A stretch of DNA of 64,000 nt. Origin: an uncultured Holophagae bacterium. Lineage in GTDB: Bacteria; Acidobacteriota; Thermoanaerobaculia; Thermoanaerobaculales; Sulfomarinibacteraceae. The DNA lies in the NCBI GenBank assembly GCA_963710645.1, contig CAVQBD010000002.1, positions 74,828-138,827 on the forward strand. The letters are read 5' to 3'. Position 1 is the first letter of the stretch; every line of letters begins with the position of its first letter. Shown piece after piece: positions 1 through 64,000 of this stretch. The position numbers and the translations under genes were made by a program. The notes under the pieces were generated by a model. That model had not been told where the DNA came from, did no database searches, and worked only from the letters and a program-made list of their open reading frames with translations.

Positions 1-38
1 CGAAGGCGAGCGCTGGTATCCGTCCCATGGTTGTTCTC

Positions 39-608
39 CTAGCGGCCGGTCATTACGAAGTGGGCGCGCCGGTTGAGGGCCCATGCCTCTTCGCTGCTGC
101 CGAGGTCGAACGGTCGTTCCTCGCCATAGGAGACGGTTTGGATGCGCTCGGGCGCCACACCGAGGAAGACCATGTAGTCATGCACCGCGGAGGCCCGTCG
201 CTGGCCGAGAGCGAGGTTGTACTCGCGCGTGTTGCGCTCGTCGCAATGGCCTTCGATCCTGATGGAGACGGTGTTGTACTGCTGCAACCACGCGGCGTTG
301 CGCGCCAGCACTTCTCGGTATTCCGGCTTGAGATCCCAGCGGTCGGTGTCGAAGAAGACGTCTTCGAGGTAGCCGCGGGCGTTGAGCAATTCGAGGTCTT
401 CAGGGAGCTCCTCCTGGACCTCCTCGGAGACGATGGTCTCGGTGACGGTCTCCTCCACCACAACTTCAGGAAGTGTGGACGACGGAGCCGGGACCGGCGT
501 TGGAGTCGGTTCCGGAGGAGGCGGCAACTTGGAGCTCTTGCACGCTCCGAGTGCGACCATGGAAATCACCACGAGCAGGGCGGCGCAAAAACGCAGTGCG
601 GATTTCAT
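39..608 (-). CDS. pal: Peptidoglycan-associated lipoprotein (Pal, OmpA-like C-terminal domain)
   Basis: 189-aa ORF. Signal peptide ends in a lipobox-like LGAC. P/T-rich linker, then an OmpA-like block (FFDTDRWDL ... RIEGHCDERNTREYNLALGQRRA ... NRRAHF). Confidence 0.85.
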   Translation of the reverse strand: MKSALRFCAALLVVISMVALGACKSSKLPPPPEPTPTPVPAPSSTLPEVVVEETVTETIVSEEVQEELPEDLELLNARGYLEDVFFDTDRWDLKPEYREVLARNAAWLQQYNTVSIRIEGHCDERNTREYNLALGQRRASAVHDYMVFLGVAPERIQTVSYGEERPFDLGSSEEAWALNRRAHFVMTGR

Positions 609-753
609 TCCGATCCTCCTTGAGGGTCACTCTAGCAGCCCCGGTGCGGGCTCACAAGGAAGTGAGAGTGGGGTTCCATGGGGAGAGTTCCATAGCCTGT
701 GGAAATGTGGGCGGGATCACTTCTCCGAGAGGCTAGGGGCTGGGGGCGAGGAA

Positions 754-1344
754 CTAGTAGGGCCTGGATCCTTCTTCGTCCACGAGACCGCCATCAGGTC
801 TGTTCAGCAGCCCGCCGGAGTGGAGTTTGGCCAGATAGTCGTAGGCGACGATCGACCCCGCGACCGCCAGGTTGAGGCACGGCACCAGGCCCCACTGCGG
901 TAGTTGAACGATCATCGCGGAGGAGTCGATCAGTTCCTCGGGAACGCCCCCGCGCTCCGCACCGAGGAGGAAACACGGTCGATCGGGATAGACCGCGTCG
1001 AAAAGGTTGACGGCCCGTTCGTGAAGCTCGATGGACACCAGGGTGTAGTGCTTCTCCGCGACATGGGCAATCAGAGAGTCGGCGTCCGGAAGCTGGACGA
1101 CCGACGTGTAGAGTTCTGCCGTTCGGGCGGCTTCCACGTTCCAGTCTTTGGCGCCCACCAGAAGGACCTCGGCAGCCGCGGTCGCATGTGCGGTGCGAAC
1201 CAATGACCCCACGTTGTGTTCCTTCGAGACCTCCCAGCCGGCGATGGCGAACGGCCGGAGTCCTCGCAGATACTCCTGTCGGCGTCGCTTCTGGCGTTCG
1301 ATACGGCGTTGATGGTCCCAGATGTTTTTCTTTGGATCCGGCAT
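754..1344 (-). CDS. SpoU/TrmH-class RNA 2'-O-methyltransferase
   Basis: C-terminal SpoU motifs (FLLGAERGGVPEELI ... IVQLPQWGLVPCLNLAVAGSIVAYD). Start trimmed to the ATG at 1344 (MPDPKKN...). The track ORF extends to 1401 using a non-ATG start that lies inside a heptamer repeat. Confidence 0.7.
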   Translation of the reverse strand: MPDPKKNIWDHQRRIERQKRRRQEYLRGLRPFAIAGWEVSKEHNVGSLVRTAHATAAAEVLLVGAKDWNVEAARTAELYTSVVQLPDADSLIAHVAEKHYTLVSIELHERAVNLFDAVYPDRPCFLLGAERGGVPEELIDSSAMIVQLPQWGLVPCLNLAVAGSIVAYDYLAKLHSGGLLNRPDGGLVDEEGSRPY

Positions 1345-1404
1345 GGTGGACCGAGTGTGCCGCTCCCCGCCCTCGAGGGCAAGTTCGAGCCCGCCGACCA
1401 CGCT

Positions 1405-1613
1405 CGATCGAAGAACGAAGAACGAAGAACGAAGACCCCCACCCGCCCGAAACGAGAGATGGCGCGACCGGCGGGCGTGCAGTCTTCGACATTGTTGGGA
1501 CCCTGAGTGTTGGAGTGGCCATCTCGTGGGATCCCAACAATGTCTAAGGGGGCAACCTCGGGGAGCGCTTGAGGGAGATGGGCGCGTGCGTCCGGAAACG
1601 GAAACGGAAACGG
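1405..1613 (-). repeat. Mosaic intergenic repeat, copy 1
   Basis: Contents in order: (CGAAGAA)x4 at 1409-1435; C-box 1436-1449; module C (reverse complement) 1461-1480; 13-bp-stem hairpin 1488-1500/1532-1544; module B (reverse complement) 1556-1585; (GGAAAC)x3 at 1593-1613. Homologous by direct comparison to 50412-50558, 52880-53146, 29824-29962 and 63893-64000. Confidence 0.85.
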
Positions 1614-1887
1614 GCTGGGGAGGGTTGGGGTTATAGCCCCAAGCCCCGATCCCTGACTCTGACGCTCACTCGGGCGCGGGAAAGGCCGGTGACGTATTGG
1701 GGGGTCCTGGATATACGAAATCCCGCTTTTCGCGGGATTTCGTCGCGGTGGGTATGCCCACCCGAGCTTCCTCAGTTGGTGACGCGGCTGTGAAGTTCGT
1801 TGAACGCCCGCGGTCCCTCAGGACACTACAAATATCCATCGCCTCGGCGACGGTGTCAAGTGGGAAACCACGGGGGCTGGGCTCACT

Positions 1888-2289
1888 TCAAAGGGCGCGG
1901 GCGTCGAAGGCGTTTGGGAGCAACTCGGCCACGGACGTCACGGTGCGCTCATTGTCGGTATTGGCGAGAATCACCGGCATGTCACCGAATTCCGAGAGGA
2001 CTTGCCGGCACGCGCCACACGGCGTCGATGGCGGCGAGGATTCGGTGACTACAGCCAGGGCGAGGAAGTTCTTGGAGCCCGCAGCCACCGCAGCCGCGAG
2101 GGCGTTGCGCTCGGCGCATACGCTCAGCCCGTAGGACGCGTTCTCCACGTTGCAGCCACTGACCAACTCACCGTTCGGGAGCAGCAGGGCGGCGCCGACG
2201 TAAAACCCAGAATAGGGAGCGTGGGCGTTTTTTCGGGCGGTCGCGGCGGCAGCGATCAGGCGCCCAACGGTTTCCAGCGTCAGATCCAT
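1888..2289 (-). CDS. cdd: Cytidine deaminase
   Basis: 133 aa from the ATG at 2289 (MDLTLE...). Zinc and catalytic motifs are present (CAERNA ... PCGACRQ). The 92-codon upstream extension in the track ORF is R/P-rich with no support. Confidence 0.85.
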   Translation of the reverse strand: MDLTLETVGRLIAAAATARKNAHAPYSGFYVGAALLLPNGELVSGCNVENASYGLSVCAERNALAAAVAAGSKNFLALAVVTESSPPSTPCGACRQVLSEFGDMPVILANTDNERTVTSVAELLPNAFDARAL

Positions 2290-2677
2290 GGATTGACTAT
2301 ACCGTGACCGCGAGCAATGGGCCGGGGTCCTGAGGAGTCGAAAGTCGAAAGTCGAATACAACCTCCCGCTTCCCCTGGGCGAGAGGTGGCATCTGTGTGA
2401 TCTGTGGGCTCTCCGGGTGGTCGGGGCTGAACTCTCAACTCGGCCAAGCGGCAACGGCAACGGTAACGGGCTTCCGGCTCCGCCTCTGGCTACGCCGTGA
2501 CAAGCGGGCTCGCGCGGGTGGTGGAGAACGTTTGACGTTTGACTTTTAACGTCCACGCCCTCCACACCTTCTCACCTTGTGTCGGTGGGCGGGCAAAAAA
2601 GTGACCGCCCGGAGGCGGTCGTTGGAGAGAGTGATGTCATGGGCTCGCGCCCGTATGTCCGGTAGTTCTGCGGTTTC

Positions 2678-4864
2678 TCAGTTCCTCCGCGCGCCACCGG
2701 AGGACCTGGAGGCTGACGAAGGTGCCGACCGGGGCGCCGATGATCCGCCGCTTGACCGTCCAGCACTGCTCGATCGTCCGGCACTTGATGAGCGACCGGC
2801 CGACGAACGCGACGGCGCTGAACCCGCCGAGGATCTTCCGGAGGAAGAGGACCGGCCGGTCGAGGCGGTGGGATTGCGCGAGGGGGCGCTGGTCGACCCC
2901 GTGGATCCCCGCGGGGAAGTGGCCGCGGTGCGCGGCACGATCACCGGCCGCGACGTCGTCGCTCCGCTCCTCGTGGTGGATGCCGGGCCCGAGGTGGTAG
3001 GTGTGGAGGGCTGTGACCGGTTGGTTGGTGCTCGGTATACGGAGCCGGACCGAGTGATTCCGGAGCGTCCAGTGACCTGTGTCGTCGAGGACCGAGGTTC
3101 GACAGTGGTGGAGGGCCGGGTCCGGGGCACGAACGGATTGGGGTTACCGGTGTTCTGGCTTCGTGTGCTGTCGGTCGGTCGACCCGGGATCGAACGGTAG
3201 GAGTTGGTTTCTGACCGTCCCTCGGAGCTGTGCAGGGGAGACCCGGATGTGGTCGAAAGGGTTGGTTCTGATCGCCTGTTGCCGTTCGCATTCCGGGTTG
3301 TCTGCGACCGACCGACGTCGCCGGTTGGGGCGGCCGACCGCCGGCTGATATCACTGGTTGTGGTCGGCTCGACGAGCCGGAGGGCGTCCTCGGGACGGAG
3401 GCTGTCGTCGCGCGCCATGATCGGCGTGAGGTCACGATCGGTGGTTCGTTCGATTCCGCGGAACACTCTCTCGAGTTCGCGGGTCGTTTGTTCTCTCGAC
3501 GGCGGTGCGGTTTTCAGGGGGTCGGAAGAAACGATGCCGATGTCGCTTCGGCCGCGCAGCGCATCATCGCCGCGTTTGACAAGGCGTGACAGATTTGGGC
3601 TCGCGAAGTCCCGGTCCGAGACGACGTTCCAGGCCGAGCTGTCCATGTCGGCGATCCTCGTCCGTCCCTTCAGCTGCAGTGCCGAGTCGTCGGGTCTTGG
3701 CAGGCTGGACCGTCGAACGGCGCCACTATCCGCGCCGCTGCCACCGCCCGCGCCTGGCCTCGGAATGACGTCTCGGCGAGGCGTCTGACCGCCGCCGCCC
3801 CCGGGATGACTCGGGTATCCAGGCTGGCTGGGCCAACGGGGATAGCCGTAGAAGTGGCAGTAGCGGGGCCAATACCAACCCCAGTAGTAACCCGAGGGAC
3901 ACCAGCCGACCCAGCCGGGACCCCAGCCCCAGTTCACCCATGCCGGACCCCAGCAGTTTCCCCATCCCCAGACCCACCCGACGCTGGCCGAGAGGAACCA
4001 GGTTCCGTAGTGGTACGGCAACCATCCCCACGGCTCGTAGGAGACCCACGACCATCCGGTAGGGGTCCAGTACCACCGGCCTGCTGTGTAGGGGCGCCAG
4101 GCAGTGCTCACCGTGGGCTGCCACGCCCAGGTGTTGTACTCCTGGACGTAGACCCAGTTGCCGTAGTTGTCGAGCTGGGCTGCCTGTCGTTCGTAGCGAA
4201 CGTCCACATGTTGGCTGCTCTCGCCAAGAAGGACCTGACGCCGCTGTTCGACCCAGGAGGCGAAATCGTCGCTCCAGGTCAGATGGGGCTCTGTGCCGAT
4301 GACCTCGCCGTCTCGCACCTCGGTCGCCGACTCAGCCTGGATCAAGACGCCGCCTGCGACCGTGGCAGCTTCGGCAAGGCCCTGCCACACCTCGAGGCGC
4401 AGGCCGCCCGACGGCAGGGCGAGGATCCGGTAGAGACCGGTGTCGTTGAGGTAGACGGTGGCGGACCTGCCGTCGACCCGAAGGGCTTCCCCGCTCAACC
4501 GATGCTCGTTGATCTCGACCATCATCGTGCCCTCGGCGAGGTACAGCACCGACCGATCAGAGTTGTTGTCACGGCTGAAGGCGACGGCGTCCAGACTCAG
4601 CGTGGAGTACTCGTCAAGCCACACGATGTTGCCGTCTGCGAGGACTATCTCCATGCGGGTTTCGCGAGCGGTATCGATCCGGTCGCCGGCGACCAGGGGC
4701 ATATTGATCACCGCTTCCACCGAATCTTGCTGGGAGGCCGGCTGGACGGTTGCAAAGCGCTCCAGATACGAAATGTAGCTCAGGGAGGTCGGGTCGTCTC
4801 CTTCGGAGGCCACGACAGACACCGCGAGGGCGATGATTGCAGCCGAAATGAGGGTATTTTTCAT
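2678..4864 (-). CDS. Secreted FecR-like domain protein with a W/Y/G-rich central region and an S/R/T/P-rich disordered C-terminal half
   Basis: Signal peptide (MKNTLISAAIIALAVSVVASEG). FecR-like segment (GDRIDTARETRMEIVLADGNIVWLDEYSTLSL). Trp-rich block (WRPYTAGRWYWTPTGWSWVSYEPWGWLPYHYGTW ... YYWGWYWPRY). About 330 aa of low-complexity tail ending in SSAGRS-type repeats. Confidence 0.6.
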   Translation of the reverse strand: MKNTLISAAIIALAVSVVASEGDDPTSLSYISYLERFATVQPASQQDSVEAVINMPLVAGDRIDTARETRMEIVLADGNIVWLDEYSTLSLDAVAFSRDNNSDRSVLYLAEGTMMVEINEHRLSGEALRVDGRSATVYLNDTGLYRILALPSGGLRLEVWQGLAEAATVAGGVLIQAESATEVRDGEVIGTEPHLTWSDDFASWVEQRRQVLLGESSQHVDVRYERQAAQLDNYGNWVYVQEYNTWAWQPTVSTAWRPYTAGRWYWTPTGWSWVSYEPWGWLPYHYGTWFLSASVGWVWGWGNCWGPAWVNWGWGPGWVGWCPSGYYWGWYWPRYCHFYGYPRWPSQPGYPSHPGGGGGQTPRRDVIPRPGAGGGSGADSGAVRRSSLPRPDDSALQLKGRTRIADMDSSAWNVVSDRDFASPNLSRLVKRGDDALRGRSDIGIVSSDPLKTAPPSREQTTRELERVFRGIERTTDRDLTPIMARDDSLRPEDALRLVEPTTTSDISRRSAAPTGDVGRSQTTRNANGNRRSEPTLSTTSGSPLHSSEGRSETNSYRSIPGRPTDSTRSQNTGNPNPFVPRTRPSTTVEPRSSTTQVTGRSGITRSGSVYRAPTNRSQPSTPTTSGPASTTRSGATTSRPVIVPRTAATSPRGSTGSTSAPSRNPTASTGRSSSSGRSSAGSAPSRSSAGRSSSAGRSSSAGRSSGGSSAPRSAPSSASRSSGGARRN

Positions 4865-5115
4865 CGTCCACCTCCATGGACGATTGGAAAGACTGCAACG
4901 GGCGTGCCAGGTTCGATGACCAGGTGCTGAAGATGATCTCGAGGTCCCGAGGTCCTGGAGTTGCGGGGTTTACCAAGACCGCAGGACCAGGTGCCGAGCC
5001 CTTCGCCGCGAATTGCAAAGCACGGCAATCGAGGCACCGGCCAGGATCACAGGCCCTTTTTGCGCGGCGTATCCTGAATCGAAGTGCCCTGCGTTGACCG
5101 TTGGCTGTCCAGACC

Positions 5116-5820
5116 TTACTGGCGTTGAAGCCGGGACATTTCCAGGATCTGCTGGTTCTGCCGAACCTTGACCAATGTGCCGGCGGGGTAATACCCGCCG
5201 CGCAGGGTGGCGTTGGGGTAAGTGACGCAACCGGGCCCGAAAAGGACCCCGGGATTGAGAACGGTGTTGCAGCCGGTCTTGCAGTTGTCACCGAGGATCG
5301 CCCCGAACTTCCGCAGTCCAGTGTGAACCACCGATCCCTCGTGGTGGAAGGTGACCTCGCGACCCACGTTCTTGACGTTGGAGAGGATCGTGCCCGCACC
5401 GAGGTTCACCTGGCGCCCGAGGAGCGAGTCGCCGACGTAGTTCTGGTGGGGGGCCTTGGCGGTGGGCAGCAGGATCGATCCCTTGACCTCACTGTGCGCG
5501 CCGACGAGGCTTTGGTCGCCCAGGATCACGAACTGCCGGATGTAGGCGCCCGTCCTGATGGTGACCCCTTCTCCGATAATGGCCGGTCCGATGATGACGG
5601 CTCCGGGTTCGATACTGCAGCCTGCTGCGATTGAAATCCTGTCGCCGAGCAGGTGCACACCCTGTGGCAGCTCGCTCTGGATGCTCCAATCGCTCCAGTC
5701 GCCCATGTACGCCTTGAGTGCGTCGCCCAGGGCTGACCACACAGGGGCGTCCGACGGGAACGCAGCGCCGTGTTGGAATCCTTTGAGATCGAAGAAAAGA
5801 CCAGGGATCAGCTCGCTCAT
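5116..5820 (-). CDS. Left-handed beta-helix (hexapeptide-repeat) protein, GlmU C-terminal-domain-like acyltransferase
   Basis: Repeated [LIV]-G-x-x-x-x hexapeptide pattern across most of the 234 aa (IIGPAIIGEGVTIRTGAYI ... VNLGAGTILSNVKN ... GAILGDNCKTGCNTVLNPGV). Confidence 0.6.
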   Translation of the reverse strand: MSELIPGLFFDLKGFQHGAAFPSDAPVWSALGDALKAYMGDWSDWSIQSELPQGVHLLGDRISIAAGCSIEPGAVIIGPAIIGEGVTIRTGAYIRQFVILGDQSLVGAHSEVKGSILLPTAKAPHQNYVGDSLLGRQVNLGAGTILSNVKNVGREVTFHHEGSVVHTGLRKFGAILGDNCKTGCNTVLNPGVLFGPGCVTYPNATLRGGYYPAGTLVKVRQNQQILEMSRLQRQ

Positions 5821-6119
5821 GTTTGGGGCTCCTCGAGGTCGGCGGGCACGGTTTGACGATGACTAGTGGTGCGGTACAAGAGGGTTCCGTTGGGCATGGC
5901 CGGATCATGCCACGGGTGGGTGGGAAGGACAAGACCTGGTTGCGATCAGAATGGGCGGACGGACCCGGCGCCTCGTGCGCGGTGTGGTTATCATGTGGCG
6001 ACTGGGCTCAATGATCCTCGAGGAGGTCAGTGGATTCGACTGCTAAATCGCCATAAGGTGATATGATACGACGACTCGCGGAGACCGCGTCCGAGTGCGC
6101 GCCACGATTTGGAGGTTCC

Positions 6120-6608
6120 ATGGTTCGACAACTGTTTCAGCCCGGACTGCTGACCCTTGCGATCGTGGTTTCCCTCAGCTGTGGCGCCCCCCCTCAGACC
6201 CCAGACACCCAACCCGACCAGCTGGCTGTGAGATCCCATTCCGCGGTGGACGTGAAGTGGGAGGACAACTGGGACGATGCCTTCGCCCGAGCTGCCACCG
6301 AAGGCAAGCCGGTGCTGGCAAATTTCTATGCCGAGTGGTGCGTCTGGTGCAAACAGCTGGAAACGGTCACCTACCGCGACCAGAAGGTCGCCGCAATGCT
6401 CGCCGAATCTGTCGTGCCCCTGAACGTGGACATCGAAGGTGACATGGCGGATCTCGTTCGCGATCTCCGGATCCAGGCCCCTCCCACCATCGTCCTGTTT
6501 TCCCAGGGCGGAGATGAGATTGGCAGGATCCCGGGTTATCTTCCGCCCTCGACCTTCCTCACCGTTGTGGAGAAGATCCTGCGGGGGGAACCGGTCAAGT
6601 TCAGTTGA
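6120..6608 (+). CDS. Thioredoxin-fold protein (CxxC), exported, possibly a lipoprotein
   Basis: WCVWC redox motif in a thioredoxin-like context (KPVLANFYAEWCVWCKQLE ... APPTIVLF). Start set at ATG 6120, just downstream of GGAGG (6111-6115). N-terminal hydrophobic segment ends in LSC. Confidence 0.7.
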   Translation: MVRQLFQPGLLTLAIVVSLSCGAPPQTPDTQPDQLAVRSHSAVDVKWEDNWDDAFARAATEGKPVLANFYAEWCVWCKQLETVTYRDQKVAAMLAESVVPLNVDIEGDMADLVRDLRIQAPPTIVLFSQGGDEIGRIPGYLPPSTFLTVVEKILRGEPVKFS

Positions 6609-6633
6609 CGATCGAAGTTCCGAGGTCCGGGTC

Positions 6634-6721
6634 GAATGAGAAATGAGAAATGGGAAGTTGACCGTTTCTTCAGGCCGTTGGGACAAGCAATGTCACATTT
6701 CTGATTTCTGATTTCTCATTC
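6634..6721. repeat. Heptamer-built inverted repeat between convergent genes
   Basis: GAATGAGAAATGAGAAATG (6634-6652) faces ATTTCTGATTTCTGATTTCTCATTC (6697-6721). At least 11 bp pair perfectly at the outer ends, and the stems are made of (GAGAAAT)n / (ATTTCTN)n. Possible bidirectional terminator without a U-tract. Confidence 0.7.
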
Positions 6722-6731
6722 CACGAAGTGG

Positions 6732-9218
6732 CTACGTGGAGTCCCCGGCGCCCTCTTCCTCCTCTTCTTCGTCCTCTGTGATCCGTCCGTCAGCGACCTC
6801 AATGGACTCGACGGTGGGCATGGGCTCGGCAGGCCGCGGGGTATAGAAGGCCAGCTGGAAGGGCCAGGGGAGTTCGTGCAGTGACTCCGGGATCTCGCCG
6901 CACTCGGTGGACGGAGGCTCTGTGCCGTCCAGGAACGCTTCGAGGATGACCTCTCCGTGGTGGGCGCAACGTGGGATCGCTCGCTCTCCGGTGAAGTAAT
7001 CCACCGGGGTGAAGACGACCCCCGGCGGGACCGAGAATTCCTCGGTCCTGGCGGCGTCATCGAGGGTGTCGAGGTATTGTGTGATGAACTGGTTCCAGAT
7101 CGGCTGGGCGGCCCGCGCGCCGGTCATTTTTTTGCCGATGGGGGCTTTGACATCCCTGCCGACCCAGACACCGACCGTGATGCGCGGGGTGAAGCCGATG
7201 AACCATGCGTCGGCGTACTTGTCGGTTGTTCCGGTCTTCCCAGCGAGGTTTGCCTCGATATTGCGCGCCGAAAGGCCGGTGCCGTGGTCGATGACGCCTT
7301 CCAGAACGCTCAGCATGAGATAGGCTGCCGGGGCCGAGATGGCGCGCTGGGTTCGCGGGAAAAAGCGCTCCTCCAGACGGCCGTCGCGATCGTAGATTTC
7401 GGAGATCGAATAGGGTTCAGGAATCTCCCCGAGATTGGCGATGCCCGAGTAGGCGCGAACGAGGTCGATTAGCCGGACCTCCAGGGAGCCAAGGGCGAGG
7501 GACGCGTAGGGATGCAGTTCGGTGCTGATACCGAACCTCTGTGCCACGTCCACCACGGCCGGGCCGCCAACGAGCTGCTGCATCTTTACCGCTGAAGCGT
7601 TGAAACTCAGCTCGAGGGCCCGCCGGATAGTGGTGATGCCGTAATAGCGGTTGTAAAAATTCTTTGGGCAGTAGGTGAGTTCGCCGGAGCTGTCTGGGAG
7701 AAGGATCGGGCCGTCGAAAATGGTGTCGGCCGGCGTGTAGCCCTGCTCGAAAGCCGTCAGGTAGACGAAGGGTTTGAATGCTGAACCGCACTGAAGGGTG
7801 GACTGGATGGCGCGGTTGAACTCGGAGCGTTCGAAGTCGTAGCCCCCCACCAACGCGAGGATGGCGCCGGTGCGGTTGTCCATGGCGATCAAGGCGCCCT
7901 CGATCTCCGGCTCTTGGAAGAGCTCTACAGTAATGGGCTCGTCGCCGGCTTCCGGCAGCTCATCCGGGAGCTCATCCGGGAGCAGGACCGTCACCAGGTC
8001 GCCCTCCTTGAGAATTCTGCGCAGCGAACCGATTCGAGTCCACTTGGCTCCCGATAGCTTGAGAACGGCCGACCGATCACCGATCTTCAGATTGGCTTGT
8101 TTGTCTGTGACATCGAGGACGACCGCCCGAACCATGGTTCCCGGCTGGAGTTCGAGGAGGCGCCACGACGGATCCTCGTGGTCCTGCGGTGTTTCAGCGC
8201 CGAGATCGGCCACCACGTTGACCGGTTTGCGCCAGCCCAGGTAGGTCATCTCGAGGTCGGCGAGCCCGCGTCGGACCGATCGTTCGGCGATGAGCTGCAG
8301 CTCACGGTCCATTGTCAGATGAACCTGGAGCCCGCCGGTGTAGAGAGCGTCGGTACCGTAGCGGTCTTCCACCTCCTTACGGACCATTTCGAGAAAGTAG
8401 GATCCGGTGGAGATCTGGTCTCGGTGGAGGCCGACGTCGAGTGGTTGAGCCACCGCTTCGTCGTACGTCGCCGGGTCGATGTAGCCGAGCTCGAGCATCC
8501 GTGCCAACACCTTGTTCCGCCGTTCGAGGGCCGCCTCTGGTCTCTTGAATGGGTTGTAGCGGTTGTTTGCACTCGGAATCATCCCAGCCAGCAGAGCTCC
8601 TTCAGCGAGCGTGAGTTCACTGGCCGGTTTGTCGAAGTAGAGCTGAGCTGCGGCTTCGACTCCGTACGCCCCGTGGCCCAGGAAGATCTGGTTGGCGTAC
8701 AGGGTGAGGATCTGGTCTTTGCTGTAACGTTTTTCGATGTCTATGGCGAGCAGTGCTTCTTTAATTTTCCGCGTCAGAGTGTGTTCGCGCTGCAGAAAGA
8801 GATTGAGCGCCAACTGCTGGGTCAGCGTGGAGCCTCCCTGCGTGATGAGTCGATCTTGCCGGGTCACCAGGTTCCGTGCGGTGACCAAGGCAGCGCGAGC
8901 GATGGCCTTGGGATCCACACCGCCGTGCTCGTAGAATTCCGCATCTTCGATCGCGACGATGGCTTGCTTGAGGAAGTCCGGAATCTCCTCCGGCTCAAGC
9001 TCCACTCTTCGTTCGAGGGCGTAGGAGGCCACGGGCTCGCCGTCAGCCGCATAGACCTCGGTTGTGGATGCGGGACGAAAGGAGGCGAGCTGGTCGACTT
9101 GAGGGACGTGCAGCCGCTGGGCCACGATCCATCCTCCGAGCGCACCCAGGGCGCCACCGATGAGGACGGCAATCAGAATTTTCATCAGTAGGGAACCCAG
9201 CTTCGGACTCACGGCCAC
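6732..9218 (-). CDS. mrcA: Class A penicillin-binding protein (PBP1A: glycosyltransferase + transpeptidase)
   Basis: GT51 motifs (AIVAIEDAEFYEHGGVD, GGSTLTQQL, RKIKEA), transpeptidase SxxK (QCGSAFKP) and KTGT (AGKTGTT). The alternative start MKILIAV at 9185 is equally possible. Confidence 0.9.
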   Translation of the reverse strand: MAVSPKLGSLLMKILIAVLIGGALGALGGWIVAQRLHVPQVDQLASFRPASTTEVYAADGEPVASYALERRVELEPEEIPDFLKQAIVAIEDAEFYEHGGVDPKAIARAALVTARNLVTRQDRLITQGGSTLTQQLALNLFLQREHTLTRKIKEALLAIDIEKRYSKDQILTLYANQIFLGHGAYGVEAAAQLYFDKPASELTLAEGALLAGMIPSANNRYNPFKRPEAALERRNKVLARMLELGYIDPATYDEAVAQPLDVGLHRDQISTGSYFLEMVRKEVEDRYGTDALYTGGLQVHLTMDRELQLIAERSVRRGLADLEMTYLGWRKPVNVVADLGAETPQDHEDPSWRLLELQPGTMVRAVVLDVTDKQANLKIGDRSAVLKLSGAKWTRIGSLRRILKEGDLVTVLLPDELPDELPEAGDEPITVELFQEPEIEGALIAMDNRTGAILALVGGYDFERSEFNRAIQSTLQCGSAFKPFVYLTAFEQGYTPADTIFDGPILLPDSSGELTYCPKNFYNRYYGITTIRRALELSFNASAVKMQQLVGGPAVVDVAQRFGISTELHPYASLALGSLEVRLIDLVRAYSGIANLGEIPEPYSISEIYDRDGRLEERFFPRTQRAISAPAAYLMLSVLEGVIDHGTGLSARNIEANLAGKTGTTDKYADAWFIGFTPRITVGVWVGRDVKAPIGKKMTGARAAQPIWNQFITQYLDTLDDAARTEEFSVPPGVVFTPVDYFTGERAIPRCAHHGEVILEAFLDGTEPPSTECGEIPESLHELPWPFQLAFYTPRPAEPMPTVESIEVADGRITEDEEEEEEGAGDST

Positions 9219-9282
9219 ACCTTAGCAAAACAAGGTGGGCTCTGGCTGGGCCGCAATGTGGAAATTCCGAGGCGCCGGCTGT

Positions 9283-11238
9283 TTAGTCCGGCCGAAGCGT
9301 TCCTGCACTTGGCATCAGGCGGATCGACCAAGAACCTCGGTTTCCGAAATCGAACCCGTCGGAGAAGAGGACCGGCCCTGGTGTTGGGGTTGCCGTCGGG
9401 GTCGCCGTGGGCGTGGGTGTCGACGTCGGTGGAACGGCCGTCCAACTGGGGGTTGGTGTAGGTGATGGCGGCACCGGCGTGCTTGTCCTGGTTGGAGTAG
9501 CCGTTGGTGGAACTGGAGTATTGGTTTGTGTCCTGGTGGCCGTCGGGGTTCGAGTCGGTGTCGGAGAAACCGGCGTGCCTGTGGAAGTTCGGGTTGGAGT
9601 TGGTGGAACCGGTGTGGCGGAGGGAGTTCGGGTTGGAGTTGGTGGAACCGGCGTGGCGGAGGGAGTCCGAGTTGGTGTGGGAGGAACCGGTGTGGCGGAG
9701 GGAGTCCGAGTTGGTGTGGGAGGAGCCGGCGTGGCGGAGGGAGTCCGAGTTGGTGTGGGAGGAACCGGTGTAGCGGAGGGAGTCCGAGTTGGTGTGGGAG
9801 GAACCGGTGTGGCGGAGGGAGTCCGAGTTGGTGTGGGAGGAACCGGCGTGGCGGAGGGAGTCCGAGTTGGAGTTGAGGTCGGTGTTGGCGGAACAGGGGT
9901 ATTTGTTCTGGTGGGCGTCGGGGTCGGTGGAACGGCGGTCGCCGTGGGTGTGGGTGTCGGCACCGGTCCGCTGGCTACTGTGAGGTCCAACTCATAAAGT
10001 TGCGGCATGTCTGACGTGCCGCCTGCAATTTCGAGGTAGTAGGTTCCGTCGCCGCTGGTCAGGGCGATATTCTCGAGGGTTTCAGGGAGTCCCGCGCCGG
10101 TCGCGTCGGAGGACGCCAACTCGGTGGACCCGTTGACATCCAGCACCCGAATACTCAGATCATGGATGGCCAGGGAATCGAAGGGAGTGCCCGAGGAGCA
10201 ACTCCCGCCGGAGTTCTGAGGGCCGCTCAGATAGGTCCCGCCGACAGGGGAGACGGTCACACTGATCGACGCTCCCGAACCGACTGAGAAGCTGAAATCA
10301 TCGATGTCATAGTTGTCATCGATGGACACGTCAAGAATGGCCATCGATCCTGACGGCGATCCGATATGAGTTGATGACGCGGGCGAGTCATTGTGTTCGA
10401 AGAAGTCACCGTAGCCGCGATTCGCGGCCAGGATGTCGTCGTGCTGTGGGCCCTCGAAAGCACCTGAATAGTACGGCTCCATGAGTTTGGTCTGGTTCAC
10501 CGGACAGACGTGCTGCAGACCGATCCCGTGGCCGTGCTCGTGGGAGACCACGTTGCGCAGGCGGATCGAGTTTCCGGAGGTGTTCGAGAAGAAGGAGTCC
10601 CCGGTGTCGATCACCATGTCTCCGATGTTTGGATAAAAGTTGTAGGCGAGGATGCCTGATCCGCCGTCGATGTTGTGACCCGAAATTCGAACGTCGCCGC
10701 GGCCCCCGATCTGGCCCTCGGCGGCGGTGAACGACGCGCCGTCGTCATTCGGCTCGTAGACGTAGGTGATACCCGTGAGTTCCCCCCAACGGTCAAAGAC
10801 CTGCTGGAAAAGGGGGAGCCAATTGGCTTCGTTGCCATAGACGCCGTCTAGGTAGGCACGAAGGTTGCTCGGGGAGTCGGCCTCACCGGCGTAACCCAAG
10901 ATGATGGTGCCGTCGGGAACGATGCTCCAGGTCAGGGTCGTCGGATCGCCCTGGCCGAGGCCGCTGCCGTCGGTTGCAGTCTGAGACCATCGGAGGTAAT
11001 CGGAGAACTGATACTCGGTCTCGGACCCTCCGGACAGGGAGTGATCGAAGCGCGTGAACGACGCCTTTGTGACGGTCTCCTGGATATACCAATCGGGCGT
11101 GCCTGGTTTGAAGCAGAGCACTGGCCCGGAGCCCTGGTTGCAGGCGGCCGGCGATGAGCCGTGCGCGCTCGACGACATGCTGGACAGAAGTGCGATGCAC
11201 CCGATGGTCCCTGCGATGACTGCAAGATTGATCTTCAT
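9283..11238 (-). CDS. Secreted zinc metalloprotease (HExxHxxGxxH, matrixin/M10-like) with a long P/T-rich repeat linker and a short C-terminal motif
   Basis: Signal peptide, zinc site [14 protein letters not shown], a beta-rich domain, then about 190 aa of PT-rich linker that includes about 7 units of [13 protein letters not shown]. Ends in [16 protein letters not shown]. Confidence 0.75.
9583..9890 (-). repeat. 39-bp (13-codon) in-frame tandem repeat inside the protease gene
   Basis: Near-identical units GGGAGTCCGAGTTGGTGTGGGAGGAACCGGTGTGGCGGA start at 9661, 9700, 9739, 9778 and 9817. More diverged units flank them. Confidence 0.9.
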
Positions 11239-11270
11239 GGCCTCGTGTCACTCCTCACGGAGGGGTCGGT

Positions 11271-12890
11271 TCATGGGTTGTTGGAGGACCAGGCAGCGAG
11301 GCTGCCCGACTCGAATCCGTCTGAGAACAGCGGGTCGACTTGAATCGGTGAGAGACACCCTGGGTAGCTGTTGGCGCGTGATCTCACATGGTCATTCATT
11401 AGGGCCGGGACGCGTTCGGGTTGAACGCCGTATGGGTGGCCCAAACCAAAGGTCAGGCTGATGTTGGAGAGGCCACCGTTCAAGAGGTGGCAGTAGCTCA
11501 TGATGGTGCCGCAACCGGCGCCGGAGGTCGCACAGGGCAGACCGGAGGTGCCGCAGAAACAACCGTTGCTGCCGCACTCACCGGCATAGCAACTGTCCAC
11601 CGGGTTCGGATTGCCGCCGATGCCACCGTAGCAGTGGGTGTGGGGCGAGTTGAAGTTGTGGCCGATCTCGTGGCTGGAGGCCATGATGTCCCAGACCACA
11701 GTGGGATTCGAGATGTGGAAGCTGCCGGAGATATTGCCGGTGAAGCCGTAGGCTCCACCGTAATTGTCGGAAGAGGGTGAGAGACTGCAGCCCCAGCTTG
11801 AAGGAACCGAAGTGTTGAATCCGCCGGAGCACAGCACCCCCACCCATGCGATGCCGCCGCCTGAATTCTTGCCGCTCAGGAAGTGGGCGATGGTCCTCGG
11901 CAGGTGGCCGTTGTGATCGTTCCAATACCGACCGAACTCATACAGACCGCAGCCGCTGGATGTTTGGGTCCATGGGTCCGCCGACGTCGTCCACAGCGAA
12001 ATGTGAGATACGTGAAGCGAGGTGTCGACCTCGCTGGAGTAGTAGCCGGATGCGTAGGCGAAGAGGTCCCCTATGTATTCGATGGCGGTCAACGGATCGC
12101 CGAAGCGCTGGTAGTACTCGTAGTCGGTTTCCACGGCGACCCGTGCGGTGTAGCCAACGGGGATGAACTCCGGCAGGCCATCCACCTGCGGTGGAGCAGT
12201 CCCTTGAGTCCAGGGCCACGGCGGTTTCTCGTCTGGGGCCGACAATCGGTCCGTGCCGCACTCGAACCCCCGCGTCGGATCGTCCAGATCGACTGCTGGG
12301 TCGAGGGCACGGATTTGCGGTCCGAGGTCTCCGACTTCCTGGCTGAAGATCCAATACCTGTTGCCGTCCGAGACAAGACCGCGCACGACACCGGTCTCGC
12401 TCACGGTCATGGATGCCACGGACCTGTTCCGTCCCTGGATCAACCCTCGCAGGTACTCATTGCGTGGTGGGGCTGTGGTGGTATCGCCGTCGGGACCGTG
12501 GATCACGACCTTGGCGTCGTCGGTGAAGACCCGAACCCGATTCAGAACCAGGACCGAAGTTGGACCGTCCGCCTCCAGTGGAACATCTGACACGCGAATA
12601 GAGGCGTCCTTCGAAAGGCTGCGGACGGCTTCGATGGTCGGCGGGGCGTTCCAGGACGTTTCGAGCACAATTGGGGACGAGCCGTGGCCGGGGGCGGCCG
12701 CCAGGATCATTGCGGAAAAAACCAGCAGGAAGAAGGTTGCCTGGATTGGGTGGTTGAATGGTGATTCCAGAGGTAAGCAGATTTTTTTGGGAGTGCTCAA
12801 AAACGGATTGACTGATGATCGTCGGATCTGCTTGCAGGTCAGAGCCGTAACAACGCGATGCTGTGGTGCACGCATATCAACCGCCTTCAA
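11271..12890 (-). CDS. Secreted reprolysin-like (M12B-type) zinc metalloprotease
   Basis: Zinc site SSHEIGHNFNSPHTHC and a Cys-rich region. Hydrophobic signal-like segment (ATFFLLVFSAMILAAAPGHG). C-terminal DPLFSDGFESGSLAAWSSNNP. The true start is uncertain because the signal-like segment begins about 50 codons after the first ATG. Confidence 0.7.
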   Translation of the reverse strand: MKAVDMRAPQHRVVTALTCKQIRRSSVNPFLSTPKKICLPLESPFNHPIQATFFLLVFSAMILAAAPGHGSSPIVLETSWNAPPTIEAVRSLSKDASIRVSDVPLEADGPTSVLVLNRVRVFTDDAKVVIHGPDGDTTTAPPRNEYLRGLIQGRNRSVASMTVSETGVVRGLVSDGNRYWIFSQEVGDLGPQIRALDPAVDLDDPTRGFECGTDRLSAPDEKPPWPWTQGTAPPQVDGLPEFIPVGYTARVAVETDYEYYQRFGDPLTAIEYIGDLFAYASGYYSSEVDTSLHVSHISLWTTSADPWTQTSSGCGLYEFGRYWNDHNGHLPRTIAHFLSGKNSGGGIAWVGVLCSGGFNTSVPSSWGCSLSPSSDNYGGAYGFTGNISGSFHISNPTVVWDIMASSHEIGHNFNSPHTHCYGGIGGNPNPVDSCYAGECGSNGCFCGTSGLPCATSGAGCGTIMSYCHLLNGGLSNISLTFGLGHPYGVQPERVPALMNDHVRSRANSYPGCLSPIQVDPLFSDGFESGSLAAWSSNNP

Positions 12891-12976
12891 TTTTGGAGAA
12901 TGGCGCCCTCCATCCCCCTCCGGAATAGAGTTCCCCCGGGATTGAAATTCGTAGTGACCGGCCTCACAATCTTCCC

Positions 12977-13486
12977 GTGCAGGTCGTCATCGGTCTCGGC
13001 GGGAATTTGGGCGACGTGGAAGCTGCCTTCCATGCCGCACGTCGAAGCCTTGCCCGGAGGTGGCGTATCGTGGTTTGCGCGAGGCTCTACCGGACCCGGC
13101 CCATGGGCCCGAGACAGCCGGATTTCCTCAATTCCGCGGTGAGTCTCGAAGGCGATGGCGGGCTGTCCCAGCTGCTGGATGAGTGTCGAGTCGCCGAGTC
13201 GGCCGCTGGCAGGAACCGAGCAGCAGAGCAACGATGGGGCCCGCGGACTCTGGATATCGACTTGCTGTTGGTTCGCAACGGCGTCCACCGAGGACCTCGG
13301 CTGGAAGTGCCCCACCCCGGATTTCACGAGCGGGCTTTCGCGATCCTCCCGGCAGCCGATGTCGCGCCAGGGTGGATCCACCCGCTGCTGGGACGGACGG
13401 TGGGCCAGCTCGCCCAGTCCCTGGGGCCGAGTGCCCTGAACGGGGTCGAAGTCATCGATTCAGATGGTTGGTTGGATCGGAAATAG
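12977..13486 (+). CDS. folK: 2-amino-4-hydroxy-6-hydroxymethyldihydropteridine diphosphokinase (HPPK)
   Basis: GTG start. HPPK motifs (IGLGGNLGD ... YRTRPMG...QPDFLN ... RWGPRTLDIDLL ... LEVPHPGFHERAF). Confidence 0.85.
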   Translation: MQVVIGLGGNLGDVEAAFHAARRSLARRWRIVVCARLYRTRPMGPRQPDFLNSAVSLEGDGGLSQLLDECRVAESAAGRNRAAEQRWGPRTLDIDLLLVRNGVHRGPRLEVPHPGFHERAFAILPAADVAPGWIHPLLGRTVGQLAQSLGPSALNGVEVIDSDGWLDRK

Positions 13487-13557
13487 TCCTTGGCACGTCA
13501 CGGCCCACGCGCTACACTCCCTCCCCGCGACGACAGACTTCTGTGGAGGTTTCCCCA

Positions 13558-15138
13558 ATGATAAAAGGTGTCTTCGATGAATTCAGGAAGATCAGGAACG
13601 ACGCTGAGGCCTTCCTCAAGGAGATCGGCGTGGGTCTCGAACTGGGGCTGAGGCCCACCAACGATGGAGCGTGCACCGGCAACTGGATTTCCTCGGAGGG
13701 CGGTCAGGAGCTGGTATCGGTCAGCCCCCTCGACGGCGAGCCGTTGGCGTCGGTGAAGCAGGCCGACGAAGCGGCCTACGAACAGGTGGTGTCGACCGCG
13801 GCAGAAGCGTTTGTCGACTGGAGAATGGTGCCGGCACCGGTTCGCGGTGAGGTGGTGCGAGAGCTCGGGAACGAGCTGCGCGCCGTCAAGGAACCTCTGG
13901 GAATGTTGGTCTCCCTCGAGATGGGCAAAATCCTCTCCGAGGGTCTGGGCGAGGTCCAGGAGATGATCGACATGTGCGACTTCGCCGTCGGGTTGTCCCG
14001 TCAGCTCTACGGACCGACAATGATGTCAGAACGGCCGCTTCATCGCATGTATGAACAGTGGCATCCGCTGGGGGTTGTGGGCATCATCACGGCCTTCAAC
14101 TTCCCGGTGGCGGTGTGGGCGTGGAACGCGGCGTTGGCCGCGGTCTGCGGCAACACCATGGTGTGGAAGCCGTCGTCGGATACCCCGCTGACCGCGATCG
14201 CGATCCAGAATATCTGCAACCGGGTGATGGATCGCCATGGTTTGCACGGCATCTTCAATCTGGTCATCGGTCCGGGACGAACGATTGGTGAACTGATGAT
14301 CAACGACCCGCGGGTGCCGCTGATTTCGTTCACCGGTTCCACCGGAATGGGTCGGCACGTCGCCGAGGCTACCGCCAAGCGCTTCGGGAGGAATATTCTC
14401 GAGCTTGGAGGCAACAATGCCATCATCGTCGAGCCCGATGCGGATCTCGATCTGACCCTACGCGCGGTGCTCTTCGCCGCCGTCGGGACGGCGGGTCAGC
14501 GCTGCACGAGTCTGCGTCGGCTCTTCCTCCATCGGAGCATTGCCGACGATTTTGTGGCCAAGCTCGTCAAGGCCTACGGCAGCGTGACCATCGGAAATCC
14601 GGTGGAGGACGGCGTGCTGATGGGACCGTTGGTCAACGAGCGAGCCGTTCGTGACCACTTCGCGGCCATCGAAACCATCAAGCAGCAGGGTGGAGAGGTT
14701 GTTTGCGGCGGCGGAAAAGTCGACGGTCCGGGTTTCTTCGTGGAGCCGACGATCGTTCGTCTGACCGAGCAGATTCCCGTCGCCTGCGAAGAGACTTTCG
14801 CTCCGATCCTGTACGTTATGGAGTACGACACGCTGGATGACGTGATCGCAACCCACAACGCGGTGGATCAGGGGCTGTCGTCGGCGATTTTCACCTCGAA
14901 TCTGTACTCTGCGGAGACCTTCTTGTCGCACCGCGGATCGGATTGTGGCATCGCCAACGTCAACATCGGCACCTCTGGTGCGGAGATTGGTGGAGCGTTT
15001 GGTGGCGAAAAGGAGACCGGCGGCGGTCGCGAGGCCGGCTCGGATTCCTGGAAGGCCTACATGCGTCGTCAGACCTGCACCATCAATTGGAGCAAAGAGC
15101 TGCCGCTGGCACAGGGCGTCGAGTTCGACGTCGAATAG
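13558..15138 (+). CDS. ALDH7-type aldehyde dehydrogenase (aminoadipate-semialdehyde / piperideine-6-carboxylate dehydrogenase-like)
   Basis: 526 aa from ATG 13558, with GGAGGT 7 nt upstream. Catalytic motifs LELGGNNA and GTAGQRCTSLRR. The upstream 125 codons of the track ORF overlap folK out of frame and are R/P-rich. Confidence 0.85.
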   Translation: MIKGVFDEFRKIRNDAEAFLKEIGVGLELGLRPTNDGACTGNWISSEGGQELVSVSPLDGEPLASVKQADEAAYEQVVSTAAEAFVDWRMVPAPVRGEVVRELGNELRAVKEPLGMLVSLEMGKILSEGLGEVQEMIDMCDFAVGLSRQLYGPTMMSERPLHRMYEQWHPLGVVGIITAFNFPVAVWAWNAALAAVCGNTMVWKPSSDTPLTAIAIQNICNRVMDRHGLHGIFNLVIGPGRTIGELMINDPRVPLISFTGSTGMGRHVAEATAKRFGRNILELGGNNAIIVEPDADLDLTLRAVLFAAVGTAGQRCTSLRRLFLHRSIADDFVAKLVKAYGSVTIGNPVEDGVLMGPLVNERAVRDHFAAIETIKQQGGEVVCGGGKVDGPGFFVEPTIVRLTEQIPVACEETFAPILYVMEYDTLDDVIATHNAVDQGLSSAIFTSNLYSAETFLSHRGSDCGIANVNIGTSGAEIGGAFGGEKETGGGREAGSDSWKAYMRRQTCTINWSKELPLAQGVEFDVE

Positions 15139-15165
15139 CGACAGAATCAATCACAGCTTCAATCG

Positions 15166-15191
15166 GCGGGCCGGCAACGGCCCGCTTTTTT
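15166..15191 (+). terminator. Rho-independent terminator after the ALDH gene
   Basis: GCGGGCCG-GCAA-CGGCCCGC stem-loop followed by TTTTTT. Confidence 0.75.
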
Positions 15192-15363
15192 GGTCTTGGG
15201 GTCTCGAGGTCCTGTGGCCAGACCCCGAGACCTGTTGTTGAAGAAATTCGGAATTCGAAATTCGGAATTCGAAAACCCTCCCACCCGTGTGTGAACAAGG
15301 AATATGGAGCACCGCCGCCCACCCGGGATAGGGAGTCGTTACACGTTCAACGTTAAACGTTAG

Positions 15364-16289
15364 GTTCATCCGGGGAATCGTGAGGTGGGGTTTCTGCGTG
15401 CCCGTCTCCGTGCGGGGATTCAGGCGGCAGGGGCAGCGACGGCAATCAGGGACAGCGTCCGTGATCGGCGGCTGCGTCAGCGATCAGGGGCCGCGGCAGT
15501 GATCAGCTGGGATTGCTCCGGGTTGCGGTCGCTGTCCACCGATACTGCCATCTGCCCCGGACGCCGGTTGCTGTCCCTGTCCCGGCCGCTGCCGACTGCC
15601 GCTGATAGCTGTTCCTCAGAGCGCATCGTGATCACCTCCGGGTCGTTCGCTCGGAGGGAATCGTCGATCTGTCTCCGGATGTCAAGGGCAAGACAAGTCG
15701 TCGGACGACCCTTGACATCCGGAGAAAGATCGACGTCGAGAGAGTTTCATGGACGACCCGGAGGTGATCATGATCGACGCGTGCCAAGGCAACCAACTCA
15801 TCGTCTACGGCAAGGCCATCGAGGCGGCCGGGGAAGCCATCTCCCTCGTCAAACGAGTGCCGGCTCCCGTCAAGAGCCTCGCCGATCAGGTGATCAGATC
15901 GGCGTCATCGGTTCCCGCCAACATTGCAGAAGGCCACGGCCGAACGGGCCGGGATAGACTCCATCATTGGCGAATCGCCTACGGCTCCGCGAAGGAGGTC
16001 GATTGCCATCTTCGCCTCCTGGTTCATGCTGGGGCGATAGACTCCACTCGCGTGGGCGATTCGCTACAGCTCTTCGATCAGGTCCGTGCCATGATCTGGC
16101 GTTTGCTGAACCCAAGGCCCTGATTGGGGCTCCTCGCACGAGCAATTCCGGATGCTGGCGCCGGGTCTACCGCTGGTAGGCTCCGGAACCGCACATGACG
16201 TCGGTGCGATGGAACATCTCGAATATCACATTTCTCATTTCTCATTTCAAATTCAACCACTGCCCATCTCACGGAAATCCGGATGAACC
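15364..16289 (+). repeat. About 0.93-kb unit bounded by imperfect 27-bp inverted repeats
   Basis: Left end GGTTCATCCGGGGAATCGTGAGGTGGG (15364-15390). Right end CCCATCTCACGGAAATCCGGATGAACC (16263-16289), which is its imperfect reverse complement. ACGTT-type short repeats lie just outside both ends. The unit contains module A, nested hairpins and the four-helix-bundle ORF. Module A (15382-15662) is homologous to 52621-52835 and, inverted, to 63645-63891. Confidence 0.8.
15749..16123 (+). CDS. Four-helix-bundle protein (23S rRNA intervening-sequence protein family; same fold family as DGR Avd)
   Basis: 124 aa with family-typical segments (IRSASSVPANIAEGHGR ... AYGSAKEVDCHLRL). The family assignment is from memory of this family's conserved NIAEG and E..yhL pattern. 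Confidence 0.75.
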   Translation: MDDPEVIMIDACQGNQLIVYGKAIEAAGEAISLVKRVPAPVKSLADQVIRSASSVPANIAEGHGRTGRDRLHHWRIAYGSAKEVDCHLRLLVHAGAIDSTRVGDSLQLFDQVRAMIWRLLNPRP

Positions 16290-16496
16290 AAACGTTAAAG
16301 GTCCGGACATCTCGACGTCTGATGAGGACCCCTAATATTAACGTGTAACGTTCAACGTTGAACTTCGCCGAGTCCCGAGTCCCGAGTCCCGGGTTCGGTG
16401 CTGATGTTCGGGACGGGCTGGGGGGGTCGACATTCGACATTCGACATTACCTTTCGACCGGCTGGGCTGGCGGGCTACCGCCCACCGCCTGCTACC

Positions 16497-17849
16497 ATGA
16501 TCGCCATGGAAGGTCGAATTCTCATCGTTGACGATAACCCCGGTGTGCGCAAGGTTCTCAACCGCATTCTGGCCGGAGCCGGCTATGGGATTCAGGAGGC
16601 CGGTGACGCGTTCCAGGCCCTGGATATGCTCGATGCTCAGCCTCCGGATGCGGCACTGCTCGACATCAAGATGCCCGGCATGGACGGTCTCGGGCTGATG
16701 GATAACCTGCGGCAGCGCGGACTGGAGATCCCGGTGGTGGTGCTGACAGGGCATGGGGATGAGTTCACGGCCCAGCAGTGTCTCGAAGCCGGAGCGGCAG
16801 CCTATCTGACCAAGCCGCCGGACCGCGCGGATCTCTTGCTGGCGGTTCGGGGCGCCGTGGCCCAGGGTCGCGTGGCCAGAGAACTGAAAACGACCCACGA
16901 ACCACCGCCGCTGTTGGGTACTGGTGCCTCCATGGAACGGTTGCGCGAACAGATCGCGCGGGTCGCTCCCTCGCCGGCGACCGTGTTGATTCAGGGCGAG
17001 TCGGGCACCGGCAAGGAACTGGTGGCCCGGCGGCTGCATCATTTATCGGACCGGGCGCTCCAGTCGTTCATCCGTGTCAATTGTGCTGCGATCCCAGAAG
17101 AACTGATCGAGTCCGAGCTCTTCGGGCACGAAAAGGGCTCGTTCACCGGAGCCCACCGCCGCCAGCTCGGAAAATTCGTCCAGGCGGACGGCGGAACCAT
17201 CTTCCTCGATGAGGTGGGAGACATGAGCCTGAAGACCCAGGCGAAGGTCCTGCGCGCTTTGCAGGATGGCGAGGTCGAACCGGTGGGTGCGGGACGGCCT
17301 TTCCAGGTGGACGTGAGGGTCATCGCGGCCACCAACAAGGATCTGGCGAACGAGGTGGCGGAGGGTAGATTCCGCCAAGACCTCTACTACAGGCTCGCGG
17401 TGGTCATGCTCCCGACACCGCCCCTTCGGGATCACCGCGAGGACATCCCCCTGCTCGTGGAACACTTCACCGGGCAATACTGTGAGGAGTACAACCGCCG
17501 TCCCAAGAATTGGAGCGTGGACGCCATCGAACAGATGCAGCGCCACGGTTGGCCCGGCAATGTGCGTGAACTCAAGAATGTGGTCGAGCGGGCGGTCATC
17601 ATGGAACTCGATGACACCATCGATCGCATCACCGTGATAGGCGGTCCGGGCATCGACTCCGGTCTCGACGGTCTGCTCGACGCGCAGACTTTGTCAGACT
17701 TCCAGCGGTCGTCCGAGGTTGCCTACCTGCGCCATCAGCTCGACCGCAACGGTTGGAATGTCGCCGCCACTGCGCGGGCCATCGGGACCCCGCGCTCCAA
17801 CCTCTACAAGAAGCTCCAGGCCTACGGAATCGAACGGGAGGACTCGTGA
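16497..17849 (+). CDS. NtrC-family sigma54-dependent response regulator (REC + AAA+ + Fis-type HTH)
   Basis: REC domain (ILIVDDNPGV ... LLDIKMPGMDG), Walker A GESGTGKE, GAFTGA-like loop (GSFTGA), and C-terminal HTH (ARAIGTPRSNLYKKLQAYGI). Start trimmed to ATG 16497. Confidence 0.85.
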   Translation: MIAMEGRILIVDDNPGVRKVLNRILAGAGYGIQEAGDAFQALDMLDAQPPDAALLDIKMPGMDGLGLMDNLRQRGLEIPVVVLTGHGDEFTAQQCLEAGAAAYLTKPPDRADLLLAVRGAVAQGRVARELKTTHEPPPLLGTGASMERLREQIARVAPSPATVLIQGESGTGKELVARRLHHLSDRALQSFIRVNCAAIPEELIESELFGHEKGSFTGAHRRQLGKFVQADGGTIFLDEVGDMSLKTQAKVLRALQDGEVEPVGAGRPFQVDVRVIAATNKDLANEVAEGRFRQDLYYRLAVVMLPTPPLRDHREDIPLLVEHFTGQYCEEYNRRPKNWSVDAIEQMQRHGWPGNVRELKNVVERAVIMELDDTIDRITVIGGPGIDSGLDGLLDAQTLSDFQRSSEVAYLRHQLDRNGWNVAATARAIGTPRSNLYKKLQAYGIEREDS

Positions 17850-18430
17850 TCAATCGCCTCTCCCTCGCCGACTTTGCGGCCCACGGTTCGCACCAGAAGG
17901 GCCACTTCAGACTCTCTTCGGGTCTCCACTCGGGGGATTATTTGCAGTGCGCTTTGTTTCTCGCCAACCCGGTGAGAGCCGAACGTGCCGGCCAGCAGTT
18001 GGCCGAGGCCATCGGCTCCGCGATGGTCAAACCCGACGTGATTGTGGGACCCGCGTTGGGTGGACTCATCATTGGGCATGAGACCGCCCGTGCGTTTCGA
18101 TGTCCATTCATTTTCACCGAACGTGTTGATGGACGTATGACCCTGCGGCGGGGATTTGGTATCGGGCCGAAGATGGGCATCGTCGTCGTGGAGGACGTCG
18201 TGACCACGGGCGGGTCCACAAAAGAGGTCATCGAAATCATGCGGTCCCTTGGCGGTTATGTGATCGGTGTCGCTTCGCTGGTGAATCGGTCAGGCACCGC
18301 CAATCCCTTTGATCCGTTGCCCTACGTCGCGCTGCTCGAGGCGGACTTCCCCACGTGGGATCGATCTGAGTGTCCGTTGTGCAAGAGGGACCGGCCGATC
18401 CAGAAACCCGGGTCGCGACCGGTCAAATAG
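17846..18430 (+). CDS. pyrE: Orotate phosphoribosyltransferase
   Basis: PRPP-binding motif (VVVEDVVTTGGST). HFRLSSGLHSGDYLQC is typical of the short PyrE class. The GTG start overlaps the regulator stop (GTGA). Confidence 0.8.
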   Translation: MINRLSLADFAAHGSHQKGHFRLSSGLHSGDYLQCALFLANPVRAERAGQQLAEAIGSAMVKPDVIVGPALGGLIIGHETARAFRCPFIFTERVDGRMTLRRGFGIGPKMGIVVVEDVVTTGGSTKEVIEIMRSLGGYVIGVASLVNRSGTANPFDPLPYVALLEADFPTWDRSECPLCKRDRPIQKPGSRPVK

Positions 18431-18533
18431 TCCCCGCCCACCCGCATGCCCGGAGAGGAACAAGGAACAAGGATCAAGGAACAACCCCCACCCGACCGGT
18501 TGGCGGGGATCAGGGGGTAGGGAGCAGAGTGAG

Positions 18534-18986
18534 ATGCCGATTCTGGTGGACGGCAATAACCTGCTGTTTCGGCTGCCTAGGGGGTCGCGGTCCCGTGCCG
18601 AGGTGCGCCGTCTGGTATTGGAGACGACTCGCCATGAACGGATGGCGGTGGTGGTGGTCTTCGACGGACCGCCTCCGGCAGGTTCGCCGGCCGCGGAATC
18701 TCTGGGGTCGGTGACGGTGGTTTACGCGGGCGCAGCCATCGCCGACGACGTCATCATCAAACGACTGCCGTCGGGCCGCGCGGCCGGCCAGTGGGTGGTC
18801 GTTACCGATGATCGGGCTTTGGCCGACCGAGCCCGGCAACGCGGAGCATCCGTCCGCGGGATCGCCGAGTGGCAAAGCAAACGCCAGCCGACACCGAAAC
18901 GGGTTTCCAGGGAACCAAGGCTCTCGTCCAACGAGGTTCGAGAGTGGGAGGAGTTTTTCTCCAGCGACGGCACCAGCGACGATTGA
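18534..18986 (+). CDS. NYN/PIN-like (YacP-type) predicted RNA-binding or ribonuclease protein
   Basis: MPILVDGNNLL ... VVVFDG ... DDVIIKRL ... VVVTDDRAL pattern. Start trimmed to ATG 18534. Confidence 0.6.
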   Translation: MPILVDGNNLLFRLPRGSRSRAEVRRLVLETTRHERMAVVVVFDGPPPAGSPAAESLGSVTVVYAGAAIADDVIIKRLPSGRAAGQWVVVTDDRALADRARQRGASVRGIAEWQSKRQPTPKRVSREPRLSSNEVREWEEFFSSDGTSDD

Positions 18987-19303
18987 CGACACCTTCTGGT
19001 CCGTGAGCCACCGACCGTTGAGTTGAGAATCAAGAGTCAAGAGTCGAAGGTTGTCCTGGCCACTGGCCACTCGCTGGTGACGGCTGGTCACCGCGGCCGG
19101 AGGCCGCGAGTAACCGCGGCGAACGCGGTCCGAAAATTGGCGCCACGAGTGTCACCGAACCGCCCGCAGACTGCCAATAATGTCTGGGTCTGTGAGCCGC
19201 AAGCCGTGAGGCGCGAGCCTCGCAAACGGGGATCTTCGTTCTTGGTTCTTCGATCTTCGTTCAGGTGGGCGGGTGGGGGATCCGGCATCCGGCCGGGTGG
19301 GGG

Positions 19304-20863
19304 TCAGCTTCCCCGCTGCTGGTGGGCGCGACGGAGGAGACGTTCGAGTTCCCGTTTGCCGACCAATTCCTTGTACATCTGCTTGGCGCGGGGGTTGTCC
19401 GGATCGGCACCGAGGGCCTTCTCCAGCGCTTTGCGTTCGCGCTCGGAATTGCGGCGGCGTCGCCAGAACAATGCCAGCTCCAGCCAAGCATCGATGTAGT
19501 CCGGATCGATTTCGATGGCTCGCCTCATGCAACCGAGGGCGCGGTTGGTCCACAGCGGGTTGCGCAGGAGGAGTTGCGACAGCTTGACCAGTTCCTTCGG
19601 CCGGGGGTCAAGCTTGCAGGCGTGCTCGAGAAGTTGAATTGCGAGATAGAACTCGCCTTCGCGGATCAGCTCGTCGGCCCGTTTGACGTTGGCCTGGACG
19701 ATAGCGCTGCGGGCATCGACGTTGGCCGCCACGCGACCCTCAGTTTCCTCCACCAGGTCTTCCCGTTCGTGCTCGACCTCGGCCAGGATCTTGTCGTAGC
19801 GTTCCCGGTTCTTCCAGTCGGAGAGCACCTGGTGGGCTTCCACGGCACGCTCGTAGATCGCGTCGAGTTCCGGTTTGAGGTCGCGGAGCCAGGCGTCCTT
19901 GCGCAGCTCCGTCGAGTACCGTTCCTTGATGCGTTGCAGGGCCCGGTTGATCTCGTCCCGGTCGGCGCCCTGCCGGAGGCCGAGGGCGCCATAGTGGTCG
20001 GTGCGGCGTGCTTCCTCGGCGAGCCGCCTGATGTTCTGGCGCTCCTGGCGTTGAATTTCGCCAATGGTTTCTTCGTCCACCGGTCTCGGTTGGTTCGAGG
20101 TCGGCTCCTTGGACTTCTTTTTCGACGGCTGGGAGGGCCCCTCGGCCTCGGCGAGCGTCACCACCCCGGCCACCAGCAGCGGATACAGGGTTGCGATCGC
20201 CTGCTCGTCGGGCAGAGCCGATACCTGGAACAGATTCGAAATGGTGCGCGCGCCCTCGAGTCGGCTGATCAGGAATCCTTCGGTAGGGGTGAGGTTGTAG
20301 TCCTGCAAGAGGTGATCGATCTCTCGCGACCGGCTGACCAGTTGGTTGAGAGAGCCGAGGGCGGTGAGCTTGGCCTTGTGGTCGTCGCACGCGCGGGCCG
20401 CGATCAAGATGATCTGCGATGTGAAGAGATTGGGCAAGGTGTCCGGTTGGTCCGGATTCTGTCCATCCAGAAACTCGTAGAACAGAGCCGGTTCGGCTGC
20501 GGACCTGCGAATAATGGCCAGAGTGAGTTCCTGCAACTCAGCTTCCAGGGTGGAACCATCCAGACAGCCGCGCGTCACAAGGAGGTGTCCCAGAGGAGGG
20601 GCGTTTTCGCCGCCCTGGGACAGCAAAGACAATGCGCGGTCGTCTTCGCTGATCTTGCCCCTATCCACAAGCCACATGCCGAGCTTCTCTTCTTCGGACG
20701 ACGATCGCGCGGCACGAATTTCACCGTTGACCCAGAGGATCTCGCGTCGCGCGCCATCGGTGGCTGTCGCCAGAACACCGGTCGCGGTTTGGTTGGCGAG
20801 TCGTGCCATGTGGCTCGGTAACGCGGTGCTTGTCTCCAGCCGGGTCGCCTCGTCACCGCTCAT
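19304..20863 (-). CDS. DUF4388-like N-domain + J-like domain (no HPD) + TPR protein
   Basis: N-terminal segment GVLATATDGARREILWVNGEI. J-like helix pattern DHYGALGLRQGADRDEINRALQRIKERYSTELRKD, with STE where HPD is expected. C-terminal TPR-like helices. Confidence 0.6.
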   Translation of the reverse strand: MSGDEATRLETSTALPSHMARLANQTATGVLATATDGARREILWVNGEIRAARSSSEEEKLGMWLVDRGKISEDDRALSLLSQGGENAPPLGHLLVTRGCLDGSTLEAELQELTLAIIRRSAAEPALFYEFLDGQNPDQPDTLPNLFTSQIILIAARACDDHKAKLTALGSLNQLVSRSREIDHLLQDYNLTPTEGFLISRLEGARTISNLFQVSALPDEQAIATLYPLLVAGVVTLAEAEGPSQPSKKKSKEPTSNQPRPVDEETIGEIQRQERQNIRRLAEEARRTDHYGALGLRQGADRDEINRALQRIKERYSTELRKDAWLRDLKPELDAIYERAVEAHQVLSDWKNRERYDKILAEVEHEREDLVEETEGRVAANVDARSAIVQANVKRADELIREGEFYLAIQLLEHACKLDPRPKELVKLSQLLLRNPLWTNRALGCMRRAIEIDPDYIDAWLELALFWRRRRNSERERKALEKALGADPDNPRAKQMYKELVGKRELERLLRRAHQQRGS

Positions 20864-20867
20864 CCCA

Positions 20868-21983
20868 TCAGCCCTCGATTTCCGAAGGAAACGAATCGGA
20901 GGTGCCGATGGGGATTTCGATGGAGTGGGGCTCGAAACCGTCCATCAGCAGATCCTCCGGAATTTCCGATATGGCTGCGTCGGCGGCCTCCCGGTCTGGA
21001 AACTGTCCCCACACCAGACGCCAGCACGGGCTGCCATCACCGGCATCCGCCGCCAGGGGTTTGAGTTCTTGAGAATTCTCACGGAACTTTTTGAGGACTC
21101 TCTGGAGTTCCTGGGGTTCACAACCCATATCCACGACCAGGGTCCACTCTGGACCGGCCACAGCGGTAAGTTCTTCGTCCTGTTTTGGTGAGTGATTCCA
21201 CCAGGCGGCCAGGAGAACGATCACCACCAACAGCGCCGCGAGCGCCGCCAGCAGCGACCAGATCGGTATGGTCCGTCGCTGTGCATCCGGATCCGGGAGA
21301 ACAAACCGCGAGGGCTCGGGGTCGTGGGTCGCATGTTCCAATGATCGCGGCTCGATCATTCCGGTTGCGACCAACGCTGCAAGGAGGTTGACCACCTCGG
21401 CGGGACCCGTGGATGAATGGCCAGAAATCTCTCTGGCGGTGCGCTGACCGGTGACCTTGGCGGCAATCAGATCGGCCTCTTCCGACAGCCTGAGGGGAGA
21501 GTACAGTTCGAGAAAGTCCTCGTTTCGGCAAAGAAGGACGTCGAGGTCCGGCAACACGACGCTCGCCAGGCGGCCGTCGGGGTCGGACAAGATCAGCTCG
21601 ACCACCGCATGTTTCATTGAAATGGTAGGCCGGCCGTCGATGACAAGCTCGGTGGCCCGCACCTCTGCATCCCGGTCGGTGGCCCGTAACCACTGTGACA
21701 CCGCGTCCTGCAAGATTTCTTTGACCGTGCCCACGGCCTGCGCCTGAGACAGGCCGTGCCGTTCGGCGATGGTTGTCGCTTCATCCAAAAGGTCGTCGTG
21801 CCCGGTCGGCGCAACACCTAGGCGGCGCGCCACCTCTGCGGAATCGAGCCCGCGGATGGACACGACCTTGCCGTCCGCCAACCCGAGAACCACGTCCAAA
21901 CCGGGCGCGGTCAACCGCACCTCTCCGCTCTGCCGCTGGGCGATCCATTGACCGAACCGCCAGATCACGTCTGGGTCATGCAT
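20868..21983 (-). CDS. Membrane protein: DUF4388-like N-domains, one TM helix, SPOR-like C-terminal domain
   Basis: N-terminal segment GEVRLTAPGLDVVLGLADGKVVSI. TM helix IWSLLAALAALLVVIVLLAAWW. C-terminal WTLVVDMG...CWRLVWGQFPDREAADAAISEIP resembles a SPOR repeat. Only 4 nt separate it from the downstream J-like gene. Confidence 0.5.
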   Translation of the reverse strand: MHDPDVIWRFGQWIAQRQSGEVRLTAPGLDVVLGLADGKVVSIRGLDSAEVARRLGVAPTGHDDLLDEATTIAERHGLSQAQAVGTVKEILQDAVSQWLRATDRDAEVRATELVIDGRPTISMKHAVVELILSDPDGRLASVVLPDLDVLLCRNEDFLELYSPLRLSEEADLIAAKVTGQRTAREISGHSSTGPAEVVNLLAALVATGMIEPRSLEHATHDPEPSRFVLPDPDAQRRTIPIWSLLAALAALLVVIVLLAAWWNHSPKQDEELTAVAGPEWTLVVDMGCEPQELQRVLKKFRENSQELKPLAADAGDGSPCWRLVWGQFPDREAADAAISEIPEDLLMDGFEPHSIEIPIGTSDSFPSEIEG

Positions 21984-22056
21984 ATCAAGCTACATGATAA
22001 ACGGTTCGGGGCGTCAGAAGTAGTGATCCACGCCGAAGATCTGTCTCTAACTGAAG

Positions 22057-22085
22057 GCTTGACAGTCGTGGGAAAGCTCCATACC
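22057..22085 (+). promoter_or_regulatory. Candidate sigma70-type promoter for the tRNA pair
   Basis: TTGACA (22057-22062), 17-nt spacer, TACCAT (22080-22085), about 27 nt upstream of tRNA-Val. Weak -10 element. Confidence 0.3.
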
Positions 22086-22111
22086 ATGACCCTCCCAACG
22101 GTGATCCGTTT

Positions 22112-22188
22112 GGGAGGTTAGCTCAGCTGGTTAGAGCACCTGCCTTACACGCAGGGGGTCGTGGGTTCGAATCCCCCACCTCCCACCA
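22112..22188 (+). tRNA. tRNA-Val (anticodon TAC)
   Basis: Cloverleaf folded by hand. Acceptor GGGAGGT/ACCTCCC, anticodon arm CCTGC-CTTACAC-GCAGG, T-loop TTCGAAT, encoded CCA. Confidence 0.9.
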
Positions 22189-22212
22189 TCTAACCGAGAG
22201 CCATACGACTGC

Positions 22213-22289
22213 GGGGTCGTAGTTCAGTTGGTTAGAACGCAGGCCTGTCACGCCTGAGGTCGCGAGTTCGAGTCTCGTCGGCCCCGCCA
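22213..22289 (+). tRNA. tRNA-Asp (anticodon GTC)
   Basis: Acceptor GGGGTCG/CGGCCCC, anticodon arm CAGGC-CTGTCAC-GCCTG, T-loop TTCGAGT, discriminator G, encoded CCA. Confidence 0.9.
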
Positions 22290-22301
22290 CTTCATTTCAC
22301 G

Positions 22302-22330
22302 GCCGCCCTTTTCGGGCGGCTGTTTCATTT
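22302..22330 (+). terminator. Rho-independent terminator after the tRNA pair
   Basis: GCCGCCC-TTTTC-GGGCGGC stem-loop followed by the T-rich tract TGTTTCATTT. Confidence 0.6.
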
Positions 22331-22488
22331 CGTGTCGGGGCCTCCGTGACTCGCGGCACCGTCACCTGGGGGCCGTCACGGACTGCCCGCCTTGCGGCAA
22401 GCCCGTTTCGGGCTGCCGTAGCAGGCGGTGGAGGTCGATATCCGCTCGCAATGCAGGACCGGAGAGGCTAAGGTCTTCTGGCCTGAAC

Positions 22489-23334
22489 ATGATCTACCTC
22501 GTCATCGTCTCCGTGGTCTGGGCTTTTTCGTTTCCCCTGATCAAGCTTCACCTGACCGGCTTGGATCCGAGCCTAGTGGCCTTTGTCAGGATGGCGCTGG
22601 CGCTGTTGGTGTTGGCGCCGTTCCTGCGCATGAAGGGTATGGACAGGGGCCTGGTCTTTCGGCTTGCCGCCATCGGGGGACTCCAGATGGGCGTGATGTA
22701 TGTAGCCTACATCCGGTCCTTCCGGTTCCTCCAATCCCATGAAGTGGCGCTTCTGACTATTTTGACGCCGCTGTGGGTCACCCTGATTTCCAGCCTGTTG
22801 TCTCGGCGACTCAACCTGAGGTTTCACCTGGCCGCTATTCTGGCCGTCTCCGGACCGGCCTTGATCGTCGCGAAGTCAGATGCTTTGGGACCAGCGGCGA
22901 TAGGCGTCGTCCTGGTGCAGATCGCGAACTTAGCGTTTGGGGCAGGCCAGATCTTCTTCAAACGGACCATGGCTGCTCATCCCGAACTCAAGAGCTTGAA
23001 CGTCATGGCCATTCTCTTTGCCGGAGCGTGCGTCGTGACCATGGCGGCCACAGCTCTGACCTTCGACGTGGATTCGTTCGAAATCACCTCCACCCAGGCG
23101 TGGGTTCTGGTGTATCTGGGGGTGGTGGCGGCCGGACTCGGATTTTTGCTGTGGAATCACGGCGCCACAAAGGTCAGCGACGGGGTTCTGGCCGTCATGA
23201 ACAATGGTTACATACCGATCGCGGTCGTGGCCGGGCTGTTGTGGCTGGGCGAAGAGGCCGATCCGGTTCGCCTGGTGGTGGGTACATCGCTCATGATCGC
23301 TGCCCTGCTCGTCGCTCGTCCAGAATCGGTGTGA
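22489..23334 (+). CDS. EamA/DMT-family transporter
   Basis: 281 aa with about 10 hydrophobic helices and two EamA-like halves (VVWAFSFPLIK... / ...GFLLWNHGATKVS). Confidence 0.75.
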   Translation: MIYLVIVSVVWAFSFPLIKLHLTGLDPSLVAFVRMALALLVLAPFLRMKGMDRGLVFRLAAIGGLQMGVMYVAYIRSFRFLQSHEVALLTILTPLWVTLISSLLSRRLNLRFHLAAILAVSGPALIVAKSDALGPAAIGVVLVQIANLAFGAGQIFFKRTMAAHPELKSLNVMAILFAGACVVTMAATALTFDVDSFEITSTQAWVLVYLGVVAAGLGFLLWNHGATKVSDGVLAVMNNGYIPIAVVAGLLWLGEEADPVRLVVGTSLMIAALLVARPESV

Positions 23335-23386
23335 ATTCGAGCGTTCCCCGCGGCGATCACCGTCGTTCGGATGGGCCGGCTGGTTC

Positions 23387-24733
23387 TCACGTGGAATCCG
23401 CCTCGGGTTTGTCTTCGGCCCGCTCGAAGCGCAGTTTCAGAACTCGCCTCTTGGAGACTTGGGTGACGGTCACGCGGTGGCCGCCTATGGTCATTTGGTC
23501 GCCCTCCATCGGCAGCCGGCCCAACAGGGATACGACGTGACCGCCGATGGTGTCATCGGTGGTGACCTCTTCCAGGCCCAGCAGATCGGCGGCCTCGGGA
23601 AGGGGAAGATCGCCGGCCATTTCAATCACGTTCAGCTCGTCGGTGCTGACGGACGGCTCCTCGTCATCGAATTCATCCTGGATAGGGCCGACGATTTCCT
23701 CGAGCGCGTCCTCGAGAAACGCCATGCCGATAGCCGTGCCGTGATCGTCCAGGACGATTGCCGACTTGGCCCTGGCCCGTTGCAGTTCAACGATCATCCG
23801 CCCCAACGACTGGGTGTCGGGTATGTACACGGGATCACGCGCGATGGCCTCGAGATCGACGGTTTGGCCCTCGGAGAGAGACGCCATGACGTCCTTCGCG
23901 TGCACGATTCCCGTGACCGCGTCCAGGTCGTCCTCGCACAGCGGGAATCGGGTGTGGCTGCTTTCGCGAATGATCCGCAGATTTTGCTCCACCGGCTGTC
24001 GGATGAAAAGCCGCACCACATCCACCCTGGGAACGAGGATGTGGCGCACTTGGAGGTTCACAAAGCCGAGGATGTTGTCGGCGAACTGGCGTTGACGGGC
24101 GCTGATGGTGCCGGCCTGGGCCGAGGCCGCGAGAACCGCCTTCAGCTCGTCCGCGCTGAAGGTCGTCTCGTGTTGCCCGGCCACGTCGATACCCACCAGC
24201 TTCAGCATCCAGTTTGAGATGTGGTTGATGACCCAGATGAGAGGGCCGAAAACCAGGGTGAACACACGCAGGGGATACGCGACCGCGACGGCGGTAGCCT
24301 CTGCCCGTTGGATGGCCCAGATCTTGGGAGCCTGCTCACCGAGGGTCATGTGCAGGGTCGTCACAATGGTCAGCGCCAAGGCGAGGGACACAGCGTGCAA
24401 CAGGGCACCTTCAGCAACCGGCCACCCCAAGGCCGTGGCCCCCGCCGCCAGCAAGTGGGCCACCGCCGGTTCAGCAAGCCACCCGAGGATCAGGCTGGAC
24501 ACGGTGATGCCGAACTGGCAGGCTGAGAGATAGAGATCCAAGTGGTCGAGCATCTTCCCGGCAACCCTGGCGCCTCCGCTGCCGCTGTCTCCGAGGCTTC
24601 GAAGGCGGCTGCTGCGGACCTTGACGAGAGAAAACTCGGCCGCCACGAAGAAGCCGTTGAGCAAGACGAAGAAGATGGTGACGCCAAGGCGCACCAGAAT
24701 CGTTGTCGCTTCAAAGGCGGGCGGGTGGTCCAT
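23387..24733 (-). CDS. DUF21-CBS-CorC/HlyC family transporter (CorC/TlyC-like; divalent-cation efflux candidate)
   Basis: 448 aa from ATG 24733 (MDHPPAF...). DUF21 membrane domain (NGFFVAAEFSLVKVR), CBS pair, and CorC_HlyC C-terminal domain (GHVVSLLGRLPMEGD). The upstream 88 codons in the track are R-rich with no support. Confidence 0.85.
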   Translation of the reverse strand: MDHPPAFEATTILVRLGVTIFFVLLNGFFVAAEFSLVKVRSSRLRSLGDSGSGGARVAGKMLDHLDLYLSACQFGITVSSLILGWLAEPAVAHLLAAGATALGWPVAEGALLHAVSLALALTIVTTLHMTLGEQAPKIWAIQRAEATAVAVAYPLRVFTLVFGPLIWVINHISNWMLKLVGIDVAGQHETTFSADELKAVLAASAQAGTISARQRQFADNILGFVNLQVRHILVPRVDVVRLFIRQPVEQNLRIIRESSHTRFPLCEDDLDAVTGIVHAKDVMASLSEGQTVDLEAIARDPVYIPDTQSLGRMIVELQRARAKSAIVLDDHGTAIGMAFLEDALEEIVGPIQDEFDDEEPSVSTDELNVIEMAGDLPLPEAADLLGLEEVTTDDTIGGHVVSLLGRLPMEGDQMTIGGHRVTVTQVSKRRVLKLRFERAEDKPEADST

Positions 24734-24792
24734 TCTGGTCCTCCGTTTGTGGGATTCTATATGTAACAGATTGATTCTGAAAGGGGCTACAC

Positions 24793-25611
24793 ATGTGGTA
24801 CGACGTTTGGATCGGCGCCCTGCGCAGTACGGTGATGAAGGTTCACCAAAATGCACCGGCCGTCGTTGCGGCCGTATTGTTGGTTCTCTTGGGCTGGGCC
24901 CTGGCCTGGCTCTTGGCCCGCGTCGGGAAGAGGGTCGCTGAACGCATCCTCGACGCGCTGTCGTCGAGCCGGTTCGTGGACGACGCCATCGACTCAAGCG
25001 GAGTGCGCTCCACGGCCCCGCGGGTTTTTGCGGGAATCGTCTCCTGGGCGGTTTTTCTGTTGTTCTTGGCGGCGGCGGTGGAGGTCCTTGGCCTTCCAGT
25101 CATGACGAACCTGGTTGGGCAGGTTGCCGCGTATCTCCCCAACCTCCTGGCGGCGGCCGTCATCTTCCTCGCTGCTGTGATCGCGGCGAGGATCGCGCGC
25201 GCAGCGGTGACGAAGGCCGCCCGGGCGGCCGGCATTCCCCAGGCGACCGGAATTGCAAACGTCGTCCACGGCACAATCTTCGTCATCGCGGTTGTCATCG
25301 CTTTGGAACAGCTCGGCATCAAGGGCCGAGTGCTCGAACTGACAGTGGCCGTTACGGTGGGGTCGACCCTGGCTGCCGCGGCACTGGCGTTTGGATTGGG
25401 CGCTCGCCAATCGGTGGCGAATATCATATCGGCTCGCTACGTGGCCCAGTTCTGCCGGGTCGGCCAGGCTGTCAGGATCGATGGTATCGAGGGGACCGTG
25501 GTCCAACTGACGACCACGGCGGTGATTGTAGAGGCGGAGGAGGGTAGGGTCGTCATCCCGGCAGCCCATTTCCACGATTCCCTCTCGGTCATGCTGTCGG
25601 GAGGGCCGTGA
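24793..25611 (+). CDS. Small-conductance mechanosensitive-channel-like membrane protein (conserved TM-helix repeats + beta C-terminal domain)
   Basis: Repeated TM segments with LPNLLAAAVIFLAAVIAARIA-type helices. C-terminal segment VGQAVRIDGIEGTVVQLTTTAVIVEAEEGRVVIPAAHF resembles the MscS beta-domain. Its stop lies 1 nt before the next start. Confidence 0.55.
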   Translation: MWYDVWIGALRSTVMKVHQNAPAVVAAVLLVLLGWALAWLLARVGKRVAERILDALSSSRFVDDAIDSSGVRSTAPRVFAGIVSWAVFLLFLAAAVEVLGLPVMTNLVGQVAAYLPNLLAAAVIFLAAVIAARIARAAVTKAARAAGIPQATGIANVVHGTIFVIAVVIALEQLGIKGRVLELTVAVTVGSTLAAAALAFGLGARQSVANIISARYVAQFCRVGQAVRIDGIEGTVVQLTTTAVIVEAEEGRVVIPAAHFHDSLSVMLSGGP

Positions 25612-25612
25612 A

Positions 25613-26449
25613 ATGGAGGCGACCGGTCAACTGGCGACCAGATTCGCCACGGAGCATCCCGATGAGGTTTCGCGCAGGCTCGAGAGTCTGGAGCCGGCGG
25701 TGGTGGCGCGGTTCCTCGAAGGGGTTACTCCCGCCACGGCGGCGAGTCTGATCCACCGAATGGCCCCCGCGATCGTGGCTGGATCTGTCGAGGTCATGGA
25801 AGACGGGCCGTGTATCGATATGCTCGTGCTCGTGCCCGTCCAGCGCTGCGTGCAAGTGTTGCGGCACGTCGACCCCCAACGTTGTGGCCATATCCTCAGC
25901 CACCTCCCGGAGCCTCTGGAGACGAAGGTTACCCGGATCCTGCGTTACCCGGACGGTTCGGCTGGGGCGATGGCGGACACTTCGGTCGACCCGTTGCCTG
26001 CCGACATGACCGTAGGCGACGCCTGCAAAATCTCTCAAGACCCACGTGTCCCATACGTCTACGTGGTTGGTCGCGACCACAGGCTCGCAGGAGTGGTCCA
26101 CAGACGCGACGCGAGGGCAGCGGATAAACAGTCGACCCTCGAGGCGATCATGACCACGGACGTGATTCGGATTCCCGCCCGCGCCTCGGTCGCTGCGGTT
26201 CAGAAGCACAGCGCCTGGCGCGATCTCGACGCTCTGCCGGTGGTCGATTCGTCGGGCGTCTACGTCGGGACGATTCGCCACAAATCGCTTCGGGAACTCC
26301 GGGAATCTCCGCCGTTGGCGGCTGGACCGGAATCACCACTTTCGACACTGCTCGACCTCGGCGAGTTGTATTGGGTTGGTTTGGACTCGTTGGTCGCCGT
26401 GCTCGCGGCGAAGGCGGGGGACTCTCCGGCCGGAGGGGTGGAACAATGA
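25613..26449 (+). CDS. Soluble MgtE-like protein: MgtE N-domain + CBS pair, no membrane domain
   Basis: Aligns by eye with the N-terminal 270 aa of the following MgtE (both carry the LESLEP/LESVAP ...RFL... ILRYPDGSAGAMAD / LMSYPADTAGSIMD pattern). It stops before any TM segment, and the stop overlaps the mgtE start (ATGA). Confidence 0.7.
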   Translation: MEATGQLATRFATEHPDEVSRRLESLEPAVVARFLEGVTPATAASLIHRMAPAIVAGSVEVMEDGPCIDMLVLVPVQRCVQVLRHVDPQRCGHILSHLPEPLETKVTRILRYPDGSAGAMADTSVDPLPADMTVGDACKISQDPRVPYVYVVGRDHRLAGVVHRRDARAADKQSTLEAIMTTDVIRIPARASVAAVQKHSAWRDLDALPVVDSSGVYVGTIRHKSLRELRESPPLAAGPESPLSTLLDLGELYWVGLDSLVAVLAAKAGDSPAGGVEQ

Positions 26450-27753
26450 ACAGTGATTTCCACGGGGCGACCACATCTTTGGCTGCAGACTACATTGCCC
26501 TGTTTCCGGAAGAGGCGGCGGCCGAACTGGAAAGTGTGGCACCTCCTGAAATAGCGCGATTCCTTGCCACATGTCCCACGGAAAGAGCGGCAGCCGTTCT
26601 CGGGCTGCTGCGGTCGGACATTGCCGCTGCGACGGTCACCACGATGGGGGAGACGGAGTGGAAGAGGTTGCTCCCTGTCGTCGATCCTGCCCGCGCCGTG
26701 GTGTTTCTGGCGCGGTTGGATGATTCCGTTCTCAACAGCATCCTGAGCGAGGTGGATCGCGGCACCGCGCGCGAACTCGAGACGCTCATGAGTTATCCAG
26801 CGGACACAGCGGGCTCGATCATGGACCCGCGCGTCGCCATGTTGCGGGCCGATGCGACTGCGGACCATGCACTTCAGTACCTTCGCGGTCTTCGCAAACA
26901 GAGGATCTACAACGTCCACGTGGTTGACCGTGGCGGAAGATACATCGGGAGCGTGCCGCTGCTTGAACTCGCCATCGCAGATCCCGAACAGGAGCTTCAA
27001 GGGATGATCGCAAGCCCGCCGGTGGCCGTCCAGGCAACCGCATCGCAGACCGAAGTGGTCGAGTTGATCGAGAAGCTTCGGATTCCATCGTTGCCGGTGG
27101 TGGACTTTGATGGCCACCTGATCGGACTCATCCGCTCCCAGGCCCTGACCGCCGCGGTGGAACAGGAGGCAACCGCCGACATTCAGAGCATGGTCGGTGC
27201 CAGTCGGGACGAACGCGCCCTGTCGCCGGTCCCCTTTGCCGTGCGAAAGCGGCTGCCGTGGCTCGAGGTCAACCTCGCGACGGCTTTTCTCGCCGCGTCG
27301 GTCGTCGGGTTGTTCGAAAGCACGATCGCGCGTTTTACGGCGCTGGCCGTCCTATTGCCGGTGGTGGCCGGGCAGTCGGGCAACACGGGAGCGCAGGCTT
27401 TGGCGGTGACCATGCGCGGTCTGGCCTTGCGGGAGATTGGGGTGCGCCATTGGCTCAGAGTCGCCGTGAAGGAGTTCAAGGTGGCATTCATCAACGGGAT
27501 CGCCGTCGCCGTCACCACTGCTGCGGCTGTCTTCCTGTGGAGCCGTTCGTCCGGGCTGACCCTTGTTATTGGAGTCTCCATGGTCCTGTCCATGGCTGCC
27601 GCCGGTCTCGCAGGGGCTGCGATCCCGATGTTTCTGACGGCCATCCACCAAGACCCCGCACAATCGTCGTCGATCATTCTCACCACCATCACCGACGTGG
27701 TTGGTTTCTTCAGCTTTCTGGGGATCGCCACCCTTCTCGCCGGAATGTTGTAA
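26446..27753 (+). CDS. mgtE: Magnesium transporter MgtE
   Basis: N-domain + CBS pair + 5-TM domain with family motifs (LPVVAGQSGNTGAQALAVTMRGLAL ... DPAQSSSIILTTITDVVGFFSFLG). Confidence 0.85.
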   Translation: MNSDFHGATTSLAADYIALFPEEAAAELESVAPPEIARFLATCPTERAAAVLGLLRSDIAAATVTTMGETEWKRLLPVVDPARAVVFLARLDDSVLNSILSEVDRGTARELETLMSYPADTAGSIMDPRVAMLRADATADHALQYLRGLRKQRIYNVHVVDRGGRYIGSVPLLELAIADPEQELQGMIASPPVAVQATASQTEVVELIEKLRIPSLPVVDFDGHLIGLIRSQALTAAVEQEATADIQSMVGASRDERALSPVPFAVRKRLPWLEVNLATAFLAASVVGLFESTIARFTALAVLLPVVAGQSGNTGAQALAVTMRGLALREIGVRHWLRVAVKEFKVAFINGIAVAVTTAAAVFLWSRSSGLTLVIGVSMVLSMAAAGLAGAAIPMFLTAIHQDPAQSSSIILTTITDVVGFFSFLGIATLLAGML

Positions 27754-27805
27754 GACGCGGGGCCGGTATTCTTCACCCGACACTTCAGGGTGCTAATCTC
27801 TGAGG

Positions 27806-28216
27806 ATGACTGACGCGAGCGTGGGGTTTCGTGAGGTCGAGCATACTGCGGACCTCGAGTTGGAGGTGTGGGCCTCGAACATGACGGAGCTGCTCTCGGC
27901 GGCAGCGTCGGGGATGTACCGGCTGATGGGGGTCGCCATCGAGGGTTCGAGGGTGCGGCGTCGAATCGAACTCGAAGCGGACGACCCGGAGGCGCTGCTG
28001 GTGGATTTCCTGGCCGAGCTCCTCTATCTCGGCGAGTCTGAGGGTTACGCGTTTGACGAATTTGATCTGGCAGTGGCCGGCAATCGTCTGTCGGGCACGA
28101 TCGGCGGGGCGCGAATGGCGTCGCAGAAAAAGGAAATCAAGGCGGTGACCTATCACCGGCTGCGGATCAATGAGACCGAGCGGGGCCTGGTCACGAGGAT
28201 CGTGTTTGATGTGTGA
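27806..28216 (+). CDS. Archease (RtcB activator)
   Basis: 136 aa with the conserved FREVEHTADLELEVWA start and KAVTYH near the C-terminus. Lies immediately upstream of rtcB. Confidence 0.85.
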   Translation: MTDASVGFREVEHTADLELEVWASNMTELLSAAASGMYRLMGVAIEGSRVRRRIELEADDPEALLVDFLAELLYLGESEGYAFDEFDLAVAGNRLSGTIGGARMASQKKEIKAVTYHRLRINETERGLVTRIVFDV

Positions 28217-28249
28217 CACGTCGCTCGATGTCACGGGATTGGGGACAAC

Positions 28250-29701
28250 ATGGTCGACTTGAACCAGTTGCGACGCATCTCGGATCACGAGTGGGAGATC
28301 CCGGTCTCGGTGCGCGACGACATGCGGGTGCCGGTGCGTCTCTTCGCCAGCCGGAAGATCTTGGAGGAGATCCGCGGCGACGCCTCACTGGAGCAGGCGA
28401 TGAACGCCGCGACTCTCCCCGGGGTCGTGGGCCACGTGATGGTGATGCCCGACGTCCACCAAGGCTACGGCTTCCCCATCGGCGGGGTGGCCGCCACCGA
28501 GCTGCCCGGCGGTGTGATTTCCCCCGGCGCCATCGGTTACGACATCAACTGCGGCGTCCGACTTCTGGCGTCGAGGGTCACCCTCGACAATGCGAAACCG
28601 GCTCTGGACGATCTGGCGTCGGCGCTGGACGCCGCCTGCCCGAGTGGGGTCGGTCGTGGCGGCCACCTTCGACTCGATGATCGCGAACTCGAGCGGGTGT
28701 GCCGAGAAGGAGGCCGGTGGGCGAAGAGAAGCGGTCGGGCCACCGAGTCCGACGTCGCCCGCACCGAGGAGGACGGGAGCCTGGCCGGCGCGGACTTCGG
28801 GGCGGTCGGCCCGCGAGCGCGAAACCGCGGTCGCACCCAGGTCGGCACTCTGGGAGCGGGCAACCACTTTGTCGAGGTGGAGGTGGTGGAGGAGATTTTC
28901 GATCACGGTGCCGCCCGAACCATGGGTCTCGAGGAGGGTTGCTTGACGGTGATGATCCACTGCGGTTCGCGTGGATTCGGCCACCAGATCTGCACCGACT
29001 ACGTGAAGTCCTTCCAGGGGGCGGTGAAGCGGTACGGCATTCGGCTGCCGGACCGAGAGCTCGTCTGCGCACCCCTGGATTCGCCCGAAGGGCAGGACTA
29101 TCAGGCCGCCATGCGGTGCGCTGCCAACTACGCCTTCGCCAACCGGCAGGTGTTGGCGCACTACGCCCGTGAAGCCTTCGCAGAGGCGCTTCGGGGACGG
29201 GCGCCGGACGCGCATCTGCATCAGGTTTACGACATTGCCCACAACATGGGAAAGACCGAGGACCACACCGTTGATGGCCGCCGAGTCAAGGTGTGCGTCC
29301 ACCGGAAGGGCGCCACCCGGGCCTTCGGCCCCGGCTTCGAAGGCCTGCCCCCCGAGTACAGGACCATGGGCCAGCCGGTCCTGGTGCCGGGCAGCATGGG
29401 GACCGCGTCCTGGGTGCTGGTGGGCACCGACGGCAGCATGGAACGTTCGTTGGGGTCCTGTTGTCACGGCGCCGGCCGCACCATGAGCCGGCGGCAAGCC
29501 AAGCGGTCGATCGACGGCGGATCGCTGCGTCGTGAGCTGGAGGAGCGAGGGATCCGGGTCCGCGCCGGGTCCATGCCGGGCCTGGCCGAGGAGGCGCCGA
29601 CAGCTTACAAGGACGTGGACGAGGTGGTGGACGCTGTGGTTGACGCCGGGATCGCCTGCAAGGTGGCGCGGCTGCGTCCGGTGGTGGTGGTGAAGGGATG
29701 A
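28250..29701 (+). CDS. rtcB: RNA 3'-phosphate ligase RtcB
   Basis: 483 aa with metal-site and GMP-histidine motifs ([45 protein letters not shown]). Confidence 0.9.
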
Positions 29702-30030
29702 CCCCCGCCCGCCCGATCCAAGATGCAAGATTCCCCGCCCGGCCGGAACATCAGCTCGGGACTCGGGACTCGGGACTCGGGCCCCGTCCCAGCCGGATAC
29801 GAGATGCGAGATCCGAGATACATGATCCCGCGCCCACCCGGAGAGGGATAAGCGCGATGGGCGGGCGTGCCAGGGGTGGCTCCCTCGGGGAGCGCGGTTG
29901 GGAGATGGGCGCGTCGGAGTCAGCAATTCGAAGCGAACGCGCGGGTCGGTGCCCGGCGCCGACTCGCACCTGCCACACCCTCTACACTTTCTACACCCTC
30001 TCCACCGGGCGCGCGGGTGTGGGGGATAAT
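29702..30030 (-). repeat. Mosaic intergenic repeat copy lacking the hairpin
   Basis: Heptamer tracts (CGGGACT)x4 around 29755-29785 and (CGAGATN)x3 around 29797-29820. C-box 29824-29841. Module C (reverse complement) 29852-29871 directly abuts module B (reverse complement) 29883-29912. GTGTAGA-type repeats around 29975-30005. Confidence 0.8.
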
Positions 30031-30052
30031 GTGTTTCGACGGGAGGTGCGGG

Positions 30053-30691
30053 ATGGAGATATTGCACCACATCAGCGAGGGCCTTCAAGCCGGAGACAAC
30101 GCGGGTGTTGCCGAGCTCACCCAACAGGCCATCGATGCCGGGGTTCCGGCGGAGCGGATTCTCGAAGACGGACTCCTCGCCGGCATGGATGTGGTGGGTC
30201 GAAAGTTCGGTGCCCACGAGATCTTCCTCCCTGAGGTCCTTCTGGCCGCGCGGGCGATGAACGCCGGGGTGGACCTGCTCAAACCGTTGCTCATGGACCA
30301 GGACGTCCCGTCACGGGGCAAGGTGGTTATCGGGACCGCCAAGGGAGACCTCCACGATATCGGTAAGAACCTGGTCGGCATCATGCTCAAGGGAGCCGGA
30401 TTCGAGGTGGTGGATCTTGGCAGCGATGTTTCGGCGGAGCGGTTCGTCGACGCCGCGGTGGCCGAAGGGGCTTCGGTCATCGGGCTGTCCGCATTGCTGA
30501 CCACGACCATGATGGGAATGAAAGACGTGGTTGACCAGGTCAACGACCGTGGACTGTCGCATTCGATCAAGGTCGTTGTCGGGGGTGCCCCCGTGTCTCG
30601 GGACTTTGCGGCGGAAATCGGGGCCGACGGCTACGGCTACGACGCCAACAATGCCGTCGAACTCATCAAAGGGCTGGTTGGAGCGGACTGA
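30053..30691 (+). CDS. Corrinoid (B12-binding) protein, methyltransferase-cognate type
   Basis: N-terminal B12-binding cap helices plus a Rossmann domain with the DxHxxG motif (GDLHDIGKN), SALLTTT and VVVGGAP. Start ATG 30053 with GGGAGG 6 nt upstream. Confidence 0.8.
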   Translation: MEILHHISEGLQAGDNAGVAELTQQAIDAGVPAERILEDGLLAGMDVVGRKFGAHEIFLPEVLLAARAMNAGVDLLKPLLMDQDVPSRGKVVIGTAKGDLHDIGKNLVGIMLKGAGFEVVDLGSDVSAERFVDAAVAEGASVIGLSALLTTTMMGMKDVVDQVNDRGLSHSIKVVVGGAPVSRDFAAEIGADGYGYDANNAVELIKGLVGAD

Positions 30692-31581
30692 TGTTCGGTT
30701 TCATTGATCGGCTCCAGGGGGGAGAGGTTCTGGTGGGTGACGGCGCCTGGGGCACCATGCTCATGGCCCGCGGTCTCCAGCCCGGAGAGAGCCCCGAGGC
30801 ACTCAACCTTGCAAACCCCGCGATGTTGACCGAGATCGCCGAACTCTATCTCGATGCCGGTGCGGACCTCATCACCACCAACACCTTCGGGGCGTCGGCC
30901 CTCAATCTCAGGGCTTACGGGTTGGAGGACCAGATTGAAGAAGTCAACCGGGCTGCGGTGGAGGCGCTCGCGACGGTCGTAGCCGGTCGTGGTTATATCT
31001 CGGGGTCGGTGGGCCCCTCGGGCCGGATCTTGACGCCCTACGGAGACACCGAGCCCGGCGAGGTCTTGGAGTCCTTCGTCCGCCAGGTGGGGCCGCTGAT
31101 CGAGGCCGGGGTCGATCTTGTCTGCGTTGAGACCATGATCGACCTGAGGGAGGCCGAGTTGGCCATCTCGGCCATCCGATCCATATCCCGAGAGATTCCC
31201 ATCATCGCCACCATGACTTTCAATCCGACCCCTCGGGGGTACTTCACGGCCATGGGTGAGACCGTCGAGCGGGCGGCGGCCGGACTCGAGGACGCCGGGG
31301 CCGATGTCATCGGCTCCAACTGCGGCAACGGCATCGACCGCATGGTGGAGATCGCCCGAGAGTTCAAGACCCACACGCGGCTGCCCGTGATCATCCAGAG
31401 CAACGCGGGGCTGCCCGGACACCACGATGGACGGCTCGTTTTTCCCGAGTCGCCGGATTTCATGGCTCGCCGCGTCGATAAGATGTTGGATCTCGGCGTC
31501 GCGGTGATCGGTGGTTGCTGCGGCACTGGCCCCGACCACATCCGTGCCATCCGGGACGCGGTGGACCAACGGATGGAGTGA
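30691..31581 (+). CDS. Homocysteine S-methyltransferase domain protein (MetH N-terminal-module-like)
   Basis: Motifs LVGDGAWGTML and ADLITTNTF, with zinc-ligand cysteines in GSNCGNG and GGCCGTGP. Its start overlaps the corrinoid gene stop (TGATG). Confidence 0.8.
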   Translation: MFGFIDRLQGGEVLVGDGAWGTMLMARGLQPGESPEALNLANPAMLTEIAELYLDAGADLITTNTFGASALNLRAYGLEDQIEEVNRAAVEALATVVAGRGYISGSVGPSGRILTPYGDTEPGEVLESFVRQVGPLIEAGVDLVCVETMIDLREAELAISAIRSISREIPIIATMTFNPTPRGYFTAMGETVERAAAGLEDAGADVIGSNCGNGIDRMVEIAREFKTHTRLPVIIQSNAGLPGHHDGRLVFPESPDFMARRVDKMLDLGVAVIGGCCGTGPDHIRAIRDAVDQRME

Positions 31582-31604
31582 CCGATCGCCCAGCCGCGGT
31601 CGAT

Positions 31605-33761
31605 CTATTGCACGTCGGTGAGCGCCAGGTAGAGCGTGAGCAACCCGATGGGATCGCGGACCTCCTGTTTCACCGGGAGGCCGGATTCGACGTCGAGCCA
31701 CAGCGTGTTGGTGCTCCCCGCCCTGTCACCCGATGTGGTGGTCACGGTGTACCAGACCGTGGTGAAGGTGCCGGCCGGCACCGAGATCACTTCGGTGATG
31801 GAGTGGACCTCTCCCTCTTCGGTGGGCGAACTCGACTGCTCGGGTGGGTCGTCGTCCACCTCGGTGGTCACATTCACGGAGGGGGCCATCCAAGTCGCTC
31901 CCTCGCACCAGGTGGCGGAAGGACCCGAGACTTTGGCCGGGTCAACCTTGGCGGGGTCGTAGGTGGTGACGGTGTCCGTCGTGGTGGTGTTTCCTATGAA
32001 GGTGTACTCGAGGTGGTTGGAATCACGGTCCAGGCCCAGGTATCCGGAGGGGTCGTCAAGAATGTGGAACTCGAACTCCAGGGTCGCTTCGGCCGTGGCA
32101 TCCACGGTGGAGCCTCCGAAGGTCACCGACAGCTCGTCTTGGATGTCGATGGTGTTCTCCGTCGCTGTTGTCTCCACGTAGGTCGTACGATGCTCGCCGT
32201 CGAAGGGTAGGTTTTGCCCGAGGAACTCCTGCAGACCGGAGATGTTGTGTGTCGTCACCGTGCCGTCGGGGATCTGAGGGAGGGTGACACAGGGGCCGCC
32301 GCCACCGCCGCCCCCACCTCCACCGGCGGTTCGGACCTCACCCGGTTGGTAGACCGGGTCGTTGGAGATGTTGTCGATGATCGAAACGAAGGCGATGACG
32401 TCGCTCTCGCCCATGATCCGCAGTGAATAATAACCGTTCGCGCCATCCAACCCGATCCAGTCGAACACATCGTTGATCTGGTTCATCTCGTCGGGGCCGA
32501 TGTTATAGAAATCGGCCACACCGGTGCCGGTTTCATCAACCATCGACAGCAACAGAGTGGTCTCCTCGTCTTCGAGATTGAAGAACCCCACGTTGGATCG
32601 GAATCCGTTGTCGCTGAGGCCGGTGTAGATCAATGTCTCGTCGTCGTGCAGCTCGAATTGGGCAGTTTTCGCAGGGATCGACTGACCAAAGGTGCCGTTT
32701 TCGCTCTGGTTGTAGGTCCGCGACCACACCATCACCGGCTGATCAGCCAATACCCGCACCGCGCCGTTGGCGGATTCCAGCCCGAAAGCGGTCATCATGG
32801 CGTCATCCAGGGCGAGGATGCTGCCCGGACCAACCGTGGAGCTCGAACTGTTCTGCGGTCCGTTGTTGGTTCCCTTTTTGTAGTAGTCCAGGGAGACCGT
32901 CCTAGAGGTGTCGGTCGGGTTGAATATTCGGATGTCGGTGCGCCAAAGGCTGCCCTCGGCACCCGTAGCGCGGGCGGCTGCCGATATGACCGATTCTCCG
33001 AATGCAATGTTCTCGTACACCTCCGCCGTCACTGCCACCGGATCACCGGTGCGTTCGTCCACCACTGAACCGTAGGCCACGATCGGGGAGGAGGCCATGA
33101 TCACCGCCCGGGCGGCGGTGGATGGCGCCGATCCGGTGACATCGAAGATGTCGTTCCACTGGAACTGGCCGAAACCCTGGTACGTCCGGGTTGCGGTTCC
33201 GGTCTGCACGCCGCTTTCGTCATACATGTTGACGGTCGCCGATCCGGCTGCGGCGCTCGCGGCGCAGAAGCCGACATTGCTTCTGAAACTGTCGGATTTG
33301 GCGAGGTAGATGATGTGTCCCTCATGGGAGGCCGGGAGGGCATCCCCCACCTTGACACCGGGGATGAACTGGCCGTAGGTGCTGTGGTCGTCGAGCAGAT
33401 TGTAGGTCCGTGATGTGACCACCAGATCCGGATTGTCGCATTCCACCAGCAGGCCGCCGGTCCCGGAGTAGGAGAAATCCGAGAAAAAGATATCGCCGAC
33501 CACCACCTGCCCATTGGCGATGACAGTGTGGGTCGAGGACTCGCCGAGGTTTGAATTGTCCTGGTTCTTTCTCAACAGGTACACCGTCGCCGTCGCATCA
33601 CTGCTCGTCGGGTTCACCAGTTGGAGATCGGTGCGCCAGTTGGTGTCCTGGGCGCCGGTGGCGTGGGCTCCCGCTGGGATCACCCAGCGTCCGGCGACCG
33701 CGGTCCCAGCCACGAGACATGCAAGCGCCGACATCGTCACGACCCGAATCACTGTTTTCAT
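31605..33761 (-). CDS. Secreted protein of unknown function with a duplicated about 220-aa domain, a poly-Gly linker and a distinct C-terminal domain
   Basis: Signal peptide. Two paralogous domains start with GA..T.WRTDL/I.. .NP (aa ~30 and ~265) and share RTYN...G.FGQ.IP and FRSNVGF. G11 run at aa ~475. I recognise no known catalytic motif. Confidence 0.6.
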   Translation of the reverse strand: MKTVIRVVTMSALACLVAGTAVAGRWVIPAGAHATGAQDTNWRTDLQLVNPTSSDATATVYLLRKNQDNSNLGESSTHTVIANGQVVVGDIFFSDFSYSGTGGLLVECDNPDLVVTSRTYNLLDDHSTYGQFIPGVKVGDALPASHEGHIIYLAKSDSFRSNVGFCAASAAAGSATVNMYDESGVQTGTATRTYQGFGQFQWNDIFDVTGSAPSTAARAVIMASSPIVAYGSVVDERTGDPVAVTAEVYENIAFGESVISAAARATGAEGSLWRTDIRIFNPTDTSRTVSLDYYKKGTNNGPQNSSSSTVGPGSILALDDAMMTAFGLESANGAVRVLADQPVMVWSRTYNQSENGTFGQSIPAKTAQFELHDDETLIYTGLSDNGFRSNVGFFNLEDEETTLLLSMVDETGTGVADFYNIGPDEMNQINDVFDWIGLDGANGYYSLRIMGESDVIAFVSIIDNISNDPVYQPGEVRTAGGGGGGGGGGPCVTLPQIPDGTVTTHNISGLQEFLGQNLPFDGEHRTTYVETTATENTIDIQDELSVTFGGSTVDATAEATLEFEFHILDDPSGYLGLDRDSNHLEYTFIGNTTTTDTVTTYDPAKVDPAKVSGPSATWCEGATWMAPSVNVTTEVDDDPPEQSSSPTEEGEVHSITEVISVPAGTFTTVWYTVTTTSGDRAGSTNTLWLDVESGLPVKQEVRDPIGLLTLYLALTDVQ

Positions 33762-33883
33762 TGATTTCCCCTCCAGGAATCGTGAACTCGCGCAACCATC
33801 CTAGACTATGCCGATCAGGGTCGGTGTTGCCCCGATCTCGCGCTGGTAGAGTGGCGAGATCGAAGGCGAGGAGTCAGAGATCC

Positions 33884-35281
33884 ATGAAGAAGTGGGATCC
33901 CGCTGGGTTGCTCCATGAGGTGGCGAAGGCCCATGAAAAGCGTTCACCCCGGTCGGCTGCGATCAACCGTGAGGCGGGGGAGTTCCTCGTGGATGGCGGC
34001 AGCCACACTCTGAGGCTGCTTCAGCCGTTCCCACCGCGGATCGTCAAGGCGGCGGGCGGATGGGTCACCGACGAGGACGGACACTCCATCCTCGATTTCT
34101 GGCAGGGCCACATGGCCAACATCCTCGGGCACAATCCTGCGGCCGTCACAACCAAGTTGGCACGGGCATTCGCCGACGGGTTCGGACTGCAGAGCGGCCT
34201 GGTGGACCGGCTCCAGGCCGACGTGGCGGAGATCATCTGCCGGCGGACAGGGGCGGATCGGATTCGACTGACCACCAGCGGCACCCTGGCCGACATGTAC
34301 GCGGTGATGCTCGCCCGTGCCTTCACCGGGCGGAACCTGGTGATGAAGGTTGGTGGTGGCTGGCACGGTGCCCAGCCATGGTCGTTGAAGGGGATTCGAT
34401 TTCGGGACGATGGATCTGGGTTTGGTGGCGTCGACACCGAGGGTTTGGCTCAGGCAATGACCGACGAGGTGATCGTCACCGGATTCAACAACCCCCAACG
34501 TCTGGCCGACGACTTCCATCGCTTCGGTGATCGAATCGCATGTTTCGTGGTGGAGCCCCTGATCGGTGCCGGCGGGACGATTCCGGCGACCCGCGAGTTC
34601 CTGGGCCTGGCCCGAGAGCTCAGCGGTCGGTACGGCGCGGTGTTGATATTCGACGAGGTCATCTCGGGCTTCCGGTTTCACGCCGGCAGCCTCGGCACGC
34701 TCTACGGGATCGAGCCCGATCTGACGGTGCTCGGCAAGATCATTGGCGGTGGGATGCCGGTGGCCGCGGTGGCCGGCCGTGCCGAGATCATGGCCCAGTT
34801 GGGTCGGGAGCAGGGTTGCCGCGTCAATGTTTCGGGCGGGACCTATTCTGCCCACCCTGGCTCGATGCTGGCCGCCAAGACCCAGTTGGAGTACCTGGTG
34901 AAGCATGAAACGGAGATCTACCCCCGGCTCGGCCGTCTCGGAATGACCATGCGCCGGGCAGTGGAGTCGGGTTTCGCGGATGGGGGAGTGCTGGCGCGCT
35001 GCACCGGCGACAGCGCTGAACTTCCCGGAGGCAGTTCGCTCTTCATGGTGCACTTTCCCCATGACGAAGCGACCACTCTCGACACACCAGAGGCGGTCTT
35101 CGACCCTTCGTCGTGCGACCAGGTCCTGCGCGAGAAGGTGCTCGGGCCGGCGCTGCTGCTCGAGGACGTCAACCTGGTGCTCGCGCACGGCGCCGCCGCC
35201 AACGCCCACACGAACAGCGACATGGAATTCCTGGAGACGGCCTGCCGCCGGGTCGCGCGTCGGATCAGCAGATTCAGATAG
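33884..35281 (+). CDS. Class III (GSA-aminomutase-like) PLP-dependent aminotransferase
   Basis: 465 aa from ATG 33884. Motifs TSGTLADMYAVMLAR, LIFDEVISGFR and the PLP-lysine context LGKIIGGGMP. The upstream 111 codons in the track are antisense to the previous gene. Confidence 0.8.
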   Translation: MKKWDPAGLLHEVAKAHEKRSPRSAAINREAGEFLVDGGSHTLRLLQPFPPRIVKAAGGWVTDEDGHSILDFWQGHMANILGHNPAAVTTKLARAFADGFGLQSGLVDRLQADVAEIICRRTGADRIRLTTSGTLADMYAVMLARAFTGRNLVMKVGGGWHGAQPWSLKGIRFRDDGSGFGGVDTEGLAQAMTDEVIVTGFNNPQRLADDFHRFGDRIACFVVEPLIGAGGTIPATREFLGLARELSGRYGAVLIFDEVISGFRFHAGSLGTLYGIEPDLTVLGKIIGGGMPVAAVAGRAEIMAQLGREQGCRVNVSGGTYSAHPGSMLAAKTQLEYLVKHETEIYPRLGRLGMTMRRAVESGFADGGVLARCTGDSAELPGGSSLFMVHFPHDEATTLDTPEAVFDPSSCDQVLREKVLGPALLLEDVNLVLAHGAAANAHTNSDMEFLETACRRVARRISRFR

Positions 35282-35305
35282 AATGAGACAGGTTCTCTGA
35301 GATCA

Positions 35306-35794
35306 ATGTCAGCGCCCCGTCCCCGTCCCGGTTTCGAGCTCGTGCTCGAAGACCCGCCCGACCAGGTCATGCAGCGCCTGCGGGACCGGTTGAGGGACTG
35401 CCCAGGCTGTACCGGCGCTTCGGTGGGCAACCATGCCGAGCTCTTCGTTGGCCCATCGGAAAAACACCTGTGGTCGCCATGGCTCAGCGTGACGGCGGAC
35501 GATGGCGCCGACGGCGGTACCGCGCTGCGAGGCCGGTTCGGTCCCCACCCCACCGTGTGGACGCTCTACATGTTTCTGTCGTTCGCCCTCGGCTTCGCCC
35601 TGTTGGTGGGCGCCACCTGGGGCTATGCCCAGTGGGCCATGGACGTCACCCCATGGGCGCTGTACAGCGTGCCCCTGATTTTGGTCCTCGCGATGCTGCT
35701 CTTCGGGGTGAGCCTCGTCGGTCAGCGCCTCGGCGCGGAACAGATGGCGTCACTCCGCACAACTCTCGAAGGACTGGTCACGCCAGGCGGGTAG
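35306..35794 (+). CDS. Hypothetical membrane protein (soluble N-domain + 2 TM helices)
   Basis: 162-aa ORF with two clear hydrophobic helices (VWTLYMFLSFALGFALLVGATWGY, ALYSVPLILVLAMLLFGVSLVG). No family recognised. Confidence 0.45.
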   Translation: MSAPRPRPGFELVLEDPPDQVMQRLRDRLRDCPGCTGASVGNHAELFVGPSEKHLWSPWLSVTADDGADGGTALRGRFGPHPTVWTLYMFLSFALGFALLVGATWGYAQWAMDVTPWALYSVPLILVLAMLLFGVSLVGQRLGAEQMASLRTTLEGLVTPGG

Positions 35795-35963
35795 GGTTGA
35801 GGCCCGCTTTGGGGAGCGGGCGTCTCGCCTGCATGTACACGATCAATCAAGGTGAGAATTGCAGCCGGGACGGCTGCGCTACAACGCCGCTCCGGGTGGG
35901 CAGGGGGGGTCGAATTCTGAATTGGCCGGGCTGGTGCTGTCCCTAGCCCCTAGCCCCTAGTCC

Positions 35964-38900
35964 CTAGCTTTGTCCTCGAACAAACTGTGAAATGTCGACA
36001 TCGTCGATCTGCTCGGGCCGGAGATGCTGTCTGGCATAGTCGAGATACGCGCCGGAAGTGAGAAACAGATCAAAGAGCTCGGGACAGATGTGGCCGCCGT
36101 CGCGGAAGAAACCCATGATCCTCAGTGACTGGCTCAGGGTCTTTGGCGGTTTGTACGGCCGGTCGGCCGCAGTCAGCGCCTCGAAGACGTCGGCGATGGC
36201 CATGATTCTCTCCGGCATGGAGAGGTCGCCTGCTGCCAGACGTCTCGGATATCCGGTGCCGTCGAGCTTCTCGTGGTGGTTGCCGGCCCATTCGGGCACT
36301 CGGCGCAGCTCTTTTGGGAAGGGCAGCTTACCGAGCATGTGGATGGTCTGGATGATGTGTTCGTTGATCTTGAAACGCTCTTCCTGGGTGAGGGTGCCGC
36401 GGGGAACGCTCAGGTTGTGGAGCTCGCCAAGATTGTAGAGATGCTCGGGCACCGGCATCTTGAAATCGTGACGGTTGTCGGCGAAGGGTGAGCCGACCCG
36501 CTCGATGATGTGTTCTGGTCTGTCGGCCAGCAGAGGTTCGAGGACCGGCAGCCGGGGTGGCGGCTGCCGCCGTTTCCGTTCGAGCTCATCGTGCGAAAGA
36601 CCGATGCGGTCGTCGAGATGTCTCTTCCAACGCTGGCCCCCGATATCCCGGAGCCGTGCGATCGTACCCTCGTCCATGACAGTCTCGCCTGAGTTGCACT
36701 CGGCCACGAATTCGAAGTCCGATCGGATCTGGTTGAGCCGGGTTTCCAGCCTATTCCACAACCTCTCCTGGTCCTCCGGTGTGCTCGCGAGCGCGCTGTA
36801 ATACTCGATCCAGGCGTCGCGCCACAGCACCTCGAATCGGGTGCGGATCTCGTGGATCCGGTTGTAGATCGTCTCCAGGCGGGTGGCCTTGTCCACCACG
36901 TACTCCGGCGTGGTGACCTTGCCGCAGTCGTGGAGCCAGCTGGCGATGTGGAGTTCGAACCACTCGTCGTCCGTCAGGTGAAAATCTGCAAGCGGCCCAT
37001 CGGTCGCTTTGTGGGCAACCTCGGCCAGCATCCGGGCGATCTCGGGCACCCGCTGGCAGTGACCGTGGGTGTAGTGGGACTTGGCGTCGATGGCGCCCGC
37101 CACCACGTGAATGAAGGACTCGAGCAGATCTTTCTGCGCCTTCAGGAGCCGGCGAAGATCGAGGGCCACGGCGGCGTCGGAGGAGAGGGCCTCGATGTAC
37201 GGCACCACCTCGGGATCGAAGCCTGTGATCGAGCCTTCGGCGGATCGCGAATTGACCAGCTGGAGCAGACCCACCGATTCACCCTTCTGATCGGTGAGGG
37301 GCACGCTGAGCAGGGAACGGGTCTCGTAGCCGTCGCGATCAAAGCGTTCGTGGGCGACGGCGAGATCGAATTCCTCGTCGGCGCCAACGTTGTCAATCGA
37401 GATGGTCGTGCCCCGCCGTGCGGTCTCGCCGTCAATGGGCAGACGTCCCCATGCGTCCGGTTCCGAGTAGACTTTGACCGGCGCGAAGGGCGGTTCGACG
37501 CCGCTGGTTCCGCCGTAGTGCACGCCGGTTCGATCGTTTTCTAAAATCGCAACTTCCAGCTCGGTTTCGTCCTCCGTTTCCATCAGAATGGCCCCGCCGT
37601 CTGCGTGTGAGACCTTGACGGTTTCCCGGAGGATCATCTCCAACAGTCGTCGTCGGTCCTTCTCTGCCGAAAGCGCCCGCGAAATATCGAAAAATCGCTG
37701 GAGCGAGGACTTCATGACACCCATGGTCTTGGCCAATCCGTCCACTTCGGCGATCCGTGAACGCGCCGCCATGGGCGTCTCCAGCTTGAAACGCCGGATC
37801 TGTTCCGCCTCCCGCGCCAGTTCGCGGAGCGAACCCGAAATTCCGCGCGACACCCAGAGCACGAGGCCGACGGCCGCGAGCATGAGAGCTGCCGACAGAG
37901 CGAGGCTTCGGTTTCGAAGGCGGTTCACATTGGAGAGCAGCTCGTTGTGGGGAATCAGAGTCGCCAGGTATACCTGCTCTCCCGACTGTGTGGGGAGGTT
38001 GGTAATTGAGGTGAGCCATCTTGCGCCCTCAACCTCGAGTCCTGAATGGTCGAAGCCCCCGCCGCCGTCAAGACTCTCGGCCAGGGCACGGTATGCCGGG
38101 TGGTCCAGGTCGGCCAACCGCGGCATTTCAACCTCACCGGATGAACGGCTGCCGACCAGAGGTACGTCCCGATCGTGGTCTGAAAGGGCAACCACACGAC
38201 CCTGGCCGTCGAAGATGGCGATGATCGTCGAGGCCGTGACCCGTTCCCGGGCGACGGCGGCGGACAGATCGCGAAGGGCAAGATCCACTCCCACGACACC
38301 TCCTCCTGCGGCCAACTGGCGGGCGAAGGTCAGCCCGACCTCACCGGTCGTGAAGAAGGTGTAGAAATCGGTGGTGATCTGATTTTGAGTGGCCATGGCC
38401 TCCGAGTACCATTCGCGAGACCTGGGATCGAAATCGGTGGCCGACACCGGCCGGCGTTCCACTAGGTCGAGCTCTTCGTCGAAGAACAGCAGCGCCTCCT
38501 CAGCGGGTGCGTTCGGCGCGTGGTCGATGCTCTGGATCGCGTAACGGCTGGTGGGCGGTGCGTTCAGGGCGACTCCGGCGGCGTCGAGTCGTTGGAGAGA
38601 TCTGATGAGGAAAAAATCGCCGTCATCGTAGCCGACATAGATCGCCGACAGGTCGGGGTTGAGGTGCAGGGCCTCGGCGACAGGCGCAAGGGCCGGTAGG
38701 CGTTGGTCCAGCGAGGATCCGGCCCAGATGGCGCTCTTTGACGTGATGTCCACCAGGCCCTGGGCGGGTTGGTAGATCTCCGCGATGCTGGTCTGCATCT
38801 GGCGGCCGATCCGTTCCATCAGGTCGTGAGCGCCGAGAAACTCGGCCCGGCGGCTCTCGACGTAGTTGAACGCGATGAGGGCCAGGCCGAAGATCACGAA

Positions 38901-39059
38901 GAGGCTGATGAAAACGGCGGCCAGCGTGACGTGGAGGGGGTATTGGCCCCGGGACGCACCACCGCGCTCGAGCGACTCGGATGATCTGTTGGACATGAGT
39001 CCATTAAAGCAGACCCCAGCTCCGCGCGAGGGTGAGTTCTCGGTGTCTGGTGGATACAC
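35964..39059 (-). CDS. Membrane sensor: Cache-like periplasmic domain + HAMP + GAF + HD-GYP (c-di-GMP phosphodiesterase-type output)
   Basis: TM-flanked extracytoplasmic domain, GAF region, then the HD (ASWLHDCGKV) and GYP (HHEKLDGTGYP) motifs. Alternative start MSNRSS at 38996. Confidence 0.8.
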   Translation of the reverse strand: MYPPDTENSPSRGAGVCFNGLMSNRSSESLERGGASRGQYPLHVTLAAVFISLFVIFGLALIAFNYVESRRAEFLGAHDLMERIGRQMQTSIAEIYQPAQGLVDITSKSAIWAGSSLDQRLPALAPVAEALHLNPDLSAIYVGYDDGDFFLIRSLQRLDAAGVALNAPPTSRYAIQSIDHAPNAPAEEALLFFDEELDLVERRPVSATDFDPRSREWYSEAMATQNQITTDFYTFFTTGEVGLTFARQLAAGGGVVGVDLALRDLSAAVARERVTASTIIAIFDGQGRVVALSDHDRDVPLVGSRSSGEVEMPRLADLDHPAYRALAESLDGGGGFDHSGLEVEGARWLTSITNLPTQSGEQVYLATLIPHNELLSNVNRLRNRSLALSAALMLAAVGLVLWVSRGISGSLRELAREAEQIRRFKLETPMAARSRIAEVDGLAKTMGVMKSSLQRFFDISRALSAEKDRRRLLEMILRETVKVSHADGGAILMETEDETELEVAILENDRTGVHYGGTSGVEPPFAPVKVYSEPDAWGRLPIDGETARRGTTISIDNVGADEEFDLAVAHERFDRDGYETRSLLSVPLTDQKGESVGLLQLVNSRSAEGSITGFDPEVVPYIEALSSDAAVALDLRRLLKAQKDLLESFIHVVAGAIDAKSHYTHGHCQRVPEIARMLAEVAHKATDGPLADFHLTDDEWFELHIASWLHDCGKVTTPEYVVDKATRLETIYNRIHEIRTRFEVLWRDAWIEYYSALASTPEDQERLWNRLETRLNQIRSDFEFVAECNSGETVMDEGTIARLRDIGGQRWKRHLDDRIGLSHDELERKRRQPPPRLPVLEPLLADRPEHIIERVGSPFADNRHDFKMPVPEHLYNLGELHNLSVPRGTLTQEERFKINEHIIQTIHMLGKLPFPKELRRVPEWAGNHHEKLDGTGYPRRLAAGDLSMPERIMAIADVFEALTAADRPYKPPKTLSQSLRIMGFFRDGGHICPELFDLFLTSGAYLDYARQHLRPEQIDDVDISQFVRGQS

Positions 39060-39158
39060 TCCGTGAAGGCCGGAGTTGGTCCGGGTTCCAAGTTCCGCGT
39101 TCCGGGTTGATACTCAGGGCGGGTGGGGGTTCGAATTTCTAATTTCGAATTCTCCGGG

Positions 39159-39554
39159 CTACTGCCTCATCAACACCATTGCTGACCGTATGTGCTCCAT
39201 GTGGCCCTTGACCCAGGACTCTATCCGAGCGAGGTCGTCGGCGCCGACGCCCATCTCGCGAGCGACCTCGGACACCAGAGAGCGCTCCGTGCCGCTGAAG
39301 GAGGTGTCGGAGTAACCCAGCCCGACGAGTTCGAGAAGAACGACGATCTTCGATCTCCGGTCGGAAAAGGCGGCTGCGAGATCGGAGACCGTTGTCCCGC
39401 CGTCGGACGGATTGGCCGAAAGCCCCATCTCGCCCCGGAGGGCGCCGAGGGTGGCGGCCTCGCGGCCGACCACGATGCCATCAGACTCAATCATCATTCC
39501 GGCCAAAGCGGAAAAGGCGAGTTTTTCATCCTCGTTGAGGAGATTCAGGAACAT
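39159..39554 (-). CDS. TerB-like small helical protein
   Basis: 131 aa with two repeats of the L..E..AF..L...M...DG.....E pattern seen in the TerB/DjlA N-domain fold. Weak assignment. Confidence 0.45.
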   Translation of the reverse strand: MFLNLLNEDEKLAFSALAGMMIESDGIVVGREAATLGALRGEMGLSANPSDGGTTVSDLAAAFSDRRSKIVVLLELVGLGYSDTSFSGTERSLVSEVAREMGVGADDLARIESWVKGHMEHIRSAMVLMRQ

Positions 39555-39727
39555 AAGGGTCCTCCTGTGTGTTGCTTCGCAAGGATTCGTGCAGGTACAA
39601 CATCAGGATACACTGGCTCGCCTTGGCCGTGGTCATGTGCAGAATGCTTGAAACGGTTGGAAGTGTGGCTGGGAGGAGATACAATCTCAACCCAGGTCAA
39701 TCCCGACTCCGGGTGAAAGGGGACACG

Positions 39728-40180
39728 ATGAGCGACGAGATGCGTCGCTGTGAATTCGACAGGGACGAGATGGTGGTGCGTTTTCAGGCCACCATCCCGG
39801 GTTCGGTCGACGCCATCCCGCCCGTGGTCGAGCAGGTCATGGGCGTAGTACAGGAAATGGGTTGTGCCGACGGTTCCGAGTTCGAGATCGAGGTGGCGGT
39901 CAACGAGGCGCTCGCCAACGCCGTCGAACACGGCTGCGGGCACGATCCCTCGAAAGAGGTCACCGTGACCGTCGAGTGCGATCCGAGACACGGGATGCTG
40001 ATCATCGTCCGTGATCCGGGGACCGGATTCGCACCGGCGGAGATTCCCAGCCCCATCGTCGGGGAGCGAATTTATGCGGACCATGGGCGCGGCATCTTCC
40101 TGATCAACGAGCTCATGGACGAGGTCCGGTACGAAAAGAACGGCACCGAGATCTGGATGATCAAGAAGCCCGGGGAATGA
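39728..40180 (+). CDS. RsbW/SpoIIAB-like anti-sigma-type serine kinase (HATPase_c_2), orphan
   Basis: N-box (EVAVNEALANAVEHG) and G-boxes (VRDPGTGF ... HGRGIFLINELMDEV). Start trimmed to ATG 39728. Confidence 0.7.
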   Translation: MSDEMRRCEFDRDEMVVRFQATIPGSVDAIPPVVEQVMGVVQEMGCADGSEFEIEVAVNEALANAVEHGCGHDPSKEVTVTVECDPRHGMLIIVRDPGTGFAPAEIPSPIVGERIYADHGRGIFLINELMDEVRYEKNGTEIWMIKKPGE

Positions 40181-40299
40181 TCAACTGTCGAGTGACCGCG
40201 AGATTCACTCCGCGGACTTTGTGAATCGCGAAGAGACGGAAAGCTCAGGTTCACACCGACTGTCGAGATTTCAGCCTGGGTACGGCCGACGGCTGGCAG

Positions 40300-41655
40300 T
40301 CATTCGAGGTAGCCCAGCGCTCGGAGCTGCTCTAACGTCTCGTCATCCATCTGCTGAGTCTTCAGTCGGTCCATGCTGCCGAGACTCTCGCTGATTTCTC
40401 CCACACACTGGACGAGTTCGGCGGAGGGCGGGGATTTCGGATCCACCAGTGATTTGAGTTCGCCAGGATCCGTTTCGAGATTGAAGAGCTGGCGAGAGTT
40501 GTCCTTGAGGACGATGATCTCCTTCATATTGCCGTCGATACGACCGACGGCAAGTAACCCCTTCGATCGGGCACGTTCCGATTCGTGTGTGTTGTGGACC
40601 GCGCCCTTGTGGGCCTGATAGCAGTAGGCTCCATCCACAGTCAGGGTCTGTCGGCGAAGCGCCTCGGACCAATCCACTCCGCCAATGGAAGCTGGGGTGT
40701 CGATGGACAACAGCCCGAGCACCGTTGGGCCGAGGTCCACGATGCGCGCCTGAGCGTCCATAACCCCCTGCTCGATGTTTCCCGGCCAGGTGATTCCCAT
40801 TGGAATTCTCAGGTTCGGTTCAAAGAGGTTGCGACCGTGGCCCCACACACCATGCTCGCCCAGGCTTTCGCCATGGTCAGAGGCGAAGAAGGTGATCATC
40901 CTGTCGCCGTCGATGTGTTTTGAGAGCCACGTCTGCAACCGGCCGATTTCTGCGTCGACGGCGGCGATCTCGGTGTCGTATTTGTCGCTCCGTGATGGAT
41001 TGCTCCCTGAGATGCCAAGGTTGGCTGCAAAGTCCTCATGGAAGAGGTACGGGGAATGCGGCTCGATGTAGTGAATCCAGATAAGAAACGGGGTCTTCGG
41101 ATCGGTGTCGAGCTGTGAATCGACCCAAGCGATGGCCGCGTCGGTCACGTCTCTCCCGTGGGCCTCGCTGTTGATGAGCCCGAAGTACCTCCGTTTGGTG
41201 AAGATCTCGAGGTAGTCGTCGAAGTGTTCCCCCATGTTTGACACGTTGTCTTTGAGCGTCCAGTTACTGACCACCGCAGCGGTCCGCCAACCGTCGCGGG
41301 CGAGCACCTTCGGCAGCGAGTCAAGCCCCTCCCGCATCCGCACGCCGTTGCGTGAGGCGCCGTGCTCGTGCGGCAGCATTCCGGTGATCATGGATGCCAG
41401 GGCGGGGTTGGTGAGTGGTTCCACGGTCCATGCCCGGGTGAAACGGGTGCCCCTGGAGAGCAGTTTGTCGATATTTGGCGAGGTGGGCCGGTCGTAGCCG
41501 TAGCTGGAGAGCCGATCGGCACGCAGTGTGTCGACTGTGATCAGGACGACGGACGGCCGGGGTTCGCCCGCGTATCCGGAGACGGCCATCAATGAGGTGG
41601 CAACCACCAAGAGCGCGTGACCAAGAACTGCCCGTGTGTCCGACCCTGCCTTCAT
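40300..41655 (-). CDS. Sulfatase-fold (alkaline-phosphatase superfamily) exported enzyme with Thr at the nucleophile position
   Basis: Signal peptide and metal site VVLITVDTLRADRL. The usual C/S-x-P-x-R is replaced by T-N-P-A-L (EPLTNPALASMITG). C-terminal sulfatase-type motifs (FASDHGESLGEHG). Confidence 0.75.
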   Translation of the reverse strand: MKAGSDTRAVLGHALLVVATSLMAVSGYAGEPRPSVVLITVDTLRADRLSSYGYDRPTSPNIDKLLSRGTRFTRAWTVEPLTNPALASMITGMLPHEHGASRNGVRMREGLDSLPKVLARDGWRTAAVVSNWTLKDNVSNMGEHFDDYLEIFTKRRYFGLINSEAHGRDVTDAAIAWVDSQLDTDPKTPFLIWIHYIEPHSPYLFHEDFAANLGISGSNPSRSDKYDTEIAAVDAEIGRLQTWLSKHIDGDRMITFFASDHGESLGEHGVWGHGRNLFEPNLRIPMGITWPGNIEQGVMDAQARIVDLGPTVLGLLSIDTPASIGGVDWSEALRRQTLTVDGAYCYQAHKGAVHNTHESERARSKGLLAVGRIDGNMKEIIVLKDNSRQLFNLETDPGELKSLVDPKSPPSAELVQCVGEISESLGSMDRLKTQQMDDETLEQLRALGYLE

Positions 41656-41707
41656 GTGCCTCGCTTCCTTCGTTCGCGGCTAGTGATGATAACGGCCCCG
41701 GGTGAAT

Positions 41708-41796
41708 ATGTGAAATGTGAAATAAAATTCTGGCAACCCCCCACGCCCGAGCGAATGGCTGGAGTTCATTGGCGATTTCAATTTCACATTTCACAT
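41708..41796. repeat. Heptamer-built 16-bp perfect inverted repeat with a C-box-containing loop, in a divergent promoter region
   Basis: ATGTGAAATGTGAAAT (41708-41723) faces ATTTCACATTTCACAT (41781-41796). The 57-nt loop contains CAACCCCCCACGCCCGAGCG. It ends 5 nt before the ATG at 41802. Confidence 0.85.
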
Positions 41797-41801
41797 TTGT
41801 C

Positions 41802-43319
41802 ATGTGCGGGGCCTCGCTTCGGTACACTGATTCCAGCGTGAGCACCTTTGATCGCAACTGGCGCGAACTCCAACTGGAGACGCTCGTGGACATGTCCCTC
41901 ACCATCGGGGGCGTGCGTCCGGAGGAGGAACTGGTCGAAGAGCTGCTGCAGCGAGCGGTGGGTACTCTGGATGCGGGATCGGGATTGGTCGCGACCCATC
42001 ATCCGGGAGGCCATGAGGCTATCGTGCGGGCGATCCGACTGCCCGAGAGCCTCGAAGCCATCCGCGATTTCTTTGATGCTGATTTGCTGGAGGAACTTGC
42101 GGCCGGGCGTGTCGTGCGCGCCATCCGGGAGGGTCCGGAACCTCCGTACGAGCTCCTCGCAGCGCCCTTGAGAGCCGGCCAGGACACGCTGGGCATGCTG
42201 GTGATCGGAGACAAGGAAACCCGGGTCGGCCGAATTCCGTTTTCTGAGAGCGACGCCCGGTTCCTGTTGTCATTGGCCACAATGGTGGGGCCCGCGGTGG
42301 CGACGTGGCGCCGGATGACCGCCATCGAGAGAGACCGACAACGACTCCGGGAGGAGAATCTGGCCCTTCGAGACGTTGCCCGGCGTGAAGGGTTCATCGG
42401 CGAATCGTCACAAATTCGGGAGGTCCTCGACCTGGTGCGCAGGGTGGCACCCACCGGGGCGAACGTGATGCTCCGGGGTGAATCGGGAGTCGGCAAGGAG
42501 CGGGTGGCCCGGTTGCTGCACAATTCCTCGGGTCGAACCGGTGGCCCCTTCATCCCGCTCAATTGCGCGGCCCTGCCGGAGGGCCTGTTGGAGGCCGAGC
42601 TTTTTGGTATCGAGGAAGGCGTGGCAACGGGAGTGCAGCGTCGAATGGGCAAGATCGAGCTTGCCAACGGCGGGACGTTGTTCCTCGACGAGGTGGGCGA
42701 CCTGACTCTGGCCCTGCAGGCCAAATTGCTTCGGGTCGTTCAGGAACGGGAATTCGAGCGGCTCGGCGGACGCGAACGGGTGCCGGTGGATATCCAGCTG
42801 GTGACCGCGACCAACCAGGATCTCGAGGCAATGGTGGAAAGCGGAACATTCCGGCGTGACCTCTACTACCGTCTCCGTGTGGTCGTGGTCACGGTGCCTC
42901 CGCTCAGAGAGCGCAGGGGAGACATTCCGCTGCTTGCACGTCATTTCCTCGAGATGTACGGCGAGCGCTTCGGTAGACCGGGGGTGCGGCTGTCCCGAGA
43001 CGCACTAGCGGCGCTGATGAACCATCCGTTTCCGGGCAACGTACGCGAGCTCGAGAACGCCATCCAGGCCGCGCTGGCGCTGGCGCCTGGAGAGGTCATC
43101 ACCGAGCAGGACCTTCGGCTCGACACCGCGGATCCAGATCCGGTCTGGTCGCCGGTGGACCTGTCCCTGCGAGAGCTGGAAAGCCAGCATATCCGTCGTG
43201 TGCTGCGGGCGGTGGGCGGGAATCGGCAGGAGGCTGCCCGAATTCTTGGGATCGATCGCAGCACCCTCTATCGAAAGATGCGGCATAATGCGACAAATGA
43301 TGCAAATAGCGACAACTGA
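41802..43319 (+). CDS. GAF-domain sigma54-dependent transcriptional activator (GAF + AAA+ + HTH)
   Basis: GAF region, Walker A GESGVGKE, ESELFG-like EAELFG, R-finger region and C-terminal HTH (AARILGIDRSTLYRKM). The start is uncertain (ATG 41802, or downstream GTG/ATG). Confidence 0.85.
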   Translation: MCGASLRYTDSSVSTFDRNWRELQLETLVDMSLTIGGVRPEEELVEELLQRAVGTLDAGSGLVATHHPGGHEAIVRAIRLPESLEAIRDFFDADLLEELAAGRVVRAIREGPEPPYELLAAPLRAGQDTLGMLVIGDKETRVGRIPFSESDARFLLSLATMVGPAVATWRRMTAIERDRQRLREENLALRDVARREGFIGESSQIREVLDLVRRVAPTGANVMLRGESGVGKERVARLLHNSSGRTGGPFIPLNCAALPEGLLEAELFGIEEGVATGVQRRMGKIELANGGTLFLDEVGDLTLALQAKLLRVVQEREFERLGGRERVPVDIQLVTATNQDLEAMVESGTFRRDLYYRLRVVVVTVPPLRERRGDIPLLARHFLEMYGERFGRPGVRLSRDALAALMNHPFPGNVRELENAIQAALALAPGEVITEQDLRLDTADPDPVWSPVDLSLRELESQHIRRVLRAVGGNRQEAARILGIDRSTLYRKMRHNATNDANSDN

Positions 43320-43435
43320 TATTTAATTCCAAATACAATAGACTTAGATCTACGAGAACCGTTGAGTATTGGTCATTAGATTTGTGGTACGTTGCATTTT
43401 GCAACTTGAGGTCAACGCCGAACGGAGGTTAATTC

Positions 43436-43450
43436 TGGCACGATCTTTGC
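43436..43450 (+). promoter_or_regulatory. Sigma54 (-24/-12) promoter
   Basis: TGGCACGATCTTTGC matches the consensus TGGCACG-N4-TTGC exactly. It lies in an AT-rich stretch, 188 nt upstream of the rsbW-like ATG and 117 nt downstream of the activator gene. The 15-bp palindrome GTTGCATTTTGCAAC (43391-43405) just upstream is a candidate activator site. Confidence 0.65.
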
Positions 43451-43474
43451 CTTACAGACGGGTGGAGGTTGTTG

Positions 43475-43630
43475 ATGAGGTCCTTGGCGCTACTCCGCCT
43501 GTCCGCGGCGGCCTGTGGTTTCGCAGCATTGGCTGCGGCCGCGGCCCAAATGACCAGCCTTTCGTTACAAATCCCCGATCATCAATTGAGGCTTGCCTGG
43601 ACGCTTGCTCGAGTTCTGATACAGTTGTAG
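43475..43630 (+). CDS. Candidate small ORF (51 aa) with a signal-peptide-like N-terminus in the sigma54 leader
   Basis: GGAGG 7 nt upstream of the ATG. Product MRSLALLRLSAAACGFAALAAAAAQMTSLSLQIPDHQLRLAWTLARVLIQL. Not in the supplied track because it is under 60 aa. Third-position GC is lower than in neighbouring genes, so coding status is uncertain. Confidence 0.3.
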   Translation: MRSLALLRLSAAACGFAALAAAAAQMTSLSLQIPDHQLRLAWTLARVLIQL

Positions 43631-43637
43631 GCTCACC

Positions 43638-44054
43638 ATGGAGGTCGTTCTGTACCTGCCGGTGGTGCCTAATGTGGAGCTGGTGGCCGCCAAGGCAGTT
43701 GAGGCCTTGGGTGCTTCTCTGGGAATGCCCCAGACCCGCGTGGAGGCCGCGAGCGTAGCCATCGTCGAGGCGTGCCTGAACGCCATGGAACACGGCGGCG
43801 GCAGGATGTCGGTGCGTGTCGCCGGTGAGGGTGCCAGCGGGCGCGAACGACTGGTGGTGGTGGTCGAGGATCACGGGCGCGGCTTCGATCCCTTGACGGC
43901 GCCCAGAAATACGGCATCGCAGGTCTTGGGTTGTGCCTCCAAGAGGGGCTGGGGTCTGACGTTGATCCACGAGCTCATGGACGAGGTGGAGATTCATTCC
44001 GAACCGGGGCAGACGATCGTGCGAATGTGCAAGTACGTGGAGAACCACTCATGA
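43638..44054 (+). CDS. RsbW/SpoIIAB-like serine kinase
   Basis: N-box (VAIVEACLNAMEHG) and G-boxes (VEDHGRGFD ... GWGLTLIHELMDEV). Its stop overlaps the next start (ATGA). Confidence 0.75.
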   Translation: MEVVLYLPVVPNVELVAAKAVEALGASLGMPQTRVEAASVAIVEACLNAMEHGGGRMSVRVAGEGASGRERLVVVVEDHGRGFDPLTAPRNTASQVLGCASKRGWGLTLIHELMDEVEIHSEPGQTIVRMCKYVENHS

Positions 44055-44419
44055 ATGAGGATCAGATCAGGCTCGAAAAGAACGTCCTCACCGAGGACCT
44101 CGGGTTGATAGCCGCGGCGGGATACATCAACAATGAGGGCGGGCAGGCCATCGCCGACGCTGCAACAGATCTGATGGAGAAGGGGTGCGGCACCCTTCTG
44201 ATTGATCTTGACGGAACACGGATCATCAATTCGATCGGCGTGTCCATTCTGTTGGAGATCATGGAGAAGCTGATTGAACAGCAGGGCCATTTGGCCTTTT
44301 GCAGTTTGACTCCAACCATCTCCAAGACTTTCGAGATCATGGGTCTTGTTCAGTACGCCACAATCTACCCGGATCAGGAGACCGCGAGGGCAGAGCTCGA
44401 GGGCCATGCCACGAGGTGA
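44051..44419 (+). CDS. STAS-domain anti-anti-sigma-type protein (RsbV/SpoIIAA-like)
   Basis: 122 aa with the STAS pattern (LLIDLDGTRIINSIGVSILLEI ... LAFCSLTPTISKTFEIMGL), including the phosphorylatable-Ser context INSIG. Confidence 0.8.
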   Translation: MNEDQIRLEKNVLTEDLGLIAAAGYINNEGGQAIADAATDLMEKGCGTLLIDLDGTRIINSIGVSILLEIMEKLIEQQGHLAFCSLTPTISKTFEIMGLVQYATIYPDQETARAELEGHATR

Positions 44420-45911
44420 TCTGCTCCAACTCGCGGAGCTCGCCCTGGCCGGTCATGTCAGTCCACAGCTCGTCGAGGATCTTCTGAGGGCGGTGGTTGA
44501 AGACTCCGGCTCGAGAGCCGGGGTGTTCCGCCGGGCGGATGAAGTTGAGGCGCGGTGGCCGAGGACAGTGTCGGCCCAGGTGGAAGAGGCCACCGACGGG
44601 TGGACCGAGGTGCCCTTCGGATCTGACCACGGCGCGTGGTGTCTTCGGCTATTGCAGCCGGAGCGACTCGACGAAGGGGTGCTCGGCGCCGCCCGAATTG
44701 TGCTGCGCTCCATGGCCCTCAGGGACGAACTCAAGCGGACACGCTTTGATGAGCGGTTCCACCTCTGGGAGCTGGAGACCATTCGCTCCATCGCCTCGGA
44801 CATCGGCGGCATCCTCGAGGTTTCCGGGATTTCCCAGGAGCTCATCAACCACCTGGTGGCCCTGCTGGGCGTTCGCTCGGCCCAAATCTACCTCGGTGTT
44901 GACGCCGATCAGGCGGAGATCACCGGGGGGTTCGGGCCCGAGGTGCTGGATTCGGGTCAGCAGGCACACGCCTGGCGGCAGGGTCTCTACTCCGACGACG
45001 TGGTAGCTCTGCCTCTTCAGTCGGAGAAGGGAACTCTCGGAATCCTGGTGGCGGCGCACAAGGAGGCTCGGGCTGGGACCGAGGCCTTCGCCGGCAACGA
45101 TGTCCGGCTCTTGGAGCTCTTCGCCATCCAGGTCACCATGGCCCTGGATTTCGCTCGGCTGACGCAGGAGTCCCTCGAGAGGGAGCGCCTGAGGCGCGAA
45201 CTCGAGGTGGCGGCCGAGATCCAGTCCCACCTCTACCCGCAGGAATTTCCTCAGTTCGAGGGTTTCAGGCTGGCGGCCAGGTCTCTGCCGAGCCGGCACG
45301 TGGCTGGAGACACCTACGATGTTCTGTTGGACAGGGGCCATCTCATTGCCACGGTCACCGATGTGTCGGGTAAGGGCGTCGGGGCGGGCATGATCGCTGC
45401 CGGAATCCACTCCGCTGTGCGGCTGCTGTCGGAAACCGAGGGGTCGCTCGACGGACTGGCAATGCGGATCAATACCTACCTGGCAGGAGCCACTGAGGAC
45501 AACCGGTTTGCCACCTTTGCCATGGTCCGCTTGGCTCCCGACGGTCGTCTGACGGCGGTGAACGCCGGCCACTGCCCGGTGTTGATCAGGAGACGGGACG
45601 GCACCATTGAACAGATCCAGTCCAGCGGCCTGCCGCTGGGAATTTTGGAAGCCGCCCGGTACACCCAGTCGGTCAGCCAGCTCGATCCCGGCGATCTGCT
45701 GCTGCTTTATACCGATGGTCTCACCGAGGCGGAGAACCCTGCGGAAGAGGAGTTCGGAGTCCCTCGAGTGGAGCAGGCGGTGGCGGTCTTGGACGATCCC
45801 ACTGCCGAGTCTTCCTGCGGCGATCTCATGCGCGCGGTGAATGAGTTTGCCTGCGGCAAGCCGCTGGTTGATGACGCGACGCTGCTCGTTGTTGAACGTC
45901 TTTCCGAGTAG
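44406..45911 (+). CDS. GAF + PP2C (SpoIIE/RsbU-like) serine phosphatase
   Basis: GAF region followed by PP2C motifs (VAGDTYDV ... VTDVSGKGVGAG ... LLLYTDGLTEA ... DDATLLVVER). Overlaps the end of the STAS gene by 14 nt. Confidence 0.8.
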   Translation: MPRGDLLQLAELALAGHVSPQLVEDLLRAVVEDSGSRAGVFRRADEVEARWPRTVSAQVEEATDGWTEVPFGSDHGAWCLRLLQPERLDEGVLGAARIVLRSMALRDELKRTRFDERFHLWELETIRSIASDIGGILEVSGISQELINHLVALLGVRSAQIYLGVDADQAEITGGFGPEVLDSGQQAHAWRQGLYSDDVVALPLQSEKGTLGILVAAHKEARAGTEAFAGNDVRLLELFAIQVTMALDFARLTQESLERERLRRELEVAAEIQSHLYPQEFPQFEGFRLAARSLPSRHVAGDTYDVLLDRGHLIATVTDVSGKGVGAGMIAAGIHSAVRLLSETEGSLDGLAMRINTYLAGATEDNRFATFAMVRLAPDGRLTAVNAGHCPVLIRRRDGTIEQIQSSGLPLGILEAARYTQSVSQLDPGDLLLLYTDGLTEAENPAEEEFGVPRVEQAVAVLDDPTAESSCGDLMRAVNEFACGKPLVDDATLLVVERLSE

Positions 45912-45917
45912 TAACAA

Positions 45918-46047
45918 GCGAATAGTAAATAGTAAATAGTGAATAGTAAATAGTGAATAGTGAATAGTGAATAGTGAATAGTCCCCCTCCCGCCCACCAC
46001 GATCGTGGGGAGCACTTACTATTCGCTATTCACTATTCGCTATTCAC
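45918..46047. repeat. Heptamer microsatellite hairpin between convergent genes
   Basis: (RAATAGT)x9 at 45918-45982 faces (ACTATTC)x4 at 46016-46047, with about 28 of 30 positions paired. The loop carries CCCCCTCCCGCCCACC and the 12-bp palindrome CCACGATCGTGG. Confidence 0.9.
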
Positions 46048-46073
46048 TTTGCGGGCTACAGCCCGAACAGACC

Positions 46074-47843
46074 TCAATTTGCGTACATTGACTCTATGAG
46101 TTCGGTGTAATCCTTCTCCACCGCCCGGCGCTTGACCTTCAAGGTCGGCGTCAATTGGCCGGATTCGATGGACAGCATCAGCGGCAATACCTCGAACTTC
46201 TTGATCTGTTCGTAGCGCGCCAGATCCTTGTTGGTGTCATTGATGACCCGAGCGAACTCGGCCTTGAGATCGGGATGGCGGGTGAGTTCCTTGAACGAGG
46301 TGTGGGTGTAGCCCTTGCTCACGGCCCACTTCTCGACCTCCTCTTCATTGGGGGACAGGAGGGCGATGATGAACGGGCGGCGATCGCCGATCAGGACCGC
46401 GTTGTCCACCAAGGGCGAACGTTTGAGTTCGTTCTCGATGGGCTGCGGCGCCACGTTTTTTCCGCCGGCGGTGACGATCAGGTCTTTCTTGCGATCGGTG
46501 ATGCGGATGAATCCGTCGCCGTCGATTTCCGCGATGTCCCCGGTCAGGAAGAACCCCTCCTCGTCGAAGACTTCGGCGGTCTTCTCGGGGAGGTTCCAGT
46601 AACCCTTCATGACGTTGGGTCCACGACAGCAGAGTTCTCCATCGTCAGCGATTTTCACCTCCACGTCGTCGATGGGTTGGCCCACTGTGCCCAGACGCGT
46701 CATGTTGGGCGTGGCTCCGTTGACTGCGATCACCGGCGAGGTCTCGGTCAGGCCGTAGCCCTCGAGGATCCAGATTCCCAAAGAGTGAAAGAATTCGTTG
46801 ACGAAGAGCGGCAGCGGGGCGCCGCCGGAGACACAGAATCGAAGCCGTCCGCCGAGGGCCTCACGTACCTTGGACAACACGATCTTGTCGGCCACGGCGT
46901 GGCCGAATCCGAAGGACTCCTTGCCAGCCAATCGCTGAGGGTAGGCCTTGCGGCCCGCTTCTAAAGCCCAGTTGAACAGGGCGCGCCGGACCGGCGGCGC
47001 AGAGTTCACCTTGTCCACGATTTTGTCGTAGACCTTCTCATAGAAGCGCGGCACGCCGGCGAAGACGGTGGGCCGGATCTGGGCCACCAGATCGCCCACG
47101 TGGTAGACCGAGCAGTAGGCCTTGGTGGTGGCCACCGACATATAGAGATAGCCGAGCATCCGTTCGAAGACGTGGCACAGCGGCAGGAACTCGAGAGCGA
47201 AGTCGTCGGGGGCGATGGGCGCTCGACCCACGGAGGCCCTGACGTTTGACAGCAGGTTTTCGTGGGTGAGCGACACCCCTTTCGGGTTTCCGGTGGTGCC
47301 GGATGTGTAGATCAGGGTCAGGACGTCGCTTCCCTGAACGCGTTCGGCCCGCTGCCAGAAGAGGTCCCCCGCGTCAGGCGAGTCACCGGATGAAATCACA
47401 TCTCCAAACATCAGAACCCCGTCACCGGGTTCGCCGTCAATCTGGATGAGATGTTTGAGATCAGGGCACTCGCCCCGAATTTCGAGGAATTTGGCCATCT
47501 GATCGGCGTTTTCGACCACCGCAGCCACGGCCCCGCAGTCCTTCGCCTGGTAGGCCACCTGCTGAGGGTTCAGGGTGCCGTAGACCGGGACGTCAACCCC
47601 GCCCAGGTCCATGGTCGCGAGATCGGTGACGTGCCACTCCGGGCGGTTGTCCGACATCAGCATGACCCGATCGCCTTGGCCGATGCCGAGCTTCTCGAAG
47701 CCGGCTGCCAGCCCGGAGGTCATCCGAAAGAACTCGGCCGTGCTGATTGTTCGAGTCCCCTCGAGCGTGTAGTGGTAGTAGTGTTTGTCTCTCGGTGCGT
47801 CGACCTCGTGCCGGTACAGGTCCAGGATATTTCTTTCCGTCAT
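46074..47843 (-). CDS. fadD: Long-chain fatty-acid--CoA ligase (AMP-forming)
   Basis: AMP-binding motifs (IYTSGTTGNPKGV, GYGLTETS, TGDI, DRKKDLI). Confidence 0.85.
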   Translation of the reverse strand: MTERNILDLYRHEVDAPRDKHYYHYTLEGTRTISTAEFFRMTSGLAAGFEKLGIGQGDRVMLMSDNRPEWHVTDLATMDLGGVDVPVYGTLNPQQVAYQAKDCGAVAAVVENADQMAKFLEIRGECPDLKHLIQIDGEPGDGVLMFGDVISSGDSPDAGDLFWQRAERVQGSDVLTLIYTSGTTGNPKGVSLTHENLLSNVRASVGRAPIAPDDFALEFLPLCHVFERMLGYLYMSVATTKAYCSVYHVGDLVAQIRPTVFAGVPRFYEKVYDKIVDKVNSAPPVRRALFNWALEAGRKAYPQRLAGKESFGFGHAVADKIVLSKVREALGGRLRFCVSGGAPLPLFVNEFFHSLGIWILEGYGLTETSPVIAVNGATPNMTRLGTVGQPIDDVEVKIADDGELCCRGPNVMKGYWNLPEKTAEVFDEEGFFLTGDIAEIDGDGFIRITDRKKDLIVTAGGKNVAPQPIENELKRSPLVDNAVLIGDRRPFIIALLSPNEEEVEKWAVSKGYTHTSFKELTRHPDLKAEFARVINDTNKDLARYEQIKKFEVLPLMLSIESGQLTPTLKVKRRAVEKDYTELIESMYAN

Positions 47844-48478
47844 GTCCCCTCTCCCCCGTGTTGGTCGGGGACAACCATTCCGTGGGTGAGCAGGTTCATG
47901 AGCGGGGTGCTCAAACGTACGAGATCGCCGGGATCGTCCGCCAACAGCCAGCTGTTGACGAGCTCGTCGACCGCCCCGAATACAAGGCTGGTCGCCAGGC
48001 CAGGGCTCAGATCGCGGCGAAACACCCCTTTATCCTGTCCCTCTTGAATGATTGCCCTCAGCAGATCGAGATACTCGCCAAGTCTACCACGCATGAGCAA
48101 GCTCATGAACCGCCTGGAATGACGAGTCTCGATTTGCAGCACGTGGGCGAGAGAACGATCCCTGGCCAGGGTCTGGAGGTGGAGTCGCACCATGATCTCC
48201 AATTTGGCGATCGGGTCCTCCACATCTTCGATTTCCGCCTTGAGCTGTGAGATGAAATGGCTGAGGACGTCGTCGAAGATGCTGATGAGGAGGTGCTCCT
48301 TGCCCTCGAAGTAGAGATAGAGCGTGCCGTCCGCCACCGACGCGGCGGTGGCCACGTCCGACATCCGGGACGAGAAATAGCCCTTCATGGCGAACTCGTC
48401 GATGGCGGCCCTCAGGATCCGTCGCCGCTTCTCCTCGCGCTGGGAGTCGTTGTTGCTGCCGGAGTCGTCTTGAGTCAT
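47840..48478 (-). CDS. TetR-family regulator (FadR-type, coupled to fadD)
   Basis: HTH region (RRILRAAIDEFAMKGYFSSRMSDVATAASVADGTLYLYF). Its stop overlaps the fadD start (ATGA). Start chosen at ATG 48478 so that the palindrome at 48491-48508 lies upstream. Confidence 0.8.
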   Translation of the reverse strand: MTQDDSGSNNDSQREEKRRRILRAAIDEFAMKGYFSSRMSDVATAASVADGTLYLYFEGKEHLLISIFDDVLSHFISQLKAEIEDVEDPIAKLEIMVRLHLQTLARDRSLAHVLQIETRHSRRFMSLLMRGRLGEYLDLLRAIIQEGQDKGVFRRDLSPGLATSLVFGAVDELVNSWLLADDPGDLVRLSTPLMNLLTHGMVVPDQHGGEGT

Positions 48479-48490
48479 TCTGCCCCCGAC

Positions 48491-48508
48491 TGAATGAATG
48501 CTCATTCA
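48491..48508. promoter_or_regulatory. Candidate TetR/FadR operator palindrome
   Basis: TGAATGA-ATGC-TCATTCA is a perfect 7-bp inverted repeat 13 nt upstream of the tetR ATG. From memory, the half-site resembles the Bacillus FadR (YsiA) box; this needs verification. Confidence 0.45.
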
Positions 48509-48718
48509 AATCTCTTCCAAGCGAGCCGCCGTGTCAAGTGTCCCGCCCGTCCACCCGCCAACCCGGATGCTCGATGCTGGATACTGGATGCTCGATCCGC
48601 CACCCACCCGGATACGAGATACGAGATCCCCCGCCCACCCGGGGAGGGGTGGGAGAAGAGGTGGGGAATTCACCATTGCCGAGGCTTGACAAGAAACCCA
48701 GGTGACCGATCATCTCGG

Positions 48719-48861
<143 letters not shown>

Positions 48862-48928
48862 CTCAACGGGCTCCTTGTCGCCCGGTCGGGCCCGAAGTAC
48901 CATTGGCCAGATCAGGACGGAGGTGGAC

Positions 48929-50362
48929 ATGACCGCACACGATAGCGATCCGCTGGGAGAGCGGATTCGGGTCTTCAACAGCTACCGCGAGCAATTCGCC
49001 AGCGCGCCCATCCGGCTCATGAGCCGAACCGTCAGTGCCATGAGGGCCATGGGATACGACGACTTGGCCACCGCCATCGGCGATCTCGATTGGCGGACTG
49101 TCCCTTCGGACGACCCCGAAGATCCGACCCTGCGAGAGGACTGGGGGCGCATGCTGGAAGCAGCCTTCAGCAATGTGGGGGGGTGGATGGAGCAGCTCGG
49201 AGCCCAGCCTCTCGGATACAACCTCGATTCCATAGGCTACCCAGCGGTGACCAGGGCCTGGTCCGGCATGTGGTCAAAACAGCTTGGAATCGATTTCGAA
49301 AACGCGCCCCAACGGCCCGCGCAGGTCTATATCTTTCACGGCGGAAATCAGGCGGTTCAGGCTGCGCTCCTGGGACTGGGCGAGGCCCACCGGGAGCGCT
49401 GCGGTACGCAGAAACCGCCGACGGTGATGGTTCCGCTGCCCACTTTTTCGTGCCCCATGGACCAGATCGCTCTTCAGGGAATGCAGGCTCTGCTGCTGCC
49501 GCCGGTAAGTCGGGGGATGGACCCCCATCCGGATGATCTGATGGGGGTACCGGACGATGTGGACATCGACGGTGTTTACATGATGCCGGTCAACAACCCG
49601 ACCGGACGAACCGTTCCGCCGGAACAACTCAGCGCCTTCATCGCGGCGGTACTTGACCGGTGGCCCCATGCCGGGATCATCCTCGACTCCGTCTATGTGA
49701 GGTTGCATCCCCGATATCGGGATCTGGTCGCGTTCTACGACACTGACGCTCGGTTCTCTGATTCCGTTGTCGTTATCGATTCGCTGTCAAAGACCCATGG
49801 CGTGACGGGTCTGAGGTCGGGAGCGATTCTGACCAGGGCCGAGAGATTCTGCGGTGGTATCACGCGGTACGCCCAGAATATCCTCGCCGGACCGTCGTGT
49901 GCCATGCAGGCGGTGGTTCTGTCCCTGTTGGCGCCCTTTTCCACGTGCGATGACCTTGCTAAGTACAGGATTCGACTCCAGCTTCGTATCGGGCGGCATT
50001 TACAGCGTCGGCGACGGCTTTTGCTCGAGAGGATTTTCGCCGACTGCGGGACGCTGCTCCACCCAGATCAGCCGCTGCTTCCCGACCCCGTCACCTTCGA
50101 CTGGGAGGGCTCCATGTACGCCGACCTCCAGCTCTCGGATCACTGTTTCGAGTTGGCGGCCCGGCACGGGGTGTCTCCCACCGTCGGTTTCTACCTCGAG
50201 ACCGGGGCCGCTGGGGTGCCGTTGGACGGATTTTGCCGAAACCCGAATCTCGAGAAGCACGGTCTGGTGGTCAACGGTGATTCTCCGAAGTTGAAGGAGT
50301 TCCAGGATCACACCACCCGCTTCGTTCGACTCTCCTTCGGGATGACTCCGCCCCCGGCGTAA
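48929..50362 (+). CDS. Class I/II PLP-dependent aminotransferase-like protein
   Basis: 477 aa from ATG 48929 with GGAGGTGG upstream. Motifs NNPTG and the PLP-lysine context [15 protein letters not shown]. The upstream 145 codons of the track ORF merely translate the repeats. Confidence 0.7.
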
Positions 50363-50365
50363 GTT

Positions 50366-50590
50366 CCGGGTTCCGAAAAAGTCGGTGCCAGGCACCTCCG
50401 AGAGAAGCATCTTTCTCCCCATGCGCTCCCCGAGGGAACCACCCCTGACACTTTTCGGGACTCATGGATTTGGAGAAGAGCCTCGATGCGATCAACCCGA
50501 AAGTGTCAGAAGTGGCACGCCCGCCCGTCGCGCCCTCTCGCTTCGGGTGGGCGGGCAGCGTTGCTGTCTACTGTTTACTGCCAACTGCCT
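50366..50590 (+). repeat. Mosaic intergenic repeat copy between convergent genes
   Basis: GTTCCGG GTTCCGA at 50366-50379. Module B core 50421-50437. Hairpin 50445-50459/50496-50509. Module C 50514-50534. G-box 50544-50555. CTACTGT-type heptamers at 50565-50590 run into the 3' end of the symporter gene. Confidence 0.8.
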
Positions 50591-52217
50591 GGCTGGGTGG
50601 GGGATTCGGAAACAGGAAACTCACCGCCACGGCGGCACCTGCCGCCAGGAAAAACGCCGGAACCAGCTCGTAGAGGAAGTGGAGTCCCCATTGTTGCACC
50701 AGCCACCATGACGTCAGGGTGAGGGCTGCGGCGGCGAGGGTGGCTGCGCTGTGACCCACATCGAATGAGTCGGTGATGCGCCCGATGATCAGAATGGTCG
50801 CGGCCAAGACGATCACCGCCCATGGCACTTTGGCAAATGCCTCAGGACTCTCCGCCGCCGTTCGCCCCAGCTTCCAGGCCACGGTCACGCCGACGCCGGT
50901 CAGCATGCCCGCGAGCGCACCGAAGCGACTCATCTTGGTGTCGAAGGCCGCGAACAGCACCAGGGGAGCGAAGGCTGCCCCAAGCCCGGACCACGCGAAA
51001 AGTACGAACCAGAACACGAGCCTGACCTCGGTCAGGGCGACCAGGACACCGAGGATGCCGATCACCACCACCGTCCAGCGGCCCAGGCGAAGGCTGCGCC
51101 GATCGTCGGTCTCACGGCCAAGGGTCTCCTCGACGATGTCATAGGAGACCGCCGATGCCGCCACCAAAAGTTGCGACGAAACAGTGGACAAAATGGCCGA
51201 GATTACGGCAGCCAGAAGCAGGCCCGCGAGGACCGGGTGGACGAGCTCGAGGGCCATCACCATCAGGGCCTGCTCGCCATCTGCCAGAGTGGGCAGCATG
51301 ACCCGTGCCGCCAGGCCCACCAGCCCGGCGCCGTAGAAGACGGCGATGCCCCACAGCATGGCGATCACTTTGAGGCGCCGGATTTCGGTCTGAGATTTCG
51401 TGGCCATGTAGCGGGTCACCACGTGCGGCATGCCCGGATAGCCGAGGCCGATGCCGAGCTCACCAACGATGAACCCCCACAGGGCGGGTCCGACCCGGTC
51501 TCCGCCGACGGTCAATAGGTGGGGGTCGATGGCCCCGAGTCCGTTGATCAGAGCACCAAACCCGCCGAGCCGGGCGATGGCATACAGCGGCAGGGCGATC
51601 AGGGCGAGCGCAACGAGCAGGCCTTGGAAAAGGTCGGTCCAGGCCACGGCGCGGAATCCGCCCATGAAGGTGACCGTGATAATGACCAGGGCACCGATCA
51701 TGACACCGAGCAGGTAGCCGGAACGGCCCTCCATCCCCAGACTCGACGAGAACGCCTTGCCGGCGGCGGTCATCTGGGCCGCGACATAGCCCAACATGCA
51801 GACCAGAATGATGGTGGTGGCGGTCACTCTGAGCACGTTGTGGGGGTCGCCCCAGCGGCGGGTGATCACATCGGTCATGGTGATCGAACCTTGCTGTGCC
51901 GACAGCTTTCGAAGCCGCGGGGCCACAACGTACAGGTTCACCAAATAGCCCAGCAGGCAGCCTGGCGCATACCACAGGCCTGCGAGGCCATGGGTGTAGG
52001 TCATCCCCACCGCGCCGAGGGTCACCCAGCCGGATTCTGAGCTTGCGGTGGAGGAGATCCCCGCTGCCCACGCTCCGAGCGATCGTCCGGCCAGGTGGAA
52101 GTCTTCGCCGCCGTGGGTGCGCCGACCGGCGCGCCAGCCGATGATCAGGAGGATGCCCAGATAGACCACCATCACCGCGCCGACGGTTGAGATCGTCGAA
52201 GGAGTGAGGGCGGTCAT
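50568..52217 (-). CDS. Sodium:solute symporter (SSS) family transporter
   Basis: 549 aa with about 13 TM helices and an SSS-type N-terminal region (HLAGRSLGAWAAGISSTASSESGW). Confidence 0.85.
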   Translation of the reverse strand: MTALTPSTISTVGAVMVVYLGILLIIGWRAGRRTHGGEDFHLAGRSLGAWAAGISSTASSESGWVTLGAVGMTYTHGLAGLWYAPGCLLGYLVNLYVVAPRLRKLSAQQGSITMTDVITRRWGDPHNVLRVTATTIILVCMLGYVAAQMTAAGKAFSSSLGMEGRSGYLLGVMIGALVIITVTFMGGFRAVAWTDLFQGLLVALALIALPLYAIARLGGFGALINGLGAIDPHLLTVGGDRVGPALWGFIVGELGIGLGYPGMPHVVTRYMATKSQTEIRRLKVIAMLWGIAVFYGAGLVGLAARVMLPTLADGEQALMVMALELVHPVLAGLLLAAVISAILSTVSSQLLVAASAVSYDIVEETLGRETDDRRSLRLGRWTVVVIGILGVLVALTEVRLVFWFVLFAWSGLGAAFAPLVLFAAFDTKMSRFGALAGMLTGVGVTVAWKLGRTAAESPEAFAKVPWAVIVLAATILIIGRITDSFDVGHSAATLAAAALTLTSWWLVQQWGLHFLYELVPAFFLAAGAAVAVSFLFPNPPPSQAVGSKQ

Positions 52218-52336
52218 TCTCCGGCCCTATTGCGCAGAGTTTCGCGAGCGGCGCTGACAGCGACGATCAGGGTCAGGGCGAGGGGGAAGCCCCACAACAG
52301 GAGGTGGGCGCCAAGAGTCAGGGAGTGCTCTTCCAT
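52214..52336 (-). CDS. Candidate 40-aa hydrophobic peptide coupled to the symporter
   Basis: Product MEEHSLTLGAHLLLWGFPLALTLIVAVSAARETLRNRAGE. Its stop overlaps the symporter ATG (ATGA). Small membrane ORFs upstream of SSS genes are a known arrangement. Not in the track because it is under 60 aa. Confidence 0.45.
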   Translation of the reverse strand: MEEHSLTLGAHLLLWGFPLALTLIVAVSAARETLRNRAGE

Positions 52337-52384
52337 ATCGTCAAGCCTACCAGCGTTGTCCGCTGGTGGTCAGGTCGCGCATTT

Positions 52385-53146
52385 CGAAATTCGATGTCCC
52401 CCAACCCACCCATGAGTCCAATGTCCAAAGTCGAAAGTCGAAAGTCGCCATCACCCACCCGACACGGCTGGGGCTTTGCTCTCGGGGCCCCTTGTCGATA
52501 CCAGGTGCCGCCACGGACACTGCAATCTCGCTGGGTTCAATCTACCGAATTTCGAAGCGCCGATTCTCCGACCGCGCTCCCCGTGAGGATGGGAAGGAAC
52601 TTTCAACGTTTGGTTCATCCGGGAAAGCGTGAGGTGGGGTTTCTGCGTGCCCGTCTCCGTGTGCGAAACAGCGACGGCAATCAGGGACAGCGTCCATGAT
52701 CGGCGGCTGCGTCAGCGATCGGGGGCCGCGGCAGTGATCAGCGGCGATTGCCCCGGATTGCGGTCGCTGTTCACCGATGCTGCCATCTGTCCCGGACACC
52801 GGTTGCTGTCCCTGCCCCGGCCGCTGCCGACTGCCCGTGACGCGGATTGCTGGCGCGGACGCTGACGCCGGAATCCGGGCCCCCGCGTTCGCTTCGATGC
52901 ACTGACTTCGACGCGCCCATCTTCCAACCGCGCTCCCCGAGGTTGCCCCCTTTAACATTGTTGGGACCTCAACGAGGTGGATTTCTCAATGCCTTGAATC
53001 CCAACAATGTTAAAGACGGCACGCCCGGTCAACGCGCCCTCCCCGCCACCGGGTGGGCGGGTGGCAAGGTTCAACGTTTAACGTGCAACTCTCATCAACG
53101 GCACGCCCGCCTATCGCGCCCCCGTTCCGGGCGGGTTGGTGGGTGC
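52385..53146 (+). repeat. Largest mosaic intergenic repeat array
   Basis: In order: (AGTCGAA)x3 around 52430-52450; left-end motif GGTTCATCC at 52612; module A 52621-52835; module B 52913-52942; 16-bp perfect hairpin 52951-52966/52999-53014; module C 53018-53038; G-box 53049-53064; a second module C 53100-53120; a second G-box 53128-53146. Confidence 0.85.
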
Positions 53147-53174
53147 TAAACTCCGGCGACTCGAAGGAGGAGCT

Positions 53175-54059
53175 ATGTCGCGGCGGATTTTGCTGACTGT
53201 GATGGTGGTTGCGATGGTCGCCGGTCCGGCGACCGCGGAGGATACGGCAGGTCCATTTCACGTGATGGTGGCCAATGACGACGGCATCGACGCGCCGGGC
53301 ATCGCGGCGATCGTCAAGGAGTTGGCAGCGGATCCGAGCTACCGCGTGACCGTGGTGGCGCCGGCCGAGCAGCAGAGTGTCACCAGCCATTCTCACGTGA
53401 CCAGACGCGAGGTTCCCGTGCGGCCCCATGCTCCGATGTCCGGGGCCACGGCGTGGTCGGTGGACGCCACCCCGGCGTCTGTGGTCCGCATTGGCCTGAC
53501 CGCGGTGCTCGCCGACGATATGCCCGATCTCGTGGTGTCGGGCATCAACCTGGGCGAAAATAATGGTCTGGGCGCATGGACCTCCGGGACCGTGGGAGCG
53601 GCTCGTGAAGCCCTTCTGGTGGGGGTGCCCAGTATTGCGCTGTCGCTGCAGCTCGACTGGGACGATCCGCAACCAGACTTCGAGACGGCGGCCCGGTGGT
53701 GCAAGCCGATCATAGATGCTGTCCGGCAGGACGGCCTGCCGAGAGGGGTCCTGCTAAACGTCAACGTGCCGCGAGACACCGAGGCCATCCGCGGCTACCG
53801 GTTGGCGCGAATGGGTCTGACCCCTCCGGAAATTGCGCGTTTCGACCTGGTTCGAACTGAAGACGGAACCACGTGGTACCGCAGCCGCTGGCGGCCTGCG
53901 CCCACGGCGGAGGCGGGAACCGACACCCGCGCCCTGCTCGATGGCTGGGTCGCGATAGCGCCCATCGGCCTGGATCAGACGGATTACAGTTCGTTCCCGT
54001 TGATTCAGGGCCTCGAAGAGGCCGTCATTCCGGCCGTCAGCACCGTTGGAATTCCCTGA
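53175..54059 (+). CDS. surE: 5'/3'-nucleotidase SurE with an N-terminal signal peptide
   Basis: SurE motifs (VANDDGIDAPGI, SGINLGENNG, SGTVGAAREA) preceded by MSRRILLTVMVVAMVAGPATAED. GAAGGAGG lies upstream of ATG 53175. Confidence 0.8.
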   Translation: MSRRILLTVMVVAMVAGPATAEDTAGPFHVMVANDDGIDAPGIAAIVKELAADPSYRVTVVAPAEQQSVTSHSHVTRREVPVRPHAPMSGATAWSVDATPASVVRIGLTAVLADDMPDLVVSGINLGENNGLGAWTSGTVGAAREALLVGVPSIALSLQLDWDDPQPDFETAARWCKPIIDAVRQDGLPRGVLLNVNVPRDTEAIRGYRLARMGLTPPEIARFDLVRTEDGTTWYRSRWRPAPTAEAGTDTRALLDGWVAIAPIGLDQTDYSSFPLIQGLEEAVIPAVSTVGIP

Positions 54060-54076
54060 GAGCGGGACCACGGCCG

Positions 54077-55876
54077 ATGCGAGACCGAGCCGTAAATCAC
54101 TGGATCGGCGGACTCGTGCGGTCGGAGCCATGGGAGACCGCGATTGCCGGTCTTCTGGCCTTCGTGCTGTTTTTCGTGGGCACCGCCGCAACGCCGATCC
54201 TCGGCCGTGACGAAGGCCGCTTCAGCCAGGCCTCGCGTGAGATGCTCGACAGGGGTGATTTGGTGGTGCCGACATTCGTCGGCGAAGGCAGATACCACAA
54301 GCCGATATTGATCTACTGGTGCACCATGGCGAGCTACGCCGTGTTCGGGGTCAACGAGCGTGCGGCGCGGCTGCCGGCAAACATGGCCGGTGCCTTGTCG
54401 GTCATGCTCCTGGCCTGGTCCGCCCGCCGTCGATTCGGTGCGGGCGCCGGACTCCTGGCCGGCTTGTTGATGGCGGTGACTCTGGTTTTCCATGTGGAAG
54501 CCCGGGGTTCCACCGCCGACATGGTTCTCTTCCTGCCCACCCTTGCGGTCATGCTGGCCTTCGAGAGGCTTCTGGCGGGCGATAACCGATGGCGTGCGCC
54601 CTTCGTGTTCTGGACAGCCATGGGCGTTGCCATCTTGGCCAAGGGGCCGGTGGCGCCCATGTGGGTGCTCTGCATCGGGATCGGGCTGTGGGCCCTGAAC
54701 CGGCGGTGGACGCGATGGGAATGGTTGAGTCTATTGGTGCTTCTGGTGCTCGGCCTGTGGTTTCTCGGACCGGCCGCCCTCGTGCCACCGGCGTGCATCG
54801 CGGGCTGGCAGCTCATTCGCTCGACCGAGGGGCGCGCGGTCCTGGCCCGGTTCCGATTCGGGTGGGGTGTGCCGCTGCTGCTGGCGGTGACGTTGCCGTG
54901 GGCCATTGCGGCCACCGTGGCCACCGACGGGGCTTTTCTCCGTGAAGCCATCGGAGAGCATGTGGTGAACCGTTCCTTCAGCGAGTTCGAAGGCCACGGG
55001 TTCTTCCCCGGCTTCTACGTCGTGACCGCGGTCATCGTCGCGTTCCCATGGTTCGCCTGGCTCTTCGATGGGCTCCGCACGGGTCGCGAGGTGATGGGCG
55101 AGCTCCAGTTCCGATTCCTCGCGGCATGGCTCTTTGGGCCCCTCGTGCTGCTGGAACTGGTGCAGACCAAGCTCGTCCACTACTGGATGCCGTCCTACCC
55201 GGCGGGCATTTTTCTGGTCGTTGCTTGGGCCGTCACCGGTGATCGACTGGGGCCGTCCGGCCGTGGTGTAACGCGCGCCCTGCTGCTGACCGGCGGCCTG
55301 CTGGTGGCTGTGACGCCACTCGCGCTCGCCACATTCCTGGAGGTGCCGTCGATCATGTTTCCCGCCTCCTTTGCCGCCGCCATTTTGGTGGTCGCTGTCT
55401 CATTGGCGCTGGTGTCCGATGCCAGAGGGCGGTCGGTCGGTGCGCTCGGCTGGACGATAGGGGGGACGGCGGCCTTTCTGTTGGTCCTGGTCGGAGTCTA
55501 CCTCCCGCGTTTGGGTTGGGAGTCCCTGGCCCCCAGGTCAGGTCGCCTCGCCACCGGGTTGGTACGGCCGGAGGAGACAGTCGTGGTCTTCAAACCCCGC
55601 GATGATGAGATCTTCTTCTATCTCCCGCTGGGGAGCGAGGTCTGCGGCGGTGCCGGATGTATGGCTCGGCTTATGGATTCCAGTAGCGAGGTCCTCGCCC
55701 TCGCGAGGGTCGGAGACTTTGATCTCCTGAAGACGGAGTGGCCCGGGGGGGTCTTCGACGAGGTCGCGCGAGTCAGTGGCATCGACCTCGGTCACTTCAA
55801 GAGGGACGAGGTCGTGCTGTTCAGGATCCGTCGCCAAAGCCCCGGCGACATTGACAGGCACAAGGCTCCCTCCTAG
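54077..55876 (+). CDS. GT39/ArnT-like (PMT_2) polyprenyl-phosphate-dependent glycosyltransferase
   Basis: Multi-TM protein with an N-terminal DEGRFSQASREM (DE motif in the first loop) and KPILIYW. The upstream 68 codons of the track ORF overlap surE. Confidence 0.75.
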   Translation: MRDRAVNHWIGGLVRSEPWETAIAGLLAFVLFFVGTAATPILGRDEGRFSQASREMLDRGDLVVPTFVGEGRYHKPILIYWCTMASYAVFGVNERAARLPANMAGALSVMLLAWSARRRFGAGAGLLAGLLMAVTLVFHVEARGSTADMVLFLPTLAVMLAFERLLAGDNRWRAPFVFWTAMGVAILAKGPVAPMWVLCIGIGLWALNRRWTRWEWLSLLVLLVLGLWFLGPAALVPPACIAGWQLIRSTEGRAVLARFRFGWGVPLLLAVTLPWAIAATVATDGAFLREAIGEHVVNRSFSEFEGHGFFPGFYVVTAVIVAFPWFAWLFDGLRTGREVMGELQFRFLAAWLFGPLVLLELVQTKLVHYWMPSYPAGIFLVVAWAVTGDRLGPSGRGVTRALLLTGGLLVAVTPLALATFLEVPSIMFPASFAAAILVVAVSLALVSDARGRSVGALGWTIGGTAAFLLVLVGVYLPRLGWESLAPRSGRLATGLVRPEETVVVFKPRDDEIFFYLPLGSEVCGGAGCMARLMDSSSEVLALARVGDFDLLKTEWPGGVFDEVARVSGIDLGHFKRDEVVLFRIRRQSPGDIDRHKAPS

Positions 55877-55921
55877 AGTTGGAGCCTCGTGTGGGACCTC
55901 GATGGTCCCGGGAGGATATCC

Positions 55922-56593
55922 ATGGGTCGGCGGATCACCCGCAAACAACTGAAGCAGGATGAGTTCGTTTCAACCGCGGATACCTTTATCCGTTGGTTCC
56001 TCGACAACTGGAAGCCGTTTGCATTCGGCCTTGGCGCAGTCTGTCTGCTGGTCGTCATGTGGTGGACAGCGGGTCGCTGGAGTGCATCGAGGGCCGACCA
56101 GGCCTCACTCGAGCTGCACCAGGCGGTGGTCGCATTCGATGAAGCGAGCCAGGGCGGCGACGCGGCTGCGGCCGAGCAGGGCCTGCAGACCTTCATCGAC
56201 GACCACGGCCGCGACGACCAGGCTGACATGGCCAGGGTCTATCTCGCTCGCCTCAAGATGGATCAGAAGGACCTCGAAGGGGCTCGAGATTTGCTGGTGG
56301 AGGTCACCGGTCGTCACCGAGACGATGCCGTGGGCCGGGTCGCCATGCTCGATCTGGTACATCTCAAGGTCGCTTCCGGTCAGGGTGCCGAGGTGGCTCC
56401 GGATCTGGAGATGATGGCCCTCGGCCAGGATCCCAGATTGCCCCGCGATGTGGCGCTTTGGGAGCTCGGCGAACTCTACCGTGGCGAGGAGAACCCCGAC
56501 CAGGCTCGCACCTACTATCAGAGGTTGGTGGACGAATTTCCGGAGTCGCCGTATCGGGGATTCGCCAGTCAACGCCTGACCGAGCTCGGCTGA
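55922..56593 (+). CDS. Single-TM TPR protein with YfgM-like architecture
   Basis: N-terminal RKQLKQDEF, one TM helix, then periplasmic TPR-like helices. GGGAGG lies upstream of ATG 55922. Confidence 0.5.
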   Translation: MGRRITRKQLKQDEFVSTADTFIRWFLDNWKPFAFGLGAVCLLVVMWWTAGRWSASRADQASLELHQAVVAFDEASQGGDAAAAEQGLQTFIDDHGRDDQADMARVYLARLKMDQKDLEGARDLLVEVTGRHRDDAVGRVAMLDLVHLKVASGQGAEVAPDLEMMALGQDPRLPRDVALWELGELYRGEENPDQARTYYQRLVDEFPESPYRGFASQRLTELG

Positions 56594-56614
56594 TCGCAGT
56601 GATCGGCGGGCCCA

Positions 56615-57937
56615 TTGCCCGGTGAGCCGGGACGTCGGCCGGTGAATTTCGTCGAAGCCATCATCTCGAAACGGGACGCCGGAGCCCTCACCCGCGAGCA
56701 GGTCTACGCCTTCGTGGCCGGCGCGGCTGAGGGTACCTTGCCGCCGGAACAGCTGGCCGCCATGTTGATGGCCATCTGCGTCCGCGGCATGGACGACGAG
56801 GAGACCGGATGGCTCACCAATGCCATGCTGCATTCGGGTGAGACCTGGAATCTGGCTCATGACGTGCCGGGAGCGATGGACAAGCACTCCACCGGCGGCG
56901 TCGGCGATACGGTGTCTCTGGTGCTCGCTCCACTGCTGGCGGCGGTTGGCGAGCCGGTGGCCATGATGGCGGGACGAGGATTGGGCCACTCCCAGGGGAC
57001 TCTCGACAAGCTCGAGGCGATTCCGGGATTCCAGTGCAACCGGAGCAGGTCGGAGACAGTGGGTCTCATTGGTAGATGCGGTGCCGCCATCGTCGCCCAG
57101 AGCGAGAGCATCGCACCTGCGGACAGGGCACTTTATGCGTTGCGCGACGTCACCGGAACGGTGCCGTCGTTGCCCCTGATCGTGGCTTCCATCATGTCTA
57201 AGAAACTTGCCCTGGGTGCATCGGGCCTGGTGCTCGACGTGAAGTATGGACGGGGCGCGTTTCGCCAAACATTGGCCGAGGCCGTCCAGTTGGCGTCCGC
57301 CTTGCGGGGTGTGGCCCGCGGGATGGATCTCTCCTGTGAGGCTCTGATAACCGACATGAACCAGCCTCTCGGACCGTCCCTCGGGACAGCCTGCGAGGTG
57401 CGATCGGCGCTCGCCGTGTTGGAGAATTCCGGAAGCCGACCCCTGCGTGAGGTCTCGGTGCACCTGGCCCGAGTTGCCATGGAGCTTGGGGGCCGCGAGT
57501 CCGCCCACGCCGCTGAGGTGCTCGAGAGCGCGCTGTCGGACGGATCCGCGCGGGCGGCCTGGGACCGCATTGTTGAAGCCCACGGCGGAGATCCCGACCC
57601 CGGCCTGCTTGCCCGACCGGCGTCTCAGATCACGATCACGGCCGAGGGCTCCGGATGGCTGGCGGGTGTCGAAGCTGCCGCCCTCGGTTGGGTGGCGGTG
57701 GACCTGGGTGCCGGTCGCCGCACCCGCGACGAGGCCATCGATCACGGCGCGGGACTCGAGGTCCATGCCCGGATCGGCGATCGAGTGGATTCCGGCCAAC
57801 CGCTGGCGACAGTCCTTGTGGGTGAGCGACCCGTGGATCGTGATGCCGTGACAGCCCGAGTCCGTAACGCCTTCGAGATCACCGACGAGCCCGTCGAGCC
57901 ACCCCAGTTGATCCTCGGCACCATCGAGGACATTTGA
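56615..57937 (+). CDS. deoA: Thymidine/pyrimidine-nucleoside phosphorylase
   Basis: Motifs KRDG..L, DKHSTGGVGD and SGRGLGHSQGTLDKLE. The start is ambiguous (TTG 56615 or GTG 56642). Confidence 0.85.
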   Translation: MPGEPGRRPVNFVEAIISKRDAGALTREQVYAFVAGAAEGTLPPEQLAAMLMAICVRGMDDEETGWLTNAMLHSGETWNLAHDVPGAMDKHSTGGVGDTVSLVLAPLLAAVGEPVAMMAGRGLGHSQGTLDKLEAIPGFQCNRSRSETVGLIGRCGAAIVAQSESIAPADRALYALRDVTGTVPSLPLIVASIMSKKLALGASGLVLDVKYGRGAFRQTLAEAVQLASALRGVARGMDLSCEALITDMNQPLGPSLGTACEVRSALAVLENSGSRPLREVSVHLARVAMELGGRESAHAAEVLESALSDGSARAAWDRIVEAHGGDPDPGLLARPASQITITAEGSGWLAGVEAAALGWVAVDLGAGRRTRDEAIDHGAGLEVHARIGDRVDSGQPLATVLVGERPVDRDAVTARVRNAFEITDEPVEPPQLILGTIEDI

Positions 57938-58039
57938 GACAGCTAATAGTCGCAATTCGCAATTCGAAATGTGTGCGATCCAGCATCCAGCATCGGCCGG
58001 GCGGGGGTATGGTACCTTTCCCGCACGGAGGCGAAACAG

Positions 58040-58987
58040 ATGGATACACCCAGAGCGATGGTCACCGGAGGTGCGGGCTTCCTCGGTTCCCACCTATGCG
58101 AGCGGTTGCTTGGCGAGGGCTTTCATGTGGTCTGCATGGACAACCTCATCACCGGCTCCTTGACGAATATCGAGCACCTTTTCGGTCGTGAGGGGTTCAC
58201 CTTCGTCCAGCACGATGTGACCAACTTCATCCATGTGCCCGGGCGTTTGGACTACATCCTCCATTTCGCCTCACCGGCGTCGCCCATCGACTATCTGAAC
58301 TTGCCGATTCAAACCCTCAAGGTCGGTTCCTTGGGAACCCACAAGGCGCTGGGGCTGGCAAAGTCCAAGGGCGCCAGGTTCTTGCTCGCCTCCACGTCGG
58401 AGACCTACGGCGATCCGCTGATCCACCCGCAGCCCGAGAACTATTGGGGCAACGTCAACCCGGTGGGACCGCGGGGAGTCTACGACGAAGCGAAACGGTT
58501 CGCCGAGGCCATCACCATGGCCTACCATCGCCACCATGGCGTGGATACCCGGATCGTGCGCATTTTCAACACCTACGGTCCGAGGATGCGGGCCAACGAC
58601 GGCAGGGTGGTACCGACATTTATTTGTCAGGCGCTGGATGGCGAGCCGCTGACCGCATTCGGTGACGGATCACAGACGCGGTCGTTCTGCTTTGTGACGG
58701 ACCTCATCGAGGGCATTTGGCGGCTGCTCAACAGCGACTACAACGAGCCGGTGAATATAGGGAACCCGGCCGAGATGACGGTGCTGGACTTCGCGAAGGA
58801 GATCATCCAGGTCACCGGCTCGACCTCGGAGGTTGTGTTCAAACCGCTCCCGGAAGATGACCCCAAGGTGCGCCAGCCCGACATCACCCTGGCCCGCAGG
58901 CTGCTCGACTGGGAGCCTGAGGTCACCCTGGCCGAGGGGCTCGTGCCCACCGTTGAGTTCTTCGCCAACAATAGAATCGAAGAGTAA
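58040..58987 (+). CDS. UDP-glucuronate decarboxylase (UXS-type SDR)
   Basis: [10 protein letters not shown] Rossmann motif, STSETYGDP, and catalytic YDEAK. Start ATG 58040 with GGAGG upstream. Confidence 0.9.
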
Positions 58988-58999
58988 ATCGCCCTCTGT

Positions 59000-59085
59000 C
59001 TCGATTCTCGGTCCTGGAACATCGGTTCCGGACCTCTGCCATATCCACCAAGACAAGATTCGATGTTCCAGGACCGAGAATCGAG
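59000..59085. repeat. 25-bp perfect inverted repeat between convergent genes
   Basis: CTCGATTCTCGGTCCTGGAACATCG (59000-59024) faces CGATGTTCCAGGACCGAGAATCGAG (59061-59085), with a 36-nt loop. The right arm ends at the nrdR stop codon. No U-tract. Confidence 0.9.
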
Positions 59086-59559
59086 CTACGAGGAAGAACC
59101 GTTGTCTTCTCGAAGGAGCAACTGTTTGAGTTCGTCCATGAATTGGTTCACGTCCTCGAACCGACGATAGACGCTGGCAAACCGCACATAGGCCACCTGG
59201 TCGAGCCCACGGAGCCGCTCGATGACCCAGTTGCCGATGTCCTGGGTGGACATCTCCCGGACGTCCTTGGACGCGATGCGGGACTCCACCGAATCCACTA
59301 TTTCCACCAGATCGCGGCGCGGGACCGGCCGTTTCTCGCACGCTATGAGCAGGCCGTTGAGGAGCTTGTCGCGGTCGAAGCTCTCGCGCCGCCCGTCCCG
59401 TTTGACCACGCTGGCCGGCAGCTCGTCGATTCTCTCGTAGGTGGTGAAACGCTGATTGCATCCGTCGCACTCGCGGCGCCGGCGGATCTCGACCCCGTCC
59501 CGGACGTCGCGGGAATCCACCACGTGGTTGTCCGAACTGCCGCAGAACGGGCAGTTCAC
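59086..59559 (-). CDS. nrdR: Transcriptional repressor NrdR
   Basis: 157 aa from GTG 59559. Zinc ribbon (NCPFCG...ECDGCNQRFTTYE) plus ATP-cone. The 440-aa track ORF is an unsupported upstream extension that runs out of frame through the neighbouring gene. Confidence 0.9.
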   Translation of the reverse strand: MNCPFCGSSDNHVVDSRDVRDGVEIRRRRECDGCNQRFTTYERIDELPASVVKRDGRRESFDRDKLLNGLLIACEKRPVPRRDLVEIVDSVESRIASKDVREMSTQDIGNWVIERLRGLDQVAYVRFASVYRRFEDVNQFMDELKQLLLREDNGSSS

Positions 59560-60587
59560 GACGGATCCCCCTTCTCCACCGCAACGGCGTCCACCTGTCC
59601 CAGCTTGAGACCAAACACCGGCAGGCACAGCAGACCGAGAATCGTGATTGGGACGAAGCAAATGGCGTGGTAGACGATGGCGATGGCCGTGGCCGTATTG
59701 AGGTCTACGGCGAAGAAGGCAGTGAGTCCGATTTGCATGGCCTTGTGAATACCGCCGATGCCGCCGGGGGTGGGAATCGCCATGCCGATCACAGACAGGG
59801 TCACCAGAAAATAGTTGACACGGAGTGGCAGGTCCACGCCAAAGGCAAGGAGCGCAAATTTCATCTGCCAGTAGATGACGTACCAGGTCACCAGGGATGC
59901 GACCATCGTGATGACGAGATCTCGCGGCCGCTGAAGGACCCGGAGCCCATCGAGGAAGTGCCCCAGAAAATTCGCGAGCGGCTTCTTCCACGACTCGCGA
60001 ATCCGTCCGATCGGAGCGGTGACCAGGGCGATGAAGCGGTCCTGGTATCGAAACAGACCGAGCAGCACGAGGGTGCCGATGATCAGTCCCGCGCCCGCGA
60101 CGTAGCCCGAGAAGCTGAGGATGTCGAGGTTTCGCCGGGCGTGCTCGTCGAGCTCGGCCATCTGCGGCGGCCAGATGACGAAGAAGAGGAAGAACAGGAC
60201 CACGGTCCAAAGATCGAAGAGTCGTTCGGTGACGATTGATGCGAGGGTGGCCGAGAAGGGGATGCGTTCCCTCTTTGCCAGGACCAGCGGTCGGACCAGG
60301 TCTCCCATCCGCGCCGGCAGCAGGGTCATGGCGGCGTACCCGACCGCGGTGGCGAGGACCGCCGAGAGGTGCCCCACGTGTGCCACGGGGCGAAGGATGA
60401 GCTGCCAACGGATGGCCCGGAACCAGTAGCTCAACAGGGCCGTGGCGGCGGCTGCAAGTATCAGGACGGGGTTGGCACGTTCGAGAGCCCGTTTGACCTC
60501 GTCGAGGTCCACATTCCAGAAGAAGACGGCGAGCAAGATCGCCATCAGAACAACTGAGACCACGACGCGGACAGCGTTTTTGCTCAC
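59556..60587 (-). CDS. Flippase-like / lysylphosphatidylglycerol-synthase-TM-region family (UPF0104) membrane protein
   Basis: About 8 TM helices with an N-terminal family pattern (FWNVDLDEVKRAL ... YWFRAIRWQLIL). GTG start at 60587. Its stop overlaps the nrdR start (GTGA). Confidence 0.7.
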   Translation of the reverse strand: MSKNAVRVVVSVVLMAILLAVFFWNVDLDEVKRALERANPVLILAAAATALLSYWFRAIRWQLILRPVAHVGHLSAVLATAVGYAAMTLLPARMGDLVRPLVLAKRERIPFSATLASIVTERLFDLWTVVLFFLFFVIWPPQMAELDEHARRNLDILSFSGYVAGAGLIIGTLVLLGLFRYQDRFIALVTAPIGRIRESWKKPLANFLGHFLDGLRVLQRPRDLVITMVASLVTWYVIYWQMKFALLAFGVDLPLRVNYFLVTLSVIGMAIPTPGGIGGIHKAMQIGLTAFFAVDLNTATAIAIVYHAICFVPITILGLLCLPVFGLKLGQVDAVAVEKGDPS

Positions 60588-60612
60588 CCGCCTAGAGTAG
60601 TATGATGCTCTG

Positions 60613-61641
60613 GTGCGCACAACCAAAGCGATGCCCACTGGCAGTTTGGCTGATGCTGGCGTCGAGGTGCGGTCCCATCCGGACTGTCTTCTCCACGTCC
60701 CTGGGCTTGGCCACCCGGAGCGACCCGAACGCCTGACGACCGTGCTCGGTGCGCTCGAGGCGTCGCCAGAAGGGCGGTGGCGTGTGCTGCCCGAAAGCCC
60801 TTTGCCGCCATCGGATGACACCCTTGGTGTGCTGAAGTGGGTGCACGGCCCGGACTACATCGACAGTGTCCGACAGGCTTCCGTTACCGGATCGGGGTGG
60901 CTTGACAGTCCGGACTGTGCGGTGTCTGAGGGGACCTTCACTGCCGCGGTCGCCGCCGCGGGCCTCGCCCTCCAGGCGGGTCTGGACATGGCCAATGGAA
61001 GGATCTGGCGCGCGTTCGTGGCCGGCCGGCCACCTTCCCACCATGCAGAGCGGGCCCGGGCTCGCGGCTACTGTTTCTTCAATTCGGTGGCCCTGGCGGC
61101 CGAGGTCCTTGTTCGCTGCTGGAACCGGCCCGTGCTGATCGTCGACTTTGACGCGCTCCACGGCAACGGCACCCAGCACCACTTCTGGTTGCGCGGTGAT
61201 GTGGCCTATCTTTCGGTTCATCGCTGGCCCGGATTTCCGGGTACCGGGGCTGCGGACGAGTTGGGCGAAGGCGAAGGGTTCGGGACCACTCGCAATATTC
61301 CGCTGGCCATAGGGTCGGACGACGACGTGGTCGTCACGGCCTTGGAGAATGGGCTTGAAGAGATCGCTCCCTTCGTCCAGCCGGCTGCGGTGGTTGTATC
61401 GGCGGGTTTCAGCGGCTATGCCGGCGACCCGGTGGGCGAGTTGGCGATGACGGAATCCGGATTCCGGAGGATGACATCGGCGATCGTCGCCGTTGCCGAA
61501 CGCTGGTCCGAGGGGAGGGTTTTGTCCTTTCTCGAGGGGGGATTCACAGACCTCGGGCTTGCCGCCGGGGCTCTCGCTCACGTCGAGGAATTGTCGCGAA
61601 TAGGGAAGCTGGGAACGACTGCTGGAATGCCAGTGAATTAG
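60613..61641 (+). CDS. Histone-deacetylase-family (HDAC/AcuC-like) amidohydrolase
   Basis: Motifs RPPSHHAE, GYCFFNS, DFDALHGNGTQ and GFSGYAGDP. An alternative ATG start is at 60631. Confidence 0.8.
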   Translation: MRTTKAMPTGSLADAGVEVRSHPDCLLHVPGLGHPERPERLTTVLGALEASPEGRWRVLPESPLPPSDDTLGVLKWVHGPDYIDSVRQASVTGSGWLDSPDCAVSEGTFTAAVAAAGLALQAGLDMANGRIWRAFVAGRPPSHHAERARARGYCFFNSVALAAEVLVRCWNRPVLIVDFDALHGNGTQHHFWLRGDVAYLSVHRWPGFPGTGAADELGEGEGFGTTRNIPLAIGSDDDVVVTALENGLEEIAPFVQPAAVVVSAGFSGYAGDPVGELAMTESGFRRMTSAIVAVAERWSEGRVLSFLEGGFTDLGLAAGALAHVEELSRIGKLGTTAGMPVN

Positions 61642-61770
61642 TGGCCAAATGTGATCAAAAAAATACCGATTCTTAGGATCGAGATTTCTGATCACATTTC
61701 GTACAGTTGAGCCCCGTCACATTTCGCCCCAAATGGTTGATGTACTGTATGATTGGTGGTAGATACGTGT

Positions 61771-61798
61771 TTGACCACGATCTTTACTGTGGTATATC
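61771..61798 (+). promoter_or_regulatory. Candidate sigma70 promoter with an extended -10
   Basis: TTGACC (61771-61776), 16-nt spacer, TGgTATATC (61790-61798). It sits in a locally AT-rich leader about 55 nt upstream of ATG 61853. Confidence 0.35.
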
Positions 61799-61852
61799 AT
61801 ACTGTTGAACGGAATCGATTGCGCCGAAGATTGTCTCCTAGGAGGATTAGCA

Positions 61853-63487
61853 ATGCGACGGAAATTGATCGGCGTGGCACTCACAGTGGCGGCCCTTGTG
61901 TTTCCCGTATACGCGATGGCCGACGCGATGGTTTGGCTGGACACCCCGCAGCCCGATGCCACGGTTTTCGGACTGGTGGAGGTTTCCGGCTATGTCCTTG
62001 GTGATGGGTCCGACTGCGGTCCGCCATGGACATGGGCGACCTGCGACTGGGATGACGGGGCGGTGACGGCCGTCGAACTCTTCGTCAATGGTGACTCTGT
62101 CGCCTCGGCGGACCTCAACCAGCCGCGCTACGACATTCTGCAGGCCTTCCCGTGGTATGCGGGAACACCGTTCGCGAATCCCGGATTTGCGACCTCATTC
62201 GATTCCGGCAACTACTCCAACGGTTCGGTCGAGCTGTTTGTCAGAGTGACCTTCGCCGACGGGACGCACGGCGACTACGGGACCCGGTCGGTGACGGTGA
62301 ACAACGATCTCAACCAGGCGCCCTTTGGCGACCTGGATCTTCCTGGGCCCAATCAGCCCATGAACGGAGTGTTCCCCGTGACCGGGTGGGCGCTTGATAA
62401 CGGGGACATCGCCGTTGTCGAGCTGGTGGTGGACGGGCTGTCGGCGGGCAACGCCGTGATGGGCGTGCACCGTCCGGACATCGGGCATCGTTACCCGAGC
62501 GATCCTGACGCCGAGTTCGCAGGTTTCGTGCGGATGTTCAACACCACGGTCCTGACAAACGGCGTGCACTCCATCGCGATCCGACTGACGGACGACGAAG
62601 GAGTCTCGACGGTCATCGGTCGTCGTTTCGTACAGACATTCAATACAAGCTACAACCTGCCGCCCTTCGGCGGCATCGACTGGCCGATTGCCAATCACAT
62701 CATGTTCGCCAAGGGCTGCGCCGATCCGGGTGGTTACTCCACACCCCCGTTTGAAGATCCGCAGGTCACCGAGCTGATCACCGGTTGGGCGCTCGATGTG
62801 GGCTCCCGGACCGATTTCGGCGGCGTGGCCTATGTGCAGATGTTGATCGACGGCGTGATCCTGGCCGACACCTACGAGGGCAGTGACTACTGGCCTTGGC
62901 TGCGGCTCGACGTCAACTACTACGGCCACCCGAGGATGGATATCCAACGGCTGTTCCCGGACGTGCCGAATTCCAAGGATTCGGGCTTCGCGTTTCGGGT
63001 TGACGTGTCAGACCTGATCATCCGACAGGGCTACCGTCAGGGGCTCCATTACCTGAAGATCCGGGCCGGCGACTTGGAGAACAACGTCGCCGATATCGCC
63101 CAGATCCCGGTGATATTCGACTGCGACGACGACCCCGACCGGCCGTCCTTCGGTAACATCTACACCCCCACCAACATGGAAATGGTGGCGGGTATGGTGG
63201 AGCTGACCGGCTGGGCCATCGATTACGACGACCCCGAGATTGTCGAAATCTGGATCGACGGCAACTTCGTGTCCGTGGTCGACGAGTTCGGCCTCGAGAC
63301 GCCCGAGGTCGAGGAGATGTTCCCCTGGCTGCCGCGGTTCATGACCGCCAACGCAGGTTGGATCTATAACCTGGACACGGTTTCCGAGAATCTGGCGGAC
63401 GGTCAACACTCGCTGGTGGTGTGGACCGAGGACTACTTCGGCGGCCGGACCATCATCGGCGAGCGCCAGTTCGTGGTCGACAACTGA
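61853..63487 (+). CDS. Secreted protein with four tandem Ig-like/beta-sandwich repeats
   Basis: Signal peptide (MRRKLIGVALTVAALVFPVYAMA). Four paralogous about 120-140-aa units each carry the G.V.(V/L)(S/T)GWA.D.....V.....DG pattern. GGAGG lies upstream. Confidence 0.6.
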   Translation: MRRKLIGVALTVAALVFPVYAMADAMVWLDTPQPDATVFGLVEVSGYVLGDGSDCGPPWTWATCDWDDGAVTAVELFVNGDSVASADLNQPRYDILQAFPWYAGTPFANPGFATSFDSGNYSNGSVELFVRVTFADGTHGDYGTRSVTVNNDLNQAPFGDLDLPGPNQPMNGVFPVTGWALDNGDIAVVELVVDGLSAGNAVMGVHRPDIGHRYPSDPDAEFAGFVRMFNTTVLTNGVHSIAIRLTDDEGVSTVIGRRFVQTFNTSYNLPPFGGIDWPIANHIMFAKGCADPGGYSTPPFEDPQVTELITGWALDVGSRTDFGGVAYVQMLIDGVILADTYEGSDYWPWLRLDVNYYGHPRMDIQRLFPDVPNSKDSGFAFRVDVSDLIIRQGYRQGLHYLKIRAGDLENNVADIAQIPVIFDCDDDPDRPSFGNIYTPTNMEMVAGMVELTGWAIDYDDPEIVEIWIDGNFVSVVDEFGLETPEVEEMFPWLPRFMTANAGWIYNLDTVSENLADGQHSLVVWTEDYFGGRTIIGERQFVVDN

Positions 63488-63506
63488 TCAACGATCGATT
63501 CGATTC

Positions 63507-63536
63507 AACGCCCCGCTTCGGCGGGGCGTTTTTTTT
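63507..63536 (+). terminator. Rho-independent terminator
   Basis: AACGCCCCGC-TTCG-GCGGGGCGTT stem-loop followed by T8. Confidence 0.85.
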
Positions 63537-63542
63537 GGCATG

Positions 63543-64000
63543 ACGTATGAGGTATGAGGTATGGAGGGTGGAAGGCGAGTACAGACGGTTACAGGTCATT
63601 CGATATTCGAAAATTCCATCGCACCGGCCTCGTGTGCATTTTTGGATTCCCTCCCAGCGAACGACCCGGAGGTGATCACGACGCGCTCCCAGGTACAGCG
63701 ATCAGCGGCAGTCGGCAGCGGCCGGAACAGGGACAGCGACCGGTGTCCGGGGCAGATGGCGGCATCGGTGATGGGCGACCGCAATCCGGGGCAATCCCAG
63801 CTGATCACCGCCGCGGCCCCTGACTGCTGCCTCTGATTGCTGTTCCCGGCCGCTGTCCCTGAACGCCATCGCCGCCGCTGCCATTCGGGCACGGGCGTTC
63901 GCCTCGATTCGTTGACTGAGACGCGCCCATCTCCCAACCGCGCTCCCCGAGGGAGCCCCCCTTAACATCGCTGGGACCTCAATGAGGTAGATTCCCCAAT
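63543..64000. repeat. Mosaic repeat copy truncated by the window end
   Basis: (GAGGTAT)x3 at 63545-63565. Module A in reverse orientation (63645-63891). Module B forward (63923-63952). Left hairpin arm TTAACATCGCTGGGA at about 63962-63976; the right arm is beyond the window. Confidence 0.8.

Follow-up and report, generated by a model that had tools for sequence, protein, structure and literature searches.

Intervening sequence (IVS) proteins have been known since 1993, and to our knowledge no function has been assigned to them to date. In Coxiella, the 23S IVS has a 28-bp terminal stem that is cut by RNase III, GACAGAT heptamers lie upstream of its ORF, and the mobility of IVSs is still debated (PMC4990558). 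Four-helix-bundle genes of this kind are also scattered in intergenic gaps, including those of cas operons, and their family is marked by the motif GxxRxxxSxxxNxxE (PMC3936711). The Avd protein of diversity-generating retroelements (DGRs) belongs to the same CDD superfamily (PMC10053308).

Here we describe a gene of this family in a 64,000-nt stretch of DNA from an uncultured Holophagae bacterium, which we call the window. Our best reading of the comparisons presented below is that the locus is probably one copy of a multi-copy, self-contained PF05635 cassette and would be the non-rRNA counterpart of ORF-bearing 23S IVSs, such as those of Leptospira and Coxiella burnetii (S23p), whose proteins belong to the same family. 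In both cases the ORF lies within a long stem closed by terminal repeats (28 bp in Coxiella; 40 nt with 78% complementarity in the window), arrays of short, purine-rich tandem repeats are located 5' of the ORF (GACAGAT in Coxiella and CAG-type units here), and ORF-bearing as well as ORF-less related elements occur. However, the window element lies outside rRNA genes, adds a conserved nested palindrome that buries its start codons, and places its cassette in a carrier that has terminal repeats as well as a candidate flanking duplication. Cassettes of this type are also present in many copies per genome, and RNase III cleavage is a prediction here.

The same gene family lives outside rRNA in an IVS-like shell, to which are added a strongly covarying cis element of approximately 150 nt that is absent from Rfam and the presence of filled and cassette-less siblings side by side. 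A multi-copy cassette offers a tractable handle on unexplained IVS elements, and the old IVS puzzle is now open to experiments on RNase III cutting, translation gating, circle excision, and binding of the protein to the hairpin or repeats.

The gene, its neighborhood, and its relatives

The 124-amino-acid ORF (Table 1) matches PF05635 (23S_rRNA_IVP; E 6.3e-20, 71.8 bits, cutoff 33.8) and TIGR02436 (E 4.6e-20, 71.9 bits, cutoff 24). These profile searches and the predicted fold bear out the assignment to the IVS/Avd four-helix-bundle family that a first-pass annotation had proposed from the letters of the sequence. An AlphaFold2 monomer model (pLDDT 88.2) has helices at residues 16-34, 42-63, 67-93, and 99-120, with the Pfam match beginning at residue 16. 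Using Foldseek, this model aligns with 2GSC and 2RLD at TM scores of 0.77-0.85 (0.77/0.85 with an rmsd of 1.5 for 2GSC) and with the Avd structures 4DWL and 8UB7 at 0.72-0.83. Residues R50, S54, N58, and E61 are invariant in 33 sequences; the ORF has the core RxxxSxxxNxxE of the family motif, and the leading G is replaced by Q47. By a hand count from the sequence, the charge of the protein is near neutral (approximately +1). No exact database match was found for the ORF, its paralogues P0005 and P0006, or the neighboring genes, and a tblastn search of phage genomes gave no matches.

Stand-alone TIGR02436 genes, represented by Xcc0516 (2GSC) and BT_0352 (2RLD), share the family, the fold, and the RxxxSxxxNxxE motif with the window gene. 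They are likewise scattered in intergenic gaps, where they are bracketed by inverted short-repeat arrays. In contrast, the Thermoanaerobaculia subfamily has an 8-codon N-terminal extension as well as a covarying leader palindrome, and no such palindrome was seen in the plasmid loci described below.

The element sits between genes for an aldehyde dehydrogenase and a sigma-54 response regulator, and HPPK, a phosphoribosyltransferase, and an NYN-domain protein are also encoded nearby. As the first-pass annotation had stated, no rRNA gene is nearby, and there is none in the 64-kb window, in which Rfam models at gathering thresholds find two tRNAs only. For comparison, we assembled approximately 90 relatives, among them 79 related Thermoanaerobaculia/Holophagae loci and 14 distant plasmid loci. 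Across 80 loci, no neighbor is conserved, and this includes any partner encoding an integrase, a transposase, or a reverse transcriptase. The adjacent gene upstream points in the same direction as the cassette gene in 31 loci and in the opposite direction in 34, and this random orientation leaves a reliance on read-through from the upstream gene unsupported.

At least nine distinct paralogues with at least 92% identity reside on six large contigs, which we infer to derive from one metagenome-assembled genome (MAG). The best-sampled MAGs carry approximately 9 to 14 copies each among the 79 loci returned. Furthermore, a filled site in one species (L063) has a filled ortholog in another (L064), and therefore at least some copies appear to be stably inherited.

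Table 1. Features of the cassette, its carrier element, and sibling copies in the window
Feature	Position	Strand	Basis
Left 8-bp flanking direct repeat AAACGTTA, candidate target-site duplication, in AACGTTN heptamer array	15355..15362	.	read from sequence
Left terminal inverted repeat GGTTCATCCGGGGAATCGTGAGGTGGGG of 927-bp carrier element	15363..15390	+	inverted-repeat search
Fold-back of short tandem repeats	15423..15612	+	direct and inverted repeats, TRF, minimum-energy fold
CAG-type units, 19-nt period	15423-15510	+	part of fold-back array
CTG-type imperfect complement of CAG units	15540-15612	+	part of fold-back array
Leader palindrome left arm, with anti-Shine-Dalgarno GATCACCTCC	15621..15650	+	inverted repeat, recurrence, covariation
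Imperfect direct repeat bracketing indel, left copy CCGGGTCGTTCGCTCGGAGGGAATC	15638-15662	+	direct-repeat search
Inner hairpin, 27-nt arms, conserved TGTCAAGGG...CCCTTGACA motif, variable apex	15662..15735	+	inverted repeat, compensatory changes
521-bp block absent from copy B (hairpin, gene, 60-nt tail)	15663..16183	+	A/B alignment; TC microhomology at junction
Four-helix-bundle gene (124 aa, PF05635/TIGR02436)	15749..16123	+	profile matches, model, Foldseek
Palindrome right arm, within four-helix-bundle ORF	15753-15774		
Second Shine-Dalgarno sequence GGAGGTGATC, inside ORF 5' end	15760-15769		
Second ATG of four-helix-bundle ORF	15770		
Imperfect direct repeat bracketing indel, right copy CCGGGTCTACCGCTGGTAGGCTC	16161..16183	+	75% over 20 nt, spacing 523
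Right terminal inverted repeat	16263..16289	-	pairs with left repeat in minimum-energy fold
Right 8-bp flanking direct repeat AAACGTTA	16290..16297	.	read from sequence
Copy C: left terminal repeat and CAG-type arrays, then unrelated repeat module; no arm, no gene	52598..52840	+	repeat alignment
Copy B: arrays, left arm, right flank; without hairpin, gene, terminal repeats	63614..63882	-	A/B alignment

The leader palindrome

The minimal homology shared between cassettes runs from -123 to +372 relative to the ATG. The cassette comprises approximately 125 nt upstream of the ATG through the stop codon, and it starts with a nested palindrome of approximately 150 nt. In the outer stem, at least 22 perfect base pairs join the first codons of the ORF, including GGAGGTGATC and both ATGs, to an upstream inverted copy that includes GATCACCTCC. 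The left arm is an inverted copy of at least the initial 22 nt of the ORF (22-45 nt). An inverted-repeat search recovered the inner, outer, and terminal repeats that had been noted in the first pass, including an inner hairpin with 27-nt arms (15662-15688 and 15709-15735, 96% complementary) and an outer repeat of 22 nt (15625-15646 and 15753-15774, 95% complementary). The outer repeat had been interpreted as pairing a scaffold with an insert, but this is not supported, as the left arm and hairpin form a conserved leader that belongs to the gene itself. The window and distant cassettes are homologous from approximately -123 to the stop codon, and the two arms covary in a set of 72 distinct sequences.

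The folding energy of the leader (15615-15790) is -107.6 kcal/mol compared to -63.1 kcal/mol when shuffled (z -11.3), and none of 200 shuffles was as good. The hairpin and outer repeat recur in approximately 70 of the 79 related loci from Thermoanaerobaculia/Holophagae MAGs. When 1.2 Mb were scanned, the hairpin motif adjoined a four-helix-bundle gene in approximately 63 of 71 occurrences. Of 76 loci, 72 have a GGAGG sequence inside the initial 24 nt of the ORF, and 64 have a CCTCC-like core in the left arm. No family in Rfam 15 matches the palindrome at its gathering score, and the only hits were sub-threshold microRNA hairpin models.

In the alignment of leaders, 95.8% of cells are paired versus 79.8% in shuffles. 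Double changes affect 26 of 36 pairs and 402 cells versus 108 cells in shuffles, a value that 0 of 500 shuffles equaled, and controls in which the structure was slid score at most 0.089 versus 0.42 for the actual structure. The lower stem of the hairpin has compensatory changes at 20 of 21 pairs. Judged from these sequence comparisons, the leader structure is evidently under selection. In the right arm, the changes that are compensated alter the encoded amino acid (N/D, P/Q), and the AlphaFold2 model shows residues 1-14 as disordered; pairing therefore appears to outweigh the peptide. The covariation is nearly all from one Watson-Crick pair to another with very few G-U intermediates, and a strand test comparing G-U with A-C mismatches (162 versus 131, p 0.08) gives no clear strand bias. 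Such Watson-Crick-only, strand-neutral covariation would fit a DNA hairpin, or folding of both strands, at least as well as RNA. We also considered a divergent small ORF on the scaffold's minus strand that starts from the mirrored Shine-Dalgarno (SD) sequence and ATG. This candidate was rejected because its frame differs between the window and a related locus (L001), and because copy B has ACG in place of ATG.

Translation of the IS10 transposase is subject to fold-back inhibition, in which the ribosome-binding site on a read-through transcript base-pairs with a segment further upstream. The window element likewise has an upstream inverted segment that can pair with the SD sequence and start codon, which would make transcripts initiated outside of the element untranslatable. 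However, the window stem is much longer and perfect (22-32 bp plus the 27-bp inner hairpin), and the element has no transposase; a convincing internal sigma-70 promoter was not found.

In the proposed mechanism, any transcript that includes the left arm would fold so as to trap the two ribosome-binding sites and the two start codons within a long, perfect helix, leaving the gene silent. Translation might then occur only after the helix is cut by a double-strand-specific nuclease, for which RNase III, the enzyme that cuts rRNA IVS stems, is a candidate. Alternatively, transcription could start inside the palindrome. The terminal and array helices may permit the insert to fold away from, or be cut from, the host transcript, which would make the insertion harmless. 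A cut within the outer stem could, on the other hand, destroy the start region rather than free it. We give roughly even weight for and against the full proposal, namely an IVS-type selfish cassette outside rRNA that exhibits fold-back translational occlusion and probable, putative RNase III processing.

The fold-back carrier element

Miniature inverted-repeat transposable elements (MITEs) and fold-back elements have terminal inverted repeats, subterminal tandem arrays, a flanking duplication, and no transposase. The carrier in the window shares each of these characteristics, but differs from such elements by carrying a conserved protein gene. The element that carries the cassette in this lineage is 927 bp long, non-autonomous, and of the fold-back kind. 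On the basis of its terminal repeats, flanking duplication, dispersed copies, and absence of an internal transposase, the carrier would be classed among non-autonomous elements with terminal inverted repeats (MITE/fold-back type). We know of no cognate transposase for it.

The terminal repeats extend to 40 nt with 78% complementarity (15350-15389 and 16263-16302), and the whole unit (15340-16312) folds with these repeats paired (z -9.8). The left terminal repeat GGTTCATCCGGGGAATCGTGAGGTGGGG is also present in window copy C and in three related loci (L001, L038, and L039). The window and L001 are homologous only as far as the terminal repeats (-389 and +543, counted from the ATG). The flanking 8-bp repeat matches at 8 of 8 positions in the window and at 6-7 of 8 in L001, L038, and L039, but this duplication is not beyond doubt because the flanks are heptamer arrays. 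As a separate observation, heptamer arrays are abundant in the intergenic DNA of this genome.

Inside the terminal repeats, the array periods of 13 and 19 nt exclude a periodic peptide. In related loci, upstream arrays keep one polarity with respect to the gene (CAG 699 versus CTG 207; 49 versus 12 loci; p 2e-6), and this argues for a strand-specific role such as one in RNA. Both arrays of the window copy are located upstream of the gene and do not bracket it. Bracketing inverted arrays are not general within Thermoanaerobaculia, where the flanks are inverted in 14 of 59 loci and direct in 18. Nor is it general for the arm to be repeated directly downstream of the gene in the same orientation: a single locus among 70 reaches a z score of at least 4, and L051, L061, L036, and L069 give no more than hints.

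These features invite a reading, possible but in our view doubtful, in which DNA is the level at which the signals work. Perfect palindromes, terminal repeats, and arrays would serve as hairpins or cruciforms that signal to a transposase or recombinase whose gene lies at another site (in the style of MITEs, fold-back elements, IS200/IS605-REP, or integrons), the four-helix-bundle gene would be cargo or a mobility cofactor, and burial of the start codons would be incidental. The terminal inverted repeats, the 8-bp flanking duplication, and the homology between copies that ends exactly at the terminal repeats all speak for it, as do the near-identical copies dispersed in the genome and the strand-neutral, Watson-Crick-only covariation. 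It also gains from the 25-nt direct repeat around the indel described below, which is of the kind that att-type or slipped recombination leaves, and from the plasmid pANA02, on which inverted repeats otherwise bracket only IS4 transposase genes. However, none of the 80 loci has a linked transposase or integrase. Symmetric DNA ends need neither the array polarity nor the purine/pyrimidine asymmetry that are fixed relative to the ORF, and the arm is specifically an SD/anti-SD pair. Moreover, the orthologous filled sites in L063 and L064 indicate that some copies are stably inherited, and the arms misfit the integron core GTTRRRY. An integron gene cassette as such was rejected, since the arms GAACRACC and GGTYGTTC do not fit the RYYYAAC and GTTRRRY cores and integrase is absent among the neighbors.

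Sibling copies and the wider family

Two further copies of the scaffold are present in the window. Positions 15478-15662 of the filled copy (copy A) match 63645-63829 of copy B on the opposite strand with 89% identity, and 16182-16214 match 63614-63646 at 79%. The first-pass annotation had described A and B as a filled and an empty site that differ by 528 bp, with 7 nt of filler in B. The alignment confirms that the difference is real, but the indel measures 521 bp because in B the two flanks meet directly and overlap by 2 nt (TC), leaving no 7-nt filler. An imperfect direct repeat brackets the indel in A with 15 of 20 matches in register, and B holds a single copy. At the position of this repeat, L001 retains only CCTC...GGAATC. 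Copy C is a third, truncated copy of the scaffold, and the same truncated form occurs in a related locus (L001:2329). A search of copy B with an HMM built from the family found no four-helix-bundle remnant, and a metagenome scan for the A/B junction sequence gave no match.

The first pass had further proposed that an existing repeat scaffold like B was invaded by a 0.5-kb insert of hairpin, ORF, and tail, such that B itself was never occupied. A clean indel with 2-nt microhomology, and a 25-nt imperfect duplication that flanks it and is single in B, are what such an invasion would leave. However, B keeps the left arm, which is a part of the cassette in approximately 70 other loci and an inverted copy of the first 22-45 nt of the ORF, and this is impossible for a naive site. 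A solo arm elsewhere (L059:6372) still has the hairpin's initial 8 nt, as expected of a deletion remnant, and B itself is only a fragment from which both terminal repeats are missing. We consequently regard invasion of an empty scaffold as unlikely. Because it carries the left arm, B would instead be the descendant of a cassette-bearing element or a site of exchange, presumably a sibling whose hairpin-gene block was lost or exchanged. The A/B event would then be a change of 521 bp bounded by direct repeats of 25 nt, within which the left arm's inner half is contained, although three copies leave the direction of the event unproved.

We think it quite improbable that the palindrome is a promoter or operator in which TTGACA serves as a -35 box, with the hairpin and arrays binding a pentamer of the four-helix-bundle protein for autoregulation. 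The near invariance of CCCTTGACA across related loci and its location approximately 30 nt 5' of the first ATG, a distance expected if the transcript starts at the ATG, are compatible with this function. So are the repetitive, polar arrays and the occurrence of Avd, which has the same fold, in a ribonucleoprotein with RNA (8UB7). Yet the region is G-rich and Shine-Dalgarno-like and has no -10-like hexamer, and a sigma-70 promoter with the conserved TTGACA was rejected because no -10 hexamer is present at a spacing of 16-18 nt. The lower stem varies freely with compensation, which implies a folded single strand rather than a duplex operator, and the protein is near neutral in charge. Finally, a DGR remnant in which an Avd gene was left alone is refuted for practical purposes despite the shared four-helix-bundle fold (TM 0.72-0.83 to 4DWL and 8UB7), given that identity to Avd is approximately 10% and the nearest structures are 2GSC and 2RLD, that a reverse transcriptase, which the first pass had suggested seeking, is not a conserved neighbor in 80 loci and no template/variable repeat pair emerged from the repeat search of the window, that the adjoining genes are housekeeping genes, and that a genuine avd gene on pANA02 has no bracketing repeats (z -1.1).

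The proposal of an IVS-type cassette can be compared with more distant members of the family. Of 14 loci on plasmids of cyanobacteria, Gemmatirosa, and Azospirillum, 11-12 have the gene bracketed by short tandem repeat arrays in inverted orientation. In the pANA02 control, 3 of 42 genes are bracketed in this manner, the other two being the IS4 transposase genes mentioned above. The analogy with rRNA IVS stems drawn in the first pass is strengthened by this difference and by the 28-bp Coxiella stem, but it does not extend to array bracketing of the window copy itself. Upstream of the gene in the 14 distant loci, SD-like tetramers outnumber anti-SD-like tetramers (94 versus 14), whereas downstream the anti-SD-like tetramers predominate (71 versus 29). 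By analogy, this arrangement of SD-like upstream and anti-SD-like downstream arrays appears to be the layout of an ORF-bearing rRNA IVS.

A broader and considerably more speculative proposal, which we hold to be rather unlikely as a whole, is that PF05635 genes and inverted short-repeat arrays constitute one phylum-spanning class of IVS-type mobile elements that reside in hairpin loops or tight gaps (rRNA helices and cas and plasmid partition operons). Orphan heptamer arrays, perhaps including STRR sequences, would be ORF-less relatives or footprints, and a pentameric protein would recognize the repeats or hairpin and promote spread or processing. A link between window-type arrays and the cyanobacterial STRR heptamer repeats is a suggestion on our part. 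It would offer a possible origin for the short tandem repeat arrays in these and cyanobacterial genomes, and the cassette would account for non-cas four-helix-bundle genes within cas operons. Among the distant members, family genes occupy the intergenic gaps between cas6 and cas4, between cmr2 and cmr3, and between parA and parB.

A four-helix-bundle gene and its covarying leader

The first-pass annotation had assigned the open reading frame (ORF) of the gene-bearing unit (copy A) to the four-helix-bundle family of rRNA intervening sequences (IVSs) and Avd, and this was borne out by matches to the Pfam profile 23S_rRNA_IVP (E 6.3e-20; 71.8 bits, cut-off 33.8) and to TIGR02436, "four helix bundle protein" (E 4.6e-20). 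An AlphaFold2 model computed from 33 homologues (pLDDT 88.2) has four helices, with residues 1-14 disordered. The closest solved structures are Xcc0516 (2GSC; TM 0.77/0.85, rmsd 1.5) and BT_0352 (2RLD), which are also the only ones found by sequence search, and Avd (8UB7, 4DWL) ranks next with TM 0.72-0.83 at ~10% identity. Relatives with E <= 1e-5 number 3727, and the best 120 of these all share 70% identity or more, most being exactly 124 aa long. The earlier claim that no rRNA gene lies nearby also stands, as Rfam at gathering score gives only two tRNA genes (22112-22286) for the window. The element is an IVS-type four-helix-bundle cassette outside rRNA.

Features of the gene-bearing unit, its leader, and a truncated relative
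Feature	Position	Strand	Description
Four-helix-bundle ORF	15749-16123	+	124 aa
Inner hairpin	15662-15688 / 15709-15735		27 nt, 96% complementary
Outer inverted repeat	15625-15646 / 15753-15774		22 nt, 95% complementary
Terminal inverted repeats	15350-15389 / 16263-16302		40 nt, 78% complementary
Block absent from copy B	15663-16183		521 bp: hairpin, gene, 60-nt tail
Direct repeat, left copy	15638-15662		CCGGGTCGTTCGCTCGGAGGGAATC
Direct repeat, right copy	16161-16183		CCGGGTCTACCGCTGGTAGGCTC
Copy C	52598-52840		left terminal repeat and first arrays, then another repeat module
Leader part 1, left arm			consensus CATGATCACCTCCnGGTyGTTC
Leader part 2			spacer
Leader part 3			hairpin of ~85 nt, conserved TGTCAAGGG...CCCTTGACA
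Leader part 4			G-rich Shine-Dalgarno-like spacer
Leader part 5, ORF start			consensus ATGAACrACCnGGAGGTGAyCATG

All three inverted repeats reported previously (inner, outer, and terminal) are present. The leader (15615-15790) is predicted to fold at -107.6 kcal/mol (z -11.3), and its opposite strand folds equally well. We defined the leader architecture by aligning the 130 nt located 5' of the gene in all loci, and found it common to nearly every gene, with a left arm that is the reverse complement of the first 22 nt of the ORF. Homology between the window and distant cassettes extends from about -123 up to the stop codon and not beyond. The outer repeat had been interpreted as a pairing between scaffold and insert, which is not supported because the arm and hairpin precede nearly every related gene within this span of homology. 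Judged from these alignments, the palindrome belongs to the gene, as its own leader, and not to the scaffold. Of 71 occurrences of the hairpin motif in 1.2 Mb, ~63 adjoin a four-helix-bundle gene, and no Rfam family matches.

Covariation was evaluated with 72 distinct sequences, 36 pairs, and 500 shuffles. Standard pairs occupy 95.8% of pair cells compared to 79.8% in shuffles, and two-sided changes affect 26 of the 36 pairs (402 cells versus 108 in shuffles, a value reached by none of the 500). The covariation score is 0.42, compared to at most 0.089 with slid partners. One pair of the outer stem alternates between GC and UA (42:27) and another between UA and CG (42:28). Coding-side changes in this stem are non-synonymous (N/D, P/Q) and fall in the disordered part of the protein; therefore, it is the pairing that is kept and not the peptide. 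The helix containing the start signals is under selection.

The left arm carries GATCACCTCC, the anti-Shine-Dalgarno sequence found at the 3' end of 16S rRNA. This segment pairs with GGAGGTGATC, which lies 5 nt upstream of the second ATG (codon 8) and is a perfect Shine-Dalgarno sequence; the first ATG is served by a separate GGAG-type site in the right spacer. Of 76 loci, 72 have GGAGG within the first 24 nt of the ORF and 64 have a CCTCC-like core in the left arm. Thus, the folded leader would lock both ribosome-binding sites and both start codons inside a perfect helix >=22 bp long, which in the window copy is predicted to be ~32 bp with a bulge. Some copies look decayed: a second copy at L039 (12835-13210) has AGT instead of the second ATG, L078 (3370-3735) has a premature stop at codon 40, and the first ATG is missing in L036 and L058.

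As RNA, the leader helix may act as a fold-back block on translation, a device known for IS10, and either a double-strand RNase or internal initiation could lift this block. Long terminal helices would then render the insert IVS-like and harmless. The main rival explanation is that the hairpin serves at the DNA level as a signal for a recombinase acting in trans. Compensation in the leader is almost purely Watson-Crick and strand-neutral, and a promoter was not found, both of which argue against a view based on RNA only.

The carrier element and its cassette-less relative

A genome scan yielded 79 loci, all in Acidobacteriota metagenome-assembled genomes (MAGs) labelled Thermoanaerobaculia/Thermoanaerobaculales or Holophagae, with a few carrying other labels; the best-sampled genomes have 9-14 copies each. 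Distinct sequences of >=92% identity number at least nine and lie on six large contigs, which, from their lengths, we infer to represent one MAG. No conserved neighbour gene was found in 80 loci, and neighbour orientation is random. Some copies were inherited vertically, since the filled sites L063 and L064, from two species, are orthologous.

The locus closest to that in the window (L001; 95% aa; Holophagae MAG MFD03804.bin.1.68) shares with it exactly 15360-16292 and nothing outside. The ends of this common sequence are the terminal repeats GGTTCATCCGGGRAANCGTGAGGTGGGG, also present in copy C, L038, and L039. The window copy has AAACGTTA on both flanks, and the flanks of other copies match at 6-7 of 8 positions. 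All carrier copies lie within heptamer arrays whose unit resembles the terminal-repeat tip. The whole unit is predicted to fold with terminal repeats paired and arrays folded back (z -9.8). The order in L039 is symmetric (terminal repeat, CAG-type arrays, cassette, CTG-type arrays, terminal repeat), whereas in the window and L001 both arrays are upstream of the cassette. The carrier is thus a MITE-like fold-back element without a transposase.

Arrays abutting the terminal repeats (ACGTTCA ACGTTAA ACGTTA|GGTTCAT...) resemble the first 7 nt of these repeats in the window (15337-15363, 16290-16302, 16338-16365), L001 (9606-9627), L038, and L039, and it looks as if the element tip is reiterated there. 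Two more palindromic modules, ggggtgccgggyacgscattgtgcc...cgcacaatgscgytaccgggctccc and aggcaggccgccggcg...cgccgatgg, occur upstream and downstream of cassettes in other MAGs (L004, L016, L025, L036, L041, L051, L055, L061, L063, L064), in some loci as direct repeats of up to ~165 nt on either side.

A cassette-less relative (copy B) lies on the minus strand, where 63645-63829 matches A 15478-15662 at 89% and 63614-63646 matches A 16182-16214 at 79%. These flanks adjoin in B with a 2-nt overlap (TC), and therefore the two copies differ by 521 bp. The filled and empty pair described in the first-pass annotation thus holds as an indel, but not with a size of 528 bp or a 7-nt filler. An imperfect direct repeat (15/20 matching in register) brackets the block in A and is single in B; its chance at fixed register is ~2e-5 by a binomial estimate, weakened because both copies are in array-like sequence.

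Copy B retains the left arm, as do A and L001. An inverted copy of the 5' end of the gene cannot pre-exist in a naive target, which implies that B, to judge by its sequence, must be the descendant of a cassette-bearing element or a site of cassette exchange. Copy B is thus unlikely to be an unoccupied scaffold. A second solo arm, located in another species (L059:6372) between CAG-type and CTG-type arrays, retains the hairpin's initial 8 nt (GTAGCCGG) and resembles a deletion remnant. The 25-nt direct repeat takes in the inner half of the left arm, and would be compatible with excision or integration at that sequence or with slipped deletion. Such a repeat 3' of the gene is not general: z >=4 was reached at 1 of 70 loci, and hints were seen at four.

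Family, fold, copy number, cassette boundaries, array polarity, carrier bounds, and the indel are established. Overall, the initial observation is confirmed and its interpretation partly supported.

Repeat arrays and distant family members

In almost every locus, the left arm is preceded by short tandem repeats, among them GGGGCAGCGTCC, CAGCGRCAGnnnn, and GTGACC, and the polarity of these repeats is fixed relative to the gene (CAG 699 versus CTG 207; 49 versus 12 loci; p 2e-6).

Distant members (32-45% identity) reside on plasmids of Anabaena, Nostoc, Calothrix, Geminocystis, Picosynechococcus, Stanieria, Leptolyngbya, Gemmatirosa, and Azospirillum, in tight gaps (cas6/cas4, cmr2/cmr3, parA/parB) or after a coupling-protein gene. 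Inverted short-repeat arrays bracket the gene in 11-12 of 14 distant loci, for example (GGGAACA)n...(CTGTTCC)n, (GAGGGCAG)n...(CTCCTGCC)n, and (CAGGAGT)n...(ACTCCTG)n; the unit varies between loci but agrees between the two sides of each. On the coding strand, Shine-Dalgarno-like tetramers outnumber anti-Shine-Dalgarno-like ones upstream (94 versus 14), and the reverse holds downstream (29 versus 71). As a control, inverted flanks were found for 3 of 42 genes on the Anabaena sp. 90 plasmid pANA02: the four-helix-bundle gene, which scores z 13.6, and two IS4 transposase genes with z ~6. The genuine avd gene of a diversity-generating retroelement on this plasmid has none (z -1.1). Among 59 Thermoanaerobaculia loci, 14 have inverted flanks and 18 long direct flanks; the bracket is not general there, its role apparently having passed to the leader palindrome.

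On cyanobacterial plasmids (L080, which is pANA02, L084, and L086), the gene sits at cas6/cas4 or cmr2/cmr3 with flanking heptamer arrays, and pANA02 has a 14-nt unit repeated 20 times upstream of it. The "CRISPR association" of the gene probably reflects hitch-hiking.

The Coxiella 23S IVS has been described as a selfish element of 428 nt, located in helix 45, with tandem GACAGAT heptamers, variable in number, 5' of the S23p ORF; S23p production was not detectable, and the hypothesis that IVSs are mobile is still unsettled (PMC4990558). Family members have been reported within cas loci (PMC3936711; PMC10910872) and in 16S and 23S insertions of CPR bacteria (PMC11270868), and Avd is a homologue (PMC10053308). 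An incomplete literature search found no paper tying these genes to inverted repeat arrays outside rRNA and none on the leader palindrome. The covarying leader of the cassette is previously undescribed.

A GACAG/GGCAG-like core recurs in upstream units of unrelated hosts (CAGCGACAG, GGTGACAGG, GATGACAGA, GACAGAT), namely in the window arrays (15423-15510), L004, L009, L080, L091, and the Coxiella IVS (PMC4990558). Either a shared recognition motif or coincidence among purine-rich repeats could account for this core.

Intergenic DNA in the window is rich in short tandem heptamer repeats of many different units (1409, 2336, 6697, 16229, 16368, 16427, 18456, 19233, 29755, 35941, 41775, 48566, 48719-48861, 52415, 63540), including TGCCTAC x20.6 at 48719-48861. 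These arrays resemble cyanobacterial STRR repeats and are far more numerous than four-helix-bundle genes (one in the window). At 45909-46053, (AATAGTG)n faces its complement across 20-35 nt, an ORF-less fold-back laid out like the arrays that bracket four-helix-bundle genes elsewhere. A second dispersed family (GGGGAGCGCGGTTGGGAGATGGGCGCG...; 1527-1587, 29874-29945, 52880-52971, 63892-63981) is joined to scaffold copies in differing orientations, and therefore the intergenic repeats are modular and shuffled. Finally, nine copies of a repeat with a 39-nt period (13 codons) lie at 9401-9925, within an apparently coding region of strong GC skew.

Follow-up and report, generated by a model that had tools for sequence, protein, structure and literature searches.

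In the 64-kb window analysed here, the whole 64,000-nucleotide stretch of a Thermoanaerobaculia (Acidobacteriota) metagenome-assembled genome (MAG) whose closest genomes are Thermoanaerobaculia or 'Holophagae' MAGs, a gap between two convergent genes holds nine tandem copies of the heptamer RAATAGT, a C-rich box with a palindrome, and then four copies of ACTATTC. The question that this locus raises is what generates and maintains such 7-nt arrays, and how the arms, the box and the hairpin are related. Its parts, located with the Tandem Repeats Finder program (TRF), a scan for boxes of three C-runs and an inverted-repeat search, are as follows.

45920 to 45982, no strand: left arm, (RAATAGT) x9 (TRF: GAATAGT, 9.0 copies, 92% matches)
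45983 to 45998, plus strand: C-box CCCCCTCCCGCCCACC, a (CCCR)n-like run adjoining the left arm directly (three-C-run box scan)
45992 to 46013, no strand: apical palindrome GCCCACCACGATCGTGGGGAGC, overlapping the C-box (inverted-repeat search; paired in the predicted fold)
46018 to 46048, no strand: right arm, (ACTATTC/GCTATTC) x4.4, reverse complement of the left-arm unit (TRF)

The left arm begins 9 nt past the stop codon of a SpoIIE/PP2C phosphatase gene (44346-45911, plus strand), and the right arm, which TRF reported as CTATTCG x3.9 at 46019-46045 plus a period of 14 x2.2, stops 26 nt short of the stop codon of an acyl-CoA-synthetase-like gene (46074-47843, minus strand). Higher-order periods of 14 and 21 nt were present in the arms. 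The 31-nt right arm is 94% complementary to 45952-45982, and the region 45905-46075 folds far more stably than shuffled sequence (predicted RNA hairpin, -64.6 kcal/mol, z -8.5). The locus is one case of inverted heptamers (nine and four) around a core of box and palindrome; any action of its very stable hairpin, be it as a stem at RNA 3' ends or in cruciform shape, is probably incidental. The inverted arms are accompanied neither by the flanking direct repeat nor by the second copy within the window that would mark a MITE, and no counterpart of the locus was present in two relatives (L001 and L081; relatives are denoted by L numbers).

The dominance of period 7 in intergenic DNA that the original prediction had proposed was borne out as a strong and specific bias. 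About 30 period-7 tracts were spread over 16 loci, all 16 of them intergenic; each of the examples first listed was recovered by TRF, with coordinates off by a few bases at most, and further tracts were detected at 2528, 15245, 15337, 19026, 19056, 39130 and 48611. Exact period-7 runs of at least 19 nt numbered 14 in the window versus 0 in 30 dinucleotide shuffles, and at other periods the window held none for 5, 8, 9-13 and 15 nt, two for 6 nt and one for 14 nt. Exact heptamers of at least two copies occurred 26 times in 9.3 kb of intergenic DNA versus twice in 54.7 kb of coding DNA; the corresponding intergenic and coding counts were 7 versus 43 at period 5, 7 versus 41 at period 6 and 1 versus 1 at period 8. 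Lag-7 identity in intergenic DNA was 0.332 (background about 0.265). At least one tract was found in 15 of the 31 intergenic segments of at least 40 nt, and tracts occupied 9.5% of intergenic bases. They are AT-rich (GC 42-45% versus 60% in intergenic DNA) and lie in convergent, divergent and tandem gene contexts with no fixed distance to gene ends. Tandem units of 5-11 nt longer than chance (30 shuffles), with non-multiples of three kept out of coding DNA (26 versus 2 two-copy heptamers), are what defines the LSSR(5-11) class, and the window tracts show both properties. An assembly artefact is rejected as their source, since independent MAGs as well as metagenome assemblies of unrelated origin also contain such tracts. 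The other tract loci of the window, all called by TRF and without strand unless one is given, are listed below.

1409 to 1435: (CGAAGAA) x3.9, adjoining the C-box that begins composite element A; unit retained in L162 at x3.1
2336 to 2356: (AGTCGAA) x3
2528 to 2552: (ACGTTTG) x3.6, a member of the AACGTTN family
6635 to 6720: inverted pair (AATGAGA) x3.1 and (ATTTCTG/C) x3.4 around a 40-nt core, between convergent thioredoxin-like and PBP1A genes
15245 to 15271: (AATTCGR) x3.9, then AAAACC and a C-box
15337 to 15362: (ACGTTNA) x3.7, touching the left terminal inverted repeat of a PF05635 mini-cassette (15363-16289)
16229 to 16248: (CATTTCT) x2.9
16368 to 16391: (CCGAGTC) x3.4; tract and flank are an inverted copy of 29733-29781
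16427 to 16448: (TCGACAT) x3.1
18456 to 18484: (AGGAACA) x4.1, with a C-box on either side
19026 to 19071: (AGAGTCA) x2.9 and (CTGGCCA) x2.3
19233 to 19262: (TCTTCGT) x4.3, of the unit class of the 1409 tract, adjoining a minus-strand C-box
29702 to 29845, plus strand: array of box, GAT-type tract, box, (CTCGGGA) x3.9, box, (GATACGA) x3.7 and the box of composite element C; the orthologous site in L161 has just (AGCAGGG) x6.4, then a box
35941 to 35968: (CCCTAGC) x4, overlapping the stop codon of an HD-GYP-like gene; its G-strand, GGGGCTA, fits the G-quadruplex (G4) pattern
39080 to 39151: (TCCGGGT) x4.1, C-box, (TTCGAAT) x3.1; L001 retains the AATTCGA tract at x4.1 and lacks the other
41702 to 41798: inverted pair of (GTGAAAT) x3 and (ATTTCAC) x3.6 whose core holds a C-box, flanked by a sulfatase gene and a sigma-54 activator gene that diverge
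48540 to 48650, plus strand: box, (GATGCTC) x4.4, box, (GATACGA) x2.4, box; one tract-plus-box module is missing from the L001 orthologue
48719 to 48861, plus strand: (TGCCTAC) x20.6
52415 to 52447: (AGTCSAA) x4.7, between two C-boxes; unit family also in L001 at 5268-5300
57950 to 57994: (TCGCAAT) x3 and (ATCCAGC) x2.4, beside a minus-strand C-box; L001 retains AATTGCG with one extra copy and lacks the second tract
63540 to 63563: (ATGAGGT) x3.4, directly after an intrinsic terminator

The idea that each locus uses its own heptamer did not survive this comparison, as 83 tracts fell into 51 unit classes and units recurred both within the window and across genomes. AATTCGN-type units made up about a quarter of the tracts (about 20 of 83) and were found in five genomes. 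Within the window, CGAAGAA recurs at 1409 and 19233, AGTCGAA at 2336 and 52415, GAGAAAT at 6635, 6697 and 16229, AACGTTN at 2528, 15337 and 16335, and CTCGGGA at 16368 and 29755, and GATNCNN units stand invariably 3' of a box; the relatives L012, L073 and L082 have units of AACTNAR type. Units containing a 6-nt palindrome were twice as frequent as expected (18 of 83, expectation 10.7%), and copy numbers clustered at 3-4.4. An (AATTCGG)4-AAAACC module, of which the tract at 15245 is a variant, is identical in L163 and L164 yet sits at different loci. Since identical tract modules are found at unlinked loci and in different genomes, dispersal or convergence is needed to explain them, and the results support the earlier proposal that more than random slippage at arbitrary sites is required.

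Inverted tract pairs do form long stems, as had been suggested, at some of the loci: three of 16 (6635/6697, 41702/41775 and 45920/46019), with the C-box in the loop at the last two. The 6625-6731 hairpin is predicted at -29.6 kcal/mol and is far more stable than its shuffles (z -2.55), and the pair at 41702-41798 folds at -31.8 kcal/mol (z -1.66). Further inverted heptamer-armed units were seen in L164 (15323-15722) and L168 (1503-1780). These folds bear on a second reading, in which the tracts would be selected cis-elements, namely 7-nt protein-binding arrays, terminator or stabiliser hairpins, or unstructured leaders; by analogy, a cold-shock, S1 or CsrA-like protein acting on single-stranded nucleic acid would be a candidate binder. 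The stability of the 45905-46075 and 6625-6731 hairpins is in its favour, as are the sharing of AATTCGN units by five genomes, the excess of palindromic units and the narrow range of copy numbers. However, the majority of single tracts do not fold better than their shuffles, the U-run of clear intrinsic terminators in the same genome (15165-15193; 63505-63537) is missing from the hairpins, 51 unit classes among 83 tracts are too many for a single sequence-specific binder, the gene contexts follow no rule of orientation or distance, and neither L001 nor L081 has an equivalent of the focal locus. We consider selected cis-elements an unlikely explanation. Hairpin function at all loci is rejected, given three inverted pairs in 16 loci, single tracts that fold much like their shuffles and an unstructured 20-copy array. 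A known structured RNA is also rejected: of the Rfam 15 covariance models, two tRNAs alone passed thresholds in the window, and no match, even at an E-value of 1, overlapped tracts, boxes or composite elements.

The (TGCCTAC) x20.6 array begins 5 nt past a conserved promoter-like site, TTGACA-16-GATCAT (48686-48713), and its orthologue in L001 is (AGCAGGG) x16.7 at 100% purity; the two units, GGCAGTA x20 and GGGAGCA x17, are identical at 5 of 7 positions in register. In both species the array follows this promoter-like site directly, a point in favour of cis-elements, and the similar length of 17-20 copies hints at selection on this leader. The RNA of the array (48719-48861) is less structured than its shuffles (z +2.56), a point against cis-elements. 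SSRs that mediate phase variation belong to surface or virulence genes, where they lie in the ORF or separate the -35 from the -10 promoter element and switch expression on or off through their copy number. In the window no tract lies inside an ORF, the neighbours are varied housekeeping genes, and the sole promoter-linked array sits downstream of the -10-like hexamer. A heptamer tract was likewise found 3' of PBP1A (the 6635 site) in all eight genomes compared, 2-20 nt from the PBP1A stop codon, with units that form a stepwise series (AATTCGG, AATTCGA, AATGAGA), and a tract just past the YacP stop codon is common to L163, L164 and L168. This retention of a site despite unit change favours cis-elements, and the tract at the same PBP1A site in eight genomes counts against pure slippage.

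The spatial association with a shared C-box that had been claimed was real in the window. The C-box, 13-16 nt long, consists of C-rich sequence of the (CCCR)n type and forms no hairpin on its own; its core, CCCACCCG, occurred 17 times in intergenic and 4 times in coding DNA. A strict core lay at most 12 nt from the tract edge for 13 of the 30 window tracts, compared with expectations of 2.6 for tracts placed anywhere intergenic and 4.25 within the same segment, and none of 5000 permutations reached 13. Direct contact with a box was seen for 10 of the 30 window tracts and, in the L001 contig, for 14 of 25, a result equalled by 0 of 2000 local-shift nulls. The box is dispensable: L163 and L164 have more tracts per kb, few boxes, and weak or absent abutment. 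The abutment is statistically real and limited to the present genome and its nearest relative, and the heptamers are older and more widespread than the C-box. The box also opens a composite element of about 200-350 nt, whose far end carries a 6-mer or 9-mer tract instead (1593-1613; 29975-30006), and the heptamers on opposite sides of a box or composite element are different or inverted. AACGTTW heptamers point outward from each of the five PF05635 cassette ends, one of which has an x3.7 tract; the cassette is missing from the orthologous site in three relatives, in none of which an AACGTT tract is found there. The cassette has terminal inverted repeats, and since the flanking AACGTTW is constant it cannot be called a target-site duplication. 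Iterated target-site duplication, with 7-bp insertion and excision footprints, fails as a general model because flanking heptamers differ or invert, and it is also contradicted by the 6-mer and 9-mer tracts at the far ends of composite elements.

The exactness of this abutment suggests a coupled process, and it supports a third reading, in which miniature mobile elements would produce the tracts or carry them along, and the inverted heptamer-armed units would themselves be mobile. Either the tracts would arise at the ends of elements, for instance through staggered 7-nt cleavage followed by repair or through copying from an RNA template, or small elements would insert into pre-existing tracts, as proposed for the Nostoc SDR. 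Besides the abutment beyond local-shift nulls in two genomes and the outward heptamers of a cassette absent in three relatives, there are tract-plus-flank copies at unlinked loci, tract-plus-box modules present or absent between the window and L001, and a 34-nt GAT-tract-plus-box in L001 that was seemingly inserted inside a box, thereby duplicating it. A unit of about 300 nt with arms (GAATTCG)4/(TTCCGAA)4 is present in L168 and L163 and missing in L164, but this deletion can also be explained by slippage between the quasi-direct GAATTCG and GAATTCC units. Box-tract-box arrays exist in the window and L001, and an uninterrupted ancestral tract, which would show box insertion, was not found for them. 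Moreover, no transposase, reverse transcriptase or HUH nuclease was found among the approximately 47 genes of the 64-kb window, nor a Y1/HUH transposase domain among its proteins; the arms of the inverted units are unrelated in sequence, so that one sequence-specific transposase cannot recognise all of them; differing or inverted heptamers beside a box or composite element are not target-site duplications; the focal unit is without a flanking direct repeat; and L163 and L164 are equally tract-rich with few boxes. Mobility is a possible origin that we hold to be doubtful.

A fourth proposal starts from the strand opposite the box. Because the complement of (CCCR)n is (GGGY)n, G4 structures on the G-rich strand of the C-box could stall replication and trigger slippage in neighbouring DNA. 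Tracts are commoner 5' of the C-strand box (12 cases with the 5' side alone, 4 with the 3' side alone and 3 with both), the side where synthesis on a G-strand template is predicted to stall, and two tracts are G4-type heptamers (GGGACTC and GGGGCTA) like the Xanthomonas GGGAATC repeat (PMC4692102). The side bias is not significant, however, and of the 7 canonical four-run motifs in intergenic DNA 2 are tracts, not boxes; the tract-rich relatives have few boxes, and the 7-nt unit is not accounted for. Most boxes have three G-runs only, which rejects G4 stalling as a general trigger, and we regard this reading as very improbable.

Comparison with related genomes showed that the heptamer tracts are a trait of the whole Thermoanaerobaculia clade. 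Tract density was 44-67 per 100 kb in four related genomes, with an overall figure of 45.7 for four genomes. For other Thermoanaerobaculia-like loci it was 11.2, and across 1.9 Mb of loci from distant phyla, where period 7 was not outstanding, it was 4.9. Period 7 was the dominant long-unit class in the core clade, as in LSSR(5-11), with 76 tracts against 24 at period 6, 7 at period 8 and 28 at period 9. Copy-number variation was assessed with species-level orthologues and the L164/L168 pair; a scan of metagenomes returned one close match only, a short contig of the L001 species. Orthologous tracts that share a unit differed by about one copy (3.9 versus 3.1; 3.0 versus 3.4; 3.1 versus 4.1; 4.7 versus 4.0) between genomes about 83% identical (PBP1A gene, nucleotides), and unit substitutions have spread through entire orthologous arrays. 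The expected variation was thus seen at this distance; it was not seen between L164 and L168 (96.5% identical), where copy number was unchanged in the three alignable intergenic tracts and the differences were mainly whole-module replacements or an indel of about 300 nt bounded by inverted heptamer arms. Because copy numbers were kept and whole modules replaced, fast stepwise slippage is not observed at this time scale. Box-adjacent tracts at 57978 and 39080 are present in one genome only.

Taking these results together, the reading towards which we lean, with about as much doubt as belief, is that the tracts are LSSR(5-11)/STRR-type heptanucleotide microsatellites formed by slippage and template switching in non-coding DNA. 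A 7-nt tandem duplication would start a tract; slipped-strand mispairing in replication would then lengthen, shorten and homogenise it, and template switching across a hairpin might now and then copy it into an inverted partner such as the one at the focal locus. We propose that a tract persists outside genes only because a 7-nt step shifts the reading frame. In the host and its nearest relative, tracts favour the ends of small, nested, hairpin-forming dispersed repeats (the C-box and PF05635 cassette ends), where secondary structure and insertion or deletion events concentrate, and entire tract-plus-box modules are gained, lost and copied between loci. Observed directly were the 7-nt bias and its confinement to intergenic DNA, the spread across the clade, the contact with boxes, the recurring units, the differences between orthologous sites and the predicted folds; that slippage and template switching are the generators, and that the tracts have no dedicated function, is what we infer. 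The density throughout the clade, the AT-richness of the tracts, the slippage proposal of the 2007 survey (as summarised in PMC4679880 and PMC4692102) and the lack of transposase, reverse transcriptase and HUH genes in the window also favour this reading. Slippage alone does not predict a 7-nt peak with almost nothing at 5, 6 and 8 nt. A more speculative and rather improbable possibility is that the tracts are the footprint of a putative machinery working in 7-nt steps at miniature-element termini, for instance one that makes staggered cuts and repairs them or reiterates ends from a template. If so, the inverted heptamer-armed units would be a new class of structure-defined mobile DNA, and the excess of heptamers known from cyanobacteria, Xanthomonas and further bacteria might have the same origin.

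The preference of bacterial long-unit microsatellites for 7 nt has posed a question since the STRR reports of 1990 and the survey of 2007, and the present clade adds an independent instance, of very high density, from a phylum that the published summaries of that survey do not name. Several related long-read MAGs are public and offer concertedly evolving units, module turnover and arm-bounded indels at 96.5% identity, and the clade can be used as a comparative system to separate slippage from element-coupled generation. In practical terms, tracts and nested mini-elements in Thermoanaerobaculia MAGs will mislead the calling of gene starts, the prediction of promoters and terminators, and assembly from short reads.

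Among known systems, those of cyanobacteria resemble the present one in that heptamer tracts border nested miniature repeat elements, SDR and minitransposons in their case. Mazel and colleagues are said to have described the STRR heptamers there in 1990, and Elhai and colleagues reportedly described in 2008 the Nostoc SDR, 21-27-nt dispersed elements with a conserved hairpin inserted in tandem heptamers, which is a precedent for the pairing of varied heptamers with a shared element that had been thought to have none. Both systems have many different intergenic heptamers, tiny shared elements that lie within tracts or border them, nested insertions and hairpins; the present one differs in phylum and GC content and in its box, a 13-16-nt C-rich (CCCR)n run versus a 21-27-nt hairpin. 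STRR belong to heterocystous cyanobacteria and have consensus units such as CCCCAGT; no unit among the classes catalogued here matches an STRR consensus, and the host is an acidobacterium with sigma-54 activators. A cyanobacterial source, for example Gloeobacter with its 62% GC, is rejected on account of the sigma-54 activator and sulfatase genes and of the closest genomes, all Thermoanaerobaculia or 'Holophagae' MAGs. REP elements combine a conserved palindromic sequence with a cognate RAYT transposase. The tracts share with enterobacterial REP/BIME an intergenic position, hairpin formation and mosaics of short modules between convergent genes, but here the stems are locus-variable heptamer tracts, different in sequence at each locus, and no RAYT gene was seen in the window, so that a REP/RAYT (REPIN) assignment does not fit. 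The genome of Geobacter metallireducens has a GC content of about 60%. It contains dispersed element families in which heptanucleotides stand four or five in tandem (Aklujkar et al., 2009; PMC2700814), which resemble the present ones in consisting each of about four tandem heptamers and differ in their GC-rich GGACCGG units, found also inside genes, whereas the units here are AT-rich and strictly intergenic. According to PMC4679880 and PMC4692102, Mrazek, Guo and Shah (2007) found heptanucleotide SSRs to be over-represented, with Burkholderia, Actinobacteria and Xanthomonas genomes among those richest in them, and attributed the excess to polymerase-linked slippage, a general expansion tendency rather than a specific function. 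With Geobacter metallireducens (PMC2700814) these published cases contradict the original prediction that a high-GC lineage had no equivalent. As summarised, LSSR(5-11) agree with the present tracts in that heptamers are dominant, mostly non-coding and typical of free-living bacteria with large genomes, high-GC ones included (PMC4679880, PMC4692102); the lineages named in those summaries do not include Acidobacteriota (Thermoanaerobaculia), and the tracts here are set apart by their density (about half of intergenic segments) and their tie to dispersed-element ends. Xanthomonas and Nostoc have GGGNATC and GGGGAYT repeats (Rehm et al., 2015; PMC4692102), which are likewise intergenic heptamers, in a high-GC genome, with close convergent inverted pairs and with length and sequence that vary strongly at conserved positions between related species. 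One G-rich, G4-forming family prevails there, in contrast to 51 mostly AT-rich classes here, and four G-runs were found in just 2 of the 30 window tracts, at 29758-29781 (GGGACTC) and 35941-35964 (GGGGCTA), the other 28 being AT-rich. Marine Beggiatoaceae, some Cyanobacteria and Bacteroidetes carry TAACTGA direct repeats, proposed in Beggiatoaceae as sites for cold-shock, S1 or CsrA-like binders (MacGregor, 2015; PMC4679880). These also form intergenic arrays of 2-6 copies, occasionally long ones, with a scattered phylogenetic distribution, and the AACTNAR units of L012, L073 and L082 are a further similarity, but they are a single unit just upstream of start codons, and no such positional rule applies here. 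The present finding extends the bacterial heptamer bias known from cyanobacteria, Xanthomonas, Burkholderia and others to a new lineage.

Tandem Repeats Finder (TRF) analysis of the window gave about 30 of 69 rows with a period of 7, and exact runs of 19 nt or more were found 14 times at this period and never in 30 dinucleotide shuffles; at other periods such runs numbered two for period 6, one for period 14 and none for periods 5, 8, 9-13 and 15. With genes mapped from codon usage (82.5% of the window), all 16 loci carrying these tandem heptamers, hereafter tracts, were intergenic. Exact runs with two or more copies were split 26 to 2 between intergenic and coding DNA at period 7, with corresponding values of 7/43, 7/41 and 1/1 at periods 5, 6 and 8. 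The original prediction of a real and strong seven-nucleotide periodicity seated in intergenic DNA was thus upheld. Tracts occurred in 15 of 31 intergenic segments, made up 9.5% of intergenic bases and were AT-rich (GC content 42-45% vs 60% for intergenic DNA). Intergenic lag-7 identity was 0.332, where the background is about 0.265, and it was still slightly raised, at 0.286, when the tracts were masked.

The window, which encodes, among others, sigma-54 activators, a sulfatase, RtcB with archease and PBP1A, has its closest genomes among uncultured 'Holophagae' or Thermoanaerobaculales MAGs (phylum Acidobacteriota, class Thermoanaerobaculia). It was compared with three relatives, namely a 57-kb contig (loci L001, L161 and L162) and the loci L163 and L164, whose PBP1A proteins are 82-89% identical to that of the window. 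TRF returned 30 period-7 tracts in the window, 25 in the L001 contig, 15 in L163 and 13 in L164 (4.4-6.7 per 10 kb). After overlapping TRF rows were collapsed, density per 100 kb was 45.7 in the core clade, 11.2 in other Thermoanaerobaculia-like loci (258 kb) and 4.9 in distant-lineage loci (1.9 Mb), in which period 7 was not prominent. Since tracts were found in relatives and in independent metagenome assemblies too, they are not private to the genome of the window, and an assembly artefact was ruled out. In more distant Thermoanaerobaculia-like relatives we also observed AACTNAR heptamers (AACTCAA, AACTAAG, AACTGAA; L012 13780-13822, L073 5623-5660, L082 5414-5445), one base from the TAACTGA reported in Beggiatoaceae, Cyanobacteria and Bacteroidetes. 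Another locus, L003 806-880, holds pure variant blocks in series, (CCGCTGA)x3, (CCACTGA)x3 and (CCGCTGT)x3, then the 6-mers CCGCTG and CCCCTG, which is the textbook pattern of block-wise slippage plus unit mutation.

Some tracts are paired as inverted arms, as at the focal locus (45920-46048), which lies where two convergent genes end, between their stop codons.

Focal locus, its neighbours and inverted heptamer-armed units of relatives
44346-45911, + strand: GAF-SpoIIE/PP2C phosphatase gene
45920-45982: left arm, (GAATAGT/AAATAGT) x9, from TRF and sequence reading
Between the arms: 35-nt core CCCCCTCCCGCCCACCACGATCGTGGGGAGCACTT, a C-rich box that shares bases with the palindrome GCCCACCACGATCGTGGGGAGC
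46018-46048: right arm, (ACTATTC/GCTATTC) x4.4, reverse complement of the left-arm unit
46074-47843, - strand: AMP-binding acyl-CoA-synthetase-like gene
L164 15323-15722: AAAGTCA/GACTTTA arms, core of about 340 nt
L168 1503-1780: inverted heptamer-armed unit

The predicted RNA fold of the focal locus reaches -64.6 kcal/mol (z -8.5) on the + strand and -65.0 kcal/mol (z -5.9) on the - strand. No U-run follows the stem 3' on either strand, unlike the clear intrinsic terminators of the window (15165-15193, 63505-63537), which have one, and no heptamers were present at the counterpart of the locus in L001 or in L081. The window holds three such units (the focal locus, 41702-41798 and 6635-6720), and convergent pairing is also described for Xanthomonas heptamers by Rehm et al. 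(PMC4692102). Among the genes of the 64-kb window, none was found to encode a transposase, a reverse transcriptase or an HUH nuclease. Arm sequences are unrelated between inverted units, which is evidence against a single sequence-specific transposase.

When rotations and reverse complements were counted as one, 83 tracts fell into 51 canonical unit classes of about 1,170 possible. The largest, AAATTCG, AATTCCG and AATTCGC (7, 6 and 5 members), together form an AATTCGN superfamily, and units with a 6-nt palindrome (GAATTC, TTCGAA, AACGTT) accounted for 18 of 83 tracts vs 10.7% expected. Within the window nearly every unit was found again at a second locus, in some cases with flanks also common to both loci.

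Recurring units in the window (start positions)
CGAAGAA: 1409, 19233
AGTCGAA: 2336, 52415
GAGAAAT: 6635, 6697, 16229
AACGTTN: 2528, 15337, 16335
CTCGGGA: 16368, 29755
GATACGA: 29796, 48611
GATGCTN: 48566, 57978

L163 1359 and L164 12472 share an identical (AATTCGG)4-AAAACC module, of which close AATTCGR variants are present at window 15245 and L163 12513.

The tracts are spatially associated with a C-rich box, CCCC(C)RCCCACCCG, essentially (CCCR)3-6, whose 8-mer CCCACCCG was counted 17 times in the intergenic DNA of the window and 4 times in its coding DNA. A strict box core lay within 12 nt of the edge of 13 of 30 tracts, as compared to 2.6 or 4.25 expected under two null models, a count reached in 0 of 5000 permutations. 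With the box defined by three C-runs and a null of 2000 local shifts, abutment was seen for 10/30 tracts in the window and 14/25 in the L001 contig (0/2000 shifts reaching either), and was weaker in L163 (3/15; 40/2000 shifts) and L164 (2/13; 211/2000). Conversely, 19 of 37 boxes touched a tract, which lay only 5' of the C-strand box in 12 cases, only 3' in 4 and on both sides in 3; GATNCNN tracts were always 3' of a box, and box-tract-box arrays were found at 29702-29845 and 48540-48650. The original prediction was sound as an observation and only partly right as interpretation, in that the abutment to a shared box stood and the notion of an own heptamer for each locus did not. The heptamers predate the box family and have a wider distribution, and the box is therefore not their general cause.

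A dispersed composite element, about 200-350 nt long, has this box at its 5' end. It runs from the box and GAGCGAGAGGGCGCG..GGGCGGGCGTGCC, with a GGGCGCG stretch between box and GGGCGGGCGTGCC, through a variable long hairpin or none (as in the copy at 29826) to GGGGGC..CCTCGGGGAGCGCGGTTGGGAGATGGGCGC.TCGAAGTCAG.

Copies of the composite element
Window, + strand: 1436-1600, 29826-29990
Window, - strand: 50365-50556, 52870-53064, 63888-64000
L001: 5296-5500, 17630-17850

One L001 copy has no counterpart at window 40181-40299. By RNAalifold prediction, the box pairs with the G-rich 3' module, and the variable hairpin carries compensatory changes, 14 of 39 predicted pairs being affected; Rfam gave no match for the element. 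Non-heptamer tracts, (CGGAAA) x3.5 at 1593-1613, (CGGCAA) x3.5 at 2449-2469 and (ACACCCTCT) x3.6 at 29975-30006, were also noted; of these, the tracts at 1593 and 29975 lie at composite-element 3' ends, and the hexamers at 1593 are not in the orthologous L162 copy. A further dispersed hairpin element, GCGGGCCGGTGCCAGGCACCGTC...GGTGCCTGGCACCGAC (window 50384-50396, 29940-29960; L001 11830-11900, 5450-5550, 17800-17900; L161 13830-13900), in some cases nests inside the composite element and is frequent in the genome of L001, also at the orthologous site of the focal locus.

A second family is a cassette of about 930 nt with inverted ends of about 28 nt (GGTTCATCCGG..A..CGTGAGGTGGGG).

15363-16289: cassette
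15749-16123: PF05635 gene within it ('23S rRNA intervening sequence protein', Avd-like four-helix bundle)

The orthologous Aldedh/response-regulator spacer of L162, L163 and L164 lacks the cassette, and L163 holds a copy at another locus (18460-19319). AACGTTW heptamers flank outward all five cassette ends examined (the left end in the window being ACGTTNN x3.7), so that at least two unrelated families of elements have tracts directly at their ends. Partial copies of the left arm were seen at 52598-52835 and 63645-63882.

Orthologous sites showed change in copy number, in unit and in whole modules.

Unit kept, copy number changed
Window 1409, x3.9; L162, x3.1
Window 57950, x3.0; L001, x3.4
Window 39130, x3.1; L001, x4.1
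Window 52415, x4.7; L001, x4.0

The long array at 48719-48861 has 20.6 copies and its L001 orthologue 16.7 (100% pure), with units GGCAGTA and GGGAGCA, identical at 5 of 7 positions in register, which indicates concerted unit change. In both species it begins 4-5 nt 3' of a shared promoter-like TTGACA-16-GATCAT (window 48686-48713; L001 ~9180-9215, - strand), so that it would open the aminotransferase leader. In 8/8 genomes a tract lies 2-20 nt from the PBP1A stop codon, its position kept and its unit changed: the window, L165, L162 and L166/L167 have a GAGAAAT-type inverted pair (2-3.4 units per arm), and L163, L164 and L168 one AATTCGR tract (3.3-4.4 units), the units AATTCGG, AATTCGA and AATGAGA being 1-2 substitutions apart. 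This conserved position would suit a cis-regulatory role, which we regard as improbable.

Module turnover was seen 5' of an orthologous composite element, with box-tract-box-(CTCGGGA)4-box-(GATACGA)3.7 in the window vs only (AGCAGGG)6.4 in L161; L001 lacks one tract-plus-box module of 48540-48596 and the tracts at 57978 and 39080. Between the near-strains L164 and L168 (PBP1A 96.5% identical at the nucleotide level), copy number was the same in three alignable intergenic tracts (at most one substitution), one site differed by a segment of about 300 nt ending in (GAATTCG)4 and the inverted complement (TTCCGAA)4, and seven tracts lay in regions no longer alignable. This copy-number stability, the identical modules dispersed among loci and the exact abutment leave room for an element-coupled mechanism making the tracts, a possible but rather unlikely account, and the unrelated arms of the inverted units speak against its form as a single sequence-specific transposase.

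We instead infer slippage and template switching as the generating reactions, and no dedicated function. Slipped-strand mispairing on non-coding DNA would generate tracts in a lineage strongly biased toward 7-nt units, template switching would yield inverted copies, nested miniature repeats may nucleate or retain tracts at their structured ends, and entire modules would be shuffled via insertion, deletion or recombination. For the 7-nt unit, a polymerase contact length was suggested by Mrazek (2007), as relayed in PMC4679880 and PMC4692102. Iterated target-site duplication and G-quadruplex stalling were each tested and rejected as general explanations.

Three other features of the window were recorded alongside the tracts. 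Synteny breaks at ~22000-27750 (L161 16474-17040), where a block with two tRNAs (22112-22286) and EamA, CNNM, MscS-like and MgtE genes is missing from that position of the L001 contig, which has a GFA-family gene and a tRNA-like sequence instead. A 39-nt tandem repeat x8.2 (9551-9870, 91% matches) within a matrixin-like (Peptidase_M10) gene (9283-11238) would encode a 13-residue peptide repeat, and the L162 orthologue is much longer (1358 aa). Finally, a candidate small RNA gene without Rfam match lies between cytidine deaminase and SpoU methylase genes (~1700-1880, - strand; L162 ~18300-18440; L164 ~18640-18790), with a promoter-like TTGACA..TATTTG, about 110 well conserved nt (GTCCTGAGGGACCGCGGGCGTTCAACGAACTTCACAGCCGCG...) and a terminal hairpin (AAATCCCGCGAAAAGCGGGATTT), conserved although its flanks diverge.

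The phenomenon belongs to the heptanucleotide LSSR/STRR class (long simple sequence repeats and cyanobacterial tandem heptamers), every feature of which that was tested was found here. It is not a member of the cyanobacterial STRR themselves, as phylum and units differ, nor of the Xanthomonas/Nostoc family of G4 type, only 2 of the 30 tracts being G-rich. Among the papers covered by our literature search, none reported such repeats in Thermoanaerobaculia or Acidobacteria. A putative link of tracts to miniature-element termini is potentially interesting. The closest likeness is to the landscape of Nostoc, with varied heptamers and embedded small dispersed repeats (SDR), which Elhai et al. in 2008 reportedly found embedded in varied tandem heptamers.

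Follow-up and report, generated by a model that had tools for sequence, protein, structure and literature searches.

The hairpin between the B and C boxes of this DNA seems to be the central, variable-stem module of a new modular interspersed intergenic repeat of Acidobacteriota, similar in kind to BOX and BIME elements, in which the stem would play an architectural role; we assign this reading a probability of roughly 0.55. The pairing of the two arms is real and maintained. Comparison of many copies showed that the stem is an almost purely Watson-Crick helix, formed in one register, whose sequence differs between subfamilies. More than 90 copies were found in total, in Acidobacteriota MAGs (titled Holophagae) and in metagenomes from marine and other sediment, soil, freshwater, and sludge. 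The literature searched contained nothing on the sequence of the B/C repeat and nothing on interspersed repeats of Acidobacteria/Acidobacteriota.

Organization of the repeat in the 64-kb window

The window, that is, the whole 64-kb stretch of DNA analysed here, is chromosomal, has a GC content of 62%, and carries ordinary genes, including rtcB, surE, an SSF symporter gene, an aminotransferase-like gene, a SpoU methylase gene, and two tRNA genes. The B box reads GCGCTCCCCGAGG-kwGCC (also written GCGCUCCCCGAGG-kwGCC), and the C box starts with GGCACGCCCG. The 13-mer core of B, GCGCTCCCCGAGG, occurs at exactly five sites, 1556(-), 29883(-), 50423(+), 52930(+), and 63940(+); the chance expectation for an exact 13-mer of this kind is far below one per 64 kb. 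This corresponds to a density of about one copy of the repeat per 10-13 kb. A long inverted repeat begins 9-10 nt after the B core in four of the five copies. Module C (GGCACGCCCG..., or TGCACGCCCG... in the 1.4k copy) follows the hairpin in three of the four hairpin-bearing copies, and the fourth, the 63.9k copy, leaves the window before module C. In the remaining copy, at 29.8 kb, only GAGCCACCCCT lies between B and C. The order of the parts is upstream palindrome, A/B boxes, variable hairpin, C hairpin with a G-rich box, and often a heptamer array. The stem-loop is 57-65 nt long and has a fixed place between B and C. The features of the window are as follows.

50386-50398, plus strand: upstream palindrome GGTGCCAGGCACC, a module lying upstream of B in many copies and duplicated in the relative L241
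50423-50435, plus strand: B core GCGCTCCCCGAGG of the 50.4k copy
50436-50513, plus strand: variable hairpin and its base, 50.4k copy; arms 50445-50459 and 50496-50509
50514-50555, plus strand: module C of the 50.4k copy, GGCACGCCCGCCC...GGGTGGGCGGG, itself a hairpin with a G-rich 3' arm
52930-52942, plus strand: B core of the 52.9k copy; upstream of it, the repeat starts at about 52872
52951-53014, plus strand: hairpin of the 52.9k copy; perfect 16-bp arms 52951-52966 and 52999-53014
53018-53061, plus strand: first unit of module C, 52.9k copy
53098-53143, plus strand: second C unit, 52.9k copy, preceded by a heptamer spacer of AACGTTC type; surE starts shortly downstream (ATG at 53175)
1438-1481, minus strand: module C of the 1.4k copy, TGCACGCC variant, then (TCTTCGT)n on the same strand
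1488-1544, minus strand: hairpin of the 1.4k copy; 13-bp arms 1488-1500 and 1532-1544
1556-1568, minus strand: B core of the 1.4k copy
29827-29871, minus strand: module C of the hairpin-less 29.8k copy
29872-29882, minus strand: B-C junction GAGCCACCCCT of the 29.8k copy; the distal stem is missing
29883-29895, minus strand: B core of the 29.8k copy; upstream of it, the repeat extends to about 29945
29946-29964: palindrome GTCGGTGCCCGGCGCCGAC of the 29.8k copy
63940-63952, plus strand: B core of the 63.9k copy
63962-64000, plus strand: left arm TTAACATCGCTGGGA (63962-63976) and loop start of the 63.9k hairpin; the window ends here
52538-52586, plus strand: B-like fragment GCGCTCCCCGTGA, joined straight to a G-box and AACTTTC/AACGTTT heptamers

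An earlier reading of the sequence alone had described the hairpin in three complete copies, with a perfect 16-bp stem, a 13-bp stem, and a stem with one bulge, and a further left-arm variant cut by the end of the window. All the sequences and coordinates that it quoted were found in place, including the fourth arm, which is TTAACATCGCTGGGA. The interval on which it centred, 50412-50558, holds the B core, both arms, and module C of the 50.4k copy. The stem of this copy consists of basal CCAC/GTGG pairs, then two C·A mismatches, and then the arms, of which the left carries one additional T. The stem of the 1.4k copy grows upon folding from 13 bp to about 16 bp plus 3 bp. In the 29.8k copy, the junction together with the TGGC that opens C gives a mini-hairpin, GCCA-CCCC-TGGC, capped by a tetraloop. 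The fragment at 52538-52586 lacks both the hairpin and the 5' half of C. The hairpins of the window are stable on either strand; relative to dinucleotide shuffles, the RNA fold z values on the written strand are -2.7, -5.9, and -6.6. The B and C boxes are direct, not complementary, relatives, and CGCCCATC...CGCTCC is common to both.

Other repeated elements are found close to these copies. Copies of the palindrome GGTGCC(A/T)GGCACC are found repeatedly upstream of B, often two of them with a distance of about 45 nt (50386-50398 and 29946-29964 in the window, both sites examined in L241, and many metagenome copies), and they contain TGGCAC, which module C also has at its start. GGG tracts with single-base spacers make up the 3' arm of this module (50545-50555, 53051-53061, and 53130-53143; about 1146-1170 in L104; also L203), and the G-box of the repeat reads GGGNGGGNGGG. 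Some copies of module C read GGGTGGGTGGGTGGG, a textbook G-quadruplex motif as predicted from sequence, which uses bases of the C hairpin and would compete with it. The 64 kb also contain about 30 tandem arrays with a 7-nt period, whose heptamers differ from array to array (48719-48861, 45920-46045, 1409-1435, 29755-29821, 52415-52447, 16229-16448, 19233-19262, and about 20 more). Their units include (TGCCTAC)x20, (GAATAGT)x9 facing (CTATTCG), (CGAAGAA), and (CTCGGGA), among others. In copies from both the window and the metagenomes, such arrays follow immediately upon the G-rich box GGGTGGGCGGG at the end of module C. The period-7 arrays resemble the STRR repeats of cyanobacteria.

In addition, a repeat of 170-310 nt with 88-92% identity occurs at 15349-15662, 52598-52840, and 63645-63829 (inverted). 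It adjoins two of the B/C elements, in direct orientation at 52.6 kb and inverted at 63.6 kb, and is thus a further independent module of the intergenic mosaic. Beside the repeat at 15434-15662 lies a long hairpin, 15662-15735 (CTCCGGATGTCAAGGG...CCCTTGACATCCGGAG), which has neither B nor C; its arms are like the CCCTTGACAT arms of the family turned inside-out, with TTGACA by the loop. Between two convergent ORFs, at 59000-59085, lies an inverted repeat with perfect 25-bp arms, CTCGATTCTCGGTCCTGGAACATCG, and a loop of about 35 nt. Its sequence is unrelated to the B/C family, and it matched only the structure part of the family model (E about 0.1). A 651-aa minus-strand ORF contains a 39-nt tandem repeat at 9551-9870 (8.2 copies, 91% match), which probably encodes a repetitive protein domain.

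Covariation of the two arms across the family

Copies outside the window were collected in three ways. A scan of species-representative genomes with the B core alone (15 specified bases) proved too loose: among the at least 120 matches listed, nearly all were chance matches in DNA coding for ALPE, and only those in L067 (an "Acidobacteriota" MAG), L071, and L104 (both MAGs titled "uncultured Holophagae bacterium") were true. Each of these three has B, a hairpin at the same place, and a C-like box, and the MAG copies carry stems absent from the window, such as GGTATGACGTTGTGCG/CGCACAACGTCATACC. In L067, about five B-hairpin-C copies are packed into 1.5 kb (3430-4920), partly through a 680-bp tandem duplication, so that B/C elements can also cluster. 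The metagenome scan used B core - N58-88 - GCACGCCC, a pattern that leaves the stem unspecified and gave at least 120 matches; the invariance of the B and C cores in this set is partly a product of the pattern. These matches were sorted by their flanks alone, namely kwGCC after B and G before C. Among the matches listed, 69 had the conserved flanks, all with stems of 7-19 bp (at most one mismatch), and 45 were chance matches in coding DNA, with stems of 5-9 bp. Finally, a profile search gave 13 further complete copies chosen without the pattern; all 13 contain the hairpin in register, several of them with new stem classes.

The main alignment contained 73 copies, and the helix was recovered from it by RNAalifold. 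A structure of 17 pairs was counted, 14 of them variable. Paired cells amounted to 91.4%, as compared with 31-45% when the 3' partner was slid by 1-3 columns. Changes on both sides were observed in 13 of the 14 variable pairs, and doubly changed cells numbered 240, against 80 in shuffles; none of 500 shuffles reached the observed value in any of five covariation measures. A trimmed alignment of 48 copies, in which the full helix of 21 pairs was considered, gave a similar picture: 85.6% of cells were paired (32-44% when slid), with double changes in 16 of the 21 pairs. Therefore, the arms are not independent simple repeats, since pairing is kept across sequence change far above the controls. 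The sequence-only reading had proposed that both arms change together and had named missing covariation, or arms that are independent simple repeats, as grounds for giving up this proposal; the alignment of many copies bears the proposal out.

The sequence of the stem is highly diverse. The 73 copies contain 46 distinct left arms, which fall into at least 10 clusters. Within each of the larger clusters, the B tail takes several forms (GAG/TTG/GTG), an indication of recombination between modules. None of the columns of the loop reaches 70% conservation across the 73 copies. The partial conservation of the 5' part of the loop (CCTCAAYGAGGTRGATT) that had been described earlier is seen between the 52.9k and 63.9k copies and more weakly in the 1.4k copy; it is a feature of a subfamily and not of the family.

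It had also been argued that this compensatory change places the pairing under selection. Conservation of pairing beyond the controls is established by the alignments; selection itself is likely, and copying from arm to arm could also keep the palindromes perfect. According to the latter explanation, the stem is maintained mutationally: intrastrand template switching or gene conversion between the arms copies one arm, both arms change at once, and compensatory change is then uninformative on function. The near-perfect stems, the small number of single-step G·T intermediates (15 of 1533 cells), and the existence of other long perfect palindromes in the genome, such as that with 25-bp arms at 59000-59085, are consistent with such a process. 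However, the polar C·A mismatch and a C·C mismatch at the base of the stem persist across subfamilies, although homogenization should erase them. Furthermore, at least 10 stem classes from different habitats agree in register, in length, and in their place between B and C, and the loops diverge freely while the stems stay paired. Purely mutational upkeep is thus considered quite improbable.

The hairpin as a part of the repeat

The sequence-only reading regarded the hairpin as a separable insertion with inverted ends, and copies with and without it as filled and empty sites. At 29852-29912, C is indeed joined directly to B on the minus strand with no hairpin, as had been described. The interpretation as an insertion is contradicted by the stem base, the polarity, the breakpoints, and the flanks, and in our view it is not supported: the hairpin is better regarded as a built-in, deletable part of the repeat. 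If it were a miniature transposable insertion with terminal inverted repeats lodged between B and C, the 29.8k copy would be the empty target. The inverted ends of 13-19 bp, the lack of the hairpin in one copy, and a TG on both sides of the "insert" (CCCC-TG-ACAC...AAG-TG-GCAC) would agree with this. This TG dinucleotide is, however, the only candidate for a target-site duplication when the filled copies are compared with the 29.8k copy, and it is no real duplication. Assessed as a MITE, the hairpin alone has terminal inverted repeats (arms 13-19 bp), but its flanks are B and C and not a target-site duplication, and no conserved arms at many sites and in both orientations were found.

The base of the stem is informative in this respect. 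The three outermost pairs are formed by the invariant GCC of B and the GGC of C, and a fourth basal pair, A-U (GCCA...TGGC), is present in half of the copies. The stem base is thus made of B and C themselves, which counts against an insert. Within the repeat, variation is greatest in the arms and least in the flanks, so that the arms are hypervariable and the supposed target is invariant; a transposon in a target site would show the opposite pattern. In addition, the polarity of the mismatch near the stem base is fixed. In 59 of the 73 copies, a C in the 5' arm is opposite an A in the 3' arm, and overall there are 85 C·A against 11 A·C, so that the hairpin is found in one orientation only. A search for the arms elsewhere in the window gave nothing above chance, and the covariance model of the family found no member outside the B/C context in the window. 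Among all copies seen with both B and C, the boxes abut only in the 29.8k copy, and the 13 copies chosen without the pattern are all filled.

Comparison with syntenic relatives provided two other hairpin-less forms. L241 is an ENA contig with a symporter homologue 93% identical to that of the window, and it is collinear with window positions 62355-40530; the corresponding values for L244, L242, and L243 are 90%, 82%, and 80%. The states of two orthologous sites are as follows.

50.4k site (aminotransferase stop to symporter stop), window: full element
50.4k site, L241: C almost base for base, no hairpin, other upstream modules
50.4k site, L244, L243, and L242: no element
surE-upstream site, window: full element
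surE-upstream site, L241: full element, with a hairpin of a different subfamily
surE-upstream site, L244: upstream palindrome, arm remnant, and C-spacer-C; B and the left arm are missing
surE-upstream site, L243: nothing

These sites show that the whole repeat is gained or lost at orthologous positions and that its modules are shuffled between relatives. At the 50.4k site, L241 reads ...GATGCGCTCC-AGAAC-GGCACGCC, in which B is cut after GCGCTCC, and its upstream modules are a pair of GGTGCC(A/T)GGCACC palindromes. The junction at the surE site of L244 reads ...GTGCTCGTACCC|GGCACGCC and, judged from these letters, looks like the end of the right arm of a GGTA-type hairpin that has lost B and the left arm. 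Hairpin-less forms are thus rare, three in number (the 29.8k copy, L241, and L244), with three different breakpoints, one running into B and one leaving a remnant of the right arm. Three different breakpoints are expected for deletions in and around a palindrome and not for an unoccupied target; this choice between deletion and a primitive form is based on three cases, of which one is a clean hairpin-less copy. At the rtcB-downstream site, which holds the hairpin-less 29.8k copy, the whole element is absent in L247, L248, and L249, and therefore this site cannot tell whether the empty form is ancestral. Taken as a transposable insertion, the hairpin is very improbable, and this explanation is largely refuted.

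The surE-upstream site of L241 also bears on how stems change. Its stem shows a swap of T-A to A-T, from AACATTGTT/AACAATGTT to AACAATGTT/AACATTGTT. The loop is only about half identical to that of the window, as compared with about 90% in the flanks. The L241 version closely matches a copy in L104. A tblastx comparison revealed no synteny between L104 and the window, so that its similar copy is no evidence of orthology, and replacement by another subfamily is as likely as compensation in place.

It should be mentioned that the gene calls of the relatives include a 40-aa gene directly in front of the SSF symporter gene, whose start it overlaps (window about 52217-52340, minus strand; L242 917-1039; L244 4804-4926; L245 154-276). 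This arrangement suggests a small, conserved ORF coupled to the transporter.

Comparison with known systems and possible function

The closest in logic to the B/C repeat seems to be the BOX element of Streptococcus pneumoniae, as judged from its published description. BOX has the arrangement boxA - boxB(n) - boxC, with constant outer modules and an optional middle module that folds largely alone; boxB is conserved in sequence and present in 0 to 8 copies (PMC3049150). BOX elements are dispersed among unrelated genes, their module content varies between strains, and they are described with TIRs and as causing target-site duplications (PMC3049150). The B/C repeat likewise has constant outer modules and an optional middle one (B, hairpin, and C in four of the five window copies, B and C in one). 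Its middle module differs in being present once or not at all and in being hypervariable in sequence but conserved in structure, and none of the TIR and target-site duplication features of BOX was found for it. Homology to boxA, boxB, and boxC, which belong to another phylum, is implausible for a repeat of a genome with 62% GC.

REP/BIME elements of Enterobacteria and Pseudomonas are mobilized by RAYT (Y1 HUH) transposases, and their proposed mode of action is the recognition of a folded single strand by a protein. REP palindromes are 20-40 nt long, have small loops and a conserved 5' tetranucleotide, and are conserved in sequence within a genome. The B/C repeat resembles them as a high-copy set of imperfect intergenic palindromes in mosaics, in both orientations (five copies per 64 kb). 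In contrast, its stem is 16-20 bp long, its loop is about 30 nt, and its stem sequence varies within one genome; neither a guide tetranucleotide of the GTAG type nor a RAYT gene was identified within the 64-kb window. Correia elements (NIMEs) of Neisseria and enterobacterial ERIC (IRU) are small intergenic repeats, mosaic, inserted or deleted between strains, and forming long hairpins when transcribed. They have conserved TIRs, with a TA duplication in Correia, and the whole element is the palindrome, whereas the B/C repeat has a variable stem between constant single-stranded boxes.

The attC sites of integrons, 57-141 nt long, have the core sites R''/R' = RYYYAAC/GTTRRRY. The B/C hairpin is attC-like in that its structure is conserved, its sequence is variable, and its palindrome is imperfect, with mismatches of fixed polarity that could mark the strand. 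At the positions of the core sites, however, only the TTTAAC...GTTAAAG subfamily (52.9k copy) comes near; the 50.4k copy has CTGACAC...GTGTCAG, and most metagenome copies are without GTT. No cassette array or intI context was seen, and the copies are scattered on both strands among housekeeping genes.

A conserved asymmetric mismatch marks the strand in single-stranded DNA recombination sites such as attC and IS200/IS605 ends. In the upper stem of the B/C repeat, 27 of 618 positions are non-Watson-Crick (5 G·T, 7 A·C, and 15 others). Wobble pairs are thus not enriched, and the upper stem resembles a palindrome at the DNA level more than a typical RNA helix. On the complementary strand, the C·A of the stem base would be a U·G wobble, and pairing would rise from 85.9% to 91.2% if it is this strand that folds. 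In module C, on the other hand, it is the written strand that carries the G·T of the helix GCCCGCCC/GGGTGGGC. These two helices, that of the variable stem and that of C, contradict each other in pointing to opposite strands, so that wobble pairs give no call of strand or chemistry, and an assignment of the strand on this basis was abandoned.

These observations bear on the alternative that B-hairpin-C is a functional structured RNA, either a multi-copy small RNA or a UTR element with a role in the stabilization, processing, or termination of neighbouring mRNAs. Selection for pairing would in this case act on the RNA, and the variable stem would be a peripheral helix, reducible to a tetraloop-capped stub such as that of the 29.8k copy. 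The strong covariation, the conserved unpaired boxes around a helix of free sequence, the stable folds, and the wobble that replaces the polar C·A (59 of 73) on the complementary strand are in line with this. In addition, the 50.4k copy, whose module C ends 13 nt from the SSF symporter stop codon, and the 29.8k copy lie directly after stop codons of complementary-strand genes. The comparable BOX repeats are transcribed and predicted to fold (PMC3049150).

Other features do not fit an RNA well. No family of Rfam 15 matches the element: only the two tRNAs of the window reach gathering scores, and scans at lax E-values (up to 5) gave only spurious miRNA-hairpin matches far below threshold. The scans of the hairpins revealed no promoter-like site and no U-tract behind them. 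The upper stem contains almost no G·U, and the helix of module C favours the other strand. The copies lie in both orientations relative to genes. By crude gene calls, the downstream gene is on the opposite strand in 37 cases and on the same strand in 21, and the upstream gene is on the same strand in 32 and on the opposite strand in 25; copies with their C end directed at the end of an opposite-strand gene are at most weakly in excess (37 vs 21). Furthermore, presence or absence of the whole element and shuffling of its modules among close relatives are typical of selfish repeats. A functional RNA is considered somewhat unlikely on balance.

Several simpler identities were rejected. The copies are intergenic and dispersed among unrelated genes, with no protein family recurring in the neighbouring ORFs. 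A gene-specific cis-regulator (riboswitch or leader) is incompatible with these unrelated neighbours, and coding potential with the indels of the hairpin, which break any frame, and with an ATG that is not conserved. A sigma-54 promoter read from the TGGCACG in C does not have the GG-N10-GC spacing (TGGCACG-N4-TTGCW); as read from the sequence, the -12 position is CA, CG, or GG in the subfamilies, and TTGC is lacking. The TTGACA-like left arm does not fit a sigma-70 promoter, and the promoter scan found no sigma-70-like site at the hairpins. An intrinsic terminator is not indicated, as the stem encloses a loop of about 30 nt, GGCACGCCC and not a U-tract comes after the right arm, and the terminator scan found none at the hairpins. 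Inspection by eye also spoke against Tn3-like inverted repeats and an HDV-like or other pseudoknot between B and C, which are direct and not complementary. The sole B-C pairing proposed by RNAalifold (GCG/CGC) lies in columns fixed by the search pattern and is broken in L067.

We favour the reading of the hairpin as the variable middle module of an intergenic repeat. Its stem would serve to fold one strand so that the B and C boxes are brought together at the foot of the helix, and a trans-acting factor may read this B/C junction and not the sequence of the stem. A recombinase or transposase acting on single-stranded DNA is a candidate for this factor; a host protein or an RNase might take this role if the element is co-transcribed. 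No trans-acting enzyme for the element was identified in the 64 kb of the source genome. New versions of the stem would spread as subfamilies, and recombination through the constant flanks would exchange them between loci; the hairpin-less copies would be deletions of the palindrome. A bolder proposal is that B-hairpin-C is the recognition structure of an undescribed system working on a folded single strand, either a new class of structured ncRNA widespread in Acidobacteriota or an end or target of an ssDNA recombinase, in which the boxes are read and the stem serves as an identity tag of the subfamily. The G-box and the heptamer arrays could then be by-products of its activity. We consider a system of this kind unlikely.

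Acidobacteriota are among the most abundant bacteria of soil and sediment. The B/C element has a helix of free sequence, and its structural signal is among the cleanest obtainable from sequence alone. This makes it a candidate for structure probing of RNA or single-stranded DNA and for a search for the factor by which the boxes are read. Strain typing could make practical use of it as a marker, and it should caution annotation pipelines, which would call it a novel riboswitch-like RNA. Modular intergenic repeats are a known kind of element; new here is the family, and its unusual twist is a middle part conserved in structure but free in sequence, like attC. In genomes that share about 90% identity in their proteins, the intergenic regions are reshaped by this family.
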